A stretch of DNA of 64,000 bases. It comes from a virus. Shown here piece by piece: positions 1-64,000 of this stretch. The stretch is from UHGV virus genome UHGV-0279745; one strand, given 5' to 3'. The notes under the pieces were generated by a model, which was given only the letters and a program-made list of their open reading frames with translations, was not told where the DNA came from and made no database searches. How positions within the stretch are numbered: position 1 is the first letter of the stretch; every line of letters begins with the position of its first letter. Both the position numbers and the translations under genes were made by a program.

Positions 1-51
1 ATATTGAAGACTGTAAACGTGAGATTATAAGAGCGAATTGGGAGATTATCA

Positions 52-333
52 ATGAAGCGTGAAACAATTGTATTTTGTCAAAACGGTGATGTAAAACAGT
101 ACCGGGGTAAGAAGTTAATTCGTACGTTAGATTATCGCGAAGCAAAACGTTTCGTTGAAGAGTGTGCGTGGTTAATGCATTACGAAGGGAACTATCGTGC
201 CATCTTAGAAGCGCCGCGTTTAGAACGTGCAGTTGCGCAGATGGCAATAGGTAATCCTAAGAACTGTTACCTAGCACGCAAACCAAAATACCTACAGCGT
301 GTCTCGCTAGGCAGTTTTATTGCGGGATTTTAA
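52..333 (+). CDS. hypothetical protein (93 aa)
   Basis: ORF with GGGAGA RBS upstream of ATG; followed by conserved promoter-like element. Confidence 0.6.
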   Translation: MKRETIVFCQNGDVKQYRGKKLIRTLDYREAKRFVEECAWLMHYEGNYRAILEAPRLERAVAQMAIGNPKNCYLARKPKYLQRVSLGSFIAGF

Positions 334-334
334 T

Positions 335-385
335 AAAAATAATTTCAGATATATATTACTTAGGTGAGAGTACAAAAGCTCTCAC
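335..385 (+). promoter_or_regulatory. conserved promoter-like motif (aaaaataatttcagatatatattac) followed by 7-bp-stem hairpin gtgagag/ctctcac (364-385)
   Basis: Near-identical ~75-bp copy at 36581-36655; core motif also at 32201-32226; lies ~30 nt upstream of an RBS and ATG. Confidence 0.5.
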
Positions 386-415
386 TTAACGAAAACCATT
401 TTAGGAGAATATACC

Positions 416-910
416 ATGAACTTCACTAGACTTGATTACACTAACGAATTAGTCGACAAAGAAAAATACAAATTCACAGTTGACTTGGGTTATGGGCTGT
501 GGGACGTAGAAAAAGACGTCCTATACAAAGAATTCCGTGAGCAGTTCGGTGCTTTGTTCTGCGCAGGTTTCCGTAGAAACTCTATCGATGTCGGTTATAG
601 CGCAACACCGTATACCGACGAAGAAATGTTTAAGCTGATAACAGAGATTGTCGGAACACGTGTGGCTAAACGTTTTAATTATTCTAACGAACTTGTTTCG
701 AAAGACCATTACAAATTCACCGTTAGATTACACGTACCCCTCACCGAAGAAGATAAGAATACACTCTATAAAGCCCTACAAACCGAATTCGGTAAAACAC
801 TCAAAGTCGGGTTCCGTAGTCGTAGTATCGACATCGGTATTAGCGTAGACTTGTGCAGTGACGATGACCTTTACGAATTAGTTTCGGAAGTTATCAGAAA
901 ACATCTCTAA
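416..910 (+). CDS. hypothetical protein with internal tandem duplication (164 aa)
   Basis: RBS AGGAG before ATG; two ~80-aa repeats (YTNELVDKEKYKFTVDL...GFRRNSIDVGYS / YSNELVSKDHYKFTVRL...GFRSRSIDIGIS). Confidence 0.7.
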   Translation: MNFTRLDYTNELVDKEKYKFTVDLGYGLWDVEKDVLYKEFREQFGALFCAGFRRNSIDVGYSATPYTDEEMFKLITEIVGTRVAKRFNYSNELVSKDHYKFTVRLHVPLTEEDKNTLYKALQTEFGKTLKVGFRSRSIDIGISVDLCSDDDLYELVSEVIRKHL

Positions 911-965
911 GCATAAATCAACTCATTATCACTTCGACATGTAAAAACTAAAAAGGAAGATAAAA

Positions 966-1742
966 ATGAAAACTGTTGAGTTTAAAAATAGCAGTCTTTG
1001 GGCATACTCGCACATCATTACGAGTTTCCTGAAAAACGTTACTTCGCACCTCGCTTATCAGTTTTGTGGAAATGAGCTCACTATCGGTGGTTTTAACGAG
1101 GAAGAATTAAAACGTGCAAAAGAGTTCATTGACGATGTTCTTCATGGTGATGCGACGTGTTTAGTTGCGAGTTACGTTGCTAAAGACAAAGGAAGATTAA
1201 ACATCATGGCAATTTTCAGGGCGCTCTCCGAAAAAGTATACGAAGTTGAGAAGGTTAGTCATGGCGTTTATATTGTTTACTTTAAACGTTCGGCGGAGAA
1301 AAACGCTGATAAACTTCTGGAGTATTTCGACTGTAACCCAGGGGAAGGTATGGATGTTTATACGCTCGGTTATGATGGGGTACCTCACCGGAATAACCTT
1401 ATTCGTATTGACGAACCTTTTTCAGTCAATGATAGCTCCACGCCTATAGAGTTGGTTCTGGTACACAAAGATCGATTCGCGCATTACGATTCTGATACTA
1501 TTCAACGTGTCCTGAACAACGTTAATATACAGTTTTCACAAACCGAACACCTGGTACGTGCTTGTGTTAGGTCTAACGGCACAACATCATTTTTCCTCGA
1601 ACGTCAAATCGTTTGGCAGACTTATCTGGCTTTGATGGAAGAACTCGATAGGATCGAACCAGTTCAGGTTGGTACAAATTGCTTATATTGGATAAAAACA
1701 AAGGGGTTCATGAATGAAAACACTCAATTCAGATTTGCGTGA
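966..1742 (+). CDS. hypothetical protein (258 aa)
   Basis: ORF with AAGGAAG RBS. Confidence 0.7.
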   Translation: MKTVEFKNSSLWAYSHIITSFLKNVTSHLAYQFCGNELTIGGFNEEELKRAKEFIDDVLHGDATCLVASYVAKDKGRLNIMAIFRALSEKVYEVEKVSHGVYIVYFKRSAEKNADKLLEYFDCNPGEGMDVYTLGYDGVPHRNNLIRIDEPFSVNDSSTPIELVLVHKDRFAHYDSDTIQRVLNNVNIQFSQTEHLVRACVRSNGTTSFFLERQIVWQTYLALMEELDRIEPVQVGTNCLYWIKTKGFMNENTQFRFA

Positions 1743-2142
1743 TTATATCCGTAAGTATCCAGCCAGTATTCCTGTACTGGCTTCACTTACGCTTTCAGGT
1801 ACTGACGTTAACGTCTTAACTGTGGAACAATTTCACGAGATAATAAAAACCGCATATAACTCCATTACCGCAACGTCAGTACGTAAACGTTGCGATTACC
1901 CAGACGGTGATTTCGGTACAGAGATGTTTACCGATTACGCGGTTGCGTTTCTGTTAGGCCGACACTGTCTCGATAAACTTAACACTGCTGTAGAAGGGGA
2001 AACAGTGACGGAAATAGTCAATGCTTGGCAGCAACGTATTCTGAATGACCCTTACTGTCGCCAAGCGTTAAAACGTATGTCCACAACGGCGATTACAAAC
2101 GACCAGCGTGCTTTAGAGTTCTTTAAGCACAACTACAGCTAA
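1714..2142 (+). CDS. hypothetical protein (142 aa), paralogue of 3008-3439
   Basis: Overlaps upstream gene end; shared YIR..P...LA and NDP...L..MS.T motifs with the 3008 gene. Confidence 0.7.
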   Translation: MKTLNSDLRDYIRKYPASIPVLASLTLSGTDVNVLTVEQFHEIIKTAYNSITATSVRKRCDYPDGDFGTEMFTDYAVAFLLGRHCLDKLNTAVEGETVTEIVNAWQQRILNDPYCRQALKRMSTTAITNDQRALEFFKHNYS

Positions 2143-2163
2143 TTTACCAAAAGGAAAAATGAC

Positions 2164-2931
2164 ATGTTTAATATCGAAATTACCCCGCTCGTTAAAACTG
2201 AAATCCGTCCGGTTCCCGAAGCACAATTACTCGATCAACTTTATCGCATATTCCTGGATAAAGGTGTACATTTCCGTGTAGAACAAGTCAATGATGAAAG
2301 CATCGTGTTCTACTGGACTCACAGCAACGATTATCTTTGTGACACTATTGCGAAAGAAATCGGTGAGTTACTCAACCCAGCAGAAGGTACCACGAACGCC
2401 TGGGTAGAAACGACCGAGACTGAACAACCGAAAGCCGAGGCCGAAAAACAGCAGAAAGACGAACCGCACGTCCTCTGGTACGAAGGTAAGAAGATTAAGG
2501 AAATTAAAGAAGCGTTAGAGACCCTCTATCACGACGATTTAGGCATTTACTGGGATAACAGCAAGCTCGTCGTTCGATTGAAGAAAGACGATCGTAACCT
2601 CATGGAAGATATTCGTTCTATCGTTAAGCTGATCGATAACGACGCTGTTCGACTTATTTCGATTCATGGTATCGGAAAAGATACCGCTGATGAACTCATG
2701 CGTGTGGCTGTTCACGAACATAAGGAGAAAATTCATCAATCCGTTTACAAAGGTGAAACGCTCACCGTTTTGATCGACAACGATGTTGAGGTTTTCAAAT
2801 CATTAACGAACTTTATGCGAATAGTTTCAACGGATTCTTATATCGAAAAAGCACGTGCCATGGTTCTCGAAAAGATTTTTGATATTTACAACAAAGATTG
2901 CGATTGTCCTAATTGTCAAAAACGTCGATAA
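2164..2931 (+). CDS. hypothetical protein (255 aa), C-terminal CDCPNC Cys cluster
   Basis: ORF with AAGGAAAAA RBS; terminator hairpin downstream. Confidence 0.7.
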   Translation: MFNIEITPLVKTEIRPVPEAQLLDQLYRIFLDKGVHFRVEQVNDESIVFYWTHSNDYLCDTIAKEIGELLNPAEGTTNAWVETTETEQPKAEAEKQQKDEPHVLWYEGKKIKEIKEALETLYHDDLGIYWDNSKLVVRLKKDDRNLMEDIRSIVKLIDNDAVRLISIHGIGKDTADELMRVAVHEHKEKIHQSVYKGETLTVLIDNDVEVFKSLTNFMRIVSTDSYIEKARAMVLEKIFDIYNKDCDCPNCQKRR

Positions 2932-2956
2932 TTAACGACGTTCTAAATTCATCTAA

Positions 2957-2989
2957 GGGGTGGTAATCCGCCCCTCTATTATTGTATTT
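2957..2989 (+). terminator. rho-independent terminator-like hairpin with T-rich tail
   Basis: ggggtgg-taat-ccgcccc followed by tctattattgtattt. Confidence 0.5.
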
Positions 2990-3007
2990 ACCTAAAGGAG
3001 TATTAAA

Positions 3008-3439
3008 ATGTTTTTCGTACTAAAAGATGAAATCCGTAACTACATTCGTAACAACCCGATTGCTCTGGGCGTTTTAGCAGGTTTCTGTCGTCCAAATACT
3101 GATTTCGATTTAGTTAAGTTAGAAGAATATCAGGAAATTGTGAATACTAACTACTTGCACATCTGTAGCTGGGGTAAACGCCCTCGCGAAGAGTACCCTG
3201 TAGGTGAGTTAGGTGACACTATGCACCGTGACCAGAATCTGATGCACGAATTCGTTGAATACACACTGGAAAATCTTAACTATCCGCTTCTGGTCGACAC
3301 TGTACCAGAAATGGTTGACGAGTGGTTAAGTCGTGTTTACAATGATCCTACTGCCAGCACCCTGCTGAGCCAGATGTCGCAAACTTCTCGCGATATCGAC
3401 ACCCGCACGCTGATGTACTTAGCACACAACGTTCGTTAA
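3008..3439 (+). CDS. hypothetical protein (143 aa), paralogue of 1714-2142
   Basis: Conserved leader cctaaaggagtattaaaATG; paralogue motifs. Confidence 0.7.
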   Translation: MFFVLKDEIRNYIRNNPIALGVLAGFCRPNTDFDLVKLEEYQEIVNTNYLHICSWGKRPREEYPVGELGDTMHRDQNLMHEFVEYTLENLNYPLLVDTVPEMVDEWLSRVYNDPTASTLLSQMSQTSRDIDTRTLMYLAHNVR

Positions 3440-3446
3440 TCTCACT

Positions 3447-3500
3447 CCGCTATAGGCTTCGGTCTATAGCGGAATTAATTTTCTTTCCCTTTTCTTTTTT
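3447..3500 (+). terminator. rho-independent terminator
   Basis: ccgctatag-loop-ctatagcgg followed by long T-rich tract. Confidence 0.6.
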
Positions 3501-3605
3501 GTTATTTTGACACTACTTTACTTACCCTCTACTCGACTATTCCTATGCTGGCTGAGGGATGTAAAACGACCTCTTAAACCTTTTTACTTATTGTGAGTTA
3601 ACGCG

Positions 3606-4454
3606 ATGTCTCTTACGTCAAAACAGAAACTGCTAAAACTCATCAACACTGAAAACAATATTGTTCCGCCATTGACCTTCAGTGATGTTGATATCGGCGA
3701 ACCTACTGGTACTAGGGTTGATACCCAGGTGGTTCTGACTTCTAAACTCAAAGGCGATGAGTCTACTACTTTAACAGTGACTTACCATCGTCGTAATTTG
3801 CCCGAATACCTAACAGGTGAATTGGTATTCGGTAACGACGGTGTTGTAACCGCTACAGATTTGCTTAATGCAATCAACGCAAAATACGATTTAAATATCC
3901 TGCCGTCGGATATCGTTGATGCGAAAGTTGAAGGTGAAACCCATCAGCTTACCGCTAACGAGAAATCCTACGAATGGTGTGGCGAGGTGACACTTACGCT
4001 ACGCGATCCTATTGATCTGGCTAAACTGTTACCTGTTACTCAATTAGAAAACCTGGTAGAGTATCCGTCCACTAAGAAAGGTAACGCAGCGGTTTATTCT
4101 TATCCAATTGACTTCACCGCAGAAAAAGATTACCTCGATCCGATTACCATTAACGACACTGTCGACCTGGCTGAGTTAGCCACTAAACTGGTCAACGTCG
4201 TTGATGAGAAATGGGTAAGCGTACCTAAAAACGCTGCTAATAACCTCTACGGTGCTAAGGTTATCTACGATGGCCCTACCGCAGGTTACGAAGGTGCAAA
4301 TACGAAGTACACGCGTGTGCTGGTACTCGCACTCAGTGGACTGTGTGCTAACCTGACCGGTAATCTGTTAATCCACTTTAACGGTACCGATCGTCCGAAG
4401 TCGAAGATTGAATTAGCTAAAACTAATTCGGTCTTACCGGGATTCTTAGATTAA
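3606..4454 (+). CDS. hypothetical protein (282 aa), distant member of the NTK(V/I)T paralogue family
   Basis: ORF; N-terminal pattern similar to the 4468, 7608 and 8215 genes. Confidence 0.65.
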   Translation: MSLTSKQKLLKLINTENNIVPPLTFSDVDIGEPTGTRVDTQVVLTSKLKGDESTTLTVTYHRRNLPEYLTGELVFGNDGVVTATDLLNAINAKYDLNILPSDIVDAKVEGETHQLTANEKSYEWCGEVTLTLRDPIDLAKLLPVTQLENLVEYPSTKKGNAAVYSYPIDFTAEKDYLDPITINDTVDLAELATKLVNVVDEKWVSVPKNAANNLYGAKVIYDGPTAGYEGANTKYTRVLVLALSGLCANLTGNLLIHFNGTDRPKSKIELAKTNSVLPGFLD

Positions 4455-4467
4455 GAGGATTACAGTA

Positions 4468-4944
4468 ATGACCAGTCAAGAAACTATCTTCGACCTTATT
4501 AAAAAGGCTAACCCAGACGCTGAGCTTGACACCGCCAAAGTTACATTGGGTGAGCCCGTCGTAAGTACCGGTGCGTACAACACCGAAGTTACGGTTGCGT
4601 CAATTAAGAATCTCGGTTATGCTAATAAGCAAACGTTCCAGTATAACCGCATCGATGCAGGTTTGTATTTCCTCAACGTATTGCCGAAACTGTTAGTTGA
4701 ATCAGCCACCACGACTGCGGACCTGTTGCCTGTAATTAACGAACAATATGGCTTAACCCTTACTGAAGACGACGTATGGGTAGAGCAGGTTGGTGAGTTA
4801 CCGCTGGACGGCAGCGCAATCGAGCACGGCATTTTCTTCCGTCCTGAGTGCCTAACCTGGGTCGGTGGTTTTACAGTGCGCGTTGCGCGTAAACCGACTG
4901 TTGAAACACCGCCAGCTAATCCATCGCGCGCTAAGAAGAAATAA
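4468..4944 (+). CDS. hypothetical protein (158 aa), paralogue family member
   Basis: AAGAGGA RBS; terminator downstream. Confidence 0.7.
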   Translation: MTSQETIFDLIKKANPDAELDTAKVTLGEPVVSTGAYNTEVTVASIKNLGYANKQTFQYNRIDAGLYFLNVLPKLLVESATTTADLLPVINEQYGLTLTEDDVWVEQVGELPLDGSAIEHGIFFRPECLTWVGGFTVRVARKPTVETPPANPSRAKKK

Positions 4945-4948
4945 CGAC

Positions 4949-4982
4949 AGGGTGGGGTAATCCCACCCTCTTTTCTTTTTTT
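4949..4982 (+). terminator. rho-independent terminator
   Basis: agggtgggg-taat-cccaccct followed by T-run. Confidence 0.65.
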
Positions 4983-5005
4983 GTGTAAAAGAGGAGTTAA
5001 ACAAA

Positions 5006-5596
5006 ATGGCCGAACGTTGGACTAAAGAAGGTATTATTGCTTCGAAAACAGATTTAGAAGGAGGGTACGTAAACGACCCTGACGATAAAGGTGGGGAAAC
5101 CTGTCACGGTGTAACACTAACAACTGCACGCGAATACGGGTATAAAGGGAGAATGAAGGATCTGACCCGTGCGCAGGCGTTTGATATTTACGATCGCGGT
5201 TGGTGGAAGAAACTTAAACTCGATGAGATTTTAGCTATCTCACCCTTACTCGCAGACCGGATGTTTGATTTTGCTATTAACTCTGGCCGCGTTAACTGTG
5301 TGAAATCGTTACAACGTATTCTGAACGTTTTAAATAACGAAGGGAAACTTTACGCAGATATTGACACTGATGGCGGTATGGGACCTAAAACGCTAGGTGC
5401 CCTGAATGCTTATCTGAATTACCGTAAAGACGAGGGGTTAGGCATCTTAATCTTTGCCTTAATCTCACACCAGGTAACTTACTACACAGAAATCTCCGAA
5501 AAGCGTAAGAAGAATGAAAAATTCGCTTACGGTTGGTATGCGCGTGTGTTCAGGGAAATGCCGGATTATGTGGCGAAGGCGGGGTTAGTAAAATGA
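5006..5596 (+). CDS. GH108-like N-acetylmuramidase with peptidoglycan-binding-like C-terminal region
   Basis: EGGYVNDPDDKGGETCHGVT motif typical of glycoside hydrolase family 108; RBS AAGAGGAG. Confidence 0.65.
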   Translation: MAERWTKEGIIASKTDLEGGYVNDPDDKGGETCHGVTLTTAREYGYKGRMKDLTRAQAFDIYDRGWWKKLKLDEILAISPLLADRMFDFAINSGRVNCVKSLQRILNVLNNEGKLYADIDTDGGMGPKTLGALNAYLNYRKDEGLGILIFALISHQVTYYTEISEKRKKNEKFAYGWYARVFREMPDYVAKAGLVK

Positions 5597-5697
5597 ACTG
5601 GTTTGCTAAACTCTTAGCACTATTGTGGAAAGCGTTAACGTCTGGACGGAAACGTAAAGACGAAAAGCGTGGGTACGAATTTTTCTGGTTTCTATAA
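5593..5697 (+). CDS. small cationic amphipathic peptide (34 aa), unannotated in ORF track
   Basis: ATGA start/stop overlap with muramidase gene; MNWFAKLLALLWKALTSGRKRKDEKRGYEFFWFL. Confidence 0.3.
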   Translation: MNWFAKLLALLWKALTSGRKRKDEKRGYEFFWFL

Positions 5698-5712
5698 GGG
5701 AAGGTGTGGGTA

Positions 5713-6378
5713 ATGGAGAAGCTTCAATATAAACGTTTAGACAATAAGTGGTTTGTATTAACGGAGGATTACCATTATCCGTTTACGTTACGTGAAATTT
5801 ATCACGACCACGTACACTTAGACCGTGCGGTTTATTTAACGGGTGTATTGCCTGACACACAACTGTGGTTAACGGCACCGAAAGGGTTCGTTACCGATTT
5901 AGCGTCGATTCCTGAACACCTCCAGGGAATTTTCCATCCTGACGGGCCGTGGGCACCTGCGGCCTGCATTCACGACCTACTCTATCAAAAATGCAGTACG
6001 GAACGTAGCTATCCCATGACACCGGGTGGTAACGTTTCGCGTATTATCGACAAAGAGTTTTCTGACTTAACGTTCCTGCGTATTATGCAGTCGTTAGAAA
6101 TCTCGCCTTATATCTGCCAAACATTTTATAAGGCCGTCGTTGAATTCGGCTGGGATTCCTACGTAGATCCTAATGCAAAGCCATCCTACAACACTAACGC
6201 GTTTCGTACGTTAGATTATAATCGAAACTATTTATTCGTTCGCGAGTTTAAGGAACCTGCAATCCCTGACCACGAACGTATTGATATCACCACAGATCAG
6301 CCCGTTAATGTCAAATACCTGAACATCAAACGTGCTTTTCTGTCTGGGAGGGAAGATGTTTCATCCAAATCCGAGTAA
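5713..6378 (+). CDS. hypothetical protein (221 aa)
   Basis: ATG at 5713 with GGAAGGTG RBS; conserved-looking TDLASIP and AACIHDLLY motifs. Confidence 0.65.
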   Translation: MEKLQYKRLDNKWFVLTEDYHYPFTLREIYHDHVHLDRAVYLTGVLPDTQLWLTAPKGFVTDLASIPEHLQGIFHPDGPWAPAACIHDLLYQKCSTERSYPMTPGGNVSRIIDKEFSDLTFLRIMQSLEISPYICQTFYKAVVEFGWDSYVDPNAKPSYNTNAFRTLDYNRNYLFVREFKEPAIPDHERIDITTDQPVNVKYLNIKRAFLSGREDVSSKSE

Positions 6379-6871
6379 CTTTAAACTCAAAGAGTTAGTA
6401 CCACAGTCTTATATTGCCAAATACGGCGATTCTGCAATTCGGTTTATGAATCCGTTGTTAATGATTTCGCTACAACAGATTCGTAACCGTTTCGGTAGAA
6501 TGGTGATTAACTCGCCTGCTGCGCAACAGCGTGGCCTAAGAACCTTAGACTTTTTCATCAACCAAGAAAAGCCTAAAGGCGGTAACTATAAACAACGTGC
6601 TTTACAACTCTACTCTGATTCGGGGAGTCAGCACAAGTTCGGTAATGCGATTGATGCAACGTTGTTGGACAGTACCGTAAAGCAGGTTCACGACTACATC
6701 GCCGCTAACCCTGATGAGTTTCCGTTCATTCACTTTATTGAATGCGACATCAGTTGGTTACACATCGACGTTCGTAACCAACCTAACATTACTTTCTGGT
6801 CACCAAATCGAGGTACTGTGAAAGTGGTTAAGCAAAAACCAATCGACTGGAGCTCCTTAGTCGAGATTTAA
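6356..6871 (+). CDS. peptidase M15-like (VanY / L-alanyl-D-glutamate peptidase-type) cell-wall hydrolase
   Basis: SQHKFGNAIDA (SxHxxGxAxD) and WLHIDVR motifs; GGGAGGGAAG RBS before internal ATG. Confidence 0.6.
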   Translation: MFHPNPSNFKLKELVPQSYIAKYGDSAIRFMNPLLMISLQQIRNRFGRMVINSPAAQQRGLRTLDFFINQEKPKGGNYKQRALQLYSDSGSQHKFGNAIDATLLDSTVKQVHDYIAANPDEFPFIHFIECDISWLHIDVRNQPNITFWSPNRGTVKVVKQKPIDWSSLVEI

Positions 6872-6955
6872 CTATTTCTAAGGTGTTTATACCTTATTTT
6901 GTATAAAGACGCTTAGAATGCGTTCTACGCACGATTTGACGGTTAAAATGAATAT

Positions 6956-6994
6956 ACCCTACTCCTTATCGGGAGTAGGGTAGTTTTTATTATT
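6956..6994. terminator. bidirectional terminator between convergent genes
   Basis: accctactcc-ttatcg-ggagtagggt followed by tttttattatt. Confidence 0.6.
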
Positions 6995-7469
6995 CCGCAG
7001 GATGGAGCATTGTTCCGGTGTCAGGAGCTACACCTTCTTTACAGTGGAAGAAAGTAATGCCTTTACCATCACCCGTTTTATATTCTAAAGTAGAATACGC
7101 AAACGTTGGTGTTTTTGAAAGTAACCCATTTACACGGTAGTAACGTTGCCCCGTGATAGGATCGATATTTCCATTAACTTTACCTAATAAATCTTTATAA
7201 AGTTGGGGTGACTCAATCTTACCATTTGGCCAAGTGGCTACCCAGTTAGCGCCAGTATCGATCACAGTTACTGAACCTAACATTAGGTTAGTCGAACTAA
7301 CGACAGGTTTGTAATTTACAAAATCCTGCTCTACACCCATACAGGTGTAAATAACCATGTCGTGTGGCTCTACGGGTACAGTTGAGAATTGGCCGTTAGC
7401 GGTGGGTTGTAAAGCACATCCTGCTAATGAAAAAACACCAACCATAGCGATAAGAAAACGTTTTAGCAT
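6990..7469 (-). CDS. putative lipoprotein (159 aa)
   Basis: N-terminus MLKRFLIAMVGVFSLAGC with lipobox LAGC; start taken at internal ATG. Confidence 0.6.
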   Translation of the reverse strand: MLKRFLIAMVGVFSLAGCALQPTANGQFSTVPVEPHDMVIYTCMGVEQDFVNYKPVVSSTNLMLGSVTVIDTGANWVATWPNGKIESPQLYKDLLGKVNGNIDPITGQRYYRVNGLLSKTPTFAYSTLEYKTGDGKGITFFHCKEGVAPDTGTMLHPAE

Positions 7470-7530
7470 GTTTTCACCTTTTATAAAAAAGTTAAAAATA
7501 ATAATTTTACAGACGACCCTTACTGCCATC

Positions 7531-7560
7531 TGTCATAACTATTAAAACCACTTCTATAAT
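7531..7560 (+). promoter_or_regulatory. possible sigma70-like promoter (-10 TATAAT at 7555-7560)
   Basis: Perfect TATAAT hexamer ~47 nt upstream of the 7608 ATG; -35 is weak. Confidence 0.3.
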
Positions 7561-7607
7561 CCGAACAATACTATGCAATCCACCCTGCCACACACGAGGT
7601 AAAAACG

Positions 7608-8144
7608 ATGGCTAAAGCTTTCAATCTGCAGCTCATTGAAGCTGTTAAAGCTAAAAACCCAGACACTGCGTCTAAACTGACCGTAGAAGACGTTGATTTT
7701 GGCGCTGTTGCTGCGTTCAGCGGCAAATCTGGACGTAATACTAAAATTACGCTGACTGCAAAAGAAAAAAGTGCTAACTTTACCGGCAGCAAAGAATTCC
7801 ATTATATCCGTCTGGCATCCCAAGACCTGATCGGTGCTAAAGCTTACCAGCAGGAAGGTAGCCTCGAACTGGAAAACGCTGCCATTGTAGCCAAACTGAA
7901 CGAAGAGATGGTTACTAAAGGTTATGTAGATGACGCGTTTGCAGAAGGCGAACTCACCATCGAAAAATCTGATGGCGAAAGCGGTGCTAAAGTTTACACC
8001 GTTAAAGTAAACGATGCGCACATCAAATTCTTAGCCGGTACCATTGCCACCTTCACCTATACCAACCCGGTTCCTCCGAAGGTAGCTCTGAGCGGCCTGG
8101 AAGGTGAACTGGATAGCTTCACCGCTCCGGGTATCGGGGGCTAA
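7608..8144 (+). CDS. hypothetical abundant protein (178 aa), paralogue of 8215-8745
   Basis: Strong RBS; biased codon usage; own terminator; NTKITLTA and GELDSFT motifs shared with 8215 gene. Confidence 0.75.
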   Translation: MAKAFNLQLIEAVKAKNPDTASKLTVEDVDFGAVAAFSGKSGRNTKITLTAKEKSANFTGSKEFHYIRLASQDLIGAKAYQQEGSLELENAAIVAKLNEEMVTKGYVDDAFAEGELTIEKSDGESGAKVYTVKVNDAHIKFLAGTIATFTYTNPVPPKVALSGLEGELDSFTAPGIGG

Positions 8145-8153
8145 GTAAGTTAA

Positions 8154-8188
8154 ATCGGGGAGGGGGTAACCTCCCCGATATTTCTTTA
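8154..8188 (+). terminator. rho-independent terminator
   Basis: atcggggagg-loop-cctccccgat followed by T-rich tail. Confidence 0.6.
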
Positions 8189-8214
8189 ACTCGTACTATT
8201 AAGGATTTAAGATA

Positions 8215-8745
8215 ATGGCAGCTACTAACCAGATGATGTTGGTCGCGCTTTATAATGCTGCTAACACTGAGCTACCACATCAGATTACTGATAAAGAAGT
8301 GTCCTTTGGTCTCCCTACTGCGCTGGAAGGCGAAGGTAAGAATACCAAAGTTACCATGACTGCACTGCCGGGTTCTGAGAATTTCAAAGGCGCAATCGAA
8401 CTGAAATACGATCGTCTGGAGCCGGGTGTTGTAGGTCGTATTGAGCTAACTGACGATCTGTCTCGCTGGGTTCAAGAAAATGAACTGCGCGCTTGGTTAC
8501 AATATTACATCAACAAAGTAAAACCTGACGACGCTATCGCACCAGCTGACGTTGTGTACAACACCGAAGACCAGAAAGACGAACATGAAAACGTCACTCT
8601 GCGTACCGTGACGTGCACCGTTACTGAAAGAAACCTCCGTTATAAACCAGGTGTAATGGCAACTTTCGTAATTACGCCGAAAGTTGTTGATAATCGTATT
8701 GACCTGGCCACCACCAACGGCGAGCTGGACGGTTTTACGTCCTAA
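8215..8745 (+). CDS. hypothetical abundant protein (176 aa), paralogue of 7608-8144
   Basis: AAGGA RBS; NTKVTMTA and GELDGFT motifs. Confidence 0.75.
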   Translation: MAATNQMMLVALYNAANTELPHQITDKEVSFGLPTALEGEGKNTKVTMTALPGSENFKGAIELKYDRLEPGVVGRIELTDDLSRWVQENELRAWLQYYINKVKPDDAIAPADVVYNTEDQKDEHENVTLRTVTCTVTERNLRYKPGVMATFVITPKVVDNRIDLATTNGELDGFTS

Positions 8746-8759
8746 GAAAAAATAAAAAT

Positions 8760-8800
8760 ACCTACCTCCTATTACGGGAGGTAGGTATACTATTTTTTTT
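8760..8800. terminator. bidirectional terminator (A-rich upstream, T-run downstream)
   Basis: acctacctcc-loop-ggaggtaggt flanked by aaaaataaaaat and tattttttttc; separates convergent genes. Confidence 0.7.
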
Positions 8801-8809
8801 CGCTGTCGA

Positions 8810-9481
8810 TTACAGCCCTTGCTCTAACGCAAACGCTTTTATCGAATCGTAATCACGTGCTTCAGCCCAAGCCCTGACTTCTCTTTTCTGCTCAGACATT
8901 GCGTGGTGTAGTTTTTGATCGCGCTCAACGATTGCTGCCAGCAACGTCTTGCACTGTTCTAACGTAAACGGTTCGATACGGGTGTTGTTAGCCGTTAACC
9001 AATACGCTGGCGCAGTTTCTGACTGGATATAACGACTCAGTGCTACCTGTGACTTCTCATCTGCCTGGAAAGTGAAATCACCTACCTGAATCTCAGCATA
9101 GCGTGCATCCTGATAACGGAATTCCAAAGCGCTTAGAATTTTCTGAACATCGGTAAAGATGTACCGCACCGTGGAACGTAAACCTGTACGAATTTCTTCC
9201 AGGTCAATCCCCAACGTGTCGTTAACAAAGTCTTTCGCTTTCTGTAGCGTAAACCGTGCTTCGATTTCAGACATGTCGTAGTTACGCATTTGTTCCAATG
9301 CTTCGCGATCAGACATCCCATCAATCAACTTATAGTGCAGTAACGCACAAAACCCTGTACGGCCGTGATCTTCGCTACCGATTTTCTCCATGTAGTTACC
9401 ATGACGATCAATCGGTAAATCGTGCGCAAAATAACGGCGACGGATTTCTTCTTTCGTTAAGCCTTCACCAGTAGCAGACAT
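8810..9481 (-). CDS. hypothetical protein (223 aa), last gene of rSAM/Cys-peptide operon
   Basis: AAGGAGA RBS; 25-nt overlap with upstream gene. Confidence 0.7.
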   Translation of the reverse strand: MSATGEGLTKEEIRRRYFAHDLPIDRHGNYMEKIGSEDHGRTGFCALLHYKLIDGMSDREALEQMRNYDMSEIEARFTLQKAKDFVNDTLGIDLEEIRTGLRSTVRYIFTDVQKILSALEFRYQDARYAEIQVGDFTFQADEKSQVALSRYIQSETAPAYWLTANNTRIEPFTLEQCKTLLAAIVERDQKLHHAMSEQKREVRAWAEARDYDSIKAFALEQGL

Positions 9482-10029
9482 TCATCGTCTCCTTTAATCA
9501 ACCCTAATTCGATTAACAGTTCAAAATCGATATGACGGAATCTTGTGTCGAAGTCCGATTCCCAATCGATACGGATACCCTGGCATTCTTCTGGCGTTAG
9601 CTCAGGAAAAATCACGCTATTAAATTTCTCCCGCTCATCGTAAAACCCATCAATCGGTGAGTTCGGGTTACGTGTTGCGAAGATAGTAATGCCGGGGAAG
9701 GACAATGCCAACACAGTGATAGATTCTGCGCTGGGTTCGCTTAAAGAGCGGCGTAGAAACGCAATTTTGTGACGTGGGAAATCCAATACCCGTTCTTCAA
9801 ACCCTGGGTTACGTTTTTCAATTTCCGCGACCGACAGGTCAGTAAGTTCGGTGCAGTACATTGGGATGATTACAGTCACACCGTGACGAATCAGCAAGCG
9901 TTTTACGTCATCGGTGAAATCTTCACCGTTAATCACCACATAACAACCAAATAGCTTACTGTTTTCCAGAAACTTATCCAGAAGTCGAATTCTACGCTTC
10001 GTAATATTGTTGATCAGAATTGGTTTCAT
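9457..10029 (-). CDS. hypothetical protein (190 aa) in rSAM/Cys-peptide operon
   Basis: ORF overlapping both neighbours (translational coupling). Confidence 0.65.
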   Translation of the reverse strand: MKPILINNITKRRIRLLDKFLENSKLFGCYVVINGEDFTDDVKRLLIRHGVTVIIPMYCTELTDLSVAEIEKRNPGFEERVLDFPRHKIAFLRRSLSEPSAESITVLALSFPGITIFATRNPNSPIDGFYDEREKFNSVIFPELTPEECQGIRIDWESDFDTRFRHIDFELLIELGLIKGDDECLLLVKA

Positions 10030-11314
10030 CTTTGGCTTCTCTTAATAATTTTTCCTTTTGGGCACGTTCACGAACACAGCGTGGGCAATAACACATGCTC
10101 GTGTCGTGGAACGCTTTTGCTGACGTCGTACCCATCTTCTGTTTCCAGTATTCCGCCACCATCAGTTTCGCTGTCGTCCAGCCACACTGACGTCGTTCAG
10201 CGTGATACGCTTTACGGTCTTCTAACGTTCCTTCCCCGTTCTCGTAAGAAGCCGCCGCGCAGCTACCACAAGCGTGTTTCATCGGACAACCTAAACAGGT
10301 CTCTGGGTAGTTGGTATATTGCGTTTGAATCTCTTCTAACAATTTACCGTTGTCCAGACTGACGAATTCCCGACCTACCAACTCAAACACCGCAGAACGC
10401 GACGTTACCGTTGACATAAAGCGGTTACAGCCAAAGATCTTACGGTCAAATCCTAAGCACGTCATGTGCGTTAACGTCCCACAGAACGGACGTAAGCGTT
10501 CTGGGTTCAGCCGTACGGTGTCATTATACAGTAACTGGTCACGCCAGTTCGGTTCCCAAATCGTATCGAAATCCAACCCTTCTGGAATGATGTGCGATAA
10601 GATATTACGTGGGTTGGTGTGTAATCCTTTCTCAACCCAGTAATCTATCACATCCATCATCTGTAAAGCGATTGACGTCGCCATGCTACGTGGCATAACG
10701 TCTTCGAAAGTTACGTTTCCAGAAATTGTCCCACCGCCAGTAATGTCAATTAATGACTTCATCCCCGCAGCATAGAACGGCAGCGTTTCTAACGTAAAGG
10801 TTGCTTTTACGCCGAGCTCTGCAATGCCAACCTCTTTTAAGTAGTTATAGCCACGTACTGCGGCTTCGTAAGAACCCTGGCGTGTTGTTGTGAATATACG
10901 ATAACGGTCATGGGATTCAGGTAAGCCGTCAATCGAAACCCCAACCGAAAGTTTGTCTTTCCAACGTTCTACAATCTCACGGTTCAACGGACGATCTAAC
11001 AGCGTTCCGTTCGTGGAGATACTAAACATAAACGGTCGGTTGTGTTCTTTACACAACTGCTCAGCGGTTTCAAACGCAGCCAGCAGCAGTTTAGGTTGCA
11101 TGAACGGTTCACCACCGATAATGTCAATAATAACTTCAACATTCGGTTCGTTTTTATCACGTTCAAAACAGGCGTGTAAGAAATCAACAATATCTGCCGC
11201 TTTGTTGTTACGCGGGTACTTACGTTCGTAACAATACTCGCAGTCCAGGTTACACGAAAGGTTGGTTACGATCTGATACGTTAACTGCTTAGGGAATTCA
11301 TTTACTTGACTCAT
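9992..11314 (-). CDS. radical SAM enzyme with C-terminal SPASM/twitch-like Cys cluster (440 aa)
   Basis: CNLDCEYC (CxxxCxxC) near N-terminus, GGEP motif, C-terminal CLGCPMKHACGSC plus further Cys pairs; GAGGGG RBS. Confidence 0.8.
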   Translation of the reverse strand: MSQVNEFPKQLTYQIVTNLSCNLDCEYCYERKYPRNNKAADIVDFLHACFERDKNEPNVEVIIDIIGGEPFMQPKLLLAAFETAEQLCKEHNRPFMFSISTNGTLLDRPLNREIVERWKDKLSVGVSIDGLPESHDRYRIFTTTRQGSYEAAVRGYNYLKEVGIAELGVKATFTLETLPFYAAGMKSLIDITGGGTISGNVTFEDVMPRSMATSIALQMMDVIDYWVEKGLHTNPRNILSHIIPEGLDFDTIWEPNWRDQLLYNDTVRLNPERLRPFCGTLTHMTCLGFDRKIFGCNRFMSTVTSRSAVFELVGREFVSLDNGKLLEEIQTQYTNYPETCLGCPMKHACGSCAAASYENGEGTLEDRKAYHAERRQCGWTTAKLMVAEYWKQKMGTTSAKAFHDTSMCYCPRCVRERAQKEKLLREAKDETNSDQQYYEA

Positions 11315-12221
11315 TTGCCGCCCCTCTATTACGCCCTGCCATCACCACACGACGAATATATTCGTACGCCTCTACACCGATAGAGAAGGCCAGTTGGTTA
11401 CATCCCGATTCCAGAACGTTAGGTGCATTCTGGAGTTGGTGCTCACCACCGTCTGCATTAATCCAAAGACTTTCGCTGCAAACGTTACACCCTTCTTCAA
11501 ACACTTTACTTACTGTAAAGCCGCATTCACGACTATTTACTACATTCAGTCGTTCAATGTTATCCTGAACCTGATAGTAGCCGTAAATAAAGTTCATGAC
11601 GTGGTCGGGCGATAAAGGTTTTGGCATTTTCGCATCTAAGAGTAACGTCATTGCACGGAAACCGTAATGGTAAATCGCGCTGTGCAGCTGAATAATATCT
11701 TCGTGCCAGCGTTTGTCCCCTAAACGGTCCCGTGTCAGGACACCCCAAGTCTGGACATTATCCAGCTCGTAGATCGTTTCCAGTGCTTCGTAACAGCCTT
11801 CGTCAATAAAGCGCATAAACGGGCGCTCAGACGACTTAAACCCATCGATGCTAACGTAGACATTGTCAAACTGTTTTAGCAACGGGAGATGCGATTTACG
11901 CATCTTTAAGCCATTGGTATACAACTGGTGTTTGAGTTCTGGACGAATCACTTTTAATTCGTCAACAAACGCCTCAATTTTACGGGTTGCCAGTAATGGC
12001 TCACCACCCGTCCACTGAATTTCGGTAATGGTTGGATTAGCTTCCAACGCTTCCAAAATTCGTTCACGTTGAAACTCTCGCGGAGAATCTTCACGATTCA
12101 TGTAATAGGCTCCACCGCAGAAGCTACAATCCAGGTTGCACTTGGACGTAGCGACTACGGACAATACGGTGGGTTTATCGTATAAACGATTCGATAACCT
12201 TGGTTCTGCATTGGTTGTCAT
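11298..12221 (-). CDS. radical SAM enzyme (307 aa)
   Basis: CNLDCSFC (CxxxCxxC), GGEPLL motif, additional C-terminal Cys residues; overlaps downstream gene. Confidence 0.8.
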   Translation of the reverse strand: MTTNAEPRLSNRLYDKPTVLSVVATSKCNLDCSFCGGAYYMNREDSPREFQRERILEALEANPTITEIQWTGGEPLLATRKIEAFVDELKVIRPELKHQLYTNGLKMRKSHLPLLKQFDNVYVSIDGFKSSERPFMRFIDEGCYEALETIYELDNVQTWGVLTRDRLGDKRWHEDIIQLHSAIYHYGFRAMTLLLDAKMPKPLSPDHVMNFIYGYYQVQDNIERLNVVNSRECGFTVSKVFEEGCNVCSESLWINADGGEHQLQNAPNVLESGCNQLAFSIGVEAYEYIRRVVMAGRNRGAANESSK

Positions 12222-12242
12222 TGCAGGTGACTCCGGTCGTTT

Positions 12243-13130
12243 TTAAATATAATCAATGGCGAACAAAGGATCGTCGTCTACGTTAGCACCAGGGGTTAAC
12301 AAGAATGGAGAGTTATACGCTTCCAAAATACGGTTAAGGTCTTTATAACGGACATTTAAACGTTCTAAATCCGCTAACGTTACGTTACGGTCCAACACCG
12401 CCGACACTGCTGCTTTCTCTTCGTCAGTTAACGTGACTTTCGTCATTAAGAAACTAACGAGTTTTGCCAGATCCGCTTCTGTTGACGGATGCTCGCCAAT
12501 ACGCGTTTGAATCAAATGCTGCATCCAAGGCTTACGGATGCGTTTTGTGATTTCGTGTTCATCCGTCAGGGCAACCCACACGGAACGTTCACGATCCCAC
12601 ACGAACTTATAGCTATACGCCATTAAATCCGCTAAGCAATTAATCCCTAACGCTTCGTACCCTTCAATTTCGATATACGATTCCGTATCGAAATAGTTCT
12701 TCGTTTCTGGTGTTACCAGGGTAAAGAAATACGGGAACGAACCTAAGTAATCCGGCGACCACCAACGACGGGCAACCGGTTTTGCGCCCATTTCTTCAAA
12801 TGGGGTAAAGAACAATTCCATATCTACGGAGTTATTCAAAATCCCGTCACTAAAGAAATATTTACCCGCAACCAGTTTACCACGCAACTCGGAGTCACCG
12901 GTAAAGACCACTACACTTTCTGCCGTCAGATCACGAATCTTAAACGTATTTTCTACACGATAGTTTTTACGATCGGTGAAGAAACGTCCGCGCACTTTAG
13001 GCCATTCGCCCGGCAACTGAGTCAACAGACGAACTTCATCTGCTAAGTGTGCACGTACGGAATCAGGGGAAGAAATGTGAAGTGGATGATTGAAAATTGT
13101 TTTGTACGCTAAATGTAAATCATTCTTCAT
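12243..13130 (-). CDS. hypothetical protein (295 aa) in rSAM/Cys-peptide operon
   Basis: ATG at 13130 preceded by GGAG RBS. Confidence 0.65.
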   Translation of the reverse strand: MKNDLHLAYKTIFNHPLHISSPDSVRAHLADEVRLLTQLPGEWPKVRGRFFTDRKNYRVENTFKIRDLTAESVVVFTGDSELRGKLVAGKYFFSDGILNNSVDMELFFTPFEEMGAKPVARRWWSPDYLGSFPYFFTLVTPETKNYFDTESYIEIEGYEALGINCLADLMAYSYKFVWDRERSVWVALTDEHEITKRIRKPWMQHLIQTRIGEHPSTEADLAKLVSFLMTKVTLTDEEKAAVSAVLDRNVTLADLERLNVRYKDLNRILEAYNSPFLLTPGANVDDDPLFAIDYI

Positions 13131-13279
13131 TGATTGCTCCAATTATTTCACGGTCAAACGGACATTCAGGGTATAGAAACCACCGCACCGTTGCCTACCG
13201 ATAACTTGAAACTCAGTAGTAAACCCGTACAATTAACTCAGTTATTGCGTAATAGACATACTACCACTGGAGGGCTTAG

Positions 13280-13486
13280 TTACCTTCCCCCCGCACCTTT
13301 ACTACAGCTACCACTGCACGACCAGCTACATCCGCCGTTACAGTTATAATGGCTTAAAGGTAAACCGGCAAGGTTATTGGTTGAAGACACAGTGCCCTGG
13401 TTTGCAATATAGTTGTTTGCGTTAGCGGTCGTAATATACCCTTCCGCTGTTACTAACCGATCACGAAGGTTCTTAAGGCTAATCAC
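13280..13486 (-). CDS. Cys-rich precursor-like peptide P3 (short, ~68 aa)
   Basis: GTG start after GGGAGG RBS that overlaps P2 stop; leader ISLKNLRDRL, junction HYNCNGGCSWSCSGSCS. Confidence 0.5.
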   Translation of the reverse strand: MISLKNLRDRLVTAEGYITTANANNYIANQGTVSSTNNLAGLPLSHYNCNGGCSWSCSGSCSKGAGGR

Positions 13487-13488
13487 AA

Positions 13489-13740
13489 TTACCTCCCAGA
13501 ACACCCACCAGAACAACTACCTGAGCAGCCTGCAGAACAGTTTCCTACACACGAGTTAGAACAACTCCCCGTACAGCTTCCTGAACAGCCACCAGAACAG
13601 GTATTCGAACATCCACTACAGCCTGCACTACAACCTGATACACAGTTTGCAGAACAGGAAGAACCACAGCCGCCTGATGCGTTCCCTGTACAACCACCAG
13701 AACAGCTCGAACAGGTCCAGCTACAGCTCCCACCACAGTC
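13489..13740 (-). repeat. low-complexity Cys-codon repeat region (P2 core)
   Basis: Reiterated CSGx / CxGx codon units visible in sequence. Confidence 0.6.
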
Positions 13741-13887
13741 ATAGTGGTTGCGAGCTTGCCCACCGAATAAGTCTGCGTTGTTCGTCGCTTTCCCACGAAT
13801 ATAGTTTTGTACTGCACCCGTATTCTTCAATGCAGTGTTGTCAATGTTATTTAGCCGCGCTTGTAGCGCAGGTAATCCAATTGCCAT
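13489..13887 (-). CDS. Cys/Ser/Gly-rich precursor-like peptide P2 (132 aa)
   Basis: AAGAGGTG RBS overlapping P1 stop; ~50-aa leader then ~80-aa core with Cys at about every fourth residue (about 20 Cys). Confidence 0.7.
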   Translation of the reverse strand: MAIGLPALQARLNNIDNTALKNTGAVQNYIRGKATNNADLFGGQARNHYDCGGSCSWTCSSCSGGCTGNASGGCGSSCSANCVSGCSAGCSGCSNTCSGGCSGSCTGSCSNSCVGNCSAGCSGSCSGGCSGR

Positions 13888-13897
13888 TTTTCACCTC

Positions 13898-14150
13898 TTA
13901 GGTTGGGCCAGAACAGCCACCAGAGCAAGCACCAGAACAACCCGTAGAACAACGGCCCGAGCAAGCACCCCCACAGGTCCCACTGCAACCTGAGCAGCCA
14001 CCGGAACACGTTGAACTACATCCAGTACACTGGTTACCGCACGCAGAGGAGCAGCTACCTACACACACTGACGTACAGGTGCCCGAACAACTCGTACAGC
14101 CATGCGTACAACCGTTTGAGCACGTCCAGCTGCAACTCCCCCCGCAGTCT
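13898..14150 (-). repeat. low-complexity Cys-codon repeat region (P1 core)
   Basis: Reiterated CSGx units. Confidence 0.6.
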
Positions 14151-14296
14151 AACCGACTTGGCGTCCAACCCGAAAAAGTGTCGGCGGCATTATGTGCTTT
14201 CGACGCAACTTGCGGATCAACACGTGGGCCAGTTGCCATTTGGTTCTCTACGTTGGTGATTCGGTCACGTACATTTTTAACACTGATCGCCATCAC
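13898..14296 (-). CDS. Cys/Ser/Gly-rich precursor-like peptide P1 (132 aa)
   Basis: AAGGA RBS; leader MAISVKNVRDRI, junction RLDCGGSCSWTCS, CxxxC-repeat core. Confidence 0.7.
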   Translation of the reverse strand: MMAISVKNVRDRITNVENQMATGPRVDPQVASKAHNAADTFSGWTPSRLDCGGSCSWTCSNGCTHGCTSCSGTCTSVCVGSCSSACGNQCTGCSSTCSGGCSGCSGTCGGACSGRCSTGCSGACSGGCSGPT

Positions 14297-14360
14297 GTAT
14301 CCTTAAAATAAAAAAGAATGGAGGACTACGCCCATAAGCATAGTTCCTCCTGTAATAAAG

Positions 14361-15560
14361 TTATTTCGTACCCGCTTCTGCCTGAACGTCATCACGGGAC
14401 GTCAAGTTAGCGTTAACGTGTACTGAAGCCTGAACCACACCACCGTATTTCTTGTGGAGATAGCCTGTGTGTGGGTTATCTGCCGCAATATGGTTTTGCA
14501 GGTTCTGATTCGCCTGACTGATCGCGTTCGTGTTATTCGCGACCTGTTGTTTAAGCGCATCCAAGTTTTGTTGCAGATTATCAATTTTCTGATCGGACTC
14601 ATTACCCCGCTGTTCTAACGCAGCAATGCGCTGAATCGCTTGATTGAGTTTGGTGCTCAGATCGTTGATATTTTTCTGTAACTGTAACACTAGCGAATTT
14701 AGGTTCGCCAATGCCAATGCCATTTTCTGGTAGTTTTGTGCAACGATGTTAAGTTGGTCGTTCCACGCTTCCAAAGATTTGACAACAGCATCAATACGTT
14801 TTCCTAACGCTTCATCCGCTTTCTTCAACGCATTAATATCAGTAATGGTTGCATCGATGGCAGACTGTACGTCACGGATAAGTGCACGGATCTCCGTTTC
14901 TGTTAACCCGTTAACCTGGTGAATATCCAGATGGTGGACGTTACCCGTGGCGTTAATGTGCGCGTTCAGCGCGTCCAGGAAATCGTTTTTCAGGCTTTCG
15001 AGAATCGCTTTGATGTTCTCAAGCTGTACAGCATCGCCCGCCGTTATCGCATCTTTAATGCCAGCGAGCACTGTAATGATATATTCGAAGCCGTAAATAT
15101 CGCCGACGTCTTTATACGTCGGTGCCGACGGAAATGTATCAGGAACATTTCGCAAGTCTTTAAAGCCAACAGTTCGATTATCGAGATTCAACTCAGCAAT
15201 CGCCTGTTCTATCGCAGTCACGTTTGCCGACTGCGGACCCCCGACTACTTGCGCCGATACCGTGATATCGGTCGGAATCGCGGTGTTCGTTACAACAACC
15301 GCCATTACCACTTCCCGGTTCTTCGTCAATTTCTCGTAAGCCGGGTGTGCAAAAATCAACTCATAGTCCGTTCCGCGCTCATACGTCGCATCGGGGCGGT
15401 TAGCAACCCGCAAGCGGAACGTATCAGCATAAAACGGACCGTCAGGAAAAGCAAACGCACGGTTAACTTTACCTGTGCCTAACGTAACCTGACGCTCCAC
15501 GGCGTTAGAGGTTAGGGTTCCCGTTAAATCTAAAGGGTATTGGTATACAATGGAGGCCAT
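14361..15560 (-). CDS. tail fibre protein (399 aa) with C-terminal coiled coil
   Basis: ATG with AAGGAGA RBS; N-terminal PDGPFY...GTDYEL domain shared with the three large fibres; heptad-rich C-terminus. Confidence 0.75.
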   Translation of the reverse strand: MASIVYQYPLDLTGTLTSNAVERQVTLGTGKVNRAFAFPDGPFYADTFRLRVANRPDATYERGTDYELIFAHPAYEKLTKNREVVMAVVVTNTAIPTDITVSAQVVGGPQSANVTAIEQAIAELNLDNRTVGFKDLRNVPDTFPSAPTYKDVGDIYGFEYIITVLAGIKDAITAGDAVQLENIKAILESLKNDFLDALNAHINATGNVHHLDIHQVNGLTETEIRALIRDVQSAIDATITDINALKKADEALGKRIDAVVKSLEAWNDQLNIVAQNYQKMALALANLNSLVLQLQKNINDLSTKLNQAIQRIAALEQRGNESDQKIDNLQQNLDALKQQVANNTNAISQANQNLQNHIAADNPHTGYLHKKYGGVVQASVHVNANLTSRDDVQAEAGTK

Positions 15561-15600
15561 GGCCACTCTCCTTAATCCGAGACGTCCTTGTCTCGTGGCG

Positions 15601-18600
15601 TTAAGATGTAAACATAAGATTGAACTGGAGCTTATCGATATCGCGGGTTTGTGCTGGGTTAACCGCATCGTACGTGGTTGCCACGTAGACCGTTAATGTC
15701 CCGTCAGCAAACGAAGTTTTCACCGGTGGCGTAGTCCCTGTCTGTCCATCAGTTACAATGACGACAGGTTGAGCCGGGAGTTGATGGAACTGACCCTTAA
15801 CCGCTTTATACACCAAACCAGATTGCGCTGATAACTCCGTGTCGGTATAGACGATAAACGGCGTGTCGATATCTGTCTGTTTAATGACAGTGTTCGTCTC
15901 AACGTCAATCAGCTGAACAGCACCGAACTTCGTACGGTAGCTATCGTATTCATTTTTTGGAATGACAAACGTAGCATGTACACGGACTTCTTCGGCGGGC
16001 TTAAATCCGGCGTGTTCTTTTTCCAGATAGCTGTTAGCAGTTAACGTTACTGTCTGTTCAGTCATCGTACCACCAGACTGGTTTAACCCGTAACGAACTT
16101 GGGTTATACCTGTCGGAGCCGCAAGCCTGATTTTTAGTCTACGGTTAGCGGTGCCGGGATTACCAGGCACTCTAACACGCAGGCTCAAAGCCAGATATGC
16201 ATTCGTACCGGTAGTCGGTTTCGTATACGCACCCAACCACTTCATATTCGCGGTTGCCGCTTGACTGTTCTCAGAAGCAGTAGCCGCTACAACGTTTGCA
16301 GCGACCGCTTTCTGCCAGAACTGGTCAGCGCAGTTCTCATACGCTACTCTACCGATACTTTTATAACCTGCATAGGTTTCCTGTATCGGCAGATTGGGGC
16401 GTGTTGTGATCCCGCTCAACGCATTCCATCTCTGACCATCGACATACCCCGCACCATTGCTCGCGGATGCCGTGGGGGCTTTCAGCGGTTGGTTAACCAA
16501 GGTTTGGAGTGGACCCGTTTTTCGATCGTACGCCGCTGCAACGTCGTGCTGATCTCTAACAGCAGCGTGTTCTTCTAATTCACGAACCCTGCCTAACCGT
16601 TTCACTTTATCGATGTTAATAGCAACTATGCGCTTTTTATCGGTTGTAACTGTACCAACAAATAATCGCGAAGTCGTATCCGGCAGCTTTTCCAGCCCGA
16701 TCCGATATTGAGCTTTCGAACCTACAAGAGCAGCATGAACATAGAACGTCTGGTTAGCATGGTTTTCTGGGAATTCGTTGCTTAAATCCACCGACCACGT
16801 CGGTAATGTATAGCTATTACTACCGAAATCTAACCTGACCTCTTCCGTCAAGTATAGAATCCAACCTTCCGCAGTCTCCACGCCTGCAATAATAACCGCC
16901 TGCCCCGCTGTTGAGAATGTGGTATCATTAACGAACTCTTCGACTGTATATGCGTTACCTGAACAGAAAACGCGGTCAGCTTTAGAGAAAATTCGTGCCA
17001 TCTTGTCCCAATTACCCGCACCCATGTAACAACCAGATTCTGGGTTGTGGGCAGGAGCCATCTGACGCAACTGTGACTTACCGGGAACGCGAGTCCAACC
17101 CGACCCAGGGTTAAAGGTATACTTCGCAGCGTAACCCAAAGCATTTAGGTCCCCGATATTCCGTATTGTCAGCGTATAAGGCAACCATAGACCGAAGTTT
17201 ACACCGTCGGCAGAAGCAAAAATTGGCTGGCCTACACGTCGCGTTTTATTGCCCGCTTCTTCCCTCAGAGACTGATAACTTAAGCCGTAATCAAGGTCTA
17301 AGAACCAATCAACGAGTTTGAAAGTAGCCGAGTTAAAACGTAGATAACCGTTTTCTTTGGTCGGACTTACCATGAAGTAATAGATGTCGAGAACTCGACG
17401 TCCGTTACTCAGGGTTTTCATACATGAGACTTGTAATAAGTCGAACTCACAAACAGTGTTAATGCCTAGCAACCAGAGCGCAAACAACGCGTTGCCGCTT
17501 TGGTGTGCTGCACTGATGCGTTCGTTCGCGTAACCGTTTGCTTGACCAGATGGTGCACCGTCGACAATCATCCTAATCATCTTCTGGCGATCCGCTTCCT
17601 CTAACGTCAGCCGTTCTGATGACAGGGCAAAGTTACCGTAGATGTTTCGATATGGGAAGGTTTCCGCTTTCGTCAAATACCAACCGTTTAATTGCCCGTG
17701 ACGCTCCTCAGGAGTCATGCAAGCAGCCATACAGCTTAACTGTTCGTAAAGGGTTGCATCAACTTCTCGACGGTTGTTGTTCGGACCATAACCACTATAT
17801 CCGGGAACGTCATAAGGTTTACTTGGGTCAACTTCTACTTCGATCGTATAGCGGTTGCGCGGATTGGATAGCCAAACCTTATTCGAACCACCAATACCGA
17901 CAGGATGAGAAAGACCGATTGTATAGATAGAACCGCGACCTTTATCCCATGTAAATGTTGCTTCGCCTGAGGTATTGTTTGGGTTATCATAACGCAGATA
18001 ATCAAAAAACTCTTTGCCTTGCGTACTTTTAATAGTAACGTTCGGCATCTGGTCCGCATCGTTAATCTGCCAGCAGGAAAGCATCATTCCCGAGACATTA
18101 GGTTTAGCATACGTCGCAAAACAACGATTGTTTGCTTGGCCGCCACCCCACTTACGACTGGTTTCTACAGTTGAGCCATCCGCGAACGTCAGTGTGGTAG
18201 TATCAACCTTAATGGGGAAACGTTCGGCACCCTCTAACGTAACTCTGCCCGTTAACGTATCGATTGTGAAACTTGTTGACCATTGACGGAAATTAATCGT
18301 CGAACCGTCGGCAGCCGCAAACCACACGGTGGGTACATGGTTCACACGAATCACGCTGTCGCGCACCGCACAAGCATGGCTACATTCTGGACCGTGAACA
18401 AAACTGTGACCGATTGTCCATTTAGCCCGTGCCTCTGGCGGGTAATACGTAAAGAACTGACCAGTCTGCGACTCTTCGGTCTTCTGACCAATTCGTAAAC
18501 AGAGGTTATCTCCGAATTGCCCCATTTCTCCGGTTAGGGTTACACGTTCAAATTCTAACTCAGTATTGTTAGTCAAATCGGCTTTACGTAAACGCCATGC

Positions 18601-20784
18601 CGCCACGGCATAAGCAGAGTTATTTACCGTGGAACGAAGAAGATAAACGTGGTCGTCAACTAACACAACATCGTCGGCTTCTGGCCAAGGATTCCAGGTT
18701 TGTTCCACAGTACCGCTGGGGTTGCCATTACGGTACTTAGGCATTGTAACACGACACACCACCGTGTGTTTACTGTGGTCCATCGAACCATTGAACAACA
18801 CCAAATAACGGTTATTGTCAGAACCCAGACAAATAATCGCTTCCTGACCACCGATCAATATCGCTTTTAAGGTCACCCCAGGGTATTTACTCATCCCAAC
18901 AGGATGGTATTTCACCGAAGTTTGCTGAGGGTTCACAAACACATTCGACGTATTGATATCAGCATAGCCGTAGTAAATAGCCTCTGTACCAGGTACACCA
19001 TTAGAAGCATTACGTAACGAATAAACTTTACCTTGTTGGAATCCTACAACGCCTTTCTGATAGGACTGGTTCTTTGTAAAACCTGAATAATTACCGAGCG
19101 CCGGAATGGGTAAGAAGTTTTTGTTACCGAACTTCGCCCCACCGACAGTCCACGCAGGTAAGATGGTATTCAGTTTATCAGAAACTTTCTTGATCTCTTT
19201 TGCGAACAACCACCCTTGACGCGAAGTGGCAGCTTTATCGTTCGTGGTATCAATCGCATCCCACAACTGTAAGATACCATCCACAGTCGCACTGCCAATC
19301 GGGACATTATCCAAATCGGCGGTAGTGTGCGTGTGCTCCTTCACACTTTTATTTTTCAGCACATTCGCTAACGCTTTTGTTACCGGTTTAGCGATCGGCA
19401 TGGTGTTATCCATCTTATCGATACCGAAATCGGTTTTCGTTAAGGTTAACACCATTTTATCGCCCGTCTTAACAAACCCTTTACCGTTAACCGTATAGTC
19501 ATCGTCAACGTACAGGTCCAAGCGGTCTTTTAATTCGGTCACCGCCTTTTGGGAAATAGCAGTGCCTAGTGCTACGGATGTTGCGATATTCGTAATCGAA
19601 AACACCCCATAAACCGACTCGGTTGCTGTGGGAATATTCGCGTTCAACGTTAGCGGATTAGACTGCTTCGCCGTACCGTACGGTTTTACGCTGTCTGATG
19701 GTTTGAAATAGGCATTCGCTTCAAGTAACGTTACAGACGTCAGGTACATGTTCACCATTTCTGGTGTAACCAAATACACAGAGTTGTAAACCGGCGCTAA
19801 TACATCCTGCTCTGACCCAGAGTGTACCCAAAGCGTATTCAGTCCCGCACTAAATTCAACCGCTAAACCCGATTCGTTGTTGTCCTGGTCCGCTTTAATC
19901 ACTAACGGTTGCGGTGAGGTAATTAACCACTTATCACCACGGATACTGATAATGTGCCCGCCTGCGGTTTTAAACGTCAGTTCGTTACCGTTCGTGCTCC
20001 CCCATCGACCGTAAACAGTGCCGAGGGCTTCACCCATTAACTGATCAACGTCTGACTGCTCAATACCCGCCGAACCCATCAGCGTAGCCAACTCGTCAAT
20101 CGTCAGTCCAAACGCTTTTGTCGCGTCAACAGCACGTCCCAAAACCGGAAGGGCACCAACGTCAGTGGTCGTATACTGGTGTGCGTTAGGATTAAGGTGG
20201 TGTTGGTATAACTCCTCGTCGAAAACCTTTTTACCGTTCTCGTAAATCAGGTTAGTGACTTCGGTAAACGCTGCATCTAACTCTGTTGAACGTTGAACGA
20301 TTTTCTTACGGATGTCGTTTAACGCTTTAACAACCTCATCCCTCAGAATAGCTTCTTCTAAGTTAGCAGGAGGATCGATGGGTTGAATAACTGGCGCATA
20401 CGCCATTAACTCTGACCAGTCCACGTTACGTGGGTCTTTCAGGTCAGTACGAACTAAGAACTTTCCGATTTCAGATTGCGGTACACGATACTGGCGTGCT
20501 ACCCCTAAAATCTCATATTCGATTTCTGTTGCGGTCAGCAACATGAACCCGCCGTAGATCTGATCTTGCTCAGCTTCTGCGAGTTCTTTAAAGTAATAGC
20601 CTAAATAGTAGTCCAACCCCTCAATCAGAGTACGACGTCCGTTAGGCGCGGTATCGTCGGCTACTGTGAGTTTTAATCCGATACGATAAAAAGGTCCTTC
20701 AGGCGGAATGACCACATTAAATCGGTTAGGGTACGTCGCTGTGCTTAACGTACCGTTAAACTGCGCCGCGTCTTCTCTCGGCAT
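15601..20784 (-). CDS. long tail fibre protein (1727 aa)
   Basis: Shared N-terminal fibre domain (PEGPFY...GLDYYL); very large late gene; AGGAG RBS. Confidence 0.85.
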   Translation of the reverse strand: MPREDAAQFNGTLSTATYPNRFNVVIPPEGPFYRIGLKLTVADDTAPNGRRTLIEGLDYYLGYYFKELAEAEQDQIYGGFMLLTATEIEYEILGVARQYRVPQSEIGKFLVRTDLKDPRNVDWSELMAYAPVIQPIDPPANLEEAILRDEVVKALNDIRKKIVQRSTELDAAFTEVTNLIYENGKKVFDEELYQHHLNPNAHQYTTTDVGALPVLGRAVDATKAFGLTIDELATLMGSAGIEQSDVDQLMGEALGTVYGRWGSTNGNELTFKTAGGHIISIRGDKWLITSPQPLVIKADQDNNESGLAVEFSAGLNTLWVHSGSEQDVLAPVYNSVYLVTPEMVNMYLTSVTLLEANAYFKPSDSVKPYGTAKQSNPLTLNANIPTATESVYGVFSITNIATSVALGTAISQKAVTELKDRLDLYVDDDYTVNGKGFVKTGDKMVLTLTKTDFGIDKMDNTMPIAKPVTKALANVLKNKSVKEHTHTTADLDNVPIGSATVDGILQLWDAIDTTNDKAATSRQGWLFAKEIKKVSDKLNTILPAWTVGGAKFGNKNFLPIPALGNYSGFTKNQSYQKGVVGFQQGKVYSLRNASNGVPGTEAIYYGYADINTSNVFVNPQQTSVKYHPVGMSKYPGVTLKAILIGGQEAIICLGSDNNRYLVLFNGSMDHSKHTVVCRVTMPKYRNGNPSGTVEQTWNPWPEADDVVLVDDHVYLLRSTVNNSAYAVAAWRLRKADLTNNTELEFERVTLTGEMGQFGDNLCLRIGQKTEESQTGQFFTYYPPEARAKWTIGHSFVHGPECSHACAVRDSVIRVNHVPTVWFAAADGSTINFRQWSTSFTIDTLTGRVTLEGAERFPIKVDTTTLTFADGSTVETSRKWGGGQANNRCFATYAKPNVSGMMLSCWQINDADQMPNVTIKSTQGKEFFDYLRYDNPNNTSGEATFTWDKGRGSIYTIGLSHPVGIGGSNKVWLSNPRNRYTIEVEVDPSKPYDVPGYSGYGPNNNRREVDATLYEQLSCMAACMTPEERHGQLNGWYLTKAETFPYRNIYGNFALSSERLTLEEADRQKMIRMIVDGAPSGQANGYANERISAAHQSGNALFALWLLGINTVCEFDLLQVSCMKTLSNGRRVLDIYYFMVSPTKENGYLRFNSATFKLVDWFLDLDYGLSYQSLREEAGNKTRRVGQPIFASADGVNFGLWLPYTLTIRNIGDLNALGYAAKYTFNPGSGWTRVPGKSQLRQMAPAHNPESGCYMGAGNWDKMARIFSKADRVFCSGNAYTVEEFVNDTTFSTAGQAVIIAGVETAEGWILYLTEEVRLDFGSNSYTLPTWSVDLSNEFPENHANQTFYVHAALVGSKAQYRIGLEKLPDTTSRLFVGTVTTDKKRIVAINIDKVKRLGRVRELEEHAAVRDQHDVAAAYDRKTGPLQTLVNQPLKAPTASASNGAGYVDGQRWNALSGITTRPNLPIQETYAGYKSIGRVAYENCADQFWQKAVAANVVAATASENSQAATANMKWLGAYTKPTTGTNAYLALSLRVRVPGNPGTANRRLKIRLAAPTGITQVRYGLNQSGGTMTEQTVTLTANSYLEKEHAGFKPAEEVRVHATFVIPKNEYDSYRTKFGAVQLIDVETNTVIKQTDIDTPFIVYTDTELSAQSGLVYKAVKGQFHQLPAQPVVIVTDGQTGTTPPVKTSFADGTLTVYVATTYDAVNPAQTRDIDKLQFNLMFTS

Positions 20785-20794
20785 CGTAAAGACT

Positions 20795-20840
20795 CCTACT
20801 TTTAAATAAAATGGATACCCCTCCCCGTTACAGGGAGGGG
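20795..20840 (-). terminator. terminator between tail-fibre genes (minus-strand orientation)
   Basis: cccctccc-loop-gggagggg hairpin with U-rich tract on the minus-strand downstream side. Confidence 0.5.
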
Positions 20841-20878
20841 TTACCTACGGACACACAACTGCCCGCAGGCAGCCTGTC

Positions 20879-23800
20879 CTAAGTACGATCCCCTAACTGC
20901 TTCCCGTTAAGTTCTCGTTTCAGTACAGCCAAAATCCACTTCCACGCTTTACTCGTGATGTGGTACGGATTGCGTTTCTCCATTAAGAACTGACTTTCGC
21001 CGCTACGGAGTTCGAAGCTCTGCGCATTGAGTTGGTCTTGGCGAACACCTTTCTCGTCAGTGACATCTAACGAACAGGTAAAGTTAAGCTCGTAGCCTTC
21101 AGGATTATTACCCGGTGGTTCTAAGACAATATAAATGTCCTGCCCTACACGTAGGTCCTTTGGCGTAAGGGTAACTGCTTTACCTGTGTCCGCGCTGGTC
21201 GAAAGCGCAAACGGCACGCTATCGATAGCTGATACATACGCGTCCTTCCCAGCATCACCGATAATCACCTTACCCGGCCAGTTACACTTCACCGTTCCTG
21301 TCACTTTTGCAACACGGTACTGCTGTTTATCAGCACCTTGTGCAAAGCGTAAAATGAGTTTATGCCGATACCGGTTTGCGGCAGCTTTGGATGTACTCCA
21401 CTCATTGTTCCAGGATGCATGAAGTTCACCTTTCTTGGCCATCAAAGCACCACGAGACAGCTTACGTGGGAAGAATTGTGCCGGAAGTTGCCCTTCGTGG
21501 GAAATCGCTACACTCCCTTGTCCGGTTGGAAGTGCTATTGTTTCCGTAGGGCAATAATTTAACTCGTACACGTGTGTTGTAGGATCGATCAATTTCTGAT
21601 AGTAATCGCCGTCCTTACTGTCCGCTAACCAACCAACGGAAGAGTCCGTATACGATTCAAACAGTGAACGTAAATAGTGATACTTATCGATATCGATGTT
21701 ACCCGTTTTTGGATCGATCAGGGCATGGTTAATAGTGAGGAAACACTTCTCACTCAAACCATTAAACGCCAGCCCCACTCCGTCGCCGGTAAAATAGTCT
21801 ACCAGGTCAAATGGAAGCGTCATTTCTATTTGTCGCAAGTTGATAGTCGTTGAACCAAACTGCGAAAAAGATAGCGCTAAACGAAGTACACGAGTATTAA
21901 CATTATAACGATAACGAATCATCCCACGCGGCGCATGGTTCGCGGAGATCTTATCACCGTTTGGACCCCACCCAATTAAATCGAGTATTTCGGCGTTTGC
22001 TACTTCACCATTAAACAAAACGTCTTTAGTCGTGATTTCAACTGACGTTTCCCTTCCGGCATCCATCAACATCGAACCGTTATTCAACTCGAAGCTCTTG
22101 TGCCAAACTTCAGAAGTCGAACCAGCACCTACACCCACCTTACAAGTTTTACTAGTAAGGTTAATACGCACATAACGGCGTCCCACTGTACCACCCTGCG
22201 AGCTTGCGCACAAAATAAGATCAGGTGCCGCAGACAGTGCCTTGGTCCCTCCAATGTCATCAACATCGAAAACGAATGAGCCTTCGAACGTTGGTGCGTT
22301 ATTTTCCTTCGGGTTAAATGGCGTGAACCAACAATAAGGCGTCGCGCCCTCGGTTGAGAAAATCAACTCTAAGTCAGATTTAACATTTAATCCGTGGGAA
22401 TAAGAAAAGAGACCGCGACTTAAGGTACAAAGCGTTCCACCGCTTCCGCTACCTAAGGTTTTTCGATATATTAAAGCGCGGGGTTCAGCAATAGCACGGT
22501 TTAATAACGGCAACCGTGGGTTATCCGTTAACGTCCAGTCGACAGAACTGAGTCCGTGTGCTTTACGAGCGTCGATGTGCTCACTAACCTCGGTACTTTT
22601 CCCGAAATCAAACGTAGTTTCAAAACTCACGGTTTTATTCGAGTAAGATTCACCGGCAACAATATCAACGTAGCCGATATAACCGCGCTCAGGGTCAACT
22701 GCAATACTCTGAATTGGCTCAGTACGCGAATACAGAGAGCCTGTGAGCATGTTAACGTACAGATAATGACGAATGCCTACGTGTGTTGTAACGAACTCTT
22801 GGAGAAGCTCTACGTGCGTTTCAGGGCCACTGAAATAAACGGGGTAGTCACCGTCGTAAATTTCGAATTGCACCGCTGCGGATTTAGCCGTGTCGCTACA
22901 CTCAGCTTTAACCGCCACGGTGTAGTTTTCAACGTCTGCTGATGTTTCATACACTGCAACGAGCGGAGACTGGCCTGTGGCTGCCTGGATACCGTTAATG
23001 TAAACTGTAACCGGGCCACCCCCTGCGGCATAAACCCAAAGCTTCGGCTGGCGTGCTCTTACCCGCGTTTTGGCCAACACAGTAACAACTGACTGGTCAC
23101 CCATCTGTGAGGCAGTTTTACCTACCGGAACAGATTGGAAACCCATTAGTGGTGGTTCTTCAATACCTGTCCAGTTAATGCCCTTACCAGCACTCACTTT
23201 CCCCGTAGGCCAAGTCGTCTCAATTTGGTTGTTCGGTGAGAACCAGTTAAACATCGGCGTAGTTTGCAGGTCAATCGAACCTGTAACGGCGCTATCAGCT
23301 TTCGCACCGTTCAGCAAATAGAAATACTTCAAATCTTGAACGGAGATTGCCGTACCCTGACTATTAAAACGCCAGTCTGCACCTTTTACCGCAGCAAAAT
23401 CCGTTACCGACCCTTCTTTCGCGTTTGCAATCGCCGCAGCAACCACATCTAAACGCGCCGAAAGTTCTTTTAAGATGTTCGGTACCACTGCACGGTTTTC
23501 AACCAAACCGTTCTGGTTAGTTGCGTAACGACCGATACCGTAAACGGATTGCGAGGCTTTATAAATGCCTAGTTCCGACCAATCGTGATGGTGACCCGCA
23601 TCCGCTAAGCCGCTAAGCGCCGCATTTAACTCGGTAGACAACGGCTTGTCAACGTCTGCGGTGTTATCCGCTTGCCCTAACCCCAGATCAGCTTTCGTGA
23701 TTGTCCTGGAGCCGTCGTTCATCGGCTTACCGTTAATCATGGTCGTTTTAGCCACATACCCCGATAGGTCAGTCGAGTATGGTGCTAACGACGCCGGTGT

Positions 23801-25081
23801 TGCAGCAACCCCAGTCGTTTCTGTACCTTTACCTGTTTTAAGTTTAGCGACGCCTTTTTCGGCGGTTGTCGCTTTTGTTGGGTCGATAGTCCCGACAATG
23901 GGATCGGCGCGAGAACCTTTACCGGTAAAGCTAATCCCATTACGACCTTCAATGTACACCTTCGAATCGTCAGGGTCGCCACCGCCACCAGAACCCGCAT
24001 CTGGATCTTGTTGGTATTCCATCAACGCCGTGGTAGTCAGTAACGGGTTACCGTTCAGGGTGAGTTTGTTCATCCCTAAAGCATCGCCTGTTGACTCGAT
24101 GCGTAATGTGTTTTTACCGGCACGCCAATTAATGTAACGTCCTGCACCTGTGCCTTCCAGATGTCCTACCGCTAATACCACAGAACCGTTGGATTTTAAC
24201 GTAAAACCATCGTTAGCAAAAATGATTTCGGACTCACCGTTTTTCGAACGGAACTGTGCGCGGTTTCCTGACAGCGTACAGTTAAACACGCCCCGTACTT
24301 CCGAAGAAATCCAGTGAGAGATATACGTGTCGATAACTGACTGGGGTAAACGAAACGCTTTCAGCTCATCCGTCAGTGCTTTCAACTTTAACCCGTAGGC
24401 CATAAAGGTGTCGGGCGTTTTCAAGTTAACAGGATGCGCGTTAATCTGCGCGGATGTGGTTTCGTGCGGGTTCTTCGCTGCGATATGTGCTGGGTAGTTA
24501 AATGCTTCGATTTCTTTACCCAACGCAGTCACTAACGCTTTAACTTCAGCTAATTTGTCTTTAATTAGCTGGTTAGCGTCGTCGGTTTTCAATTCAATAT
24601 CGTGAACTGCCGACGCTAAATATTTTTTGTTCAGCAAATCCGCCCAGGACGTTGCTGCTGGCGTCGCTGGATATAACGATGGTCTACCGTCTAATAACAA
24701 CCAGTCAGCACTGACTGGGTTATTCAAATATTTCACCAGTTCATCGAGAATATCAACAAACGGGTCGTAGAACGTACCGCCGAGCATTTGTCCTTCAAAG
24801 GTTACGATACCCTTGATGGATGGGTTGATAAGGTGTACCCCACAATACACGTTGGCTGCTACCGAGTCATCCAGTTCCGTCAGCTGATATTGCAGTTCGT
24901 AGTCCACCCCACGACTCAGTGGGGTGGTTGAACCTGGTTGTCTGACGACCAAATCTTCAAAGAACGGGCGGTGGTCTAAAATCACCACCCGATCGTTGTT
25001 ATTTTCTGACCCGATGATACGCTCCTCTAAGAAGTGATTCTCGGCTTTCGTCCCCCGAGGATCGTAAGGATACGCTTTCAT
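20879..25081 (-). CDS. long tail fibre protein (~1400 aa)
   Basis: ATG at 25081 with AAGGAG RBS; N-terminal DHRPFF...GVDYEL domain. Confidence 0.85.
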   Translation of the reverse strand: MKAYPYDPRGTKAENHFLEERIIGSENNNDRVVILDHRPFFEDLVVRQPGSTTPLSRGVDYELQYQLTELDDSVAANVYCGVHLINPSIKGIVTFEGQMLGGTFYDPFVDILDELVKYLNNPVSADWLLLDGRPSLYPATPAATSWADLLNKKYLASAVHDIELKTDDANQLIKDKLAEVKALVTALGKEIEAFNYPAHIAAKNPHETTSAQINAHPVNLKTPDTFMAYGLKLKALTDELKAFRLPQSVIDTYISHWISSEVRGVFNCTLSGNRAQFRSKNGESEIIFANDGFTLKSNGSVVLAVGHLEGTGAGRYINWRAGKNTLRIESTGDALGMNKLTLNGNPLLTTTALMEYQQDPDAGSGGGGDPDDSKVYIEGRNGISFTGKGSRADPIVGTIDPTKATTAEKGVAKLKTGKGTETTGVAATPASLAPYSTDLSGYVAKTTMINGKPMNDGSRTITKADLGLGQADNTADVDKPLSTELNAALSGLADAGHHHDWSELGIYKASQSVYGIGRYATNQNGLVENRAVVPNILKELSARLDVVAAAIANAKEGSVTDFAAVKGADWRFNSQGTAISVQDLKYFYLLNGAKADSAVTGSIDLQTTPMFNWFSPNNQIETTWPTGKVSAGKGINWTGIEEPPLMGFQSVPVGKTASQMGDQSVVTVLAKTRVRARQPKLWVYAAGGGPVTVYINGIQAATGQSPLVAVYETSADVENYTVAVKAECSDTAKSAAVQFEIYDGDYPVYFSGPETHVELLQEFVTTHVGIRHYLYVNMLTGSLYSRTEPIQSIAVDPERGYIGYVDIVAGESYSNKTVSFETTFDFGKSTEVSEHIDARKAHGLSSVDWTLTDNPRLPLLNRAIAEPRALIYRKTLGSGSGGTLCTLSRGLFSYSHGLNVKSDLELIFSTEGATPYCWFTPFNPKENNAPTFEGSFVFDVDDIGGTKALSAAPDLILCASSQGGTVGRRYVRINLTSKTCKVGVGAGSTSEVWHKSFELNNGSMLMDAGRETSVEITTKDVLFNGEVANAEILDLIGWGPNGDKISANHAPRGMIRYRYNVNTRVLRLALSFSQFGSTTINLRQIEMTLPFDLVDYFTGDGVGLAFNGLSEKCFLTINHALIDPKTGNIDIDKYHYLRSLFESYTDSSVGWLADSKDGDYYQKLIDPTTHVYELNYCPTETIALPTGQGSVAISHEGQLPAQFFPRKLSRGALMAKKGELHASWNNEWSTSKAAANRYRHKLILRFAQGADKQQYRVAKVTGTVKCNWPGKVIIGDAGKDAYVSAIDSVPFALSTSADTGKAVTLTPKDLRVGQDIYIVLEPPGNNPEGYELNFTCSLDVTDEKGVRQDQLNAQSFELRSGESQFLMEKRNPYHITSKAWKWILAVLKRELNGKQLGDRT

Positions 25082-25094
25082 CAAAAAATTCTCC

Positions 25095-28000
25095 TTAATC
25101 GCGAATGATTACCGCCTGCACTTTATTGTTGGTGTCGATAAACGACATTACGCGCTCCTTGTTAAGATAAGGAGGTATCGGTAACGCAGCGTAATCCGCC
25201 AGGTTGTTATTAAATTCAGTTGCCACTAACGCATTAAGCGTTTCGGGGTCTGAACTGACACCGGTCAATTCCATAACGCGCACACGATTTAATGAGGAAT
25301 AGTTGCTAATATAGTCTAACAACGTACCATAGACTTTATTCGCGGTTGCGCTGTCTGCCGTAGAACGGATGTTGGCACGAACCTCATCCTCATAAAGTCC
25401 CCCTAAACCGTAGTAAATAGGGGTATACGGATCGTTAACGATAGGTGCGATATTGAACCCTGTTAGACGGTCAGTTAGAGGGATTTTCTGCGTAGCTCCC
25501 CCTGCTGCCGTGCAACTTACGTATTTATCAGTCGCAGATAAAAACACCACGATGGTATACGTAGTGCCCGCTAAGGTCAATGTTGCGTTAAACGTTATTG
25601 CGTTATTTGCAGCACGGGTGTGGGTAAACGTTACGTCAGGTTGTAACGTATTCCACGGTGCAGGCGTAACACGCTTCGTTGGTGTGAAACCTAACACTAC
25701 CGATTTCCCGCTACCGAAGTTCAAACCGAACCCTGCGTAACAATATTCACCGTTGCTGTCAGTTAAACGATAACCACGAGTGATAAGTAACGACAACCGC
25801 ATAAACTCGCCGTCGGTGTTTTTCCAACAACCTAAAACAGTTTCTAGCACCGTGCCGGTTTTTGCGTTGCTTTCTGTTTCCCAACTGACTCGCATTCCTG
25901 CGTTCTTAAAAGCTGGGAACATGTTGTGGATAAACCCGTGTAGGTTATCGCTTACCCCTTTCGCGTCAAAAATCCACTTGGATGCGAGCTGGTCGTATTT
26001 CACCCCGTCTAAAGCTTTATACTGCCCACCGGCAACATAACGCCAATCTGCTTCACCGCGTACTACTGCCTGGAGTCCAGAAGCCCAGCAAGGCGCGCCT
26101 ACCGTTAAGTTAGCTAACCCAAGCGCTGCACGTGACGCGGAGCGCTGAATGTGTGCGTTGTCATCGGCTTTATGATCTTTCAGTTCACGGAAATCACCCA
26201 ACCGTGTGACATTACGCATTTCCGTAACGAACACCTCAGAAATGTCGTTAACACCAATCAACCCTACACGCGTCATGGTATCCGTTTCAGCCTGACTGTA
26301 GCTGTCGTGGACAATATACTTCGCTTTGTTGTCAACGATGTCAACAAAAATCCCTGCGTAGATTTCTGTATTCAATTTCGGAAAACGTTCACTGACGTTA
26401 ATCGTCATCAACGGAACGTCGTACGTTTCACCACCGATAAAATACGTTGAAGCTGGAAGCGTGACCAGAATTTTGTCTTTGACCGTAAGGTCTATTAAGT
26501 CGTTACCAGACTCACCAAAACGTATAATGTCAAGACGTGCCTCCGAGTCAACGCCGCCGACAGCGCGCTCCAATTTTTCAATCTGGGAAGTCTGCGCCAT
26601 TACCACACTCCCATCGAGTGCTAAAGTCGCATCATCCACATCCAGACCAAATTTAATCAGACCACGTTGCGCTGTGGTTGCGTTCCCAGTACCAAAAGCG
26701 GTAAACGGGTGTTGGTGAACTTTAGGCGAGTATTTATCTAACTCCGCACGTTGTGCTGTAGAAATCGGTAAATCAACATCAGGCGTATTCGCAACATTAC
26801 CTAAACCAAAGGTAATCTTATCGATAGTGACCGAGCTGGTAAGTTGCATGTCGTTAATGTACGATTTAACTGCAACTAACTTACCGGTGAACTCAGCATC
26901 GAGTTTTTTAATCAGTGCTGGCGTTGCTGCAAGGTTTTCAGCGGTACCGAACTCATCGGTCAACTGCCAAGCTGCCAGAGCTGTTGTATCAGTCGCGGTA
27001 GGGAGAATAAAGGTCGCTACGAACGGCGAGGCTTTTATCCCGCTACCGGTGATCGTAACCGTTGTTGTCGAGTTTGCGTAGAATAAACCTGTACCACCTG
27101 CGGTATTGCCTGGTAGATACGGGGCCACGGTGGTGGGGTCTAAAAGTTTTTTACCACGCCACAACAATCCTCGGTCATCAGGGTATAGCACAAGCTGGTT
27201 AGTACCTGCTTGGAACGTTACGGGGTTGTTACCCACGTTAACATCAGTTGAACCTTGGCCAATAAACTTGATGGATTTCGGATCAACGACAAACTGAGCG
27301 CCTAAACGTGTCTCGTCAACAACATCCGGTGCTTTCTTAATGGTAACCGTGTTACCTTTGTTTTGCGAACTAATGGTAACGGCGTCGGCAACATTATTGA
27401 TCAGCGATTTAAAGTGGTGCTGATTCTCTAATGCTTCTAACGCGGCGTCCATGTTATTGAAGTTAATCCGACCGCTATACGTTTTACTGTTTACGGTAAT
27501 AACGACGTCAAACACATTCCCTGTACGCTTCAGTTGAAAACGTAGCGCAAAATCCCCATCCGGTATTGCCGGATTAGGAGCTTGCGAAATATACCGAACT
27601 GCCGGTACCGGACTACCGTAACCGTGCAACGCCAGTTCGATAGTAAGAGTACCGGACCAGACTTCACCGCTAATCTCTACGTACTTACCGGAGTTACTAC
27701 CAGGATTTTCGTAGAAACGTAAACCAACCCTACCGACCGCTTCATTACCAGACGCTGTTTTACGTCCAGTAACAATAAAGTCAATATCTTGCAGGTTGGC
27801 AGGCACCGCATTAAAGTTAGCACTGAAACCGCTTTTCGCTCCTGTATAACGAAGCGCACCGTGATATCTGTGACCACTACTAACATAGCTTTCGCTAAAA
27901 TAAGGACTCACGTATTTCGACATCGAGACCGGATCAACTTCCGTCGTGAACGAAGTAAAACCCGGAAGTGTGGTAATCGTGCCGTTAACGTTCTTGCTCG

Positions 28001-29417
28001 CCGATTCACGAAGCAGTTTTTTCTGTGCGGTTAACGTTGCTTGTGTTGGGTACTTAGCATTAACGTAATCCGTTAACTGCTGTTTCGTTTTCCCGTAAGC
28101 TAACGCGGCATCCGACGCAATACCATTCAGTTCTAACGCACGGATCGGACCCCACGTATCGGTGTGCGGGTTGTCCTTACGTGTAACGTGTTCGTGTGCA
28201 GGCGCGTTACGATACAGCTGCTCAACTAACTGATGGTATTTAACTATTAACTGGTAAACATCGTTATCGACGTCAGGTTCTGGTGCGCCGGGTAAAGAAC
28301 GAATTTGAATATAATCGTTTTCGGCCGCATACCAGTTTAGATTAATGTTCGTTTTAAACTTCAACCATTTAGCAACATCCGTTTTCGAATACCCTGCCGA
28401 GAACTCATCAGGCGGCGTATCGACATTGAATGTGTAATCCATGGTCTGTTTATTTGTTTTTACTACGATGACGTAAACACCGTTTCCGGGTTGACGGGTT
28501 ACACTAAAATCGATATCGTTTTTTAACTCATCGTCAGTTAAACCGTTGATTAACGTATAATCGTAGTTTGTTGAACCGCTACCAATAGCGACCGTTAAGA
28601 CCAGTGAGATTTTGCGCTGTTTTAGCTGCAACCGTAGAATGCTTGCCCCGCCGTTAGCATAACAGAGCATCCAATCGATCTGTTCGTTTGGATTCAATTT
28701 CGTCATGTCTGGCAGAATAGCAGGAATTCTGTGTTTCACTGACAGGGCGTAGTCGTTAAAGGTTGCAGTTTTATAACTCAAGCTATAACGATGACGGGTA
28801 GTGTTGTAGGTGAAGCCACCTTTATTGTCGTATACGGCATACTGCTCGGAAGTGATAACCTTGCTATTAGCACGGTATTCTAAATCCAGGGTATTACGCG
28901 CGATGGGGTTAAGCCGACTCACGACTTCCCCTAACGAATCGCCTAATCCAGCAATAGCCTGCATTAATTCCAGTTCACCTTTCCAATTCTCCCAATCGAA
29001 CTGGATATCGACCGGCGGAAAGTAAACGTCCCCGATGACGGTGTCCCACTGACACGCAGACGGGTATTTATCTTTATTGAGTTCGCGTTCTGCGGTAATC
29101 TGTTGTTGGGTAGCCTGACCACAACCAACGGCGTGGTAATCTACCGTGAAATTCGATTTGTATTTGTCGTTAACAATCCAAATCATCCCGTGAATGAGAT
29201 AGGCTGTGCGCAACATACCGGTCTCGTACGGGTGTGTAATAACGTAATCGTCGCCTAAGGTCAGTGTTTTGCCGCCGCTCTTGACCACCAGGGATGTGGT
29301 GAAAAAAGGGGCGTGGGCAGGTACCAACATTCGGTATTTCGTACCAATGACGGCGACCGCTTCACCGGTTATTTTATTCCCCGGTTTTTTGAAGTGTGGG
29401 TCTAGGACGACAGCCAT
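25095..29417 (-). CDS. long tail fibre protein (1440 aa)
   Basis: AGGAG RBS; N-terminal AHAPFF...GDDYVI domain. Confidence 0.85.
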   Translation of the reverse strand: MAVVLDPHFKKPGNKITGEAVAVIGTKYRMLVPAHAPFFTTSLVVKSGGKTLTLGDDYVITHPYETGMLRTAYLIHGMIWIVNDKYKSNFTVDYHAVGCGQATQQQITAERELNKDKYPSACQWDTVIGDVYFPPVDIQFDWENWKGELELMQAIAGLGDSLGEVVSRLNPIARNTLDLEYRANSKVITSEQYAVYDNKGGFTYNTTRHRYSLSYKTATFNDYALSVKHRIPAILPDMTKLNPNEQIDWMLCYANGGASILRLQLKQRKISLVLTVAIGSGSTNYDYTLINGLTDDELKNDIDFSVTRQPGNGVYVIVVKTNKQTMDYTFNVDTPPDEFSAGYSKTDVAKWLKFKTNINLNWYAAENDYIQIRSLPGAPEPDVDNDVYQLIVKYHQLVEQLYRNAPAHEHVTRKDNPHTDTWGPIRALELNGIASDAALAYGKTKQQLTDYVNAKYPTQATLTAQKKLLRESASKNVNGTITTLPGFTSFTTEVDPVSMSKYVSPYFSESYVSSGHRYHGALRYTGAKSGFSANFNAVPANLQDIDFIVTGRKTASGNEAVGRVGLRFYENPGSNSGKYVEISGEVWSGTLTIELALHGYGSPVPAVRYISQAPNPAIPDGDFALRFQLKRTGNVFDVVITVNSKTYSGRINFNNMDAALEALENQHHFKSLINNVADAVTISSQNKGNTVTIKKAPDVVDETRLGAQFVVDPKSIKFIGQGSTDVNVGNNPVTFQAGTNQLVLYPDDRGLLWRGKKLLDPTTVAPYLPGNTAGGTGLFYANSTTTVTITGSGIKASPFVATFILPTATDTTALAAWQLTDEFGTAENLAATPALIKKLDAEFTGKLVAVKSYINDMQLTSSVTIDKITFGLGNVANTPDVDLPISTAQRAELDKYSPKVHQHPFTAFGTGNATTAQRGLIKFGLDVDDATLALDGSVVMAQTSQIEKLERAVGGVDSEARLDIIRFGESGNDLIDLTVKDKILVTLPASTYFIGGETYDVPLMTINVSERFPKLNTEIYAGIFVDIVDNKAKYIVHDSYSQAETDTMTRVGLIGVNDISEVFVTEMRNVTRLGDFRELKDHKADDNAHIQRSASRAALGLANLTVGAPCWASGLQAVVRGEADWRYVAGGQYKALDGVKYDQLASKWIFDAKGVSDNLHGFIHNMFPAFKNAGMRVSWETESNAKTGTVLETVLGCWKNTDGEFMRLSLLITRGYRLTDSNGEYCYAGFGLNFGSGKSVVLGFTPTKRVTPAPWNTLQPDVTFTHTRAANNAITFNATLTLAGTTYTIVVFLSATDKYVSCTAAGGATQKIPLTDRLTGFNIAPIVNDPYTPIYYGLGGLYEDEVRANIRSTADSATANKVYGTLLDYISNYSSLNRVRVMELTGVSSDPETLNALVATEFNNNLADYAALPIPPYLNKERVMSFIDTNNKVQAVIIRD

Positions 29418-29485
29418 TCTCTACTCCTATAGTCCGTGGGCGTCGAAGTTCATACTATGACTTGAATCTATAGAGGAAAAGAGCT

Positions 29486-30748
29486 GTGACTACTGCTTAT
29501 CAAGTGCGGCCCGACAGCGCTTTTGGCTTCTCTCGAGAGTCCCGTACCTGGGGAGCCATCGATGTCACGCAACCCTTAAATACGTTGTGTTCAGACTACC
29601 ACACCTTTGAGATCGGTTTAAGTGCACTTGGTAAAGACTATACGTTAGTCAGCCAATACCATCTTGCCGAACTACAAAACCGAACAGACACTTTACAAGA
29701 TTGGTTAAATGAAAAAGCCGGAAACGTCATCCCTACTCTAAAAGCCGGATTGCCGAAACTCGAATTCGGTTGGGCACATTACCAATCGATTAATGCCGAC
29801 GTACCCGTTGAAACATATCTGTGTCCGTCTGGGTACCACCACAGTCAAGATTTCAGCTTAGATGATGCTGATGACGTTGTCATCGTTTGTGAGGACAAGT
29901 GGAAGGACAAATACCGTAATAGTGTACTGTACAACATTAACGGTCAATGGGTACCGCACCAGACAGATACCGTAGGTGTCCGATTACCCGGGGCCGGTAA
30001 AATCGTACGGAGAGCCTGTACGCCAGATATCGGCTGTATGGTTTTTGGTCAGTTAGGGAATGTTAAAACTTACCCCATTGCCAACCTTACCCTAAACAAG
30101 CTCGACACTACACGTGACTATTACTCCACGTTAATGATTTCGCTACCTGAGTCTATTACGGGAAAAACGGTGGGTTTCGTCATCGGTGGACTGTTACGTT
30201 GGTTACCTCCTGGCGGTTATTTCTCCGACCGTGCGATCATGATTTCTTTACCGAATTTTGATCTTGCGCGGACCGTTCTGGAAACCCGTCGCTATTACGA
30301 CTGGGACGCCATCGGTGTAGGGGATTTATCAACGCCTACTAATGTCCAACGCATTCGCAACCCCGAAACATTAAAGGCGCTTTTACTCCACGAGTCTTCG
30401 TTTATCTTTACGGTAGATAATCCGTATTTAGAAGAAGAGGTTGTGGGTGTATCGCATAACGCAGTTTGGGGACGTTGTTATCTCAAGGACCCTAGCGATC
30501 CTGATTCTGAAAAACCATTAGGGTACTTAAATAATCGCTTCGGAAAGACGGTGGGCTATTGGCCTACATGGGAGGAGGGTGAGTGGGTATTTAACACCAC
30601 CGAATTCGACAGTCAAAACTACGTCTTTCGTGAAGCCCGGTGGTATAATCAGAAGAAGATTAACGACGCGCAAGCAATCGTCGGTCCATTCGGTCCCTGG
30701 GAAAAAGTGTATTTAGAAATGCATCGCTTTAGAGCACGAAAAAAATAA
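29486..30748 (+). CDS. hypothetical protein (420 aa), divergent from tail-fibre block
   Basis: GTG start with AGAGGAAAAGAG RBS; terminator downstream. Confidence 0.7.
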   Translation: MTTAYQVRPDSAFGFSRESRTWGAIDVTQPLNTLCSDYHTFEIGLSALGKDYTLVSQYHLAELQNRTDTLQDWLNEKAGNVIPTLKAGLPKLEFGWAHYQSINADVPVETYLCPSGYHHSQDFSLDDADDVVIVCEDKWKDKYRNSVLYNINGQWVPHQTDTVGVRLPGAGKIVRRACTPDIGCMVFGQLGNVKTYPIANLTLNKLDTTRDYYSTLMISLPESITGKTVGFVIGGLLRWLPPGGYFSDRAIMISLPNFDLARTVLETRRYYDWDAIGVGDLSTPTNVQRIRNPETLKALLLHESSFIFTVDNPYLEEEVVGVSHNAVWGRCYLKDPSDPDSEKPLGYLNNRFGKTVGYWPTWEEGEWVFNTTEFDSQNYVFREARWYNQKKINDAQAIVGPFGPWEKVYLEMHRFRARKK

Positions 30749-30754
30749 AGTAAC

Positions 30755-30796
30755 CTCCTACCCTCTAAGAGGGTAGGAGTAGCACGTTTTTTTTTC
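30755..30796. terminator. bidirectional terminator
   Basis: ctcctaccctc-taa-gagggtaggag flanked by A-run and T-run; between convergent genes. Confidence 0.7.
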
Positions 30797-30798
30797 GC

Positions 30799-31008
30799 TT
30801 AGTCTTTTTTGTAGACAATTGCGTTACCGTGCAGTTTGTTGTTGCCGGAAATACCGATAACTTTGAATGCGTCGCCGCCAATTTTTTCAGCTTCAGCAGC
30901 CAGCTTACCCGTTACATGATCAACGGTGTCGCCGAAAGCGCTAACGTTACCGATTTTCTTAAACTCTTCTGGAATATGCTCAGCAGAAGAGAACTCTTTA
31001 ATAGACAT
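30799..31008 (-). CDS. small hypothetical protein (69 aa)
   Basis: ATG with GGAGAG RBS; isolated by hairpins on both sides. Confidence 0.6.
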   Translation of the reverse strand: MSIKEFSSAEHIPEEFKKIGNVSAFGDTVDHVTGKLAAEAEKIGGDAFKVIGISGNNKLHGNAIVYKKD

Positions 31009-31214
31009 AACAGCTCTCCATTTCAAAAGGAAGGTGGTCTAAGACCGACGTGTGTTACAACCGAAGCATAAGATAGCTCCTCCCCGTAGGGAGGAGTAGA
31101 GTGCGCGAAAAAAGTGGCCTGCTTAACTAAACGATGGGTTTAAGAAAAGTGTTGATAAAAAGCTTTACCAACGTCAGGTCACAATATATAAACACAACGT
31201 AAGAAAAAGGGGAA

Positions 31215-32180
31215 TTATTGCGGAGGTGATGTCGGACCATGTTTACCTTGGTGAATGTGAACGCTAAAGGTAATACCGGAAATAATGGCATCTTTAACCG
31301 TAAAGACACCCACACCTTCACCCGTACCACCGTATTTGAAGTTCTTAGCGATTTCCAAATTACCGGTGAACATCGCTTCCTTCCCTTCTTGTTTAAAGTT
31401 CGGCGTTTTGAACGTTGTCGAACTGCCCGCTTCTGTTAACCAGGTTTGTGTTTTAAACGTAACGGAATTCGCTGCTTCCGTATTGCGGACTTCGCATTTT
31501 TCATTAATCGTTTTCGTTTCCAGGTTAATAGAACGCTTTGAATAAATGAACGCATCTTCTTTGTTGATGTTCACTTTTGAAAGCATCGCATTCTCAAACC
31601 CGAGATCATCTTCAACCGAGTTAATGTAATACTTATTCCCTTTGTGGTCAACACACTGCCACGTGCCATTTGCATTATCAAACTGAAATAACCACGCCGC
31701 TTTCTCACCGTTCACCATACTTGTTCTTAGCGTGATATGTTTGTCAATCGTCGAGATATTCAACACATACGCATTGGACAGGTCATCCGCCATCTGGTTT
31801 TCAGAATCAGCAGACCACGCGTAAACCGCATCCTCTAATCGCTTAACGTTAGCAAAGTTCAGATCAATCCAAAAATAAATATCGGTTTTCCCCAAACGTA
31901 ACAAGATAACGTAATCTTCTCGTTTAACGTCAGGGGAATTAATTCGGTTGGAGTTAAACTTCCACCACTTTGCTGTTATCGTGTTACCCGTCTTAATGGT
32001 TAGGTTATCTGTTGCACCAGATGTTTCATGTGTCTTTTCAGTTGCTGAAGAAACAGATTGCACCACAGTAGGGTTAGCAAAGTTGGTTTCAATTGGTATC
32101 ACTTTTACCCGATCTGTACCACGGGGTTTGTCTTCCGCGACGATACCAATTGAGAAAAAATCAACACTGGATTTCTCCAT
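31215..32180 (-). CDS. hypothetical protein (321 aa), possibly virion-associated
   Basis: AAGGAA RBS; beta-rich composition with C-terminal HIHQGKHG motif. Confidence 0.7.
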   Translation of the reverse strand: MEKSSVDFFSIGIVAEDKPRGTDRVKVIPIETNFANPTVVQSVSSATEKTHETSGATDNLTIKTGNTITAKWWKFNSNRINSPDVKREDYVILLRLGKTDIYFWIDLNFANVKRLEDAVYAWSADSENQMADDLSNAYVLNISTIDKHITLRTSMVNGEKAAWLFQFDNANGTWQCVDHKGNKYYINSVEDDLGFENAMLSKVNINKEDAFIYSKRSINLETKTINEKCEVRNTEAANSVTFKTQTWLTEAGSSTTFKTPNFKQEGKEAMFTGNLEIAKNFKYGGTGEGVGVFTVKDAIISGITFSVHIHQGKHGPTSPPQ

Positions 32181-32200
32181 CGGGACGTTCCTTAGATCGG

Positions 32201-32260
32201 AATTGATTTCAGATATATATTACTTAAGTGAATAGGGGCTGAACTGGCACTTCAGCCCCT
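32201..32260 (+). promoter_or_regulatory. third copy of the promoter-like core motif (atttcagatatatattactta) followed by 10-bp-stem hairpin (32234-32260)
   Basis: Shares core with the elements at 335 and 36581; hairpin aggggctgaa/ttcagcccct. Confidence 0.45.
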
Positions 32261-32313
32261 ACGGACACGTTTCATTCGAAACGGATTGATTAAACCATTT
32301 GGGGAGACAGATC

Positions 32314-32457
32314 ATGTCTACTAAAAAGAAAGAAAGTCTCAATGAGCTGCTCAAACGGCTTAAAGACTACACTCCATTTAGTACCTGTTATCGGAAGGTA
32401 CTAAAATTTTACAGTCTGCCCCTTTATTCTGCTACTCGGGATACCGGTAGGGGGTAG
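32314..32457 (+). CDS. small basic ORF (47 aa), not in ORF track
   Basis: GGGGAGA RBS 6 nt upstream of ATG; downstream of promoter-like element. Confidence 0.3.
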   Translation: MSTKKKESLNELLKRLKDYTPFSTCYRKVLKFYSLPLYSATRDTGRG

Positions 32458-32601
32458 GGGGCATTATGTATACGGATATAAATAGCGGAGGTATACGTAG
32501 TATACCGACATACTCTTCCCAGAGGAACGTAGTGACTTCCTTATACCTCTTTTACAATCCATAATAATAGACTCCCCTTTATTGAGATTAGCGAGTAAAT
32601 C

Positions 32602-33336
32602 ATGAGAGAATTATTAGACGATATCTTTACTAACACCAATTTAGAACTTTCTTCTACGGTGGTTAATGAACTAATAGGGCAATCCCAACCTGCTAAGTTA
32701 GTCTCTGCTGAAACAATTAAACCCGAAGATTATCCAGACAGTGACGTTATCGACAGCATGGTTGACGAATACACGATAAGCAGTCACGCCAACCGGTTCT
32801 TCTTTGTTCTTAATACCGAAACCAGCGTCATTTTATTCTATAAATTGATCAGTGACGCCGAACTTGAAGTCGTAGCGGAACATGTTCGCCTCATTGCCAG
32901 CACGCCTACCGTTTCCGATGTTACGTTTATTGGAGGAAGCAGTATGCTGACGCTATACTCTTACTTCCCACTGTTTAGACATGGGGTAGGGTTAATCAAG
33001 CATGTAGAAAACCTTCCCACTGATGTAGAATTAACGTTGCTCGGCCGGGACATCAGTCTTTATCCCTTAAAAGATAACGGTAAGTTATACGGTTTACGTA
33101 TCTATGTTTCTTGGTTAGAGGGATACCGCGTTATTGAACTGATTGCATCAGGCTTAACAAAACAAATCCCAGAGGCGGAAACGATTTCTAAAGCCACTCA
33201 CCTAGTTGAGATTAATCCAGACGATCCGTTTTTACAGTATCACACAGAAAATTCCCTTCGTGGTGTCGCTGCCGTAAAAGGGTGGAGTTGTGCTGAGATT
33301 ACGAAGGGCTATCTGCTGCTAATTAAAACCGCGTAA
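32602..33336 (+). CDS. hypothetical protein (244 aa), member of the GW...QLLF C-terminal motif family
   Basis: C-terminus VKGWSCAEITKGYLLLI; N-terminal LDDIF shared with 35166 gene. Confidence 0.7.
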   Translation: MRELLDDIFTNTNLELSSTVVNELIGQSQPAKLVSAETIKPEDYPDSDVIDSMVDEYTISSHANRFFFVLNTETSVILFYKLISDAELEVVAEHVRLIASTPTVSDVTFIGGSSMLTLYSYFPLFRHGVGLIKHVENLPTDVELTLLGRDISLYPLKDNGKLYGLRIYVSWLEGYRVIELIASGLTKQIPEAETISKATHLVEINPDDPFLQYHTENSLRGVAAVKGWSCAEITKGYLLLIKTA

Positions 33337-33362
33337 GTAAAAACCTAAAAGGAGAATATATC

Positions 33363-33917
33363 ATGTATCTGACTAAACTGAAAAATGAAATTATCCAATC
33401 CCTTGAAAAAGGTGTAGGTGAACATTTCTTTAACTGTCCCTATACCGTACTGACCAATACCATTATTCAGCCAGGTGCGATGATAGTAGGGGTGAGTGTA
33501 CAAGCTGTGGAGGAAACCCCGCTGCGTCGCAACATCACGCGTAAAACGCATATCCCATTTAGAACGGGCTTTACAGATTACCTTCAGAGCTTACTGAAAG
33601 ATAGCGTTTGGAAAACAGGCAGCTTCTTCCACGATGGGAAGACTTCCACGCTGGTTTATAAAGAGAACACCAAGTATCTGGTTGATTTTCTCTTAGCGCG
33701 TCAATACGATTTCTTTCCATCCCCTTCTGGCACCACCCCTGATAATCCAGGTAAGTTATTAAACCAAGACGAAGCCGAAGCACTCTTTACAAGACTTCGG
33801 AATGAGCACTGCGATGTTGATGACTGGGAAACGTTGATCGCTGTCGCCAAAGTACATGGTTGGTATACTGTACGTAAAATCGGTCAGCAGTTGTTGTTCT
33901 TAGCTTACCCTGCTTAA
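33363..33917 (+). CDS. hypothetical protein (184 aa), GW...QLLF family
   Basis: AAGGAGA RBS; C-terminus HGWYTVRKIGQQLLFLAYPA. Confidence 0.7.
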   Translation: MYLTKLKNEIIQSLEKGVGEHFFNCPYTVLTNTIIQPGAMIVGVSVQAVEETPLRRNITRKTHIPFRTGFTDYLQSLLKDSVWKTGSFFHDGKTSTLVYKENTKYLVDFLLARQYDFFPSPSGTTPDNPGKLLNQDEAEALFTRLRNEHCDVDDWETLIAVAKVHGWYTVRKIGQQLLFLAYPA

Positions 33918-33946
33918 GTAACGAAAAACCCTAAAGGAGAGTAAAA

Positions 33947-35098
33947 ATGCGAAATATTATTTCTAAGCCAGGACATGCCAAGATCCTAAAAGAACTGATG
34001 GACAGATGCTATAATCGGACTTGGTCACTACCAAGCTTAACCATCGAGTCTTCATTACAACGTGAGTTGTTTGGTTATAACTTGGGCTGTTGTGTACTTA
34101 GTGAATACAACCAGGTTATCGCGCCTGTCGATGTCTGTACTTCCGATGAAGAAATTGAAGGTTACCAGTTCACAGCTTACACAAATTGTGGACTAAATTA
34201 CCGTAAACTCGTTGTTAGGGAAATGAGTAGCAACCGGAAGATTATGTTTAAGGTCTTCCCAAGTGGTAAAGTCAGTAATTTATGTTTTCAGCTTGAGAAA
34301 GTGCCCTTTCACGGTGCAGCCATTTTAACTAAACCAGAACTCCTGTTATTAAGCGGGTTAATTGGCTTTGAAGTAAAAACCATCAAAGTTGAGCAGGAAC
34401 TTACACGAAACGATTTCGGCTCAACTTGGTACGAAAGTTTCTTCCGCTACGAAATGTTAAGTGATAAAGCTATCAAACTCACTTACCGTTCTACCGACGA
34501 CATCGTTTACCACATTTTAATTAGCGGCGAACCCCACCAGATTATTGAAGTCGGAGGAGAAAAATCCGTGCGTACCTTAAAAGATGAATTAACTGATTTT
34601 GTTAACAAAATTGATAACGTGGGTATCAGTGAATTATTGTTCCCGATTCAACATCCAGAGCTGCTTGACGAGAAATCTGAAAACGTGGTTATGGGTGTGC
34701 ATTTACTTCCTGACCATCTTGCTATCTACCGTACACTTTCTAAGAATCAACTTAAAGTGTGGTGCCTGTTAAAAGACCTTTTAACAGAGGCGGGGTGGTC
34801 GTGTAGTGTAGATGTTAACTGTGAAGGAGTTGCGTTCTTCATCACAATAGGCAATCGTAGTTTTTCTGTCGATTTACCTACTCGCAGCTATTACAATTTC
34901 TTCCCGACCGCAGAAGGACGTACTGAAAAAGAACCCGCATTACTGCTCAGTGCTGAGGAGTCCAATGCGTTAATGGCGAAACTAAAGGCGAAAGACGAGA
35001 AGCTGGATGCTTTACATCTACCTATAATCGGGAAAGACTACGGTTGGGCTGACGTGCAAAAATACGGCAGTCAGCTGTTGTTTGTTGCTGACCTTTAA
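33947..35098 (+). CDS. hypothetical protein (383 aa), GW...QLLF family
   Basis: AAGGAGAG RBS; C-terminus YGWADVQKYGSQLLFVADL. Confidence 0.7.
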   Translation: MRNIISKPGHAKILKELMDRCYNRTWSLPSLTIESSLQRELFGYNLGCCVLSEYNQVIAPVDVCTSDEEIEGYQFTAYTNCGLNYRKLVVREMSSNRKIMFKVFPSGKVSNLCFQLEKVPFHGAAILTKPELLLLSGLIGFEVKTIKVEQELTRNDFGSTWYESFFRYEMLSDKAIKLTYRSTDDIVYHILISGEPHQIIEVGGEKSVRTLKDELTDFVNKIDNVGISELLFPIQHPELLDEKSENVVMGVHLLPDHLAIYRTLSKNQLKVWCLLKDLLTEAGWSCSVDVNCEGVAFFITIGNRSFSVDLPTRSYYNFFPTAEGRTEKEPALLLSAEESNALMAKLKAKDEKLDALHLPIIGKDYGWADVQKYGSQLLFVADL

Positions 35099-35165
35099 TA
35101 AGTGAAACTACACTTTCTCTAACTGCCGCGCTTTAGTCGCGGCTTTTGTTAAGAAGGAAATAGAA

Positions 35166-35939
35166 ATGAAAGTCCATTTAGACGACATCTTTAAAACCGA
35201 ACCGTATATGATCGAAGGTTCGCTAACATCACTACTATTTGCCGATAGATTAGATCGTACGCTGCAATTACAATCGGTCGAATCTGCACCCGTTGATGAT
35301 GTAGAGCGTTACGAGCGCATCAATCATACGCGGGGTGAGTATCGTCGCTATAAGCCAAATTCACTAAGCATCAAGCTCTGGCAAGTGAGCACAGGTAAAG
35401 TATTAACTTATCGCGCTGTCGGTAGTTATTACATTCAACAAGCCAAAGAATGGCTAGAGAAAGTTAAAGAACTGAACTTCGATCTACTGAGCAAAAAACT
35501 GCGCGATCATAACGCCAGTTTGCCGATACGTAATTATTTCTCCACGATTGAAAATAGTCGATGCTTCGTTTCACGTGAAACCACGATATTACCTGGGGCT
35601 GATGTTCAGACGACACTAAAAGATGTGGTTGTGAAGAAAATCTTTCATGAATCTGAACACGTTGGATTTCGTATCTATTTAACGCACAAGAGACCATTTA
35701 CCGTGATTCACGTTGTTACCGCACCCGAAGGCTCAGCGGTTATTCGAGAACTTCCTGATGCTCGAGACCGTTGCCCTAATGAGCCGCTTTATTTAATGTC
35801 AGGAACAAAATCAACCGCGTTGATGTCCCGTTACAGCATGTTAGATGTTGTTGACGCTGCTATGAAACTGGGTTGGAAAGAAGTGCAGCAACATGGTAAA
35901 CAATTGCTGTTTATTGCCGATGTAAAACTTAATCAATAG
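35166..35939 (+). CDS. hypothetical protein (257 aa), GW...QLLF family
   Basis: AAGGAAA RBS; C-terminus LGWKEVQQHGKQLLFIADV. Confidence 0.7.
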   Translation: MKVHLDDIFKTEPYMIEGSLTSLLFADRLDRTLQLQSVESAPVDDVERYERINHTRGEYRRYKPNSLSIKLWQVSTGKVLTYRAVGSYYIQQAKEWLEKVKELNFDLLSKKLRDHNASLPIRNYFSTIENSRCFVSRETTILPGADVQTTLKDVVVKKIFHESEHVGFRIYLTHKRPFTVIHVVTAPEGSAVIRELPDARDRCPNEPLYLMSGTKSTALMSRYSMLDVVDAAMKLGWKEVQQHGKQLLFIADVKLNQ

Positions 35940-35951
35940 TGAGGTGGTACC

Positions 35952-36530
35952 GTGTACCGATTAATAGAAATGCGAAAAGACGTTTGGTTGGAAAACCTCG
36001 TCGATGGGGAGCTTGAGGGAATAGAGCTTTCCTTACCAGAAAGAGCGGACACGGTATTGGTCTTTCTGATAAAACAGGCAGCGAAGGAACCGGTAGGAAT
36101 CTTCAGCGTGGACTATAAAGACCCACGAGGGATTCATTTACGGAACATTTGCAGTGGTTTGGAAAGCTTACCGGCTAATCCGTTCTTAAACTACGCAAAA
36201 CGTAAACTCCAGCCAGGGCAACATCTCTGGGTAGTTCTAGCGCCTGATACACGCATTATACGTGACGACCTGACTGCGTTTGTCCAAGCAACGAAAGTCA
36301 GTTTGTACAATCCTAATGCGGATCGTACCGATATGCCGTTTACAATCACCTTAGAAGACGATGGAACGCAAGAGGGTATTGAGGCAATTACGGAATTAGT
36401 AAACTCTTATCCGGTAGCGTCTATTGAGTTAGAAAACCCAAACCGATTACCGTTGGGTGATTTACTCGAATGGATTGAGCTGAATACCGAGTTCCTCATT
36501 AACTCCCGGCAGTACCGGTTCGATGTATAA
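35952..36530 (+). CDS. hypothetical protein (192 aa)
   Basis: GTG start with GAGGTGG RBS; terminator downstream. Confidence 0.6.
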   Translation: MYRLIEMRKDVWLENLVDGELEGIELSLPERADTVLVFLIKQAAKEPVGIFSVDYKDPRGIHLRNICSGLESLPANPFLNYAKRKLQPGQHLWVVLAPDTRIIRDDLTAFVQATKVSLYNPNADRTDMPFTITLEDDGTQEGIEAITELVNSYPVASIELENPNRLPLGDLLEWIELNTEFLINSRQYRFDV

Positions 36531-36534
36531 CATC

Positions 36535-36567
36535 GGTGGGGGTAAACCCCCCACCTTTTATTTTTTT
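36535..36567 (+). terminator. rho-independent terminator
   Basis: ggtggggg-taaa-cccccacc followed by T-run. Confidence 0.7.
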
Positions 36568-36580
36568 GTTCGTTAATATT

Positions 36581-36631
36581 AAAAATAATTTCAGATATAT
36601 ATTACCTAGGTGAGAGTACAAAAGCTCTCAC
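36581..36631 (+). promoter_or_regulatory. second copy of promoter-like motif plus gtgagag/ctctcac hairpin
   Basis: About 95 percent identical to 335-410 over ~75 bp. Confidence 0.5.
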
Positions 36632-36660
36632 TTAATAAAACCATTTTAGGAGTATTAAAG

Positions 36661-37032
36661 ATGAAAAACGAATTATTTAAAGACCCGTTTGTTGTATTAA
36701 TGATCGTTACTCGCGCTGCCACTAACCCAGAAAACCTGAAACGTTTACTTACTAACGAAGCATACCTTATCGAACAGCGTGACGCGCAGTTAGCCAAACC
36801 GCACGCTGAAGGCCAGGCGAAAGACCTTATCTCTATTTTCCGTAACGAAGAATGGCGTAAAAACAACGAGCTGTCCGACAACTTGACGGTTGCAATTGCA
36901 AAACTCTTGACACTGTTCAATCTCGACAAAGACATTAACCAAAGCCTTTCTACAGAAGAACGTCTGGAAATGATAAGAGGTATCGGAGATAGTTATACAC
37001 AGATTAAAGCATTCCCCAACACAGTTATTTAA
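36661..37032 (+). CDS. hypothetical protein (123 aa)
   Basis: ATG after conserved leader ttttaggagtattaaag. Confidence 0.7.
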   Translation: MKNELFKDPFVVLMIVTRAATNPENLKRLLTNEAYLIEQRDAQLAKPHAEGQAKDLISIFRNEEWRKNNELSDNLTVAIAKLLTLFNLDKDINQSLSTEERLEMIRGIGDSYTQIKAFPNTVI

Positions 37033-37078
37033 TTTCATAATTTGTGGGAATTTCCCCATAACCCGAAGGAGCATTTCA

Positions 37079-37540
37079 ATGAAAACCTTTATCACATTCT
37101 TAATAACCATTTTAACTTTCGGCCTCAATAGCGCACACGCCGCTATCAACAGCTGGGAACAAATACAAAACCCTGGGCAGGCAGTTTACGAAATCGAGGA
37201 CACCGCCGGAAACGGACTGTCTATCAACTGTGACACAGAAACTGCGAATCGCAAATTTTACGGTCGCATGGTTTGGTATTACGGTGAACCCGTAGGTGCA
37301 ACTAACGCGGAAGATAACACGATGGATATTGTCGTAAACGGCAAAACCTATAACATCCCTACCGTGGACGGTAGTGACAAAGCAGAACACGCTTGGGTTG
37401 CTTTCGTTAAAGCTATCGGTAATGCCAAAACTTTCAGTGTGAGTATCAATGGTAACGATGCCGCTAACTTTACCGTAGAAGGCGAACGTCTGTCTGAAAC
37501 TTTCTTCCAAAACTGTGGACACACCCGTCCTAACAAATAA
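37079..37540 (+). CDS. small secreted protein (153 aa) with Sec signal peptide
   Basis: MKTFITFLITILTFGLNSAHA then AINS; GAAGGAG RBS. Confidence 0.7.
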   Translation: MKTFITFLITILTFGLNSAHAAINSWEQIQNPGQAVYEIEDTAGNGLSINCDTETANRKFYGRMVWYYGEPVGATNAEDNTMDIVVNGKTYNIPTVDGSDKAEHAWVAFVKAIGNAKTFSVSINGNDAANFTVEGERLSETFFQNCGHTRPNK

Positions 37541-37562
37541 CTATTAGTCTTTTTTAGAGTGC

Positions 37563-37955
37563 GTGAAAATGAATATCAGAACTATACTTTATACCATCAT
37601 TATTTTCTGTGCGGTCGGAATTACTGGCACTTATGCTTTCGGTGATTCAGATGTCCGTTATTACGAACCGGCTCCTGACTCACCGATTATCAACCCGGAT
37701 GAGACGCCTACGTTAATGCGCAGTTTCGGTAAACTACAAGTTTATCGTTTAGTGCGTGGTGAAACGTGTACGGGATTACTCATTGCTGACACCCGTGCAC
37801 AAGTCTACCAACGTCTGACGGATATCGCCTGCGAACAACCAAAAGTCATGTCAGTTAGTATCCATCCGCTATCAGTTGGTAACTATACCGCTGTGGACTT
37901 CTTTCACAACGCCGAATTAATCGGACGTGTTACCTTAAATCGCCCTGCTGAATAA
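37563..37955 (+). CDS. small secreted protein (~130 aa) with signal peptide; start uncertain (GTG 37563 or ATG 37569)
   Basis: N-terminal hydrophobic segment TILYTIIIFCAVGITGTYA. Confidence 0.65.
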   Translation: MKMNIRTILYTIIIFCAVGITGTYAFGDSDVRYYEPAPDSPIINPDETPTLMRSFGKLQVYRLVRGETCTGLLIADTRAQVYQRLTDIACEQPKVMSVSIHPLSVGNYTAVDFFHNAELIGRVTLNRPAE

Positions 37956-37973
37956 TCTAAAGGAGTAGTTATA

Positions 37974-38459
37974 ATGAAACGTTTACACACATTGATGTTC
38001 TTTCTGGTTTTCTTGTTTATCGGTGTCACGCCAACTGTAGATGCGGCCTCCGTAGACGAATTGCTTACCTGCGATGGAAACGCTTGGGAAGGTCAGCCAA
38101 ATGCGTGCCCAAACATCAACGACTTGTACGATACCGATAAGTCGTTTAAAGCCGTTGTTGATAAAACATTAGACCCTGTGGGACTGGATGGTATGTTCGG
38201 CTCTAAAGGTTACATGGATGGCCCTGGTGGTAACATGTATCCGGTAAACATCAACAACAAAATCTGGATTGAAAGTGGCGGTTGTAAAGCTAACGCTTGT
38301 GGTTGGGAATACATCGTAACGCTATACAACCCACACACCAAGAAACTCGTCGGCTATTACTACAACATCGACCCCGGTTATCTGATTTGGTTCGGTGATA
38401 TCGGTGTTGCCGAATTCGCTTACCTGGTTAAGAAATACGTAGAACAATCTAAATACTAA
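37974..38459 (+). CDS. small secreted protein (161 aa), 4 Cys
   Basis: MKRLHTLMFFLVFLFIGVTPTVDA signal peptide; AAAGGAG RBS. Confidence 0.7.
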   Translation: MKRLHTLMFFLVFLFIGVTPTVDAASVDELLTCDGNAWEGQPNACPNINDLYDTDKSFKAVVDKTLDPVGLDGMFGSKGYMDGPGGNMYPVNINNKIWIESGGCKANACGWEYIVTLYNPHTKKLVGYYYNIDPGYLIWFGDIGVAEFAYLVKKYVEQSKY

Positions 38460-38470
38460 GGACTTTTATC

Positions 38471-38881
38471 ATGAAAACTATCATCAATACTCTTCTCATT
38501 GCAATGGCTGTTCTGTTCTCTGTCAACGCTACAGCAAAAACAATACAGTTGCCAGACAATATTAAGTACGTCAATAGTACCGATGATTTCTATTGTACGG
38601 AAATTGACGGGTTGTACTGCCAGGCGAAAAGCCTGTTTAAATACAAAGGTAGCAGATACGTATTCATCGTTGAGCAAGGTGGTGCCTGGTGCTACGACAG
38701 CCCAATGTCCGTACTCAACCTCGAAACGTGGAAGGCTCAGCGTCTCGAATACAACGACAAACGTCTGTGCTCTGGTAATAACAAACCATTCTTCGAAGTC
38801 GTAGATGGTGTGCCAATGGTAGGGATATTAGACACTTCGGAAAAACCTATCGTTGTAGCTATGGATAAACTTAAAATTTAA
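38471..38881 (+). CDS. small secreted protein (136 aa), 4 Cys
   Basis: MKTIINTLLIAMAVLFSVNATA signal peptide. Confidence 0.7.
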   Translation: MKTIINTLLIAMAVLFSVNATAKTIQLPDNIKYVNSTDDFYCTEIDGLYCQAKSLFKYKGSRYVFIVEQGGAWCYDSPMSVLNLETWKAQRLEYNDKRLCSGNNKPFFEVVDGVPMVGILDTSEKPIVVAMDKLKI

Positions 38882-38891
38882 GGAGTAACTC

Positions 38892-39281
38892 ATGCGTCTC
38901 GTCTGCGTTTTAGCATTCTTCTTCTCCCTGAGTGTAGCAGCATCTACTCAAGTTAACGATTTACTGCTAACCCCAAACAACAATACCGATTACCAGTACA
39001 ATCCTCCGGGGTTTGAAGTTTGTGAAGTCGGTGAAACAATCTGCCAAGAAGTCGGCGCAGACGGGCGCTATATTCTGGTAAAAGCTGATGGTGGCACAAT
39101 GTGTCCCGCAGGTTATTACTTTCTGCTCGATTCCGTCGCAAGAGAGGTTCTTCCTATCACCACGAAAACGTGCGACCCTACCGTTGTCTTAACTCTCGCT
39201 AAAAGCAAATCTCGCGACCGTTATCTGATCGTTATCGAAGAACGGGGCAAGATGGCTGGTGCTATCGAATTAGATCATTGA
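38892..39281 (+). CDS. small secreted protein (129 aa), 4 Cys
   Basis: MRLVCVLAFFFSLSVAAS signal peptide; AAGGAG RBS; terminator downstream. Confidence 0.7.
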   Translation: MRLVCVLAFFFSLSVAASTQVNDLLLTPNNNTDYQYNPPGFEVCEVGETICQEVGADGRYILVKADGGTMCPAGYYFLLDSVAREVLPITTKTCDPTVVLTLAKSKSRDRYLIVIEERGKMAGAIELDH

Positions 39282-39292
39282 GTGTAGTCTTG

Positions 39293-39318
39293 GCCCCGAT
39301 ACGTTCGGGGTCCTTTTT
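39293..39318 (+). terminator. rho-independent terminator
   Basis: ccccga-loop-tcgggg followed by ctttttac. Confidence 0.55.
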
Positions 39319-39347
39319 ACGACATGTTTACCTAAAGGAGTATTAAA

Positions 39348-39824
39348 ATGCAATTATCTAACGTTTACCAAGCTGCGCAATTTCATCATGACCTGTCGGC
39401 TAAACCTGAACAAATTCGCCACAACTTAACGGTGGCCTGGAAACTGCTGCGTATCGCCGAAGCCTCGCGCCTTAACGATCAGTCGACGATTATCGAAACG
39501 GTGCGCACACTACATCCAGTCGACCTGGAAACAATCTGGACCTTTGATTTAACCCGAATTTATCACCGTCGTTTTAATGCGGCAGTTGATGCGATCCGTC
39601 CTTACTTTCACCACCTGCGGACAACACGCGAAAATGACACTGCACTTGAATGGGTATTGGTACAAAGCGTATGGAGCGACTACATTTATCTCCTTTCTTT
39701 AGAGACGGGTGAATGTATCGTTGCTAACGAAGTTTTTTCAAGTAACGCAGAAATGTATCGTTCCTTCGCGACGATTAAAGGTGAAACACAACCTATTTTA
39801 TCACTCACGCACTTAGGGCTGTAA
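39348..39824 (+). CDS. hypothetical protein (158 aa)
   Basis: Conserved leader tttacctaaaggagtattaaaATG, identical to the one at 3008. Confidence 0.7.
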   Translation: MQLSNVYQAAQFHHDLSAKPEQIRHNLTVAWKLLRIAEASRLNDQSTIIETVRTLHPVDLETIWTFDLTRIYHRRFNAAVDAIRPYFHHLRTTRENDTALEWVLVQSVWSDYIYLLSLETGECIVANEVFSSNAEMYRSFATIKGETQPILSLTHLGL

Positions 39825-39832
39825 TTAGCCCG

Positions 39833-39860
39833 GCCCCGTTTACTCGGGGCTTCTTTTTTT
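39833..39860 (+). terminator. rho-independent terminator
   Basis: gccccg-tttact-cggggc followed by T-run. Confidence 0.65.
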
Positions 39861-39880
39861 GATCTAAAAGGAAAGACCAG

Positions 39881-40489
39881 ATGAACGAAATTACATTAGT
39901 TCGTTTTCTTGAAGCGATGCAAAATGCAGAGCGCTTTTCGCATACGCCTTTATTCATTGACTTAATGGAAGAAGAAGTAGAGGGATTCCTGGCATACCCT
40001 CGCTTACGGGAATATTTTAAACGTAAAACACCGACTGCTTACGAAAAGTTGGTTTACGCGCTTGAGAACAGTACAACATTGTTAACGTCACCTTTTAAGG
40101 CGTTGGAGGCTTTAGACCCGGCTGGTACCACAAGTATCCCACAACGTGTCGTGTTCTACTATATCGACCACGATCGAATCAAAGCCGATGTTGTTAACTG
40201 GATCTCTGAAAACGCAGTTCCTGAAACACGCACTTTTAATCTCTGTCCTGTAGAAGAAGGGTGGAAGGTCGGTAGCCACTATTCTTACCCGTACCAATCC
40301 ATTAAATCGCCGTTTTTATACCCGGTTTATCTGGATGACGTTACACCTGGAAATTGTATCCCGGTAACAAATCTGATCTGTACATTGACGATGGAAGTCT
40401 TAGCCACAAAGGCGGGACAGGTTTGGGTAGAAAACACGAAGAACGTCGATTATTGGACTTCAATGGGTTATCACCTGTACACCAAATAA
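39881..40489 (+). CDS. hypothetical protein (202 aa)
   Basis: AAAGGAAAG RBS. Confidence 0.7.
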   Translation: MNEITLVRFLEAMQNAERFSHTPLFIDLMEEEVEGFLAYPRLREYFKRKTPTAYEKLVYALENSTTLLTSPFKALEALDPAGTTSIPQRVVFYYIDHDRIKADVVNWISENAVPETRTFNLCPVEEGWKVGSHYSYPYQSIKSPFLYPVYLDDVTPGNCIPVTNLICTLTMEVLATKAGQVWVENTKNVDYWTSMGYHLYTK

Positions 40490-40493
40490 CGTT

Positions 40494-40535
40494 TGGGAGA
40501 ACCTTCGGGTTCTCCCTTTCTTTATTTTTTTTTCT
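40494..40535 (+). terminator. rho-independent terminator
   Basis: gggagaacc-ttcg-ggttctccc followed by long T-run. Confidence 0.7.
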
Positions 40536-40569
40536 TTTTACACCACACTCCGTCTTTATGGAGGTGGGT

Positions 40570-43074
40570 ATGCTAAAAGTTGAACGGATTATACTCAAAG
40601 GTTTTACGGGGATGGGATTACATGAAATTGAAACCTTCGATTTCACTATCCAGTCTCCGACAACAATTATCCTGGGTGGGAACGGCTGCGGGAAAACCAG
40701 TCTACTGTCTGTGTTCCTACCCTTAGCACCGGCTAAAACCGAATTCAGGGACGGCGGTTCTTACACAAACTACTGTTTAGTTGGCGATCAACGCTATCGT
40801 TTCAAAGTTGCCCGTAAAGGCAACTCTTTGGTTTGCGATATTGAGAACCTGACCACGGGGGCAAAGATCGTCGAGCAAGGTAATGCGAAAGTCTACAACT
40901 CCCGTGTTGAAGAAATCACAGGTATTACAAAAGAGATTAAAGAATTATTAAATGGTGAGGTGTTGTTAACCGATGCGGGAACCGAATTACGCCGCAAATG
41001 GTTTTACCGTTTAAGTACCTCTGATCTCACTTACGCGTTAGGGTTTTATCAACGTTTACGTAAAAACCTTACTGCCTTAAATGGGGGTATTGAAATCACC
41101 AGCCGTAAGATCGCCGAATTACGGACGCGTGTTATTGAGAACGAGGAAGAACGGCAGCAGTTAGCGACGAGATTAAAAGGTTTGGAATCGGATTTACGTG
41201 AACTGAACCGAGAAATCGAACAGTTACCAGGATTAAATCGTGCCGTCACCATCGAAACAATCCAAGCGTTATTAAACAGCTTGGGTCCAACCATCGACGC
41301 AATATTACAACATCGTGGTGGATTGCCTACTGATGAACAGATACTGGCCGCGCGACAAAACGAAGCGACGGCCCGCGAAGCCGTCGTGTCTACTGAAACA
41401 GAGGTATCGATGTTGAATAAAGACTTGTCGCTACTGATGGATGAGTCGACACGACAAGACTACCTGATGCGGAATCACGAAGGTCTCAAGAATACACTGG
41501 CACGTTTACGTGAGTTACTTACCAAATGGGACACCGAGCATCTCTTTCCGGGTTTATTTAACGACAACATCAATTTAGACCAACTTCGTGCGGCTACCGA
41601 CGCGCGTGTTTGGGGGCAACGGTTAGGAACAACACTGGACGCAATTCATTCAACCGAAAAACTTAATGTTTTGGAAGAACGGCTTCTGGTGATGGATCAA
41701 AAAACCGCAGGGTTGCGGGATAGACTCCAGCGAGTGGAGAACGTTTTACAGAATTTAAATCACGAACGTAATCACTACTTAGAAACAGCGGAAGTGGATT
41801 GCCCGCAGTGTCGGTTTAAGTTCCGTCCTGGCGTTACGCGTTCTTTACCTGAACTTGAGTCTTCGATTCGCGGACAACAACAGCAGCGCACGGAACTGCA
41901 AACGCAGTTAGAGACTCTATTACGCGATCGTGTTGAGTTAGAATCCGATGTAACTTATATGCGGCAGGTTCGTGAGATTGTACTGACGTATTCAAAGGAC
42001 CCGGTATTGAGCATGTTCTTTAAGCGTTTGCAAGAACGTAACGTTTTCACAGAATCACGTGAACAGTTCGGGAGTCTATGCGCAGCGTTTGACAGTGAGT
42101 TGTACTCTGCTATTGAGTACCATGAAACCCGTCAACGGTTAGTGAAGGCGGAAAAAGAATGGCAGGATGCCGTGGCGGCCGTTGGTAACGTCGATGGTGC
42201 TTTACAACAGAAAATTGCTTTCCAACAGTCACGATTAGGTAAAGCCACAGAGATGCTCTCAATGCGTCGTAGAGAGTACGAACTGGCTAACACGACACTT
42301 ACCTATCTGGTGAATGTTAAACGTGCTGTAGATGATTTCAGTGCGTTATTCGAACGGTTAGAGAGTGATGTTAAGGTTACGTTGACAAATACGGTCGTCG
42401 AGGAACTCTTACGTGCACGAGAAGGGAAGCTGGATGCTTTTACAACCGCACGCGAACGTTATCGTCAGATGGAAAATGAATTGAATCAGCTCAACAGTTT
42501 GGAACGCGAACTTGCTGACTTACAAGCCCAGCAATTCAATAACAAACTGATGATTCAAGCCTTCTCTCCAGAAAAGGGTGTACTTAGAAAGTATTTTTAC
42601 AACGCTATCGTTAGAATCACAGAGTTAATGACGCGTTATATCGAACAGGTCTGGACGTACCCCATGCGCGTTATGCCTTGTGACCTCACTGACGGCGATT
42701 TGGATTATACTTTTCCTGTCCAGCTAAAAACGCATCCTGAGCCTGTTCCTGACGTGCGTAAAGGGTCTAAGGCGCAGCGTGCGATATTTAATCTGATGTT
42801 CAGGCTGACTGCGTACAAAGCGCTGAAGTTGCATCAGTTTCCGTTGCTTTTGGATGAGCCTTCGGAAGGCATGGATGAGGAGCACCGTAACAACCTGGTC
42901 GGTTTTATTAAAACGTTAGCAAACTCGGGAGAATTTTCCCAACTGTTGGTAGTCTCCCACGAAGCCGAGGTTCATTCTAAACTTAATGAAGCATCGTACT
43001 GTGTCATCGAACCGGAAGGGGTGACATTGCCTGCGGTGTATAACGAAGGAGTAAAAATTGTTTATGCAAACTGA
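40570..43074 (+). CDS. SbcC/Rad50-like recombination ATPase (835 aa)
   Basis: Walker A GGNGCGKTS, long coiled-coil middle with CPQC zinc-hook-like motif, Walker B LLLDEPSEGMD, VSHEAE H-loop region; GGAGGTG RBS before ATG 40570. Confidence 0.8.
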   Translation: MLKVERIILKGFTGMGLHEIETFDFTIQSPTTIILGGNGCGKTSLLSVFLPLAPAKTEFRDGGSYTNYCLVGDQRYRFKVARKGNSLVCDIENLTTGAKIVEQGNAKVYNSRVEEITGITKEIKELLNGEVLLTDAGTELRRKWFYRLSTSDLTYALGFYQRLRKNLTALNGGIEITSRKIAELRTRVIENEEERQQLATRLKGLESDLRELNREIEQLPGLNRAVTIETIQALLNSLGPTIDAILQHRGGLPTDEQILAARQNEATAREAVVSTETEVSMLNKDLSLLMDESTRQDYLMRNHEGLKNTLARLRELLTKWDTEHLFPGLFNDNINLDQLRAATDARVWGQRLGTTLDAIHSTEKLNVLEERLLVMDQKTAGLRDRLQRVENVLQNLNHERNHYLETAEVDCPQCRFKFRPGVTRSLPELESSIRGQQQQRTELQTQLETLLRDRVELESDVTYMRQVREIVLTYSKDPVLSMFFKRLQERNVFTESREQFGSLCAAFDSELYSAIEYHETRQRLVKAEKEWQDAVAAVGNVDGALQQKIAFQQSRLGKATEMLSMRRREYELANTTLTYLVNVKRAVDDFSALFERLESDVKVTLTNTVVEELLRAREGKLDAFTTARERYRQMENELNQLNSLERELADLQAQQFNNKLMIQAFSPEKGVLRKYFYNAIVRITELMTRYIEQVWTYPMRVMPCDLTDGDLDYTFPVQLKTHPEPVPDVRKGSKAQRAIFNLMFRLTAYKALKLHQFPLLLDEPSEGMDEEHRNNLVGFIKTLANSGEFSQLLVVSHEAEVHSKLNEASYCVIEPEGVTLPAVYNEGVKIVYAN

Positions 43075-43243
43075 TTGGTTCCGTCGTATTGTGGATGCGG
43101 TAGGGTTTGGCTTCATGTCCATTTTAGCGGTTCTTTATGTCATGTTTTGTGTGGTGATGATTTTATGGGTAGTTTCATCTTATCTGATTAAACTATCGTG
43201 GGGTTCAATTTGGCGTCAACGCGAATGCGAATGGCGGAATTAG
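43064..43243 (+). CDS. small membrane protein (59 aa)
   Basis: Hydrophobic core FGFMSILAVLYVMFCVVMILWVV; overlaps SbcC-like gene end. Confidence 0.45.
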   Translation: MQTDWFRRIVDAVGFGFMSILAVLYVMFCVVMILWVVSSYLIKLSWGSIWRQRECEWRN

Positions 43244-43253
43244 GAGAGGGAAT

Positions 43254-43352
43254 ATGGTTGTAGGGGTTCTGTTAACACTTGGCTCGTTGTGGTTAATTGG
43301 TAAAGGTTTAAACTGGCTGATTAAACGTCACCGTTGGGCGTTCGAAGATTAA
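43254..43352 (+). CDS. small membrane peptide (32 aa), not in ORF track
   Basis: TAGGAGAGGG RBS 3 nt before ATG; MVVGVLLTLGSLWLIGKGLNWLIKRHRWAFED. Confidence 0.4.
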   Translation: MVVGVLLTLGSLWLIGKGLNWLIKRHRWAFED

Positions 43353-43409
43353 CCACCCAAATAATCCAGAAGATACCCTCCGGTGTGAGGGTATTGACAG
43401 GAGCAGAAA

Positions 43410-43538
43410 ATGACCACGATAAACGCTACGAATGTAGCGATATCCGCACTATACGACGCGGAACTTTCATGGGGTGGATTAATAATCACCACAGCCATAT
43501 TAGCCGCTGCGGCTTTCGTCATCGCGCGTTGGTTTTAA
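43410..43538 (+). CDS. small membrane peptide (42 aa), not in ORF track
   Basis: AGGAGCAGAAA RBS; hydrophobic C-terminal half GLIITTAILAAAAFVIARWF. Confidence 0.4.
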   Translation: MTTINATNVAISALYDAELSWGGLIITTAILAAAAFVIARWF

Positions 43539-43569
43539 TTTTACTTTTTTGCGTCTCTAAGGTTTGCAA

Positions 43570-44013
43570 ATGGAAATTTATTTGTTGAACGCATCTTCTA
43601 AAGTCGGTGAGCGACAAGCTGCCGATTTACTCAAACTACACTACCGTTACTTAGACCACCAGGCCACGTTACTGAAAATCAAAATGTCGGTGCCGAAGTT
43701 AAATGCGCGACAGCTGATCGAAGGTAACTGCATAGTTCTGGTGTATCAGGATGATGTCGCGGTAGGATACTGTAGTTATCGGAATCGTAACGGCTCACTT
43801 AAGATACGTTCGGTATACGTGCTCCCAGACCATCGTCAACGGGGTGTAATGAAAGAGATTTTCAAAGCAATTGCAGCTGATGAAGTTTTCGGCGAGATTG
43901 TTACTGGCATGTATGCGAAATGTAAAGAAGCAAAAGAGTATTTCATCCGACGCGGCTATCAGGCGGTTTACTCACGCGATCGTGAGTGGGTCGATTTTAG
44001 CAAAACATTCTAA
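43570..44013 (+). CDS. GNAT-family N-acetyltransferase (147 aa)
   Basis: Acetyl-CoA-binding motif A-like VYVLPDHRQRGVMKEIF; size typical of single-domain GNAT. Confidence 0.65.
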   Translation: MEIYLLNASSKVGERQAADLLKLHYRYLDHQATLLKIKMSVPKLNARQLIEGNCIVLVYQDDVAVGYCSYRNRNGSLKIRSVYVLPDHRQRGVMKEIFKAIAADEVFGEIVTGMYAKCKEAKEYFIRRGYQAVYSRDREWVDFSKTF

Positions 44014-44079
44014 AAACAATAAAGCTCTCTTGGCGTACCTCACTATGAGTGTGAGAAATTTACGTCAGGAGAGCTAATT

Positions 44080-44325
44080 ATGTTAAAATCGTACGGAGTG
44101 GGTGGTTTGGATACGAGTATTTGTTGGAAAGAATACGAACGTGCGAAAGCGTTCTTACAGCATCCCAATGTGGGGACAATAGGTAAGGTCTGTTTCGGCA
44201 AACCTTCACTGACGGCTTGTATCCAAGGGGCTTTAGGGACGTTGCCACCCGAAACACATTTCGAGCCTGAGGAGAATATGAATGTTCACAGAGAACCCAT
44301 CAATTTACGGCATACCGTTGAATGA
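44080..44325 (+). CDS. hypothetical protein (81 aa)
   Basis: GGAGAG RBS before ATG. Confidence 0.5.
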   Translation: MLKSYGVGGLDTSICWKEYERAKAFLQHPNVGTIGKVCFGKPSLTACIQGALGTLPPETHFEPEENMNVHREPINLRHTVE

Positions 44326-44650
44326 AATTGATATTCTGCAAATTTGTTATCAGTGCGGCGACTTCGGTAAGACACAAGTAACGCCGTTAGTTAAGCTTTT
44401 AGGTTACTTGCCTGAAATCGAGTTACCTTTTGTTAAACCTAGCTTAGTTCGTCGCGCATCGTGTCGCGAAGCTTATTTGCTCTGGAAACACAATATTTCA
44501 GTAGAGAAGGTCTGGGACCGTATGAACGATCATCAGTTCCGTGAGCAGGTCGTGCACACGCTTAACTTGGCACTGACTATGCAACGCCTGGGCTTACAAC
44601 ACGAGGGTTTAGAAGCGGCGGTCAAGCAATGGATTACGAAAAATCGATAA
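44282..44650 (+). CDS. hypothetical protein (122 aa)
   Basis: GAGGAG RBS; overlaps previous ORF. Confidence 0.55.
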   Translation: MFTENPSIYGIPLNEIDILQICYQCGDFGKTQVTPLVKLLGYLPEIELPFVKPSLVRRASCREAYLLWKHNISVEKVWDRMNDHQFREQVVHTLNLALTMQRLGLQHEGLEAAVKQWITKNR

Positions 44651-44737
44651 TGGGTAAAACATATATCGCTATACTTGTCGAGCTATCAATCGGCGGTACA
44701 CGTTTTAATACTACACATCAACTCCGGGCGTTTCGTT

Positions 44738-45235
44738 ATGTTAACGGTACGTAAAGAATCTGAAATTGGTAACGATCTTTTTAATGCGCCCGAAGACTAT
44801 AAAGTCGTTACCATTAATTGCGTAGGAGCGATGGGTCGCGGTATTGCACTCGCGTGTCGTGAACGCTACCCCAACCTTTACCAGGATTATCGTAAGCGGT
44901 GTCGTGAAAACGAAATTAAGATTGGAAACGTTTACGTTTACTCTGACGAAAAGTGTATCTTGCTCCCCACGAAAACCCATTGGCGCTTAAAGTCCCAGGT
45001 TTCTTATGTTACTGCGGGCATTACCGCACTAGCGGATTGTGCTGAGGATCTGGATACCAGCGTTGCTATCCCTCCACTGGGAATGGCAAACGGGTGGTTA
45101 GATTCCTGGGAAAGACAAGAAATCTTTTTGTGGCTTTACAAAAAACTTGAATCAAGGAGACAACACTACACGTTATACTTACCTGATAAGTTGTACCAAG
45201 AAGCAGAGTCATTAATTCCAAACTCTTTTAAATAG
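44738..45235 (+). CDS. macro-domain-like protein (~165 aa); start uncertain
   Basis: VVTINCVGAMGRGIALA resembles the macro-domain VNAAN...GGGVA motif; AIPPLGMANGWL resembles the second macro motif. Confidence 0.55.
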   Translation: MLTVRKESEIGNDLFNAPEDYKVVTINCVGAMGRGIALACRERYPNLYQDYRKRCRENEIKIGNVYVYSDEKCILLPTKTHWRLKSQVSYVTAGITALADCAEDLDTSVAIPPLGMANGWLDSWERQEIFLWLYKKLESRRQHYTLYLPDKLYQEAESLIPNSFK

Positions 45236-45335
45236 ATATTATCATTAGGGCACACAACAAAGGAGTATTAGCTGTCCGCGCCGTCATTTCGTCTTACGGA
45301 ATACGGAAATGTATAAATCCAACTGGAGAAACAAA

Positions 45336-46034
45336 ATGTTTCGTATCTTCTTTCTTTTACTGGTAACACTTTTCGCGTTTAACGCACAGGCGTCAACGTC
45401 AACGCCACATTCTAAGCATCAGCGTGAGTTTGCACAAATCCAACATCGGTTCGAAAAAGTCAGCCCGTTAATTGTGGAAATCTCACGAAAGCAGGGCGTT
45501 GATCCCAAGCTGATGATTACGCTGATTTATCGTGAATCGCGTTTTGATCCCAAGGCTTACAACAAAAGCTCACGAGCACATAGCCTGGTACAAATGCTTC
45601 CAAGTACCAAACGTAATCTGCTAAAGCTTTATGGAAAAGAATTAGGTCTTAGTCAGAACGCCGATTTGTATAATCCGCGCAACGCTGTTTTGCTGGCTAC
45701 CGCGTATGTTAAACATCTTGAGAAGGGGTTAACCAAACGACTCAAACGCAAGCCCACCATGGCTGAAATTGCGTTAGCTTACCACTGGGGTGAAAGTGGC
45801 GCTCACACGCGAATCAAAAGCAAATCTCGAGCAGCACAACGAGAAATGGCAGGCTTTATGAAAGACGCCGCGTTCTATAGCGCGAAAATCGATGTGCCTG
45901 TTGTTGTGGGCTCGGCCCCACGTCAGCTTGCGTTTGCGAAGAAAACACCACGTCAGATTCAACTGGCGGAAGTTAGTAGAATTTGGGATACGATAAACAC
46001 GAGTTTTCCAATCAATAGAGGAGTTACCCTTTGA
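45336..46034 (+). CDS. secreted lytic transglycosylase (SLT-domain) protein
   Basis: Signal peptide MFRIFFLLLVTLFAFNAQA; YRESRFDP, SLVQMLPST and AYHWGESG motifs typical of SLT domain; GGAGAA RBS. Confidence 0.65.
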   Translation: MFRIFFLLLVTLFAFNAQASTSTPHSKHQREFAQIQHRFEKVSPLIVEISRKQGVDPKLMITLIYRESRFDPKAYNKSSRAHSLVQMLPSTKRNLLKLYGKELGLSQNADLYNPRNAVLLATAYVKHLEKGLTKRLKRKPTMAEIALAYHWGESGAHTRIKSKSRAAQREMAGFMKDAAFYSAKIDVPVVVGSAPRQLAFAKKTPRQIQLAEVSRIWDTINTSFPINRGVTL

Positions 46035-46540
46035 GCATCGTAGTAACCGATTGGTATAAAGGCATTACAAAAGCCGCACAATTGACCGCGAAAGACGTTT
46101 ACAGTATCGTCCGAAGCAGTATCGAAGACGAGATTAAGTCGGATGAAGAATTCGCTGAGAAACACGAATTTTACGATGCTTTACCCACAGCATTCGGCGA
46201 CGACGAAGAAGAAGGTTTAGAGTTTGACTGGAACGTCAACCTTGCCTTACTGTGGATTTGTGGTTTACGGCCAACGGTAAAAGAAACCGAAGAAGGAAAA
46301 GTCTTGCTTTGGAATTTTACCGGGCAGTATAACCGTAATTTAGTCTTTAAACAGGCGTATATGGACGCTACTGTAGAACTTCAAAATCTACTGCTTGGCG
46401 AAAACACATACTGCCAACGCAGTTTCTTAACGATTCTGGAAAAACTTGTGTCGACACACAAAGTCTGGCGTAAAGAAGACGCCCCGGAACATATGTTCAT
46501 TTTAGAGTACGCTGTCATTCCAAATCAGCCGTTCTTCTAA
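46031..46540 (+). CDS. hypothetical acidic protein (169 aa), TTG start
   Basis: AGAGGAG RBS 8 nt upstream of TTG; no in-frame ATG near 5' end. Confidence 0.5.
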   Translation: MSIVVTDWYKGITKAAQLTAKDVYSIVRSSIEDEIKSDEEFAEKHEFYDALPTAFGDDEEEGLEFDWNVNLALLWICGLRPTVKETEEGKVLLWNFTGQYNRNLVFKQAYMDATVELQNLLLGENTYCQRSFLTILEKLVSTHKVWRKEDAPEHMFILEYAVIPNQPFF

Positions 46541-46546
46541 TCCCTA

Positions 46547-46584
46547 CCCCTTACCCTATACGGTGTAAGGGGTACTTTTATTTT
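46547..46584 (+). terminator. rho-independent terminator
   Basis: ccccttac-loop-gtaagggg followed by tacttttatttt. Confidence 0.6.
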
Positions 46585-46606
46585 CATTCCCTAAAGGAGC
46601 AGAGTT

Positions 46607-47086
46607 ATGATAAAATTCATTTGGCGTTATCCAACGCGTTTTTGGTTTGTGGTACTTGAACTGTGTATGGTTCTTGTAGCGGTTACTTTTGTCGAAGCGC
46701 CCGCCTCGCAGTTGGCCATTTTCTGCCTTTTCGTGACTGTCCCTGTATGGGTGATTGCGAAGGCTATTAAGTTCGTCATGGTGTGTTGGGCGAATTATAC
46801 CTGTCCGTATAAGCCTAAACAAATCATGAAATGGCTGATGTATATTGAAGAACGTTTACCGGCGCAACATAAATTACTGGGCTGGTCGTCAATGTTGGAT
46901 ATTGCACTAGAAACCAATGCAAAGTTCCCCGGTGCGAAAAACCCTTATTTGTTGATGGCGGTAATTGTTGCACAACAAAAACTGGTGGGTGACCGTTGGT
47001 TGCCAGAAGAAGCGAAAGCGTATATCCGTAAACATCCAAAAGCTTTTTACTCGGTAGGACAATGGCGTAACTTGCCATTATTTTAA
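46607..47086 (+). CDS. membrane protein (159 aa)
   Basis: AAAGGAGCAGAG RBS; multiple hydrophobic segments. Confidence 0.65.
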   Translation: MIKFIWRYPTRFWFVVLELCMVLVAVTFVEAPASQLAIFCLFVTVPVWVIAKAIKFVMVCWANYTCPYKPKQIMKWLMYIEERLPAQHKLLGWSSMLDIALETNAKFPGAKNPYLLMAVIVAQQKLVGDRWLPEEAKAYIRKHPKAFYSVGQWRNLPLF

Positions 47087-47140
47087 CTTTTTTACATAAC
47101 CCTTAGTTGATTTGAACAAACCTAAAAGAGGACTATTAAA

Positions 47141-48076
47141 ATGACTTTTCCATCTGAAGTAATTCACGAACTGGCTAACACGCTACGTCGTTACCATAGC
47201 AGCAAGACGATGCAAACCAATGTGGGTGCGACCGCCGACTTTTTACGTGGTTATTTCCTGGGCAGAAATCCAACGTCGATTACACAGGAAACGGTTTTCT
47301 CTATCGAACGTACCTCCTTAATCCTTCCAATTGATAATTTCACTGCGTTTCAAGAAAGGAATACGTTCAACTTCTCTATGGGAATGCTGTATTCGACCAT
47401 CGCCATTAATCCCATCATGAGAGATGACCCATCTTTCGTGCCTTACCAACATACAACGGATCACGGTAATTGGTTCGTTGTGGTAGAACAAGGTGCGAAT
47501 CAGTATGATGTTGTTGCAGCTCGTGACGAAGCTTTCTTTGATTTAGGGCAGATTTATCGCCGTCAAGAAATTGCGTTTGACCTACGTCAAGGTAATATCG
47601 GATTAAGTGGGTCTGCTGTCTATTTCATCCTGAGTAGTTGGTCACATGTAGGTTTTGTGCTGATGAAAAAAGGACCGTTGTTCAACTCACCGTTGGTAAA
47701 ATACCATAACCCTGAGGAAGGAGATCATGACGAAGAAGAAACGGTACCTAGCACAGAAGTCGCCGTTTGTGAAAACTACGATGATCTGAAATCTGTACTC
47801 GTTAAGCGTGATGTTTTCGAATCGTTAAACCTGGATTTCCCCGGTGACGAAAATGAAATATCCGTAGCTGACCTGGTAGAAGCGTTGTGTCAGAAAGACC
47901 AAGCTAACGAAATTAGCGACGAAGAAGCAGAACTCTTCCAAGTTCAACAACTCGTCAGCAAGGTTATCGGTGGACAGGGAATCGTTGACACTCTTATGGC
48001 TCTACCGCCGAAGAAACGAACTCAGAAGTATATTCGTGAGCTGGTTCTTGAAAACCTGGGTCAAACCAAAAAGTAA
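47141..48076 (+). CDS. hypothetical protein (311 aa) with acidic C-terminal half
   Basis: Conserved leader gaggactattaaaATG; terminator downstream. Confidence 0.7.
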   Translation: MTFPSEVIHELANTLRRYHSSKTMQTNVGATADFLRGYFLGRNPTSITQETVFSIERTSLILPIDNFTAFQERNTFNFSMGMLYSTIAINPIMRDDPSFVPYQHTTDHGNWFVVVEQGANQYDVVAARDEAFFDLGQIYRRQEIAFDLRQGNIGLSGSAVYFILSSWSHVGFVLMKKGPLFNSPLVKYHNPEEGDHDEEETVPSTEVAVCENYDDLKSVLVKRDVFESLNLDFPGDENEISVADLVEALCQKDQANEISDEEAELFQVQQLVSKVIGGQGIVDTLMALPPKKRTQKYIRELVLENLGQTKK

Positions 48077-48084
48077 TTTAAATC

Positions 48085-48120
48085 CCCTACTCCTCCGGGA
48101 GTAGGGTTAATTCTTTTTCC
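48085..48120 (+). terminator. rho-independent terminator
   Basis: ccctactcc-tccg-ggagtaggg followed by ttaattctttttcc. Confidence 0.65.
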
Positions 48121-48137
48121 ACCTTAGGAGTATTAAA

Positions 48138-48689
48138 ATGTTTCCATCGTCTGAATATTTAACTCATCTGGCTTACGGTATTCGCCGTGGTTCTGTTTTC
48201 CGCACACGTTTAAAGGATATAAATTTCCTGGCTAATTTCTTATTTGATCGTTTGTGGGATGGCGATAGTGTTTACAAAAAGATCACCGTAACACAACTTT
48301 ATTCCCTTATAGCAGCATCTGAAATTGTGCCTACGGATATTCGTCGATTTAAACGACAGCATAACGGGGATGTTACAATCAGCTTTCTTGATCGTTCTCC
48401 TATTACCGTTGAAATCGACGATCGTATTGACGCTAATAGTGAAATGTCTGGTTGGAAGATTCTGTTTGATTGTGGCAATCGTTATGCGGTACTTGGTTCC
48501 TCTGATGAGCGCGACTTCCCATTCGACAAACCCTACTACTACCTCAGTGAAGACGATTTCCCGGATAAAGAATCCAACATCTTTTTAAACGGAGACACAG
48601 TTTACTTCATTTTTCGTACCTGGAACGATGTTGCTGCTATGATTGCTCAAGGCGTCATCGATTACCGTAAACTAGAAGTTGACATTTAA
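48138..48689 (+). CDS. hypothetical protein (183 aa)
   Basis: Conserved leader ccttaggagtattaaaATG. Confidence 0.7.
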   Translation: MFPSSEYLTHLAYGIRRGSVFRTRLKDINFLANFLFDRLWDGDSVYKKITVTQLYSLIAASEIVPTDIRRFKRQHNGDVTISFLDRSPITVEIDDRIDANSEMSGWKILFDCGNRYAVLGSSDERDFPFDKPYYYLSEDDFPDKESNIFLNGDTVYFIFRTWNDVAAMIAQGVIDYRKLEVDI

Positions 48690-48698
48690 AATAAAAGC

Positions 48699-48733
48699 TA
48701 CCCTACTCCCGAAGGAGTAGGGTAATCTTTTTT
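48699..48733. terminator. bidirectional terminator between convergent genes
   Basis: taccctactcc-cgaa-ggagtagggta followed by T-run. Confidence 0.7.
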
Positions 48734-49355
48734 AGTTAACTAACCCGTTAGCTTTAAGAATCTCTAACATTTGGTTGTTTAACTCTTTTAATTTTTTGTT
48801 CTCTTCTGTCAACGCAGCAACTTTCTCACCTAATGGAATAGATTCACGAATTTTATTTTTTCGTGCCGCTTCCATCTGCAAGTGTTGTTCCTCCGTTACC
48901 TTTCCTTCATACTCGAGCGTTGTAATTTCAACTTTCGGCTCAATCCCTAGTGTATGCGTGAGAATATCTGAAACGTCTTTTGTTATAGACGACACTTTCA
49001 CGTAATCCGGTACCAGTGCCAAATCTACCACTAACACATTTCGTTGATACGTGATCCCGGATAAACCTGGGTATGATTCCAGGTAGGTGTCAGGTATGTA
49101 TACAACTTGACCGTCCCGAGATTTAAATGTCAGAATCGATGCACTAACATTCGCATCTGCTAAATATTCTTCACGTCCTAGCCCTACTGGCTGGTAATAC
49201 GAGTTATAAACGTCAATATTCTGACGTACTAAATCTGGGAAGGTACGTGACGCTTCTACCGTATAAATGACCGTCTCGGCTAAAGTAAACGGTGTTTTTA
49301 CTTTAAACAGTCCCGTGGTGTTGACTGGTACCTGGAGTGGTAAACGCGTAGCCAT
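48732..49355 (-). CDS. hypothetical protein (207 aa) with C-terminal coiled coil
   Basis: GAGGAG RBS overlapping stop of upstream gene. Confidence 0.7.
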   Translation of the reverse strand: MATRLPLQVPVNTTGLFKVKTPFTLAETVIYTVEASRTFPDLVRQNIDVYNSYYQPVGLGREEYLADANVSASILTFKSRDGQVVYIPDTYLESYPGLSGITYQRNVLVVDLALVPDYVKVSSITKDVSDILTHTLGIEPKVEITTLEYEGKVTEEQHLQMEAARKNKIRESIPLGEKVAALTEENKKLKELNNQMLEILKANGLVN

Positions 49356-49358
49356 TCA

Positions 49359-50732
49359 TTACTCCTCGTCTAACTCGGTGTACCATTTCGCTTTCCGAGA
49401 CAGGATACGATATTCTACGTTGTCGTATTCAAACACCCAGAAGTAGTTATCAGGGTCAGCCTCATCGACCAGTTTTACAACATCTAAGCTGGTTTGATAC
49501 GGGTGGTATTCTTCCGCAGCAATAAGTGCCTGGAAGAATAACGCCAACCATTCGGTCGTTGTTTTCGACATACGCGCAATATCAGGGTTAGTCGTCGCAA
49601 TTAACGCATAATCCGGGATAGTTTCGTGTAAGGTCGCTTTCCGTGTATCGTTTTCCGGTCCACTGATTACAACACAGTTTAATGATTTATAAACTGTTGG
49701 TAAGTCAGTTACGTCTGTTGTAGGTTTACTGATCGTTTTAGTATTTCTTTCTGCTACCGTCTGGTCTGCCCATTCTCCAAACCGACTGATAGCTTTGACC
49801 CAGAAATCATATGGAAGGATGGGGGAATAAAGCGCCGCCACATCTTCCTCATTGGGTATCCCACGAATTTTCCATCCAGGGACAATTGTAAATTTCGTGG
49901 TAGTGAAAATTTCGGGAAATACTTTTACCCCGATAGGGACAGTAAAGCTAGAATTAGCGAGAATATGTTCTCGCAACGCTTGCTTTATTTTCGTTGGGTT
50001 TTTTCCCGCACGTCCGTAGATAATAACCGACATTGGGACAACTAGGGTAGACTCGTAGTTTTCTTGATCGTGCCAAGTATAGTAGTTGGTTTGGATGGCG
50101 GTATAAGGAAACCCTGCCATTAACTCATTGATTTTCTTATGGTGTTCGGTAAGGTTAAACCCTTCCATCGCCTTTTCAACGACTGACTTGGTCGACAAAA
50201 ATGTGTCGATTGGTGAAATCGGCATCTGTACTTCGATTTCGAACCCTGTGTAATCTTGATCGAAGTCTTCATCCGAGAACCAAACAATGATCTGATTATC
50301 TACATCAGTGTCATCTTGTACTTGATCTGCCGTTACTTCATATTTCCAGCTCACCCAACGTGGGAACCAGTTACTGTTCGTCTGTATCATCGCACCAGAC
50401 TGAACACCAGAAATGGTTGATTGGAATTGGCCTAATAACAGGCGCTGGAATTCGAGTTCGTCATTTCTCAGATTCCCCAAGATGGCTTGCTGGTAAATCC
50501 ATTGAGAAACGGTTAGAATATGATCAGAAAATTCGGCTGGTACAACAACCGTCTGTTTTTCTCGTTTAGACGTAAAAGTCACCAATTGAACTTGCAAATT
50601 GGTTTTAGTAAACGTCTGTTTACTCTTCGCGTACGAGAGTGTCAAATCCGACAGCTCGCCCACCGGAGCGGTGACGCCGTCCTGATTGTCAAACAGTGCC
50701 GGTATCTGAATAAAACCTTGTAAGTCTAACAT
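49359..50732 (-). CDS. hypothetical protein (457 aa)
   Basis: Long ORF co-oriented with the 207-aa gene. Confidence 0.7.
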   Translation of the reverse strand: MLDLQGFIQIPALFDNQDGVTAPVGELSDLTLSYAKSKQTFTKTNLQVQLVTFTSKREKQTVVVPAEFSDHILTVSQWIYQQAILGNLRNDELEFQRLLLGQFQSTISGVQSGAMIQTNSNWFPRWVSWKYEVTADQVQDDTDVDNQIIVWFSDEDFDQDYTGFEIEVQMPISPIDTFLSTKSVVEKAMEGFNLTEHHKKINELMAGFPYTAIQTNYYTWHDQENYESTLVVPMSVIIYGRAGKNPTKIKQALREHILANSSFTVPIGVKVFPEIFTTTKFTIVPGWKIRGIPNEEDVAALYSPILPYDFWVKAISRFGEWADQTVAERNTKTISKPTTDVTDLPTVYKSLNCVVISGPENDTRKATLHETIPDYALIATTNPDIARMSKTTTEWLALFFQALIAAEEYHPYQTSLDVVKLVDEADPDNYFWVFEYDNVEYRILSRKAKWYTELDEE

Positions 50733-50757
50733 AATTAAAAATACTCCGAGGTGAGCA

Positions 50758-51261
50758 ATGGGTTCATTTTTTAAAGTGCTTCCGTTCTTCCTTCAGATGT
50801 TAATGGAAGCATTTAAACCAGGAGAAGGAGAAAACGTATCAAGAGCAAGCAAGATAATGACTTTAATCATCACGATCTTGTTGTCGTATTCTGGCTTCGT
50901 CTCCTACGCCTATGTACAACAGTTTCACGCGCTCGTTGCAGTGCAGTCTCATGACACTTATATGTCGCAGTCTTACCAAGAGATGAAACAAGATCGAGAT
51001 AAACTAAAAGAAGATAATGGGAAGTTATACGACAGGCTCTTCGTTTGCCTCGGCCAGAAACCGCCATATGAAAGCACGTTTAATTCATCGAAAGCGAGCG
51101 GTACGGCGAAGGATCTGTCTTCGACAAAACCAGAAACTCCTGTTAATCCAGCTTCAACACCAGAACAACGTAAAGAGGCTTCGGCGAGACCTGTTGGCAA
51201 TTTAAATGCGAACAGTTTTCGACAGGAGATCATAAAGACGCTAACGTCTTCTAAGGAGTGA
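50758..51261 (+). CDS. hypothetical membrane-anchored protein (167 aa)
   Basis: GAGGTGA RBS; N-terminal hydrophobic segments. Confidence 0.65.
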   Translation: MGSFFKVLPFFLQMLMEAFKPGEGENVSRASKIMTLIITILLSYSGFVSYAYVQQFHALVAVQSHDTYMSQSYQEMKQDRDKLKEDNGKLYDRLFVCLGQKPPYESTFNSSKASGTAKDLSSTKPETPVNPASTPEQRKEASARPVGNLNANSFRQEIIKTLTSSKE

Positions 51262-51264
51262 TTG

Positions 51265-51720
51265 ATGAAAATGCTGTTATTCATCATGATGGTGTTCGTG
51301 GGGTTGGTGAGTAATAGCTACGGCGACGAAGTTAAACGTCCAGCTTATAGGCCACTGGAACTTCCTCCTACACCACCAATAATGGTGAATTGGAAAATTG
51401 ACAATAATGCAATGCGTGAGTATGTTGCGGATGTCAACACCTATGCTTACTACGTTTATGTCTACACCCGAAATTTAAACCAACAAGCCGTTAAACGTGG
51501 CTGGAGCCCACCAATGCTGGCTCCACTTTGTGAGCGTTATGAGTTACCGAAGTTACATGTTGTACCTGAACGCTTATCTCTTGACGAAAGCTCTTTAACG
51601 CCCCAGGAGATTAGCCGTGACCTATCGCGTAAACTCAATAATTTGTTGTGGAATTACCGTTCCGACCGTCAGACACTACTCGATTCGTATAACCAATACT
51701 TGACATCGTGTTTGTACTGA
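51265..51720 (+). CDS. secreted protein (~151 aa) with signal peptide
   Basis: AAGGAG RBS before ATG; MKMLLFIMMVFVGLVSNSYG. Confidence 0.65.
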   Translation: MKMLLFIMMVFVGLVSNSYGDEVKRPAYRPLELPPTPPIMVNWKIDNNAMREYVADVNTYAYYVYVYTRNLNQQAVKRGWSPPMLAPLCERYELPKLHVVPERLSLDESSLTPQEISRDLSRKLNNLLWNYRSDRQTLLDSYNQYLTSCLY

Positions 51721-51724
51721 CACC

Positions 51725-51766
51725 CCCTCCTGTACCCATTCGTGGTACAGGAGGGTCTTTCTTTTT
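51725..51766 (+). terminator. rho-independent terminator
   Basis: ccctcctgtacc-loop-ggtacaggaggg followed by T-run. Confidence 0.7.
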
Positions 51767-51810
51767 AACGTTTGCAACTATTTTAATGTAGACTAACAGG
51801 AGAATTCAAC

Positions 51811-52545
51811 ATGACCTACCCAAAAATTGTCACCCCGTACACACCGACGCTGGTTATTGGTGCTGATGCTGAAACCAAATCATTACGCCCCGATGCTTAT
51901 CTGTTAAGTGCGGGTTTAGTGGCTTTTGACGTCCCTACATTGAAAATGGTCGGTTCCTCATACATCAGGATCGATCCTAACGATCCTAAAGCAAAAGCCA
52001 TTTTCCACGAAGACCCACAAACCGTTGGTTGGTGGGAAGGTAAAGGCGAACCCGAATACGCACCGTCTCGTGAAGCCTATGCGGAAGCATGGGGTGGGAC
52101 GACAGCATTGCCAGACGCGCTCTGGGCGATGCAAAAATGGCTCGGGGAGATCACCGCAAAACACGAGTTTGTGATTACCATGCGTGGTCCTGACTTCGAT
52201 GCGCCGATTTTCATGAACGCATTCGCACAATGTGATATTCCGCCAGGGAAGTTCCGTAAATTCAGTGCACTGGATAGCGATCGTACCGCAGAACGTTTAG
52301 CCTTTGCATTTGGGTTCGAGCCTGACCTAACCGTAGAGCAAATTTACTGGACACGCGGTAAGCCCGCTTTTGAGCACCACGCTATGTGGGATGCGGCAAA
52401 AGAAGCCTACACCACGGCACGTATTTACCACCTCGCTTTGGTCACTCGCCAATACGGGTTTGAACGCGCCAAAGCCTGTCACGAAGAACTGAAAACGGGC
52501 GAGTATGTTGCGCCGCAGATTCGTGATCAATTAACCAGGGATTAA
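51811..52545 (+). CDS. DEDDh-type 3'-5' exonuclease-like protein (244 aa)
   Basis: Exo I-like VIGADAET, Exo II-like RGPDFDAPIF, Exo III-like HHAMWDA motifs. Confidence 0.6.
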   Translation: MTYPKIVTPYTPTLVIGADAETKSLRPDAYLLSAGLVAFDVPTLKMVGSSYIRIDPNDPKAKAIFHEDPQTVGWWEGKGEPEYAPSREAYAEAWGGTTALPDALWAMQKWLGEITAKHEFVITMRGPDFDAPIFMNAFAQCDIPPGKFRKFSALDSDRTAERLAFAFGFEPDLTVEQIYWTRGKPAFEHHAMWDAAKEAYTTARIYHLALVTRQYGFERAKACHEELKTGEYVAPQIRDQLTRD

Positions 52546-52547
52546 GA

Positions 52548-54068
52548 ATGAAGAACGTTGATGTTGCAGTAATTTACACGGATGGTAGCCATTTGACCTC
52601 CCCGCTCGGTACAGGAGCGGGGATTCATGGATACTTATTTAATCGTGAAGCGATTGAGGATGGTCGGGTTTACCGTCATCCCTCTATTCCCGAGGGGATT
52701 ACGACGTCAGGATACCGCCAGATAAACAAGGATGAAAAACTTCCACCTTTACCAGAAACCGTGGAGTTTATTGACGGTGTTGTGCCTGTACCAAAAATGT
52801 CACACTCCGACGTTGCAGAACTCGTGGCTTTCCTGACCGTCTTCGAACACGCACCTTTCGTTGCCAAAAACTATGTTATCTATATCGATGCCTCTTACGT
52901 TGTCAACACGTATAACGATTGGATTGATGGTTGGGCTGCACGCGGTTGGCGTCGTGCAGACGGTACGCCTATTGCGAACTTGGAATTAATCCAACGGATG
53001 TGGGAGGTTAAACAGCGGTTAAAGAAAGAAGGGAAAGGTATTCGTGTCCTTAAAATTAAAGGGCACTCAGGACGCTATGGAAACGAGCGTGCCGACGAGT
53101 TAGCACGGAAAGGTTCAAGTATTTCGGCTCGAGGTGAGGGGTTAGACTATACACCGTATTGGTCAAAAGACGAGATGCCTGAGGAAGAACAGCAACCAGA
53201 AGTTGTTGGTGAAGGTGTCAATTTGTCTGCTTTTCCCGATATCTGTGTTACGAAGTTCTGTTACCCGATGGTGAACGAACCGCATCCCACTGTTACAGTT
53301 AACGGTAATAAACTTTATTACATGTTCGGTGGGAACCATGCAAAACAGAAGGACGATATCGTCTTCGTTGGTAAGTACATTCCAGATGCACAATTCTGCG
53401 TAATGTTTACCAAAGAACCATGGAACAACGTATACGAGTTGGTAAATACCCACTCTGCGAAAGCGTGGGAAGGGGTGCCCCGTTTACGTCAGTTTGATCC
53501 CATTGCCGTTGTTTTTAACTTATTCGTAAAACGTAAGAAGTTCGCAGAAGCCGCAGGTAACGGTATTCCTGTCGATCGGATGCATTTTAGCGAAGACAAA
53601 AACCTGTGGATGTTTGAAGATCTTTCGATTACACGAATTCTTCGTCCCGCGTTATTGTCTTATCGCTGCATTACGATTCGTGATGAGCTTGCAGGTTGGT
53701 TACGCGATGCCATGGAGGGGAAAAACTCAGTCGTAATGAACGACATTACTGACCTGCTTTACGATGAGAAAGGTAAGCCGAAGAAAGACTTTTATCGTAA
53801 CGTAGATAAAGGTTTTGACGTAACTATCCATATCCCTGGTAGTAAAAACAAGGTTAAAACCATCCTTACTCGAGGTATCGACATACCGACGCGTACGGAA
53901 ATCAACCGTATGAAAGAACCAGAAGGACGATTCTACGTGGCGGTACGGCGTCCAGAACGGCAGTATATCGAGTACGCGTTGGTTTATATTGGGGAAAAAT
54001 ATCATGGGTTGTGGTGTGGCTATTATTCAAACAAACGAATATTGACGGATAAGGAGCTTGAATGCTGA
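52548..54068 (+). CDS. RNase HI-like domain fused to a ~310-aa C-terminal extension (506 aa)
   Basis: N-terminal IYTDGS, AELVA, IDAS and GHSGRYGNERADELA motifs match the RNase H fold catalytic residues. Confidence 0.7.
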   Translation: MKNVDVAVIYTDGSHLTSPLGTGAGIHGYLFNREAIEDGRVYRHPSIPEGITTSGYRQINKDEKLPPLPETVEFIDGVVPVPKMSHSDVAELVAFLTVFEHAPFVAKNYVIYIDASYVVNTYNDWIDGWAARGWRRADGTPIANLELIQRMWEVKQRLKKEGKGIRVLKIKGHSGRYGNERADELARKGSSISARGEGLDYTPYWSKDEMPEEEQQPEVVGEGVNLSAFPDICVTKFCYPMVNEPHPTVTVNGNKLYYMFGGNHAKQKDDIVFVGKYIPDAQFCVMFTKEPWNNVYELVNTHSAKAWEGVPRLRQFDPIAVVFNLFVKRKKFAEAAGNGIPVDRMHFSEDKNLWMFEDLSITRILRPALLSYRCITIRDELAGWLRDAMEGKNSVVMNDITDLLYDEKGKPKKDFYRNVDKGFDVTIHIPGSKNKVKTILTRGIDIPTRTEINRMKEPEGRFYVAVRRPERQYIEYALVYIGEKYHGLWCGYYSNKRILTDKELEC

Positions 54069-54730
54069 TCGTTTATAGTGAGGTCTTGTCAAAAGCCCCC
54101 CGGTTTTTACAAACTCACTTTATGTATAACGCACGGCAGTATTGGGGCTTTAAAGCCCCTTACTCCGAAGATTGGGAAGTTGTGGAAAAGTTAGCATTTG
54201 TGTTTTCTCTTTCGTTGTTGTGGGAGATCATTGCACTATACAACGCGGGTTGTGATATCCCGGAGAACGGCTTTTTCCAACAACACCTATTCCAAAAATT
54301 CACAGCATCGGTAGAAAATCATGAAGTGCGCAAGGAGTGTATCGGCTACGCAGAGCATTCTGAAGAATTGAGAAAGATTTCCAAATTAGTTATCACGCGG
54401 ACATGGGCTGAATTCGAAACTTACCCCGAAAAAATAATTTGGTTTAATCGTGAACAGTTTATTAAAGAGGCAGTCAGTCAACATCCCGTTCGACTAATCG
54501 TGTTAAAGCCGTCAGATCTCGCCTTACGCCACATCTATTCGTCTCCAGAGGAAATCGTTTTTTCCTCTGGAACAACAGATTATGGTATTTTTAAACAAGG
54601 CGATTCTTGGATTCTTCCACACGATTTAGACGGGTATTTGCTCAGTAGCGATCAAATACATTCGGGTTATGACTCACAGGTGAAGGAGTTTACAGTCGAT
54701 CCTTTTTTCGCTAAAAATATTCTTAGATAG
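54062..54730 (+). CDS. hypothetical protein (222 aa)
   Basis: AAGGAGC RBS; overlaps upstream stop. Confidence 0.65.
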   Translation: MLIVYSEVLSKAPRFLQTHFMYNARQYWGFKAPYSEDWEVVEKLAFVFSLSLLWEIIALYNAGCDIPENGFFQQHLFQKFTASVENHEVRKECIGYAEHSEELRKISKLVITRTWAEFETYPEKIIWFNREQFIKEAVSQHPVRLIVLKPSDLALRHIYSSPEEIVFSSGTTDYGIFKQGDSWILPHDLDGYLLSSDQIHSGYDSQVKEFTVDPFFAKNILR

Positions 54731-54766
54731 ATATTATCCAGGTGTAACACCATTGGAGTTATTAAA

Positions 54767-55507
54767 ATGCTAAAAGTTTATGTCCCTCAATTACAACGTA
54801 TCAATCCCTCGTTGTTCGAGGGAATCTTTTATAAAATTTGGCCACAATACTTCAATGAACGTTTGAAAGACCCAAGGTGGTCGACCGTACAAGGAGAATT
54901 CTTTTATACCGCACAAACCGCCTGCACAGGTATTTTCACTCAGTTCATTGGAGAAATTATTAACGCCGTCAACACTAACCGAACTGTCGACCTACGTGAC
55001 GTTACAGTAGACCTCTCATCAATCTACGATAACTACGATTGTGATGATGCTGTGTTCGAACACTTTTCTGTTGAAGACGTTTGGGAAGCAGTGTACCAGT
55101 GGTTAGAGTATTACGTGAATTACCTACTCTCCCCAGAGATGTTAGAAACCTTCAACAAAGCACTCTTTCCTATTTATAACGACTTACTCAACGTTAAACA
55201 AACAAAGAACCTGGTTGGGTTCTGGTATTCGACCTACGACGCCGAATGTAAGTTGTGGGAAAAAGAAATGATTGCTTACGGGATAGAACGGGGAGACTAT
55301 GTTGAGATTCACTGTGGTTTCTGGCCATTCAGTCACTACGAGAACGCACGGCTTGGTATCTCACGATTGTGGTCGTTTTATCTCTGTGAAGCTACGGGCG
55401 TTATTTACCTTGAAGACAGCGGCGCACAAATCCCTAACGGTACTGTTGTAACATACTGCCAGATTCGTGAAGATCGGGGTCGGCCAATTTATCAGGAGTA
55501 CGTATAA
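54767..55507 (+). CDS. hypothetical protein (246 aa)
   Basis: Conserved leader ggagttattaaaATG. Confidence 0.65.
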   Translation: MLKVYVPQLQRINPSLFEGIFYKIWPQYFNERLKDPRWSTVQGEFFYTAQTACTGIFTQFIGEIINAVNTNRTVDLRDVTVDLSSIYDNYDCDDAVFEHFSVEDVWEAVYQWLEYYVNYLLSPEMLETFNKALFPIYNDLLNVKQTKNLVGFWYSTYDAECKLWEKEMIAYGIERGDYVEIHCGFWPFSHYENARLGISRLWSFYLCEATGVIYLEDSGAQIPNGTVVTYCQIREDRGRPIYQEYV

Positions 55508-56049
55508 TGAAAATACTTATCGATTTCTCACTCAGCGAGTCACGGGGCAAATTAAACAAACTGTTAAGTGAGATGCGTAGCCGCGTTGCGTTTGAACTGC
55601 ACGACGCGATAGCAGTACATGAGAACAAGATTTCTGAAGAACACAGTGGGGTCGAAATTACTATCCTGGATTCAGAAGCGATGGTGAATAATCTCATTGA
55701 ACAGTTAGAGCGAAAAATCCATTCGGCCATGACATACCCACATCTAGTGCGGGTAACTGATCCCGATACGGATATTCACCTGATTCTTGAGAAAGCCTTT
55801 CTACATGCCGCGCATTACTTACAGAATAATGCTCCAGATACCCTCGATGAAGTGTATGTCGCCATATTGCAGCGACAATCTTCAACGACGGATATAATAG
55901 ACACAACGTGTTGGAGCGATATTCTTACCAACGAAACAATGTCCCGTATCCGGGATATTTTCCTTGAGACACTCGGGTTAGTTGAGAAAATCTGCCATGC
56001 TGAGCTCATCTACCTGTCATCAAAATACGGTCAACCTAAAGGAGTATAA
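55507..56049 (+). CDS. hypothetical protein (180 aa)
   Basis: ATG overlapping upstream stop; AGGAG RBS. Confidence 0.65.
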   Translation: MKILIDFSLSESRGKLNKLLSEMRSRVAFELHDAIAVHENKISEEHSGVEITILDSEAMVNNLIEQLERKIHSAMTYPHLVRVTDPDTDIHLILEKAFLHAAHYLQNNAPDTLDEVYVAILQRQSSTTDIIDTTCWSDILTNETMSRIRDIFLETLGLVEKICHAELIYLSSKYGQPKGV

Positions 56050-56051
56050 TC

Positions 56052-56576
56052 GTGGATATTTTAATTCAGCTTCGCAAGAAAACAACCATTGCCACACCGA
56101 TAGCGCTAGAGGAGAAAATCTCTGGTGCGGTTGCACGCAAGCTCTGTGGTGCTCACGGCTTTAGCGACCATCAGGAGCGGGTCGTTACTGTCGCCACATT
56201 ACACAACTTACGACACACAGTACATTACTGTTTAGTTGACAACGTCACCATCACTCTTGATGATAACGTAAATGTCGACCAACTGCGGCGCGAAATTGTC
56301 CACAAGATCGAGGCTTACAATAGACGTTTCGAACGGGCATGTACGCGTTTAACTGATGACGAAGCACTACGAAAACGTTTGAAACTTGAAATTGAATATG
56401 CAGCGCAACGTTATGGGGTTGGCGGTACCGAACCGTGTCTGACCGAACAAGAAATCACGTTAGCAATCGAGGTTTATACCACTCTCTGCTGCGCCATCCT
56501 AAAAGAGACCAACCACGAAATTACAAAAGCGTTGTTAAACACCGCAGACAAAATCACCCCAATTTTAGGACAATAA
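56052..56576 (+). CDS. hypothetical protein (174 aa), GTG start
   Basis: AAAGGAG RBS before GTG. Confidence 0.6.
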   Translation: MDILIQLRKKTTIATPIALEEKISGAVARKLCGAHGFSDHQERVVTVATLHNLRHTVHYCLVDNVTITLDDNVNVDQLRREIVHKIEAYNRRFERACTRLTDDEALRKRLKLEIEYAAQRYGVGGTEPCLTEQEITLAIEVYTTLCCAILKETNHEITKALLNTADKITPILGQ

Positions 56577-56577
56577 A

Positions 56578-57066
56578 ATGAACTTAAATCATAACTTCGA
56601 TATTCGTGACACCGATTTCGTACATGAATTTCTCAATAACGAAACGCGTGTACGAAAAGAAATTGAAGAAAAGTTGACTCCGTTGGTTGTAGACACTCCC
56701 TGGATGGCGGACTACGCCGCGTCCTACTTTTCTTCTCAGAGCTTATTTGGATACATATTTATCATACTTGACTTCTTCGATCCATCAAGCAAGCGCATAA
56801 CAGAAACATACGTTCGGCAACGCCTACGCCACGGTCGCAACGAGTTCTTAAAGAAAGTTTCTGATGCGTACCACATGGGTCGATTCCCTACTCCGCTAGT
56901 CCCTTATACAGAACCGGAATGGGATAAATTTTATACCCGGATTTGGGTTGAAGACTCTCTCTTGAACGAAATCGTAGAAATCATCAAGCGTAACGAAAAC
57001 CAACTTGCTCTGCAACTATGGGAGTGGCTAAAAGCTAATTATCCTGATTACGTCAAAATCGACTAA
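56578..57066 (+). CDS. hypothetical protein (162 aa)
   Basis: ORF tightly packed after previous gene. Confidence 0.65.
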   Translation: MNLNHNFDIRDTDFVHEFLNNETRVRKEIEEKLTPLVVDTPWMADYAASYFSSQSLFGYIFIILDFFDPSSKRITETYVRQRLRHGRNEFLKKVSDAYHMGRFPTPLVPYTEPEWDKFYTRIWVEDSLLNEIVEIIKRNENQLALQLWEWLKANYPDYVKID

Positions 57067-57072
57067 TAGACA

Positions 57073-57103
57073 CCCTAGCTTCGGCTAGGGTTACTTTATT
57101 TTT
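57073..57103 (+). terminator. rho-independent terminator
   Basis: ccctagc-ttcg-gctaggg followed by ttactttattttt. Confidence 0.65.
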
Positions 57104-57125
57104 AACCATTTTAGGAGAATAAACC

Positions 57126-58052
57126 ATGTATTTGTACAAAAGTAAAAAAGTAAAAGGTATTAAAGACTGCCTTAGACAAATGGGGTCTCAGCATCTTGAA
57201 AATGTAATGGAAGAAAACCGAATAAAGGAAAATCCTGTCTCGAAATGGATAAAAAAGAATCGTAACCATTTAACCAATGCCTTTATACCTTACGACGCTG
57301 AGTTAGGTCTCAAAGATCCCCGTTCCCTTCACGCACAAACATTAGCAATTGGATGGCTATACGGTGGTGCTTCCTTAATATCCAACCAAGCACTTAGAGA
57401 ACTTGTTTTCGAGACTGAGATGCCCAGTAAATTCCCTGAAGAATGGTTGGACTTTATACCTACCTGGACTGTGGCAATCGACGTAGGTAAAGAGGATGAG
57501 ACTTTCTTTCTCGGCTATCGAAAAAACGGGAATAGAAGGTTTATCATAATTGCTACAAATACTGATTACGGGTTAACAGAAGGCGTTACCACAATTGCCA
57601 CTTGTTCGTTAGAGCTTCGTAGTGCAGGAAACGGGCTTGTGGAAATCGACTATGCCGACGGTGTGGAGAACGAACAAGAAAAGATGCTATGGTTATCTCT
57701 GGCCAAAGCCGCTACTTCGATGATATTTCTGTGCACGCTAATCCCGCCCAATTACAGGGAGTCTTTTAATGATATTAAGTTCAAGGAAATCAAAAAGAAC
57801 GGTAGTATTAGTTACGACGTTAAACCTCGTGAACGCGATGTTAAGATAGATATCACGCCAGGACAAGTGAATTATCTAAAAGGGTTTAACACTGACTTGA
57901 AAACCATGCAGGGTATCAAACATGCTAAGGCTGCCCACATCCGTCGCGCTCACTGGCGCAGATATTGGGTCGGCCCTAGAAATGGTGAAAGAAAAAGAAA
58001 ACTTTGTTGGATTCCACCTACATTTGTCCGTGGCTACGTACCCCACAATTAA
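57126..58052 (+). CDS. hypothetical protein (308 aa), paralogue of 58077-58976
   Basis: Leader ttttaggagaataaaccATG; C-terminal AHIRRAHWRRYW motif. Confidence 0.7.
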   Translation: MYLYKSKKVKGIKDCLRQMGSQHLENVMEENRIKENPVSKWIKKNRNHLTNAFIPYDAELGLKDPRSLHAQTLAIGWLYGGASLISNQALRELVFETEMPSKFPEEWLDFIPTWTVAIDVGKEDETFFLGYRKNGNRRFIIIATNTDYGLTEGVTTIATCSLELRSAGNGLVEIDYADGVENEQEKMLWLSLAKAATSMIFLCTLIPPNYRESFNDIKFKEIKKNGSISYDVKPRERDVKIDITPGQVNYLKGFNTDLKTMQGIKHAKAAHIRRAHWRRYWVGPRNGERKRKLCWIPPTFVRGYVPHN

Positions 58053-58076
58053 GCTAAAGTGTTTAGGAGTATTAAA

Positions 58077-58976
58077 ATGACAACGAATAATAGACTTTAC
58101 GGGAAAGCGCTAAGACGCATGAGCGAACAAATAGAAAAGGCACACCAAACAATTCACGGATTAGATCAGTGTCGTTTTATTCGGTTCATTAACGAGCATA
58201 AACGTCAAATACCCGTAACGTTTATACCAGTTAAAGATCCGACCTATCGTGAGTATGGCGTTACAGAACAGATTCCCAGACTGATTAAGCAGTCTCTGGG
58301 ACTAGGATGGCAATACGCTGCTGTTGAAATCATCTCGGATGAAGAACTGATGGCGCTCTTAGCAAAAACTGAGAGACTAAAAAATATCCCGTACTTCTGG
58401 ATAGAAACCATCCCTTCATTTACTTTCTCGGTTACTGTAAATCTCGACGAAAGTCCAATCACGTTATTTATCGGAAGACGTCTTTACGAAGGTGAAGAAG
58501 TTCTCTTTGTGATGTCATGCGAAGAACATGGCGAGTCGGTATACATGGAGTTTGAGATTTACACGATCGACAAAAGTAATGATGATTTCGTGGAGTTAAA
58601 GCCGCTCCTTACTTCGGTTAAGGAGAATCAACGACTACTCGACGCGGTCTACATCGGGCTATATCTTTCATCACGAATTAAGCGAACCGAACGTGAGAAG
58701 AAAGAATTTCGCGGAAGGTCCATTCGTTATGTTCCTGATACAGAAATTCGCCCACGTAGTGAAGCAGTCGTTTTAGATGTAAGTCCGGTACAATGGGAAG
58801 ATATAGAGCAGCAACGCAAGGAAGGACACGAGGTTTGTTTGGCGATTTATTGCGCCGCACATATCCGTCGTGCGCATTGGAAGCGTGTATGGTGTGGTAA
58901 AATGTCAGAAATGCGCTGGCGCGAATGGCGATGGATAGCGCCGAGTTACATTTCTGGATTTTATCGTGGGAAATAA
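58077..58976 (+). CDS. hypothetical protein (~299 aa), paralogue of 57126-58052
   Basis: Leader taggagtattaaaATG; C-terminal AHIRRAHWKRVW motif. Confidence 0.7.
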   Translation: MTTNNRLYGKALRRMSEQIEKAHQTIHGLDQCRFIRFINEHKRQIPVTFIPVKDPTYREYGVTEQIPRLIKQSLGLGWQYAAVEIISDEELMALLAKTERLKNIPYFWIETIPSFTFSVTVNLDESPITLFIGRRLYEGEEVLFVMSCEEHGESVYMEFEIYTIDKSNDDFVELKPLLTSVKENQRLLDAVYIGLYLSSRIKRTEREKKEFRGRSIRYVPDTEIRPRSEAVVLDVSPVQWEDIEQQRKEGHEVCLAIYCAAHIRRAHWKRVWCGKMSEMRWREWRWIAPSYISGFYRGK

Positions 58977-58983
58977 ATAGTTT

Positions 58984-59031
58984 ACCCCTAGACCGTGTGG
59001 TCTAGGGGTAACTTTACTTTTTTATTTTTTG
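58984..59031. terminator. bidirectional terminator
   Basis: acccctagacc-gtgt-ggtctaggggt followed by long T-rich tract; convergent genes. Confidence 0.7.
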
Positions 59032-59777
59032 TTTGCCTTAAGCGCTTTTAAGCGTTCGGCAGTAACGTTCAGGCATTCGATTAACTCGTTAACCTGTTTC
59101 ATGAACAGACCAAACAGCTCCACCCAATCGGATGCAAAATCTAACATCATCGTCAGTTCTTTTGCTACATTCGGATGAATGTTTTGTTCAGACAAGATTT
59201 CCGACGTAGTGCGAATGGACTCGATTGACTTGTCGATGTTCGTCCGTAAACGTTTCGTAATTTCAACGTTCAGGGCTTTAGCACGATTAAACGCAACGTC
59301 AATCTCAGACGCGCTGTGGTACGTCTTCTCAATTGGTCGCTGGTCAATAACGTTATTAGTGTACGATTTCGCTAATAAGTTAACCAGGTCTTTCGGGTTA
59401 ACATTACGTAACGGCAAATTAACGTTTTTGTAACGGAAACCAATCGGTAATGACAGTACCCCCACATCATGTGTAAGGGCCGAAAGTTGTTTATCGACCG
59501 GCAGCAGAATACCCGTATAGATGTTTTGTAGTGAACTCCATACGGATTCTAAGCGGTTCAAATGATCCATCACGTAGGTATTAAAACCAGGTGGGACGAT
59601 AACCAACATTCCCGCAAAGTGTAGGAATTTTTCTTGTTGCATCCACTTGGAAACGTCCGACATCTCGTCATAAGTGGTTAATGCAATCTCTTGTTGAGGG
59701 CCGCTAAACCCTTTCGGTAAGATTGCAGACGCTTTAGCGGCGAAGCTAGATAACGCTGCAAGTGGATTTACATTCAT
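59022..59777 (-). CDS. hypothetical protein (251 aa)
   Basis: GAGGT RBS; single minus-strand gene in plus-strand block. Confidence 0.65.
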   Translation of the reverse strand: MNVNPLAALSSFAAKASAILPKGFSGPQQEIALTTYDEMSDVSKWMQQEKFLHFAGMLVIVPPGFNTYVMDHLNRLESVWSSLQNIYTGILLPVDKQLSALTHDVGVLSLPIGFRYKNVNLPLRNVNPKDLVNLLAKSYTNNVIDQRPIEKTYHSASEIDVAFNRAKALNVEITKRLRTNIDKSIESIRTTSEILSEQNIHPNVAKELTMMLDFASDWVELFGLFMKQVNELIECLNVTAERLKALKANKK

Positions 59778-59875
59778 TCTAAAACCTCGGATTATAAGTC
59801 AGGGTTACATAGTAAAGTCTTTTTACAGTTCACCCAAACCTTATGACCGAGACTCTTCCATAAAGGTAAAGCTCG

Positions 59876-60175
59876 ATGAAAATCAAATTACTGACTCGAA
59901 ACACCACACCGCGTTTAGAACCGGAAATTTATCTGACGCCTGTTAAAAAAGGTCAGAACGGTAAACCTATTCAAGTTGGAAAAGTCTTGAGCGTAACGTC
60001 GTGCCCGAGCGGTAAACGTGTTATGGAACTGGAAATTGACGAGCGTAATAAACGCCGTTTCGAGTCTATTGAAAACCCTTATCCTGAAAATGCGGAAGAA
60101 GTTACTGAGTGGGTAGAGACCTACTTTGAATTCTGGCACAACCGCCGTCTTCTTCTTCCGACCAAGAATCGTTAA
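59876..60175 (+). CDS. hypothetical protein (99 aa)
   Basis: AAAGGTAAAG RBS. Confidence 0.6.
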   Translation: MKIKLLTRNTTPRLEPEIYLTPVKKGQNGKPIQVGKVLSVTSCPSGKRVMELEIDERNKRRFESIENPYPENAEEVTEWVETYFEFWHNRRLLLPTKNR

Positions 60176-60190
60176 TTATCGGAGCGCTAA

Positions 60191-61687
60191 ATGGCAGGCC
60201 CAACTAAGCAAGTTATCGGTGAAGTAATTCGTCCACGTTTTAACGTTTACACCATCATGGATCATGCCTTAGGTAACTACGAAAAAGGTGAAGATGGTTT
60301 GTACTACCTTAACGGTGGTTTTGCCCACATCATGGGTTTCGCAGGTCGCGGTAACACTTTTAAATCCACCTTGTTAGATTTCTGTATCTTCCAAATCCTG
60401 CAACGTTATAAAGCAGAGTGGGGTTCTAAGTACGATACAGAAGTGTCCGCTGCCCTCGATCGTTTAGAAACTGGGTACATCTCTGCCATGAACGCCAACG
60501 GTATCGACGACGGAACATCTGTACTGGAGCTTATCCACGAAGGTCGTTATAACCTGGTCGGTTCTGACGTAATGCCTGGGGAACAGTATTACAGTGATTA
60601 TATTCGTGATGAAGTTGAAAAACGCTTCAAACAGTATATGTCTGGTAAGACCCGTGTAACACCGTTCCCCGATCCGGTTCGTCGTAAGTTAAAAGAAATC
60701 CTGGACCCCTGGCTTTATTCTATCGACTCCCTGTCAGAGTGGCATTCCAGTTCGCTGGAAGACAAACACGCAAAAACGGATATCGGGGATTCTGATCAGA
60801 ACATCCTGAACGCCCACGACGCACTGCAAAAATCGAATATGATGAGCCGCTGGCCGTCTGCGTTTGCACGCGGCGGTTTTTACATGGGCTTCGTGGCACA
60901 GATGGCCGATGACTCTGGGAAAGCGATGGCGGGTGGCCGACAGGCTCAAAAAGCAAATGCGAAAATTCTCGACGACGCCAACGACGATTTAAAATTCGCA
61001 GGTATTCCTCGACGTCAGCTTAGCTTTTTAACAAACTCTTTTATCGTCGCGACGAAATCAGGTGAGCTGAAGAAAGACCAGAGCTATAACGCACAGACCG
61101 GTGTTAACGAAGAACTTTATCCGACGTCACGTTCTAAAGCGATGAATGCGTCGGTAAACGACTTGAAGATTATCACCTTTACCCAGTATCGTGCGAAGGG
61201 TGGTCACACCGGTGTGAAATTCCAGATGATCTTCTCTCAGGAAATGGGTCTGTTGTATCACCTGAGCCTGTGGCATTATTTAAGTGACACGCTGAAGAAG
61301 TCAGACTTTGGTTTCACATCAAGCGGTAGTGGAGGTTCCATCAAAGAACTTGACATTCTACCTGGTGTGAAATTCCAACGCACGACAATCCGTGATATGA
61401 TTTCTGATAACGCACGCTTACGTCGCGCTTTAGAAATCACTGCGGCAATTGCGTATATGCAAAACAACTACCATCGTCTTGAAATGAAGTATCATCTCAG
61501 CATGGGTGAGATTTACAAACTGATTGACGAGAAGTGGGACTGGAATGAAATTCTGGATAACACGGTAGAATACTGGATGTTTAAAGACCAGGAAACCAAA
61601 GGCGGTAAACGTACACTGACTGCACGTACCATTCTGGGTATGGCTGTTGATGGGCTAGAACCGAAGTTCCTGACGAAAAAGAAATAA
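60191..61687 (+). CDS. RecA/UvsX-like recombinase-type ATPase (498 aa), tentative
   Basis: P-loop-like GFAGRGNTFKST; Walker B-like LYSIDSL; recombination-gene neighbourhood. Confidence 0.5.
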   Translation: MAGPTKQVIGEVIRPRFNVYTIMDHALGNYEKGEDGLYYLNGGFAHIMGFAGRGNTFKSTLLDFCIFQILQRYKAEWGSKYDTEVSAALDRLETGYISAMNANGIDDGTSVLELIHEGRYNLVGSDVMPGEQYYSDYIRDEVEKRFKQYMSGKTRVTPFPDPVRRKLKEILDPWLYSIDSLSEWHSSSLEDKHAKTDIGDSDQNILNAHDALQKSNMMSRWPSAFARGGFYMGFVAQMADDSGKAMAGGRQAQKANAKILDDANDDLKFAGIPRRQLSFLTNSFIVATKSGELKKDQSYNAQTGVNEELYPTSRSKAMNASVNDLKIITFTQYRAKGGHTGVKFQMIFSQEMGLLYHLSLWHYLSDTLKKSDFGFTSSGSGGSIKELDILPGVKFQRTTIRDMISDNARLRRALEITAAIAYMQNNYHRLEMKYHLSMGEIYKLIDEKWDWNEILDNTVEYWMFKDQETKGGKRTLTARTILGMAVDGLEPKFLTKKK

Positions 61688-61731
61688 ATAGGCTCGGGTA
61701 GGGTAAACCCTACCCGACCTAAGGAGTCATC

Positions 61732-62031
61732 ATGCGTTATCAAACGGAGATTGTGGAACGCTTAAGTGAAGGATTGGCAAGTGTTAATTTAGAAACAGCG
61801 GCCGAATTTCGTGAAGCCTTCACTCACCCGTTTCCCGATCTGGAATCCTTTTGTTTAAAGGTCGCTGAGTATTACTCGAATCTATTAGTACGTTACGGGT
61901 ATGCGCCAGTACGTTCCGAACTTCCTGAAAACACGGAAGCTATCAGCTACTGGATTGACCTGCTTGAAGCAGAAACGTTATCCAATTTACGTAAGGCGGT
62001 AGACAATGAAACTCGAACCAGCGCGGCGTAA
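61732..62031 (+). CDS. hypothetical protein (99 aa)
   Basis: AAGGAG RBS. Confidence 0.55.
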   Translation: MRYQTEIVERLSEGLASVNLETAAEFREAFTHPFPDLESFCLKVAEYYSNLLVRYGYAPVRSELPENTEAISYWIDLLEAETLSNLRKAVDNETRTSAA

Positions 62032-62674
62032 AAAGGCGGAAGCCTACGCCTTACAAATCTTAAAGTTGGTAGACCCTTCTGGCATTAATGCTGAAGCCGC
62101 GAAGAAAGCCTTCGCACGAATGACCGACGAACAGTTTAACCGACTTCGTAACGGTTTACCTATTTACAACCCGGTGGGAAGTAAAGTCGAAATTGACCAC
62201 CTGCGCAATATCGAGGTGTGCAAAATTCTCGGGGTAAACCTGGAGCAACGACTCTGGTTAACAGAACCAAAAACGGGTGTTTATCACCGTACTCGTTACC
62301 CTCACTTAGTCTTACGCTTGCCTGTCCGTCGTCAGACACAGATGCAAGAAAAGAAAATGGCGGTTGCGAAAAACGACAAAGTTCGCGATAAACTCTCCGG
62401 TCAAGTCGTCGGACCTTCCAAAGCATCCGGGGTGTCCTTCCCAGAGGCATACATCATGTATTCCGATGGTCACGACTGGACACTGAAAGAGTTCTTGTGG
62501 GCGCGTGGTGGTAACGACGCACTACAACGTGCTTTCTATCAATCTCTGCGCCAAACCGGTAAAGGGCGTATTGATTTGCCTGGAGCGGAGCGAACGAGTT
62601 CTAAAGCAACGCGTACGTGGTCAGCGTACCTAAAAGCGATGCATATCGGTAACAACATAGGCCATCCGTCATGA
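62006..62674 (+). CDS. hypothetical protein (222 aa)
   Basis: ORF overlapping neighbours. Confidence 0.6.
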   Translation: MKLEPARRKKAEAYALQILKLVDPSGINAEAAKKAFARMTDEQFNRLRNGLPIYNPVGSKVEIDHLRNIEVCKILGVNLEQRLWLTEPKTGVYHRTRYPHLVLRLPVRRQTQMQEKKMAVAKNDKVRDKLSGQVVGPSKASGVSFPEAYIMYSDGHDWTLKEFLWARGGNDALQRAFYQSLRQTGKGRIDLPGAERTSSKATRTWSAYLKAMHIGNNIGHPS

Positions 62675-63393
62675 GATTATCTCGGCGTTTCTTAATCGAT
62701 ATTGATACGTTATTTGATACGCGTTTAGGTTGGGTAAAAGCCGTTAAGCCTGAAAGCTTAGCATTGCTAGACTACGATGTTTATCGTCGTCGCTATACAG
62801 AAGCTTGGGCTGGCGTACTTGGATTTGAAAAATGGGATGAAGAGTGGCGGAAGCGGGATAAGCGCGCGTTGATTAATGCGCAACCTACTGAATTATTGGC
62901 AACAATGAAAAACGAATTCGAGTGTATGTTGCTTGAAATCGAAATGCATTCGCCAATTGAAAAACCCACTCTGACCATCAATACGTGGCCGTATACGGAT
63001 TTAACGGGCGAAGAACTTCAAGCCTTTTTGAATCTGTTTCGGATGTACTACAATAACGTACAAGTTGAATTGGTGTCTTGGTCGTTAGAAGATCTCACAC
63101 CGGGGAGATTGTCGTTGGCGTGGGATTGCTGGATAATGTACGATTGGTTCGAGTGGATTAAGCTTAACGCTACGCACTTGAAAAAACCGATTCCGAGCTT
63201 TACCATCACACACCCTGCCATGCTCACACCAGAACTGACCGGGGAATTGGTTGAACAAATCAAACAAGACGGCGTTAATCCGTTTAAGGAACATATCCGG
63301 TTTATGGCAGAGTGGGTCGGTGTCGACCCACGAGATGCCGCTTTATTTAGTCTTGCTCGCCCTGCTCAGGACGTGCAAACGCCGCCGTCATAA
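62671..63393 (+). CDS. hypothetical protein (240 aa)
   Basis: ATGA overlap with upstream gene. Confidence 0.6.
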   Translation: MRLSRRFLIDIDTLFDTRLGWVKAVKPESLALLDYDVYRRRYTEAWAGVLGFEKWDEEWRKRDKRALINAQPTELLATMKNEFECMLLEIEMHSPIEKPTLTINTWPYTDLTGEELQAFLNLFRMYYNNVQVELVSWSLEDLTPGRLSLAWDCWIMYDWFEWIKLNATHLKKPIPSFTITHPAMLTPELTGELVEQIKQDGVNPFKEHIRFMAEWVGVDPRDAALFSLARPAQDVQTPPS

Positions 63394-63811
63394 TGGACTT
63401 AACATCGATTTGTTCGCCTACTGGTGCCAGCTCCCCTTCTGTTACTTCAACATCAGGAATAACAGGAACGGGGGGCTGGTAGCCCTGGGTTTCTTCGATT
63501 TCCTCATCGTGACGACGTATTTTGATATTACCGCGTTGCATGAGGATGCTATTAAGTGCATTCGCCAAATCTTGGTTAGCTTCGCTGTTTTTCTGTGCAG
63601 CAGCAACACGACGTTTGGAAATGATTTGTTTATCGACGTCGTTAAGCAAAGACCCCAGCCGGTCTACCGTTTTCAAGTCTTTGTGTGCTTGAGGATCGTC
63701 CAAGATGAGATTCACAATCCGTACACGGGCTTGTTGCGTTTGGCGGAGAAGCGATTCTTCGTCGTCCACATCTCCATCAAACGCCTGATATTTCACTTCT
63801 TCGTCAGCCAT
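63347..63811 (-). CDS. hypothetical acidic protein (154 aa)
   Basis: GAGGTAG RBS; chosen over the low-complexity opposite-strand ORF 63251-63889. Confidence 0.55.
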   Translation of the reverse strand: MADEEVKYQAFDGDVDDEESLLRQTQQARVRIVNLILDDPQAHKDLKTVDRLGSLLNDVDKQIISKRRVAAAQKNSEANQDLANALNSILMQRGNIKIRRHDEEIEETQGYQPPVPVIPDVEVTEGELAPVGEQIDVKSIMTAAFARPEQGEQD

Positions 63812-63882
63812 TCTTACTACCTCAATTTCAAAAAGAAGTCAGACAGATATTATCTACGTGAGACATTCTTTAGGAGTGAATT

Positions 63883-64000
63883 ATGTTAACAGGAATAATA
63901 ACTCGTTTTAAACAACGGTTAGAGAATAATCGTTTAAAAGCCCTCAGAGAGTCTCTGAAGCAGGAGTTCCATAAGAACACCCACAACCCCTATGTCAGAG
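63883..64000 (+). CDS. hypothetical protein, 5' fragment (continues beyond window)
   Basis: TAGGAGTGAATT RBS before ATG at 63883. Confidence 0.45.
   Translation, partial: MLTGIITRFKQRLENNRLKALRESLKQEFHKNTHNPYVR

What the first reader, a model, noticed from the sequence alone, without database searches (positions are those of the whole stretch)
335..415. Repeated promoter-like element with an immediately downstream 5' hairpin (copy 1)
The segment aaaaataatttcagatatatattac(t/c)taggtgagagtacaaaagctctcactta...ccattttaggag occurs at 335-410 and again at 36581-36655 with only a few mismatches. The core atttcagatatatattactta recurs at 32201-32226, there followed by a different hairpin. In each case the element lies just upstream of a plus-strand gene start, and the hairpin would sit at or near the 5' end of the transcript. 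This looks like a phage promoter class coupled to a 5' stem-loop (mRNA stabiliser, RNase III site or regulator-binding site). It does not match a canonical sigma70 -35/-10 pair well, so it may depend on a phage-modified polymerase or phage factor.
Basis: seen in the sequence. Interest (0 to 1): 0.45.

Follow-up and report, generated by a model that had tools for sequence, protein, structure and literature searches.

The report
Jumbo-phage early promoter with 5' hairpin
The repeated element is the early promoter that phiKZ-type giant phages use with their own injected RNA polymerase, and in this enterobacterial branch the transcript it makes begins with a conserved small hairpin that probably protects the early messages from decay.

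Summary
The 18-mer ATTTCAGATATATATTAC occurs exactly three times, all on the + strand (0.05 expected). Copies 1 and 2 share about 78 nt with 2 mismatches and 1 indel. The window comes from a phiKZ-related jumbo phage (closest phiEaH2, then SPN3US-like). At DNA level only this element matches other phage records.

The element fits the published early-promoter consensus read by the virion RNA polymerase: phiKZ TATATTAC; 201phi2-1 ...TTTRARR_BTATATTACDWHDGTG; AR9 box-(6N)-G+1. That rule predicts starts at G366, G32230 and G36612.

In 53 unique related copies the predicted transcript folds into a hairpin. In 35 of them it starts at +1. The arms covary (native -5.2 versus chimeric -2.6 kcal/mol, p=9e-8). 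The sense strand folds better than the antisense (p=0.002).

Seven phiKZ promoters and the weaker GATAGATATTATC variants in the window mostly lack the hairpin. I found no description of it in the papers I could read.

The promoter identity is well supported. A 5'-end-protecting role against RppH and RNase E is inferred. No transcription start site has been mapped in this clade.

The parts
331..366 (+). Early (vRNAP-type) promoter copy 1. It has an A/T-rich -35..-24 block, TTTCAG at -23..-18, the TATATTAC box at 352-359, TTAGGT, and the predicted start G366.
   Evidence: Exact 18-mer. Matches the 201phi2-1, OBP, N1M2 and phiKZ consensus and the AR9 box-(6N)-G+1 rule. Consensus of 53 related copies.
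366..383 (+). 5'-terminal stem-loop of the copy 1 transcript: GAGAGU-ACAAAA-GCUCUC, 6 bp including one U-G pair, with no unpaired 5' nucleotide. The DNA dyad extends over 360-389.
   Evidence: Orthologous cassettes keep the stem while the loop changes (ACGAAA, TCAGTT, TCAGCT).
395..418 (+). Conserved ribosome-binding module ACCATTTTAGGAG (AGGAG at 403-407) and the start codon (416-418) of a 164-aa hypothetical gene (416-910).
   Evidence: No Pfam or PHROG family.
36535..36568 (+). Intrinsic terminator (GGTGGGGG-TAAAC-CCCCCACC plus a T-run) that closes the upstream operon just before promoter copy 2.
   Evidence: sequence.
36577..36612 (+). Early promoter copy 2, with the TATATTAC box at 36598-36605 and the predicted start G36612.
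36612..36629 (+). 5'-terminal stem-loop of the copy 2 transcript, identical to that of copy 1. The DNA dyad covers 36607-36634. It is followed by ACCATTTTAGGAG (36640-36652) and ATG 36661 of a 123-aa gene (36661-37032, phrog_27024, function unknown).
32195..32230 (+). Early promoter copy 3, at the junction between the minus-strand structural block and a plus-strand block. The TATATTAC box is at 32216-32223 and the predicted start is G32230. Its upstream A/T block is weaker.
32233..32261 (+). Copy 3 leader hairpin 1: 11 bp (UAGGGGCUGAA/UUCAGCCCCUA), 7-nt loop, 3 unpaired 5' nucleotides.
   Evidence: whole 84-nt leader -28.6 kcal/mol, z -4.4.
32268..32283 (+). Copy 3 leader hairpin 2 (CGUUUC-AUUC-GAAACG). 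It is followed by ACCATTTGGGGAG (32294-32306) and ATG 32314 of a 47-aa ORF (32314-32457).
54721..54744 (+). Variant promoter TCTTAGATAGATATTATCCAGGTG, with predicted start G54744, a 23-nt leader without a significant hairpin, and gene 54767-55507.
63837..63860 (+). Variant promoter AGTCAGACAGATATTATCTACGTG, with predicted start G63860, a 23-nt leader without a significant hairpin, and ATG 63883.
45226..45249 (+). Weak candidate variant (TTTTAAATAGATATTATCATTAGG, 4 mismatches, no GTG) upstream of an SLT-domain transglycosylase gene (45309-46034).
   Evidence: The same variant is conserved in relative locus L021.

Best explanation
Each copy is an early-gene expression cassette of a phiKZ-related (chimallivirus-type) jumbo phage. 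The first module, about 36 bp long, is A/T block, TTTCAG, ATATATATTAC, YTAGGTG. It is the promoter read by the phage's own multisubunit virion RNA polymerase, which is injected with the DNA. That polymerase needs neither the host polymerase nor new protein synthesis. Initiation is predicted at the G seven nucleotides after TATATTAC (G366, G32230, G36612). The first 18-32 nt of the transcript then fold into a stem-loop that begins at +1 (copies 1 and 2) or +4 (copy 3). The most likely role of this 5'-terminal stem-loop is to hide the 5' end from RppH and from 5'-end-dependent RNase E attack. That would lengthen the life of early messages that carry long (50-84 nt) leaders. A conserved ribosome-binding module (ACCATTT-GGAG) follows. 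What is shown here: the repeat, the match to the promoter consensus, the gene context, and the conservation, covariation and strand bias of the hairpin. What is inferred: the start-site position (by homology), the identity of the polymerase (by homology), and the stabilising role (by analogy). Confidence by step: promoter identity about 0.9; hairpin as a selected RNA feature about 0.75; 5'-end protection as its main role about 0.45.
For: Promoter identity:
- The window is a jumbo phage whose virion protein is 84% identical to phiEaH2, 78% to SPN3US-like phages and about 27% to phiKZ-like phages.
- At DNA level only this element matches phage records, with several places per genome in SPN3US-like and Erwinia jumbo phages.
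- The element fits published early-promoter consensus sequences: phiKZ TATATTAC, 201phi2-1 TTAWTAVAA_HYWTTTRARR_BTATATTACDWHDGTG, N1M2/OBP TTTCARRYAKATATTATYWAAGTG (PMC7058600), and AR9 AAATATATATTAT-(6N)-G+1.
- In phiKZ and phiR1-37 the start site lies 6 nt after the box (PMC5312081).
- Such motifs mark vRNAP promoters in all RNAP-encoding jumbo phages (PMC7598289).
- All 3 exact and 3 variant sites are on the + strand in spacers just upstream of + genes. Copy 2 follows a terminator.
- In SPN3US the motif sits before a run of small hypothetical genes.

Hairpin:
- In 53 unique copies from IMG/VR and the window, the mean MFE of +1..+32 is -5.2 kcal/mol. A control window at +23..+54 of the same leaders gives -1.5.
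- 35 of 53 have no unpaired 5' nucleotide.
- Swapping 3' halves between copies raises the MFE to -2.6 (Wilcoxon p=8.6e-8).
- The sense strand folds better than the antisense in 37 copies and worse in 14 (p=0.002).
- Stems differ with compensation: GAGAGU/GCUCUC, GAUAGA/UCUAUC, GAGAUUAC/GUAAUCUC, GAGCAUUGA/UCAAUGCUU, GAUUAGU/ACUAAUC, GAUAC/GUAUC.
- In 17 of 34 copies the helix stops exactly at predicted +1.

Role:
- RppH and RNase E need single-stranded 5' ends, which explains the known stabilising effect of 5' structures (PMC3997798).
- phiKZ instead inhibits the degradosome with gp37/Dip (PMC4980113). Dip homologues were found only in Pseudomonas phages.
- phiKZ promoters mostly lack the hairpin.
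Against: - No start site has been mapped for this phage or its close relatives, and a shift of a few nucleotides would change the '0 unpaired nucleotides' result.
- In the window's own copies 1 and 2 the DNA dyad continues 5-6 bp upstream of predicted +1 (360-389). An RNA that starts at G366 cannot use that extension.
- The first four stem positions (GAGA) are conserved as sequence, so covariation is carried only by the inner pairs. The covariance-model alignment gave only 2 pairs with double changes.
- The 53 copies are not phylogenetically independent.
- In many Erwinia-phage copies the hairpin is followed by UUUU, which suggests a transcriptional (pause or attenuation) role rather than stability.
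- The variant promoters and phiKZ do without the hairpin, so it is not essential to the promoter class.
- No virion RNA polymerase gene was identified inside this window. Its presence is inferred from relatives.
Confidence: 0.5

Rival explanations
1. The promoter assignment is right, but the hairpin acts on transcription rather than on decay. It would be a promoter-proximal pause or attenuator, or a read-through checkpoint, for the virion polymerase or for stray host polymerase.
For: In many Erwinia and SPN3US-type copies the 3' arm runs straight into UUU(U), for example GAGAUUC-UAUAUU-GAAUCUUUUC, which is terminator-like geometry at about +25. ONT-cappable-seq of 201phi2-1 found eight short RNAs that arise by premature termination in 5' UTRs (PMC11512511).
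Against: The window's own hairpins are not followed by a T-run (CUCUCACUUAACG; CCCCUACGGAC), and the terminator scan did not call them. The stems are short and AU-rich. A pause or terminator hairpin would not need to start exactly at +1, yet 35 of 53 do.
Confidence: 0.2
2. The dyad works as DNA. It would be a hairpin or cruciform in the initially melted region that forms part of promoter recognition or escape by the virion polymerase, or an operator for an early shut-off protein.
For: In copies 1 and 2 and their orthologues the dyad is 11-12 bp and spans -6 to +24, beyond the predicted RNA 5' end. Phage N4 virion polymerase is a precedent for hairpin-form promoters (PMC4496689 appeared; the details are from my own knowledge).
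Against: The extension upstream of +1 is confined to one group of related cassettes, and 17 of 34 helices stop at +1. Sense-strand folding is better than antisense, which indicates tolerance of G-U pairs. Arms covary instead of being conserved and loops range from 3 to 11 nt, so a sequence-specific dyad operator is unlikely. Variant promoters in the same window and phiKZ promoters lack the dyad.
Confidence: 0.12
3. The 5' stem-loop is a recognition tag on early messages. A phage or host protein would bind it to route mRNA out of the early infection vesicle, favour its translation, or shield it from an RNA-targeting defence.
For: The GAGA start plus a helix is conserved on many unrelated early genes. 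Chimalliviruses transcribe early genes inside a vesicle and have RNA-binding export candidates such as ChmC (PMC13282480).
Against: Loop sequences and inner stem bases are not conserved. Nothing links the element to any protein. phiKZ, where the vesicle biology was defined, mostly lacks the hairpin.
Confidence: 0.1
4. The hairpin has no function of its own. Copies 1 and 2 look alike because one promoter-leader cassette was recently copied or gene-converted, and similar sequences elsewhere are inherited.
For: Copies 1 and 2 are nearly identical over about 78 nt in front of unrelated genes. The RBS module also recurs alone at 57105.
Against: Orthologous cassettes in related contigs change the loop and the closing pair yet keep pairing. 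Distant clades use different stem sequences at the same position. Chimeras fold significantly worse than native sequences.
Confidence: 0.05
5. The element is an ordinary sigma70 promoter used by host RNA polymerase.
For: TATATT is 5/6 of a -10 hexamer, and copy 1 has a 9/12 match (TTAATA-16-TATATT at 330-357).
Against: Copies 2 and 3 have no -35 hexamer at legal spacing, and sigma70-like sites are not enriched. Conservation extends over 36 bp, including TTTCAG at -23 and GTG at the start, which sigma70 does not read. The element matches the vRNAP consensus of phages that are rifampicin-independent (PMC7598289, PMC13282480).
Confidence: 0.03

Closest known systems
Early (virion RNA polymerase) promoters of phiKZ-related jumbo phages: phiKZ, 201phi2-1, OBP, N1M2, EL, AR9, phiR1-37
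   Same: The TATATTAC/ATATTAT box lies about -10. A G start lies 6 nt after the box. TTTCA-type (-20) and A/T-rich (-30) blocks lie upstream. There are many copies per genome in front of operons of small hypothetical genes. There is no sigma70 architecture.
   Different: This branch (SPN3US, phiEaH2, Erwinia Agrican-like, CR5-like and the window phage) has an almost invariant 17-mer TTTCAGATATATATTAC and a conserved GAGA start that forms a +1 hairpin. Seven phiKZ promoters examined mostly lack one. No experimental start site or temporal data exist for this branch.
5'-terminal stabilising stem-loops of bacterial and phage mRNAs (ompA, papA; the T7 gene 10 leader GGGAGACCACAACGGUUUCCC, from my own knowledge)
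   Same: A short helix starts at or within a few nucleotides of the 5' triphosphate. Its sequence is free but its pairing is kept. It lies well upstream of the Shine-Dalgarno sequence. The T7 leader is also made by a phage polymerase and also starts with a purine-rich G-GAGA-type sequence.
   Different: A stabilising effect is not demonstrated here. Some clade members add a U-tract. The polymerase is a multisubunit virion enzyme, not a T7-type enzyme.
Phage N4 virion-polymerase hairpin promoters
   Same: An injected virion polymerase transcribes early genes, and a short inverted repeat is tightly coupled to the promoter.
   Different: In N4 the hairpin is a DNA structure with a 3-nt loop upstream of the start site, and it is the recognition element of a single-subunit enzyme (own knowledge; PMC4496689 was listed but not read). 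Here the dyad is downstream of or across +1, loops are 3-11 nt, and the promoter works without it in variants.
T4-type PeSL cassettes (promoter-early stem-loop modules; own knowledge)
   Same: These are short repeated regulatory cassettes. They combine an early promoter with a stem-loop, lie in front of unrelated small early genes, and are apparently moved by recombination.
   Different: In PeSLs the stem-loop is a terminator upstream of a sigma70-type early promoter. Here it is in the transcript, downstream of a phage-polymerase promoter.

Membership tests
vRNAP early promoters of phiKZ-related jumbo phages | Highly conserved AT-rich box of about 10 nt (TATATTAC / ATATTAT), centred near -10 | tested here: met
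   TATATTAC lies at 352-359, 32216-32223 and 36598-36605. Published consensus sequences are in PMC7058600 and PMC7598289.
vRNAP early promoters of phiKZ-related jumbo phages | Conserved initiating purine (G) 6 nt downstream of the box | tested here: met
   The box is followed by YTARGT-G in all three copies. G is invariant in the 53 related copies selected for an [AG]TG start. The rule comes from AR9, phiKZ and phiR1-37. The match is at sequence level only; the real start site is not mapped.
vRNAP early promoters of phiKZ-related jumbo phages | Conserved -20 (TTTCA/TTTRA) and A/T-rich -30 blocks | tested here: met
   TTTCAG lies at -23..-18, and GATTAAAAA-like sequence lies at -35..-27 in the consensus of 53 copies. 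This agrees with 201phi2-1, OBP and N1M2. Copy 3 has a weak -30 block.
vRNAP early promoters of phiKZ-related jumbo phages | Multiple copies per genome, co-oriented with and just upstream of operons of mostly hypothetical genes | tested here: met
   All six sites in the window are on the + strand, upstream of + genes. Relatives have 4-5 exact copies per genome. Downstream genes have no Pfam family.
vRNAP early promoters of phiKZ-related jumbo phages | The phage packages a multisubunit virion RNA polymerase | not tested
   No RNAP gene was found among the 19 window ORFs scanned. The relative SPN3US has virion beta/beta' fragments according to PMC5312081. Lineage membership was shown only through a virion protein.
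vRNAP early promoters of phiKZ-related jumbo phages | Transcripts appear immediately after infection and are resistant to rifampicin and chloramphenicol | not testable with these tools
   This needs infection experiments.
5'-terminal stabilising stem-loops | The helix begins within about 0-3 nt of the transcript 5' end | tested here: met
   Copies 1 and 2 have 0 unpaired nucleotides and copy 3 has 3. Of the related copies, 35 of 53 have 0 and 42 of 53 have at most 3. This depends on the predicted start site.
5'-terminal stabilising stem-loops | Pairing is maintained by compensatory change while the sequence drifts | tested here: met
   The chimera test gave p=8.6e-8, and distinct stems are listed. 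On the covariance-model alignment 95% of cells pair versus 88% in shuffles, but only 2 of 7 pairs show double changes.
5'-terminal stabilising stem-loops | Lengthens mRNA half-life in an RppH / RNase E 5'-sensor-dependent way | not testable with these tools
   The mechanistic basis is in PMC3997798. No data exist for this element.
N4-type hairpin promoters | DNA hairpin with a 3-nt loop upstream of the start site, serving as the recognition element | tested here: not met
   The dyad lies at -6..+24 or +1..+18, loops are 3-11 nt, and variants lack it.
Intrinsic terminators / attenuators | GC-rich stem immediately followed by a U-tract | tested here: not met
   The scans did not call the three window hairpins, and their tails are ACUUAACG and ACGGACAC. 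A U-tract is present in many Erwinia-clade copies, so the result is inconclusive for those.
RNase III processing sites | Roughly two helical turns (about 20 bp) of double-stranded RNA (own knowledge) | tested here: not met
   Stems are 6 bp (copies 1, 2) and 11 bp (copy 3).
Sigma70 promoters | -35 and -10 hexamers spaced 16-18 bp apart | tested here: not met
   Only copy 1 has a 9/12 match, copies 2 and 3 have none, and there is no enrichment over shuffles.
Any Rfam RNA family | Score at or above the family gathering threshold | tested here: not met
   There were no matches in the whole window.

The most novel reading that the evidence does not exclude
The +1 stem-loop may be an integral and so far undescribed module of early gene expression in the enterobacterial branch of nucleus-forming jumbo phages. 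These phages have no detectable Dip-type degradosome inhibitor. They may instead build RNase E/RppH resistance into every strong early transcript, or tag transcripts made inside the early infection vesicle. If so, promoter, initially transcribed sequence and 5' RNA structure evolve as one unit with the virion polymerase.
Probability: 0.25. Interest if true: 0.6.

Novelty: new variant of a known kind. Interest (0 to 1): 0.45.

Why it matters
The promoter itself is a known class. Recognising it lets one mark early transcription units in this unannotated jumbo phage and its metagenomic relatives without any experiment.

The part that goes beyond what I could find described is the conserved, covarying hairpin that begins at the first transcribed nucleotide in one whole branch of the family and is mostly missing in phiKZ. 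It gives a simple, testable handle on how injected-polymerase transcripts survive in the host cytoplasm. The test is to disrupt and then restore the stem, in rppH or rne hosts.

It may also explain differences between Pseudomonas and enterobacterial chimalliviruses. In addition, the element is a compact promoter-leader cassette that could be useful for engineering these phages.

Tried and rejected
- RNAalifold on an ungapped MAFFT alignment of 24 copies found only a spurious 4-bp helix inside the promoter, because loop lengths differ.
- A first seed alignment was broken by one divergent sequence.
- The covariance model R1, built from 8 Erwinia-type copies, aligned 50 matches but left many gaps (206 of 329 cells filled). 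Its covariation counts are therefore weak. I replaced it with alignment-free folding, chimera and strand tests.
- The correlation between leader length and hairpin stability (rho -0.50) was set aside as evidence, because a hairpin itself adds about 20 nt to a leader.
- Swapping 3' flanks to test the upstream extension of the dyad was uninformative, because -6..-1 is nearly invariant.
- Experimental phiKZ start-site tables could not be checked. No supplements are held for PMC8244752 or PMC10914365, and Ceyssens et al. 2014 is not held.
- A literature search for the exact motif found nothing relevant, and no SPN3US transcript map was found.
- The copy 3 leader and small ORF have no DNA homologue in the phage collection.
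- Rfam gave nothing.
- Rejected readings: sigma70 promoter, RNase III site, intrinsic terminator of the upstream gene, dyad operator.

Full report
**1. The observation**

The three sites read as described. ATTTCAGATATATATTAC is present exactly at 342-359, 32206-32223 and 36588-36605, all on the + strand. No other site in 64 kb comes within 3 mismatches. Dinucleotide shuffles give 0.05 matches, and none of 100 reached three.

Copies 1 and 2 align from about -33 to the Shine-Dalgarno sequence with two substitutions and one 1-nt indel, then diverge at the start codon. The proteins behind them are unrelated. What is repeated is therefore a regulatory cassette of about 78 nt, not a gene duplication. 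Copy 3 shares the promoter only as far as +2.

**2. What the window is**

- GC content is 40-49%.
- Three giant paralogous virion proteins lie on the minus strand, and the window also encodes SbcC-like, RNase H-like and UvsX-like proteins.
- A 457-aa virion protein is 84% identical to Erwinia phage phiEaH2, 78% to SPN3US-like Salmonella phages, 57% to Cronobacter phage CR5, and 23-29% to phiKZ, 201phi2-1 and OBP.
- The window is therefore from a phiKZ-related jumbo phage of the enterobacterial branch.
- At DNA level the phage collection matches nothing in the first 3 kb except positions 332-386, which is the element itself.
- A sensitive search with 300-420 finds the element in 76 jumbo-phage records, usually at 3-6 places each and mostly in unannotated spacers.

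**3. Identity of the element**

Published early-promoter consensus sequences for this phage family are:
- phiKZ: TATATTAC
- 201phi2-1: TTAWTAVAA_HYWTTTRARR_BTATATTACDWHDGTG
- OBP and N1M2...TTTCARRYAKATATTATYWAAGTG(WA) (PMC7058600)
- AR9: AAATATATATTAT-(6N)-G+1

In phiKZ and phiR1-37 the start site also lies 6 nt after the box (PMC5312081).

A review states that such a motif precedes early operons in every RNAP-encoding jumbo phage, is centred near -10, and defines promoters of the virion polymerase (PMC7598289). In 201phi2-1 the mapped starts fall within 2 nt of the last base of the motif, and the -10, -20 and -30 regions are conserved (PMC11512511).

The window element TTTCAGATATATATTAC-YTARGT-G fits position by position, and the pattern TTTCARRYATATATTAYNNNNGTG matches all three copies with no mismatch. 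The consensus of 53 related copies adds a GATTAAAAA-like block at -35..-27. By the 6N rule the starts are G366, G32230 and G36612.

Sigma70-type architecture is absent. Only copy 1 has a 9/12 match, and such sites are not enriched.

**4. Context**

Relaxed scans add three weaker sites of a second flavour, GATAGATATTATC, at 54721, 63837 and, doubtfully, 45226. All six sites are on the + strand, in spacers directly upstream of + genes.
- Copy 3 sits at the switch from the minus-strand structural block to a plus-strand block.
- Copy 2 follows a canonical terminator at 36535-36555.
- The genes behind the strong copies are hypothetical and have no Pfam family.
- In SPN3US the homologous element precedes seven small hypothetical genes.

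**5. The hairpin in the window**

RNA starting at G366 or G36612 folds as GAGAGU-ACAAAA-GCUCUC. The stem-loop itself is worth -8.3 kcal/mol and leaves no unpaired 5' nucleotide. The whole leaders fold at -8.8 and -10.4 kcal/mol, z -2.5 and -2.9.

The 84-nt copy 3 leader has an 11-bp hairpin from +4 and a second 6-bp hairpin (-28.6 kcal/mol, z -4.4).

The three variant leaders, two of them only 23 nt long, have no significant structure.

**6. The hairpin elsewhere**

An exact scan of IMG/VR for TTTCAGATATATATTAC gave 84 loci, most in contigs of 205-246 kb with 4-5 copies each. Inspection showed that almost every jumbo-phage copy continues GTGAGA... and then carries a complementary arm.

Quantified on 53-55 unique copies with a [AG]TG start:
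- The mean MFE of -2..+33 is -5.9, against -2.2 for a window 50 nt downstream; the mean z against shuffles is -1.9.
- For RNA from +1, the mean is -5.2, against -1.5 for a control window at +23..+54 of the same leaders.
- 35 of 53 have no unpaired 5' nucleotide, and 42 of 53 have at most 3.
- Chimeras that join the 5' half of one copy to the 3' half of another fold at -2.6 (native lower in 43 of 53; Wilcoxon p=8.6e-8).
- The sense strand folds better than the antisense in 37 copies and worse in 14 (p=0.002), as expected if G-U pairs are tolerated, that is, if the structure is RNA.

Distinct stems include GAGAGU/GCUCUC, GAGAGU/ACUCUC, GAUAGA/UCUAUC, GAGAUUAC/GUAAUCUC, GAGAUUC/GAAUCUU, GAGCAUUGA/UCAAUGCUU, GAGAGUU/AACUCUC, GAUUAGU/ACUAAUC and GAUAC/GUAUC. 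Loops are 3-11 nt and have no common sequence. Orthologues of copy 1 in related contigs keep the stem while the loop changes (ACAAAA, ACGAAA, TCAGTT, TCAGCT), and the closing U-G becomes U-A.

A covariance model built from eight copies aligned 50 matches. On that alignment 95% of cells pair versus 88% in shuffles (0 of 500 shuffles as high). Only the inner pairs vary, because GAGA is conserved as sequence.

**7. Limits of the hairpin**

- Seven TATATTAC promoters in the first 50 kb of phiKZ give a mean of -2.6 kcal/mol. Only one, upstream of the nuclear shell gene, folds strongly.
- Forty-four variant promoters in the fetched loci average -3.2, and a quarter fold at -5 or below.
- The hairpin is therefore an accessory of the strong TTTCAGATATATATTAC class in the SPN3US, phiEaH2, Erwinia and CR5 branch. 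It is not a requirement of the promoter family.

**8. DNA or RNA?**

In copies 1 and 2 and their close orthologues the dyad is longer as DNA: 360-389, 12 bp with two G-T pairs. It reaches 5-6 bp upstream of predicted +1.

Across 34 copies with a 5'-terminal helix, 17 stop exactly at +1. Only 7 extend by 5 or 6 bp, and six of those are the window's own cassettes or their orthologues.

Together with the strand bias, this favours an RNA role. It still leaves an unexplained feature in the window's own copies. Either the start is a few nucleotides further upstream here, or the extension is incidental to an ACTTAA flank, or DNA structure contributes.

**9. Mechanism**

A helix that occupies the first transcribed nucleotides cannot help promoter escape, because it forms only after about 30 nt have been made (inference from the size of the RNA-DNA hybrid and the exit channel). 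It can deny RppH and the RNase E 5' sensor the single-stranded end that both need. This is the accepted explanation for the stabilising effect of 5' structures (PMC3997798).

The fixed position at +1, free loop sequence, short stems and distance from the Shine-Dalgarno sequence all fit that role. RNase III would need about 20 bp (own knowledge).

phiKZ handles the degradosome with gp37/Dip (PMC4980113). tblastn finds Dip only in 45 Pseudomonas phage records. This is suggestive of an alternative solution in the enterobacterial branch, but it is not evidence for one.

The U-tract that follows the hairpin in many Erwinia-phage copies keeps a pause or attenuation role alive for those. The window's copies lack it.

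**10. Is it known?**

The promoter class is known. I found no description of a conserved 5' hairpin at these promoters in:
- the jumbo-phage polymerase review
- the phiKZ dRNA-seq paper
- the ONT-cappable-seq papers on phiKZ and 201phi2-1
- a 2026 review
- searches for the motif itself

Rfam has no match. Ceyssens et al. 2014, Thomas et al. 2008 and Lavysh et al. 2016 could not be read, so prior mention cannot be excluded.

**11. Verdict**

- Confidence that these are virion-polymerase early promoters: about 0.9.
- Confidence that the +1 hairpin is a selected RNA feature: about 0.75.
- Confidence that its main job is 5'-end protection: about 0.45.

This is a new variant of a known kind, of moderate interest.

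Noticed in passing
window 6955-6982, 48085-48106, 48699-48724 (related: 8758-8788): A repeated, nearly palindromic terminator hairpin TACCCTACTCC-loop-GGAGTAGGGTA has T-runs on both sides. It lies at operon ends and at convergent junctions, so it looks like a conserved, bidirectional phage terminator motif. It is comparable in kind to the conserved terminator motifs reported for phiKZ and 201phi2-1.
   Followed up: partly
window 54721-54744, 63837-63860, 45226-45249; loci L005, L006, L020, L029, L052 and others: A second promoter flavour, (Y)RGATAGATATTATC-NNNN-GTG, is closer to the OBP/N1M2/EL type. It coexists with the TTTCAGATATATATTAC class in the same genomes. It typically has a 23-35 nt leader and no 5' hairpin. 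Whether it marks a different strength or timing class is unknown.
   Followed up: partly
window 395-407, 32294-32306, 36640-36652, 57105-57117 (shorter form at 54749-54757): A ribosome-binding module ACCATTT(T)(A/G)GGAG recurs. At 57105 it appears as ACCATTTTAGGAGAATAAACCATG, almost identical to the copy 1 version but without any promoter motif upstream. Relatives have GACCAT or GACTAT a few nucleotides before the Shine-Dalgarno sequence. It could be a translation-initiation enhancer or a recombination scar.
   Followed up: partly
window 32230-32601: The copy 3 promoter drives an 84-nt leader with two hairpins, then only a 47-aa ORF (32314-32457), then 144 nt without an ORF before the next gene. 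The stretch has no DNA homologue in the phage collection. It could encode a small early protein or a non-coding RNA.
   Followed up: partly
loci L004 (from 4517), L011 (from 3201), L048 (from 6835), from CR5-like contigs: Behind the same promoter these contigs share a leader of about 80 nt with two hairpins. The second hairpin covaries: CCCCA...TGGGG, CCCCG...CGGGG, CCCTA...TAGGG. This looks like a conserved structured 5' UTR of one early gene.
   Followed up: no
window 15601-29417 (minus strand): Three consecutive giant genes (1727, 1401 and 1440 aa) are mutual paralogues. They fall in PHROGs 7449, 8078 and 7557, which are annotated as virion structural proteins, and they cross-match each other's families.
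   Followed up: no
window 9992-11314 (minus strand): A 440-aa radical SAM domain protein (phrog_1802, E 2e-114) sits within the virion-gene block. This is an unusual enzyme to find among structural genes.
   Followed up: no
L085 (phiKZ) 45568-45620: Of the seven phiKZ early promoters examined, only the one upstream of the nuclear shell protein gene (gp054) has a strong 5'-terminal hairpin (-8.8 kcal/mol, starting at +1). The two at 2665 and 4516 share an identical leader of about 30 nt.
   Followed up: no

Follow-up and report, generated by a model that had tools for sequence, protein, structure and literature searches.

The gene cluster at positions 5006–6871 of the window (the whole 64,000-nucleotide stretch of viral DNA that was analysed) most likely encodes a lysis module without a recognisable holin. 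It is read here, with slightly more confidence than doubt, as one late transcription unit whose predicted products would break down the host envelope as infection ends. The source phage is a giant SPN3US-like (Seoulvirus-related) jumbo phage, and the features concerned are as follows.

4949–4969, plus strand: intrinsic-terminator-like hairpin and T run (9-pair stem with 6 GC pairs, then CTTTTCTTTT)
5006–5596, plus strand: predicted GH108 N-acetylmuramidase with C-terminal PG_binding_3 domain, 196 aa (Pfam, PHROG, and PDB matches)
5593–5697, plus strand: 34-aa cationic peptide MNWFAKLLALLWKALTSGRKRKDEKRGYEFFWFL, a conserved ORF with its start overlapping the muramidase stop
5716–6378, plus strand: DUF1353 protein, putative TtaP-type phospholipase A2 homologue, 220 aa (Pfam, catalytic residues, and fold)
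6356–6871, plus strand: predicted LAS/M15-type zinc peptidase, 171 aa (motifs, homologue profiles, and fold)
6955–6982, usable on both strands: terminator-like hairpin (12-pair stem with 6 GC pairs; GTTTTTATTA follows on the plus strand)

The four ORFs within 5006–6871 are co-directional and overlap or are coupled, with ATGA at the muramidase/peptide junction and a 23-nt overlap between the DUF1353 and M15-like genes. Terminator hairpins are found on both sides of the cluster. The first is predicted to terminate the upstream DUF7941 structural gene and to form the 5′ boundary of the unit, and the second, which lies between the cluster and a convergent lipoprotein gene, is the predicted 3′ boundary. 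The cluster is surrounded by head-protein genes, with DUF7941 head-protein paralogues on either side. Searches of the region for Rfam families and repeats returned the terminator hairpin and nothing else, and a sigma-70 promoter scan found fewer sites than in shuffled sequence, which is unsurprising in a phage with RNA polymerases of its own. No transmembrane (TM) segment or signal peptide was detected in any cluster protein, the three enzymes included. The initial annotation had seen no canonical holin in the cluster, and the negative TM scan of 5006–6871 agrees with this: none of the ORFs encodes a small protein with at least one TM segment. Nor does the cluster contain a two-component spanin, that is, a TM i-spanin together with a lipobox-bearing o-spanin.

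The 5006–5596 product can be assigned from its sequence to glycoside hydrolase family 108 (TtsA/phage N4 gp61 type) and is a predicted muramidase. Matches to Pfam Glyco_hydro_108 (E = 1e-23, 84.1 bits, gathering cut-off 21.2) and PG_binding_3 (E = 1.6e-16, 60.7 bits, cut-off 24.6) both exceed the gathering cut-off, and the PHROG match is to phrog_315, "endolysin" (2.6e-43). The top PDB match is 6V40, which is TtsA (1e-44), with 6V3Z also found (5.7e-43); the N-terminal EGGY catalytic motif is present and the LEGGYVNDPDDKGGET stretch aligns with its TtsA counterpart. A match to the NCBIfam model "holin-associated N-acetylmuramidase" (8e-20) falls under the cut-off of that model. The SPN3US homologue is gp156. 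GH108 joined to PG_binding_3 is the usual architecture of a free endolysin.

The second hydrolase is more divergent. No Pfam family matches the M15-like protein itself at E ≤ 0.1, but among 20 homologues Peptidase_M15_3 is matched by 13 (best 6.8e-08) and M15_4 by 10. Motifs SxHxxGxAxD and WxHxD are invariant (here SQHKFGNAID and WLHID), as are the residues H93, D100, H136, and D138, which correspond to the zinc ligands H-x6-D plus a downstream His and the neighbouring catalytic Asp. A fold search returned LAS/M15. The gene, a homologue of SPN3US gp158, most likely starts at ATG 6356, matching the 97%-identical P0001, and its product is a probable peptidoglycan stem-peptide hydrolase. The initial annotation's proposal of two enzymatically different peptidoglycan hydrolases is borne out, by Pfam and the TtsA match for GH108 and by motifs and fold for LAS/M15.

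Between them lies the gene that was initially labelled as an unknown protein, a label that no longer applies, as this is a homologue of DUF1353/TtaP-type phospholipase A2 and the most informative gene of the cluster. It most likely starts at ATG 5716 rather than at the mechanically chosen GTG 5704, and its product, homologous to SPN3US gp157, matches the Pfam family at 1e-14 (54.4 bits, gathering cut-off 22.5). All 33 homologues compared retain residues H86, D87, and D117, set in an HDxxY context. Their roles were assigned by comparing the H-D…D pattern with the published description of TtaP, in which H70, the adjacent D71, and the downstream D85 are catalytic (PMC11525133). Because PDB sequence and profile searches gave nothing usable (no match with the DUF1353 protein or its profile, and one spurious match with the M15 profile), both proteins were also compared by fold search, which for DUF1353 returned a helical core like that of group XIII/XIV secreted phospholipases A2, with extra N- and C-terminal beta elements. 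The product is described here as a putative phospholipase A2 of the TtaP type. The DUF1353 family, of more than 6000 proteins, has been shown experimentally to be phospholipase A2; an outer-membrane-perturbing role was proposed for TtaP, deletion of ttaP in S. Typhi gave no envelope phenotype, and TtsA and TtaP are both considered to derive from prophage genes (PMC11525133).

The 34-aa ORF is a real gene, beyond chance. The initial annotation had described a basic, amphipathic 34-aa peptide overlapping the muramidase stop, and each part of that description holds: the translation is exact, the net charge is +5, and the peptide ATG overlaps the muramidase TGA as ATGA. When six window-clade genomes are compared, the ORF has 14 variable nucleotides, 10 of them synonymous in this frame, and pN/pS is 0.08 in frame versus 0.81 and 1.16 in the other frames. 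Purifying selection thus acts on the amino acid sequence of the peptide and not on the open frame alone. The peptide comprises an amphipathic N-terminal helix (residues 1–18, computed muH 0.45, <H> 0.39), a basic cluster, and an aromatic C-terminus, and contains no canonical TM segment (maximum KD17 0.85). Relative to classical cationic antimicrobial peptides it is much more hydrophobic and also less amphipathic (LL-37, for example, has a muH of 0.89 versus 0.45 here). It would be retained in a screen for disruptin candidates (<80 aa and net charge ≥ +4, as in bioRxiv 10.1101/515445, helical, no TM segment, adjoining an endolysin). The peptide may act as a holin-like release factor, as an outer-membrane disruptin, or as an anchor or regulator of the phospholipase.

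Homologues of the peptide are the "A" peptides found at the same position in SPN3US, pEa29, STsAS, Asesino, and phiEaH2. With the 34-aa sequence as query, tblastn found nothing anywhere in the phage records, even with the threshold relaxed to E = 10, and homology across genera rests on synteny, DNA alignment, and a shuffle test, in which alignments to the same-position Seoulvirus and Erskinevirus peptides were equalled by only 0–1 of 5000 shuffles. According to the DNA alignment, the 34-aa ORF consists of an A ORF joined to what is left of the adjoining B ORF. Its initial description as unannotated is correct for SPN3US but not for Asesino (gp172) and phiEaH2 (gp076), where the homologue is listed as a hypothetical protein. 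Production of the peptide by −1 frameshifting at the end of the muramidase gene was also considered; independent coupled initiation is more likely, because the A_AAA_TGA context seen here and in Asesino is absent from SPN3US and pEa29.

Searched for near-identical DNA, the phage collection yielded only distant matches, at 65–70% identity. Orthologous genes in the same order were found in the Seoulvirus and Erskinevirus clusters, including gp156-gp157-gp158 of SPN3US, with protein identities of 59–64% for GH108, 58–63% for DUF1353, and 76–79% for M15. The head-protein paralogues on either side are shared by these relatives, as is the convergent lipoprotein gene, although Erskinevirus lacks the M15 gene at the cluster position where it is present here. 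The gap between GH108 and DUF1353 holds one 34-aa ORF in the window clade, three tiny ORFs in Seoulvirus (A and B amphipathic, C single-TM), and two in Erskinevirus; the single-TM peptides in this slot have KD values of 1.75–2.36. Tiny membrane ORFs in the same slot of relatives, single-TM ones included, had been missed in the initial annotation. No description of the function of the cluster was found for Seoulvirus or Erskinevirus phages.

More broadly, DUF1353 adjoins at least one peptidoglycan hydrolase in 23 of 23 jumbo-phage loci, in three arrangements (GH108-small ORFs-DUF1353-M15, GH108-small ORF-DUF1353, and DUF1353-M15). Wherever a clade has GH108 at this position, tiny membrane-active ORFs fill the interval between it and DUF1353; they are missing from the three jumbo-phage loci without GH108. 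In Fusobacterium-type phages, DUF1353 lies within the lysis cassette, in the order endolysin-TM protein-DUF1353-holin. Adjacency of GH108 and DUF1353 was considered as a general rule and discarded, as GH108 occurs within 4 kb of DUF1353 at just 1 of 80 bacterial loci.

If the cluster is a lysis module, the three enzymes would be expected to build up in the cytoplasm. The 34-aa peptide would then breach or destabilise the inner membrane, the step that amphipathic and single-TM peptides of the same slot may perform in relatives, possibly aided by lysophospholipids and fatty acids made by the phospholipase in the cytoplasmic leaflet. Both wall hydrolases could thereby reach the murein, where the muramidase would cut the glycan strand and the LAS/M15 zinc peptidase the peptide stem or cross-link. 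The phospholipase, the cationic peptide, or both may then weaken the outer membrane in a disruptin-like or LysB-like manner, adding to or replacing a spanin. Lysis through a non-canonical partner, as first suggested from the lack of a holin, is still the best reading of the locus. A wider proposal can be put forward only tentatively, namely that lysis in the SPN3US group of enterobacterial jumbo phages is partly enzymatic and lipid-directed, with a cytoplasmic DUF1353 phospholipase A2 and tiny cationic or single-TM peptides, encoded between the endolysins, replacing the holin and/or spanin to let the endolysins through the inner membrane and/or to rupture the outer one. The typhoid-toxin pair TtsA/TtaP would on this view be what remains of a domesticated cassette of this kind, and TtaP would thereby gain the biological role that it has lacked.

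It is also possible, if rather doubtful, that the two hydrolases are endolysins and that neither of the other genes is a lysis effector, DUF1353 being a moron, an accessory lipid enzyme, or a tail-fibre factor and the peptide serving translational coupling or regulation, with the holin and spanin encoded elsewhere. This would suit the moron-like position of DUF1353 in enterobacterial prophages and the lack of an envelope phenotype on ttaP deletion, and the window offers several candidates. A pair of unannotated genes at 50758–51720, the first encoding a TM/coiled-coil protein and the second a Pro-rich protein with a signal peptide, is spanin-like and possibly a spanin pair. The homologue of the second gene in Seoulvirus (SPLA1a) is a lipoprotein, but the lipobox cysteine is absent from the o-spanin-like copy of the window. 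Small ORFs with 1–2 TM segments lie at 43058–43538, a 2-TM protein at 46607–47086, and a secreted SLT transglycosylase with a signal peptide at 45309–46034. Given the transglycosylase and the spanin-like pair, membrane disruption may be independent of the 5006–6871 cluster. The window has a single lipobox ORF, a 159-aa lipoprotein adjoining the cluster; it was rejected as an o-spanin, being too large, on the opposite strand, and without a TM partner. Against an accessory role stand the persistence of DUF1353 beside peptidoglycan hydrolases across the three jumbo-phage arrangements, its place inside the Fusobacterium phage cassettes, the selection on the peptide sequence, and the co-occurrence of the peptide family with GH108. 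In the PHROG-annotated relative SPLA1a, the only "endolysin" products of the whole genome are those of the GH108 and M15 genes. This fully annotated genome contains no annotated holin or spanin, none is annotated in the records of the other relatives, and a 2026 review of jumbo phages contains neither word. A holin-endolysin-spanin cassette elsewhere, which the initial annotation had named as one part of the counter-evidence, is not seen in the SPLA1a annotation, although the window does have the unannotated spanin-like pair and the secreted transglycosylase outside the cluster.

Virion-associated entry lysins, the alternative offered by the initial annotation, are not supported. It is improbable that the three enzymes are carried in the head or tail and digest wall and membrane locally at injection, possibly acting on the inner-membrane-derived vesicle that nucleus-forming jumbo phages make early in infection. 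The position between DUF7941 head-protein paralogues would fit such a role, and SPN3US-type phages do form lipid vesicles early in infection, but the vesicle papers mention no phospholipase. DUF1353 often follows tail-fibre genes and carries the label "tail assembly chaperone". Its neighbours in roughly 11 of 39 small viral contigs, and in Citrobacter prophages, are upstream tail-fibre and Tfa genes instead of a lysis cassette, a mixed context that also counts against the lysis reading. In SPN3US in 2016, gp158 was detected in tailed but not in tailless particles, and the 2017 virion list includes gp157 as a low-abundance "Head" protein (4 unique peptides, SC/M 0.37), with gp156 absent. In the 2023 dual-gradient proteome, gp156–gp159 were classed as non-virion by the authors; gp156, gp157, and gp158 gave 2–10 PSM per replicate versus ∼6700 for the capsid protein, and counts for gp156–gp159 were comparable to those of thymidylate kinase. 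These later data carry more weight because the particles were better purified, and the non-virion class overrides the 2017 head call for gp157. No structural domain is attached to any of the three enzymes, and the free-endolysin architecture of the muramidase also argues against a virion-associated enzyme.

Use of the muramidase and phospholipase to open the envelope locally for release, as in type 10 secretion and apart from the main lysis system, is highly improbable: TtsA is the closest solved homologue of the muramidase and the DUF1353 family includes TtaP, but the genome is that of a virulent-type jumbo phage with no toxin cargo near the cluster, the second hydrolase and the cassette architecture suit lysis, and TtsA/TtaP are themselves regarded as prophage-derived.

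The predicted lysis module can be compared with several known systems. The typhoid-toxin islet brings together the same two families, GH108 and DUF1353; however, TtaP is 125 aa, compared with 220 aa and extra beta elements for the phage protein, and the islet exports toxin from a living cell and contains neither an M15 peptidase nor a small peptide. In phiKT (gp27-gp28-gp29), the disruptin gp28 is also small, cationic, helical, and TM-less, and directly follows the endolysin. Compared by description, gp28 is longer (56 aa), more highly charged (+7), and hydrophilic. The 34-aa peptide of the window (+5) is more hydrophobic, with a wide hydrophobic face and an aromatic C-terminal end, and phiKT has a recognisable holin that the 5006–6871 cluster lacks. 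A lambda-type holin-endolysin-spanin cassette is similarly a compact late cluster, whose cytoplasmic endolysin depends on a lesion in the membrane to reach the wall, but in place of a TM holin and a lipoprotein/TM spanin pair the 5006–6871 cluster has two hydrolases and a phospholipase. Mycobacteriophage LysA/LysB likewise combines, at lysis, a wall hydrolase with a lipid-cleaving enzyme directed against an outer lipid layer. LysB, a serine esterase/cutinase, acts on mycolyl-arabinogalactan in another type of envelope and has a fold unrelated to the His/Asp phospholipase A2. A targeted literature search found no description of a phospholipase A2 lysis factor in phages of Gram-negative hosts.

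Jumbo-phage lysis is poorly understood, and the cluster bears on a group for which the records and review consulted give no holin or spanin. Were the lysis reading false, this would be an ordinary two-endolysin locus plus accessory genes. If it is true, a phospholipase A2 acting in lysis would join spanins and disruptins as a third kind of factor that disrupts membranes, and the combination of muramidase, peptidase, lipase, and membrane-active peptide may be of interest for enzybiotics against Enterobacteriaceae. It would also suggest a role for the DUF1353 family and for a so far unexplained member of the typhoid-toxin islet, its fifth gene.

The four genes at 5006–6871 look like one transcription unit, as suggested by the hairpins that bracket them. 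The features of this region are as follows:

3606–4944 and 7608–8745, + strand: four DUF7941 paralogues flanking the cluster, corresponding to the "paralog family B" head proteins of phage SPN3US
4949–4969: terminator-like hairpin and T run, just upstream of the cluster
5006–5596, + strand: GH108 muramidase, 196 aa
5593–5697, + strand: 34-aa ORF, its start overlapping the GH108 stop as ATGA
5716–6378, + strand: DUF1353 protein, 220 aa, ATG with GGAAGGTG Shine–Dalgarno
6356–6871, + strand: M15-like protein, 171 aa, GGGAGGG Shine–Dalgarno, 23-nt overlap with the DUF1353 gene
6955–6982: two-way hairpin, just downstream of the cluster

The mechanically called GTG at 5704 is an unlikely start for the DUF1353 gene because a 97%-identical homologue (P0038) begins MEKLQ. 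The minus strand of the cluster region holds short ORFs only, and Rfam and repeat scans of the region added nothing.

Judged by sequence comparison, the window belongs to an SPN3US-group jumbo phage related to Seoulvirus. No near-identical DNA was found by DNA search of the phage collection; 75 jumbo-phage records (Erwinia, Salmonella, Cronobacter, and Pectobacterium) match the cluster region at 65–70% nucleotide identity, and five IMG/VR contigs of 107–225 kb carry 95–98% identical proteins. Gene order is colinear with SPN3US gp154–gp163, in which gp156, gp157, and gp158 are the homologues of the GH108, DUF1353, and M15-like proteins. The cluster itself is already present, unremarked, in published genomes, and its component families are known.

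The GH108 protein scores above the Pfam thresholds for both Glyco_hydro_108 and PG_binding_3, matches endolysin family phrog_315, and contains the EGGY motif; no hydrophobic segment was found at its N terminus. Its closest solved structures are 6V40 (1e-44) and 6V3Z; the depositors' paper identifies them, respectively, as TtsA, the muramidase of typhoid-toxin secretion, and its paralogue Sen1395. The fourth cluster protein has no Pfam match of its own; it matches endolysin family phrog_894, and 13 of 20 homologues match Peptidase_M15_3. The initial annotation of this protein as an M15-like peptidase is borne out at the level of motif and fold, because the homologues all retain the LAS zinc-ligand motifs SxHxxGxAxD and WxHxD and the Foldseek matches of its model (pLDDT 91.8), although weak, all fall in the M15 family. 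In Salmonella phages SPFM1, 5, 6, 8, 15, and 20, "hypothetical proteins" (P0027–P0031) are permuted mosaics of M15-like segments; these records match the query in short pieces only and at a different genome position, which suggests locally scrambled assemblies.

The protein between the 34-aa ORF and the peptidase gene, previously described as unknown, is a DUF1353 protein (Pfam 54.4 bits versus a cut-off of 22.5). A 125-aa member of this family, TtaP, which shares the typhoid-toxin islet with TtsA, has been shown to be a phospholipase A2 (PLA2); its authors regard it as a distant relative of the group XIV secreted PLA2s and assign it a His/Asp catalytic dyad with a neighbouring Asp (Gartly et al., J Biol Chem 2024, PMC11525133). 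When the window protein's homologues, 33 in all, were aligned, H86, D87, and D117 proved invariant, in an HDxxY context. The phage protein differs from TtaP in being ~95 residues longer, with extra β strands at both ends. Identities, motifs, and folds are regarded as established for all three enzymes, and export signals are absent from each.

The PHROG label for the DUF1353 family, "tail assembly chaperone," appears to reflect prophage gene position rather than any test. Genomic context was surveyed in 39 smaller viral contigs and, separately, in the 4-kb neighbourhoods of 80 bacterial loci. In the viral contigs, the commonest kinds among the two genes upstream of DUF1353 were tail-fibre (~11 loci) and endolysin genes (at least 6 loci), and a phrog_199 holin was among the downstream genes in 9 loci; Fusobacterium-type phages have the order endolysin, TM protein, DUF1353, holin. 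Citrobacter prophages carry a TtaP-sized DUF1353 gene at their end, following the genes for tail fibre and Tfa. In two from Citrobacter braakii (L115 and L140), the product is 117–127 aa and one locus adjoins an invertase-type recombinase; this position is moron-like, unlike the jumbo-phage and Fusobacterium-phage contexts. GH108 was found within 4 kb of DUF1353 in only 1 of the 80 bacterial loci. With one Chloroflexota exception, the bacterial homologues recovered come from generally diderm phyla, envelope type being judged from record titles. With neighbours so mixed, context supports a link to lysis in some lineages, not universally.

The 34-aa ORF has exactly the sequence first reported, its start overlaps the muramidase stop in the window as claimed, and its description as cationic and amphipathic holds. 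The net charge is +5. Residues 1–18 form an amphipathic helix (μH 0.45, <H> 0.39) whose polar face (N2, K6, K13, T16, and S17) is narrow and whose hydrophobic face is broad; a basic stretch, RKRKDEKR, comes next, and the tail, GYEFFWFL, is aromatic. The threshold for a TM segment was not reached (KD17 0.85). Across six window-clade genomes, 10 of 14 variable nucleotides are synonymous in frame, and pN/pS is 0.08, compared with values of 0.81 and 1.16 for the two alternative frames. The ORF is a real gene, and its coding status, conservation, and physical character are taken as established.

Related ORFs (type A) also start on the muramidase stop codon in Seoulvirus (SPN3US, SPLA1a, pEa29, STsAS, and Proteus phage 7) and Erskinevirus (Asesino and phiEaH2), with the consensus M(K)xNWFxxLMRAxWRALxFAxRRKRHD... 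and net charges of +5 to +7; the window peptide aligns to them with scores of 43–62 versus 20 ± 4 for shuffles. A-carrying phages of both genera have a second ORF (B; ...DSGFFKLLRAIFFRRV) that overlaps A out of frame, its Shine–Dalgarno embedded in A's RRKR codons, and Seoulvirus has a third (C), a 30-aa single-TM peptide annotated in a few records. The SPN3US annotation omits A and B. In SPN3US and SPLA1a (L001/L003) and in Asesino and phiEaH2 (L004/L005), overlapping micro-ORFs fill the ~290-bp gap between the GH108 and DUF1353 genes. According to DNA alignment, the ATG of B and an internal segment have been lost in the window clade, so that A reads in frame into B's GFF motif and stops. The A ORF is absent from the ChrisDB, Caitlin, and Huxley clade and from two metagenomic clades, which have 33–52-aa single-TM peptides in the same gap. 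No small ORF lies beside DUF1353 in the three loci without an adjoining GH108 gene (Phobos, CR5, and Derbicus). Because GH108 gaps hold small ORFs and GH108-less loci hold none, tiny peptides of variable type, predicted to be membrane-active, are constant companions of the muramidase.

The initial annotation also proposed that the hydrolases might be virion-associated entry lysins. The cluster is flanked by DUF7941 head-protein genes (SPN3US gp160, of the same family, is estimated at >300 copies per capsid), the 2017 SPN3US virion list gave gp157 as a low-abundance head protein, and gp158 was detected in some 2016 samples. The 2023 re-analysis of dual-gradient-purified virions argues against this proposal, since it classed gp156–gp159 as non-virion; in each replicate, gp156 and gp157 gave 2–3 PSM and gp158 gave 8–10, versus ~6700 from the capsid protein. 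We take the non-virion status of the homologues as established; such traces could come from late proteins that are abundant in the cytoplasm and adhere to particles. The homologue of non-virion gp159 in the window is a predicted 159-aa outer-membrane lipoprotein (6990–7469, - strand; lipobox LAGC, Ala at +2; phrog_9559), kept beside the cluster in 20 loci of related jumbo phages, with orientation flipped in some. A role in superinfection exclusion or receptor masking is possible.

A canonical lysis cassette elsewhere would weigh against a non-canonical lysis role. None is apparent by annotation in SPLA1a, a complete PHROG-annotated genome of 255 features: no holin or spanin product is annotated, and the only "endolysin" products are this cluster's GH108 and M15 genes, with one "transglycosylase" besides. 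The window does contain unannotated candidates:

43058–43538, + strand: three consecutive tiny membrane ORFs following an SbcC-like gene (61 aa with 2 TM; 32 aa with 1 TM, phrog_13448; 42 aa with 1 TM)
45309–46034, + strand: SLT lytic transglycosylase (Pfam 8.8e-15), predicted third peptidoglycan-cleaving enzyme, with a cleavable-looking signal peptide (...FNAQA|S)
46607–47086, + strand: 159-aa protein with 2 TM segments
50758–51261, + strand: i-spanin-like gene (TM segment, coiled-coil-like region, Pro-rich tail)
51262–51720, + strand: o-spanin-like gene (signal peptide, Pro-rich start)

The membrane ORFs at 43058–43538 and the protein at 46607–47086 are possible holins. Given its N-terminal signal peptide, the transglycosylase is predicted to be exported independently of any holin. 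The o-spanin-like homologue in SPLA1a is a lipoprotein (lipobox LLTGC); the window copy lacks the lipobox cysteine, and none of the records surfacing in this analysis labels either gene a spanin. It is thus possible that a spanin-like system lies elsewhere in the genome, at least in Seoulvirus, and the window phage cannot be claimed as "spaninless." Four consecutive ORFs of ~130–160 aa at 37563–39281 (+ strand), each with a signal-peptide-like hydrophobic start, appear to make up a small secreted or periplasmic protein family.

On balance, the cluster as a whole is slightly favoured to be a lysis module; any specific role for the 34-aa peptide is considerably less probable. The unit would be expressed late and its enzymes would build up in the cytoplasm. 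The inner membrane would then be compromised by the peptide, possibly with PLA2 products from the cytoplasmic leaflet, after which the muramidase and peptidase would degrade murein at two bond types. Outer membrane rupture might be aided by the PLA2, the cationic peptide, or both, a step analogous to that of the phiKT disruptin gp28 (56 aa, +7, its gene lying between those of the endolysin and the holin) and one that fits the outer-membrane role favoured for TtaP by its authors (PMC11525133).

What is new here is the reading of the middle gene as a putative PLA2 and the recognition of a conserved yet variable set of predicted micro-ORFs coupled to the muramidase. From these two comes a third new point, the hypothesis that lysis by jumbo phages of this kind may include a lipolytic and peptide-based membrane step, which would link it to the TtsA/TtaP pair of the typhoid-toxin islet.

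Follow-up and report, generated by a model that had tools for sequence, protein, structure and literature searches.

Why would a jumbo phage carry a lone, divergently transcribed lipoprotein gene beside genes for cell wall hydrolases? The question is raised by positions 6990-7469 (minus strand) of the window, that is, of the whole 64,000-nucleotide stretch of the UHGV virus genome UHGV-0279745 analysed here. The window belongs to a SPN3US/Asesino-like nucleus-forming jumbo phage, and lysis, exclusion and envelope interactions of such phages are almost uncharted beyond phiKZ. A preliminary description had reported that no other gene of the first 8 kb is read from the minus strand and that this one encodes a 159-residue protein with a signal sequence and an LAGC lipobox; it had noted that phage lipoproteins commonly act as outer-membrane spanin components or as receptor-blocking superinfection exclusion factors, and had doubted that the former applies.

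A conserved prolipoprotein gene

The reading frame was found exactly as claimed. The coding region extends from the ATG at 7469 to the TAA at 6990-6992 (minus strand) and encodes a prolipoprotein of 159 residues, the orthologue of SPN3US_0159 and Asesino gp174 (phrog_9559). It is also the sole minus-strand gene of the first 8 kb, the other minus-strand reading frames there being short overlaps of plus-strand genes. A Shine-Dalgarno-like AAAGGTG (7475-7481, minus strand) lies 5 nt 5' of the ATG and the same element is present in relatives. We rejected a 179-residue reading from the ATG at 7529, as it is without a ribosome binding site, homologues disagree with it and this ATG lies inside a conserved hairpin.

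The N-terminus reads MLKRFLIAMVGVFSLAGC up to the lipobox cysteine and continues with ALQ. Bacterial-type lipoprotein signals were recognised by a positive n-region, a hydrophobic h-region and [LVI][ASTVI][GAS]C with the cysteine at position 15-35. All of these are present in the signal peptide and lipobox of the protein (7416-7469, minus strand), which comprise the basic n-region MLKR, the 10-residue h-region FLIAMVGVFS with a mean Kyte-Doolittle value of 2.3, and the lipobox L15-A-G-C18 (nucleotides 7416-7427), so that Cys18 is followed by Ala19 at position +2. A rule-based, PROSITE-like lipobox scan, run from every possible start in six frames over the whole 64 kb, returned 6990-7469 as the only convincing lipoprotein gene among all reading frames and starts of the window; the remaining matches were short antisense reading frames without a ribosome binding site and were discounted. 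The window homologue of a second candidate lipoprotein of SPN3US reads IIFC, which is not a lipobox.

Conservation of the signal was then compared across the family. A lipobox of the form [L/V]-x-[G/A/S]-C is present in 34 of 34 family sequences, down to about 30% identity, and in these same sequences the h-region is freely substituted; the lipobox is thus not a chance match. Residue +2 is Ala in 26 sequences, Ser in three, Val in three, Thr in one and Met in one, and Asp, the residue of Lol avoidance, occurs at this position in none of the 34, the window protein included. Ala19 thus points to sorting to the outer membrane by Lol. Given the conserved lipobox, the missing Lol-avoidance Asp and the invariant additional cysteines described below, the lipoprotein nature proposed earlier is well supported by sequence comparison, and it is highly probable that the gene product is a Lol-sorted outer-membrane lipoprotein.

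Family and distribution

Megablast of positions 6500-8200 against 50,697 phage records (INPHARED) did not find a near-identical phage. By tblastn, the protein was matched in 55 jumbo-phage genomes at 47-58% identity, namely in SPN3US and its relatives and in the Erwinia phages Asesino, phiEaH2, Wellington, Kwan, ChrisDB, Caitlin and others. A full-length profile match to phrog_9559 (E = 5.2e-66, residues 2-150), labelled in PHROG as of 'unknown function', and conserved synteny place the protein in the family of SPN3US gp159 (SPN3US_0159, YP_009153453), whose Asesino counterpart is gp174. Family members of several Erwinia phages, including Wellington and Kwan, carry the automatic UniProt name 'Lipoprotein'. 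With SPN3US gp159, Asesino gp174 and the Wellington and Kwan proteins the window protein shares 47-58% identity over the full length, the same lipobox and the same divergent pairing with a gp160-like gene, and in most gp159-type relatives the lipoprotein fills, as in the window, the slot between the gp160-like gene and the DUF1353 and M15 genes. Nothing essential differs from the SPN3US and Asesino orthologues; the window allele is without the Pro/Ala-rich C-terminal tail found in the Erwinia-phage versions, and its GC content at third codon positions (GC3) is unusually low.

Larger collections added few members. A word-indexed search returned 9 clusters, an exhaustive profile (HMM) search of 1.84 billion representative proteins gave 14 matches, some of which were scrambled assembly artefacts, and IMG/VR contained 14 loci, 12 of them on phage contigs of 220-250 kb and the other two on contigs of 152 kb (L030) and 107 kb (L031). 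The segment ESPQLYKD is conserved enough to serve as a search pattern, and no relative turned up when bacterial and archaeal genomes, one for each of 185,579 species, were scanned by pattern. With Pfam, NCBIfam and PADLOC, as with a profile search of PDB sequences, only signal peptides were matched, and our literature search, which covered SPN3US gp159, lipoproteins and exclusion, found no study of function. From these searches, the family appears as a tiny orphan family restricted to one phage clade. The gene product is a conserved hypothetical outer-membrane lipoprotein of the known SPN3US gp159 family, an assignment that is well supported but ordinary.

Predicted fold of the mature protein

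The mature chain (142 residues, 15.5 kDa, pI 5.5, 7% Pro) has no hydrophobic segment fit for a transmembrane domain. Among 17 aligned sequences, which reach down to 30% identity, Cys18, Cys43, Gly73, Arg109, Tyr111, Ser126, Gly133, Gly135 and Cys143 are invariant. The family alignments further mark E86-SPQLYKDLLGKVNG-100 (E86-SPQLYKDLLGK-x-DG; 7170-7214, minus strand) as the most conserved segment, which we regard as a candidate interaction surface.

AlphaFold with the 17-sequence alignment, the sequences of which came from the exhaustive HMM search, gave a model with a mean pLDDT of 84 and a core above 90, an earlier model from 9 sequences having been too weak (pLDDT 66). The model shows a helical signal peptide, a low-confidence tether at residues 19-27 and about ten beta-strands from residue 28 to 145, a mature globular domain (7035-7388, minus strand) predicted to form a closed antiparallel beta-barrel. 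In the modelled barrel, the first long strand carries Cys43 and the last one Cys143; on account of these positions and the periplasmic location, we infer that a Cys43-Cys143 disulfide may close the barrel. The presence of two invariant cysteines beyond Cys18 is consistent with an oxidising compartment. The closed antiparallel topology is common to the Cap15 barrel, the Neisseria NHBA, TbpB, fHbp and HpuA barrels, BT_2261, YceI and nitrobindin, many of which are lipid-anchored, and the modelled fold is that of a generic small closed barrel without a functional label. Binding of a ligand or lipid in the manner of calycins, YceI or lipocalins is one role to be weighed for such a protein: by trapping a lipid, a polyisoprenoid or an intermediate of LPS, or by interfering with Lol, Lpt or Bam traffic, it might ready the outer membrane for release or disable an envelope-based defence. 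We consider envelope remodelling of this kind unlikely.

Genomic neighbourhood and virion status

In the window and in SPN3US the gene order is GH108 endolysin, 34-residue reading frame, DUF1353, M15-like peptidase, lipoprotein (on the opposite strand), DUF7941 paralogues, DUF4376 and two radical-SAM genes. We mapped synteny by placing thirteen window proteins on 22 loci. None of the 20 close-family loci has lost the divergent pair of gp160-like gene and lipoprotein gene. In contrast, the GH108-DUF1353 module lies on the other side in three lineages (L035, L036 and L039), the M15 gene is missing from Asesino-type loci, in which the lipoprotein is present, and 170 phage records, among them CR5 and many vibriophages, have M15 peptidase without a detectable lipoprotein. 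Since the module is relocated and M15 and lipoprotein occur uncoupled, the hydrolase cluster is a frequent and not an obligate neighbour. The earlier placement of the gene next to this cluster therefore applies to the window and most relatives, and does not extend to a conserved linkage.

Distant homologues (30-38% identity) are also found among DUF7941 genes. One of them (L017) follows a tail-fibre-like gene and DUF4376, and another (L022, 31% identity) is again convergent with M15 and DUF1353. By Pfam, DUF7941 corresponds to the 20-member paralogue family B of SPN3US, which includes gp160, one of the most abundant head proteins with more than 300 copies per capsid (PMC5694885). A linkage to tail fibres or receptor modules, considered because distant contigs carry fusions of DUF7941 with fibre, LRR and DUF285 domains, was dropped, as the SPN3US paralogues are head proteins. 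As for the lipoprotein itself, mass spectrometry of SPN3US yielded 3 PSMs of gp159, all from a single one of the three virion preparations, and purified heads yielded none; gp160 gave about 580 spectra, and gp159 is listed as 'Non-virion' (PMC10052503 Table S2). Having been detected and yet listed as non-virion, the lipoprotein is evidently translated but is not a component of the particle.

The convergent adjacency of lipoprotein and M15-like genes, which recurs in the window, SPN3US, STsAS and the distant locus L022, would suit an 'immunity' protein that inhibits a phage peptidoglycan hydrolase in the periplasm, similar to T4 Spackle or MliC/PliC, and would protect the cell from lysis from without or block the wall enzymes of superinfecting virions. 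MliC/PliC and T4 Spackle are small periplasmic or outer-membrane-anchored proteins that neutralise wall hydrolases, and the lipoprotein gene studied here often adjoins hydrolase genes. MliC is likewise a lipoprotein with a small disulfide-bonded barrel, of eight strands. However, the distribution speaks against such an inhibitor, because Asesino-type phages have the lipoprotein without M15 at the locus, CR5-type phages have M15 without a detectable lipoprotein, and the hydrolase module has been relocated in three lineages; as these phyletic patterns differ, pairing of the lipoprotein with the M15 peptidase as its immunity protein was rejected. Moreover, the protein gave no Pfam profile match to MliC, PliC, Ivy or PliG, the barrel model has no specific structural match to MliC/PliC or Spackle, and gp158 was non-virion in the later, larger data set (PMC10052503). 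Inhibition of a hydrolase thus seems a rather unlikely function.

Relation to the lysis machinery

The o-spanins, such as lambda Rz1 and phiKZ gp141.1, are likewise lipoproteins that phages encode and that are anchored in the outer membrane at its inner leaflet, and gp141.1, with 120 codons, is similar in size to the lipoprotein studied here (PMC12894885). The signal for outer-membrane lipidation expected of an o-spanin is present in the window protein, which is probably made late, and its gene adjoins the cluster of GH108 endolysin, small peptide, DUF1353 and M15 in most relatives. An o-spanin gene is, however, embedded in, overlapping with or directly downstream of the i-spanin gene (PMC12894885, PMC6139136), whereas none of the 20 close-family loci has an i-spanin gene upstream on the same strand, the neighbour there being the divergent head-protein gene in 20 of 20. 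The link to the endolysin cluster is, in addition, broken in the three lineages with a relocated module. In architecture, o-spanins are extended, Pro-rich chains, in contrast to the compact globular barrel predicted here, which has only 7% Pro, two extra cysteines placed for an intramolecular bond and no i-spanin partner. The protein does not resemble a unimolecular spanin of the T1 gp11 type either, since the Kyte-Doolittle mean of 19-residue stretches peaks at 1.07 in the mature chain and no C-terminal transmembrane domain is present; the C-terminus KEGVAPDTGTMLHPAE is hydrophilic.

A separate pair of genes fits the spanin pattern better. A lipobox scan of the whole SPN3US genome returned two further candidates among annotated genes, giving three candidate lipoprotein genes in this phage. 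One of them, ACQ60_gp061 (180497-180976), encodes MKLFLAAILVLLLTGC followed by a Pro-rich stretch and lies 10 nt after ACQ60_gp062, the product of which has an N-terminal transmembrane domain, a helical region and a Pro-rich tail. The counterparts of ACQ60_gp062 and ACQ60_gp061 in the window are located at 50758-51261 (phrog_8719) and 51265-51720 (phrog_8165), respectively, and alignments show conserved cysteines in both proteins. By its architecture, the pair at 50758-51720 is a better spanin candidate than the lipoprotein. The doubt about a spanin role voiced in the preliminary description is therefore borne out by the gene arrangement at all 20 loci, the lack of a C-terminal transmembrane domain, the globular barrel model and the existence of this candidate pair. 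SPN3US is not among the entries in the SpaninDataBase supplements.

The lipobox of the 51265-51720 family is present in SPN3US, Asesino, pEa_SNUABM_6 and Wellington. In the window copy, a 4-residue gap coincides exactly with the lipobox and no cysteine precedes residue 89; its sequence, MKMLLFIMMVFVGLVSNSYG followed by DEV, resembles a signal peptidase I site. An identical lipobox-less protein was found in 256 blocks of a public collection, many of them on 224-kb contigs, and this form is thus not a sequencing error. An o-spanin-like protein that has lost its lipobox leaves a small probability of a lysis-related role for the lipoprotein, which might act as an o-spanin or spanin accessory and supply the outer-membrane anchor missing from the local o-spanin-like protein. 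The lipobox-less form is common in metagenomes, and 6990-7469 is the only lipoprotein gene in the 64-kb window, the part of the phage genome that was scanned. Nevertheless, the lipoprotein is unchanged in lineages whose o-spanin-like protein has a lipobox, so it is not a lineage-specific replacement, and together with the gene arrangement and predicted fold this renders a spanin-related function improbable. A periplasmic sensor or regulator of lysis timing, acting as an antiholin-like or lysis-inhibition factor, is very unlikely: phiKZ lysis slows with multiplicity and a lysis-inhibition system has been suggested there (PMC12894885), and the gene often neighbours the endolysin and conserved small membrane-active peptides, but the linkage to the endolysin module is not conserved, no holin was identified in the window phage as a partner and the protein has no similarity to T4 RI or RIII. 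These negative results clear the ground: the lipoprotein belongs neither to the virion nor to the o- or u-spanins, and it is not tied to the hydrolases.

A probable self-contained transcription unit

For the window lineage, SPN3US, STsAS and Asesino, the 200 nt preceding the gene were aligned. In this otherwise diverged DNA only two islands are conserved among the four lineages, TATGCA(A/C) on the plus strand and (A/T)TATGACA on the minus strand. The minus-strand island, the TATG-type element TTATGACA at 7531-7538, is positioned 65 nt before the lipoprotein ATG, with a putative +1 at G7534, while the TATG of the plus-strand island (7572-7575) lies 33 nt 5' of the divergent gp160-like gene (7608-8144). 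Late promoters of phiKZ, which are used by the non-virion RNA polymerase, consist of TATG with G as +1 (PMC4666361). By analogy, the 7531-7538 element may be a phiKZ late-like promoter for a non-virion RNA polymerase, giving rise to a 65-nt leader; this putative promoter class is based on a 4-nt motif and a conservation footprint.

The predicted mRNA would begin with a stem-loop with a 9-bp stem (7509-7533, minus strand), and RNAfold gave -11.6 kcal/mol for its first 32 nt. A hairpin occupies this position in SPN3US, STsAS and Asesino as well, and the stems differ by compensatory changes, ACAG/CTGT versus ACAAT/ATTGT. Together, the conserved TATG element and the 5' hairpin suggest late-type transcription. 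Downstream of the gene, a 12-bp hairpin flanked by T-runs on either strand (6955-6982) forms a bidirectional intrinsic terminator, which is common to the gene and the convergent M15-peptidase operon. The gene had been described as isolated between two terminators; the downstream one is present, whereas the upstream one is probably the 7509-7533 hairpin, which lies on the gene's own strand after the conserved TATG and is better read as the 5' end of the mRNA. The sequence features point to a monocistronic unit of the middle or late class, placed back-to-back with the head-protein gene.

The 17-mer TTTCAGATATATATTAC, which we take to resemble the extended early-promoter consensus of phiKZ-like phages, is present in three exact copies in the window, at 343, 32207 and 36589, against a chance expectation of 0.2. 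No copy lies near the lipoprotein gene, and early-gene status was rejected on this ground. On the promoter side of intergenic regions, the motif A[CG]TATG was counted 6 times in 2.7 kb, an enrichment of about nine-fold over the 31 copies in 128 kb of both strands; the lipoprotein's own element, GTTATG, fits it at the core only. WTATGACA was discarded as a general promoter word, as it occurs a single time in the window.

Selection and allele exchange

Compared with the closest relatives (L027 and L005), the lipoprotein gene has a dN/dS of 0.07-0.09, indicative of purifying selection; positive selection was rejected, dN/dS being about 0.08 wherever it is measurable. In the comparison with L029, the flanking genes are 92-97% identical and the lipoprotein is 72-73% identical with saturated dS, a pattern that implies allele replacement. 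Similar mosaicism against L029 was observed in the gp160-like, DUF4376 and 190-residue genes. The GC3 of the lipoprotein gene, 0.32, is the lowest of 68 window-lineage reading frames (z = -3.4), which is not so in SPN3US. Its own promoter, its own terminator and its exchangeable alleles lend the gene a moron-like, accessory character.

A possible role in exclusion or protection

The non-virion status and the moron-like character of the lipoprotein favour a role in exclusion. In the mechanism we propose, a self-contained unit (TATG-type promoter, 5' hairpin, ribosome binding site and terminator), probably expressed in the middle or late phase, would supply a protein predicted with good support to leave the cytoplasm through Sec, to acquire its lipid at Cys18 and to be carried by Lol to the outer membrane, where it is anchored in the inner leaflet. 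The 13-kDa beta-barrel, presumably closed by the disulfide, would be held in the periplasm by a tether of some 10 residues, and there the protein would act as an accessory envelope factor outside the lysis machinery proper. Its conserved ESPQLYKDLLGK face might, as a guess, bind a conserved, periplasm-facing component of the host envelope, and such binding could make the infected cell and its debris refractory to more phage, either as superinfection exclusion or as protection of the progeny. This mechanism of exclusion or protection is possible but doubtful. An outer-membrane lipoprotein with such a role is nonetheless the best explanation overall of what the gene encodes and does, and we favour it tentatively.

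The proposed logic is the same as for T5 Llp and Cor. T5 Llp and the Cor proteins of phi80 and N15 are likewise non-virion outer-membrane lipoproteins encoded in small independent units. The window protein is unrelated to them and larger; its mature form of 142 residues is about twice the size of Llp, which has about 60. Pfam, NCBIfam and PADLOC scans, the PDB profile search and structure comparison gave no sequence similarity and no specific fold similarity to exclusion proteins, Llp and Cor included, and homology to these two is thus not indicated. T5 llp is furthermore an early gene adjoining the gene for the receptor-binding protein, whereas the window gene has a late-type promoter element and no such neighbour in its clade.

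Several observations argue against exclusion. The promoter element is of the late type, and the neighbours are genes for head proteins and not for a receptor-binding protein (PMC5694885). The receptor of SPN3US is the flagellum (PMC11428620), the filament of which cannot be masked directly by a lipoprotein that faces the periplasm. About 50% identity between the proteins of Salmonella and Erwinia phages is also unusual for a factor directed at a variable receptor. We may speculate that both the flagellar receptor and the similarity of the proteins from Salmonella and Erwinia phages would suit a target that is itself conserved, e.g. the basal body or another envelope machine. On a broader and quite improbable reading, the protein would represent a new class of late-made lipoproteins with disulfide-closed barrels that dock on a conserved periplasm-facing host machine: it would bind either the basal body of the flagellum or a different envelope complex that Salmonella and Erwinia have in common, thereby shutting out flagellotropic jumbo phages, or else serve as the missing outer-membrane spanin anchor in the window lineage.

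The gene is a compact candidate for a factor that acts on the envelope, in a system open to genetics through the SPN3US amber mutants, and a true exclusion factor would be relevant to the design of phage cocktails with SPN3US-like phages. The main value of the analysis lies in its negative results and in side observations, namely the lipobox-less spanin-like protein, the promoter motifs, a set of cationic mini-peptides and the Cys/Gly/Ser-rich tandem genes. The mini-peptides are conserved and encoded after the endolysin, and the tandem genes are located beside the radical-SAM enzymes.

Allelic divergence at the lipoprotein locus

Comparison of the window with five related loci from public contigs (L027-L031), whose genomes are elsewhere 92-97% identical to it, revealed a mosaic hot spot at the lipoprotein gene (6990-7469) and the neighbouring gp160-like head-protein gene (7608-8144). 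Across these loci the lipoprotein alleles have diverged to 72-73% identity and those of the head-protein gene to 54-88%, with values of 61-62% for the DUF4376 gene and 74-75% for the gene encoding a 190-aa product. Furthermore, GC3 in the lipoprotein gene is the lowest among the 68 ORFs of the window (z = -3.4). Three proteins retrieved by the exhaustive profile search with the lipoprotein family (P0014, P0016 and P0021) were rejected as real relatives, as they consist of concatenated and scrambled fragments of the SPN3US-type protein. One such concatenation, among several database "homologues", spans 5,404 aa with 17 matched stretches, and these entries are evidently assembly or gene-calling artefacts of the public collection.

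Putative lysis and peptidase genes

Two neighbouring plus-strand genes (50758-51261 and 51265-51720) encode a pair with spanin architecture. The first product has a transmembrane domain at its N-terminus, a helical stretch and a tail rich in Pro. The second, an exported protein, is Pro-rich at its N-terminus and contains a pair of conserved Cys residues. Alignment located a lipobox in the homologues of the second protein from SPN3US, Asesino, pEa_SNUABM_6 and Wellington; it is missing from the window protein, which shows a four-residue gap at exactly the lipobox position and has no Cys within its first 88 residues. Judged by its sequence, the window protein looks like a signal peptidase I substrate. 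The lipobox-less form recurs with identical sequence in public assemblies, where it was counted in 256 blocks, many on 224-kb contigs.

Overlapping the stop codon of the GH108 endolysin gene, a 34-aa ORF (5593-5697, plus strand; MNWFAKLLALLWKALTSGRKRKDEKRGYEFFWFL) encodes a product with a net charge of +5 and an amphipathic N-terminus. Asesino (gp172), phiEaH2 and STsAS keep it 3' of the endolysin gene, and in SPN3US it is present but unannotated (NWFxxLMxAxxRALxFAxRRKR). In SPN3US and STsAS the same gap holds additional mini-ORFs with TMD-like or amphipathic segments. These post-endolysin mini-ORFs may encode peptides that assist lysis, for instance of a disruptin- or holin-like type. The plus-strand genes for a DUF1353 protein (5704-6378) and an M15-like peptidase (6356-6871) overlap by 23 nt and co-occur in widely differing phages (CR5-type, SPN3US-type and the L022 contig). 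The SPN3US M15 peptidase, gp158, was reported in 2016 as a tail-side virion protein and was classified in 2023 as non-virion.

Promoter-like elements and Cys-rich paralogues

The intergenic 17-mer TTTCAGATATATATTAC occurs in three exact plus-strand copies (343-359, 32207-32223 and 36589-36605) against 0.2 expected by chance in the window, each followed by (C/T)T(A/T)AGGTG; in this phage group they probably serve as early promoters, read by the virion RNA polymerase. In addition, intergenic A[CG]TATG elements precede the starts of structural genes by 27-60 nt. They show an enrichment of about nine-fold on the promoter side of intergenic regions, consistent with TATG late promoters of the phiKZ type. 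Examples were found at 7572-7575 and within 3440-3605 (plus strand), within 14297-14360 and 59778-59875 (minus strand) and within 29418-29485 (both strands).

Two tandem minus-strand genes (13489-13887 and 13898-14296) encode 132-aa paralogues with repeat-rich C-termini, whose last ~85 residues are nearly all Cys/Gly/Ser/Thr repeats (e.g. CGGSCSWTCSSCSGGCTGN...CSGSCSGGCSGR). They sit just upstream of an ORF for a 299-aa product and a pair of radical-SAM genes (9992-12221). The layout resembles a peptide-precursor/maturase set, which would be unusual for a jumbo phage.
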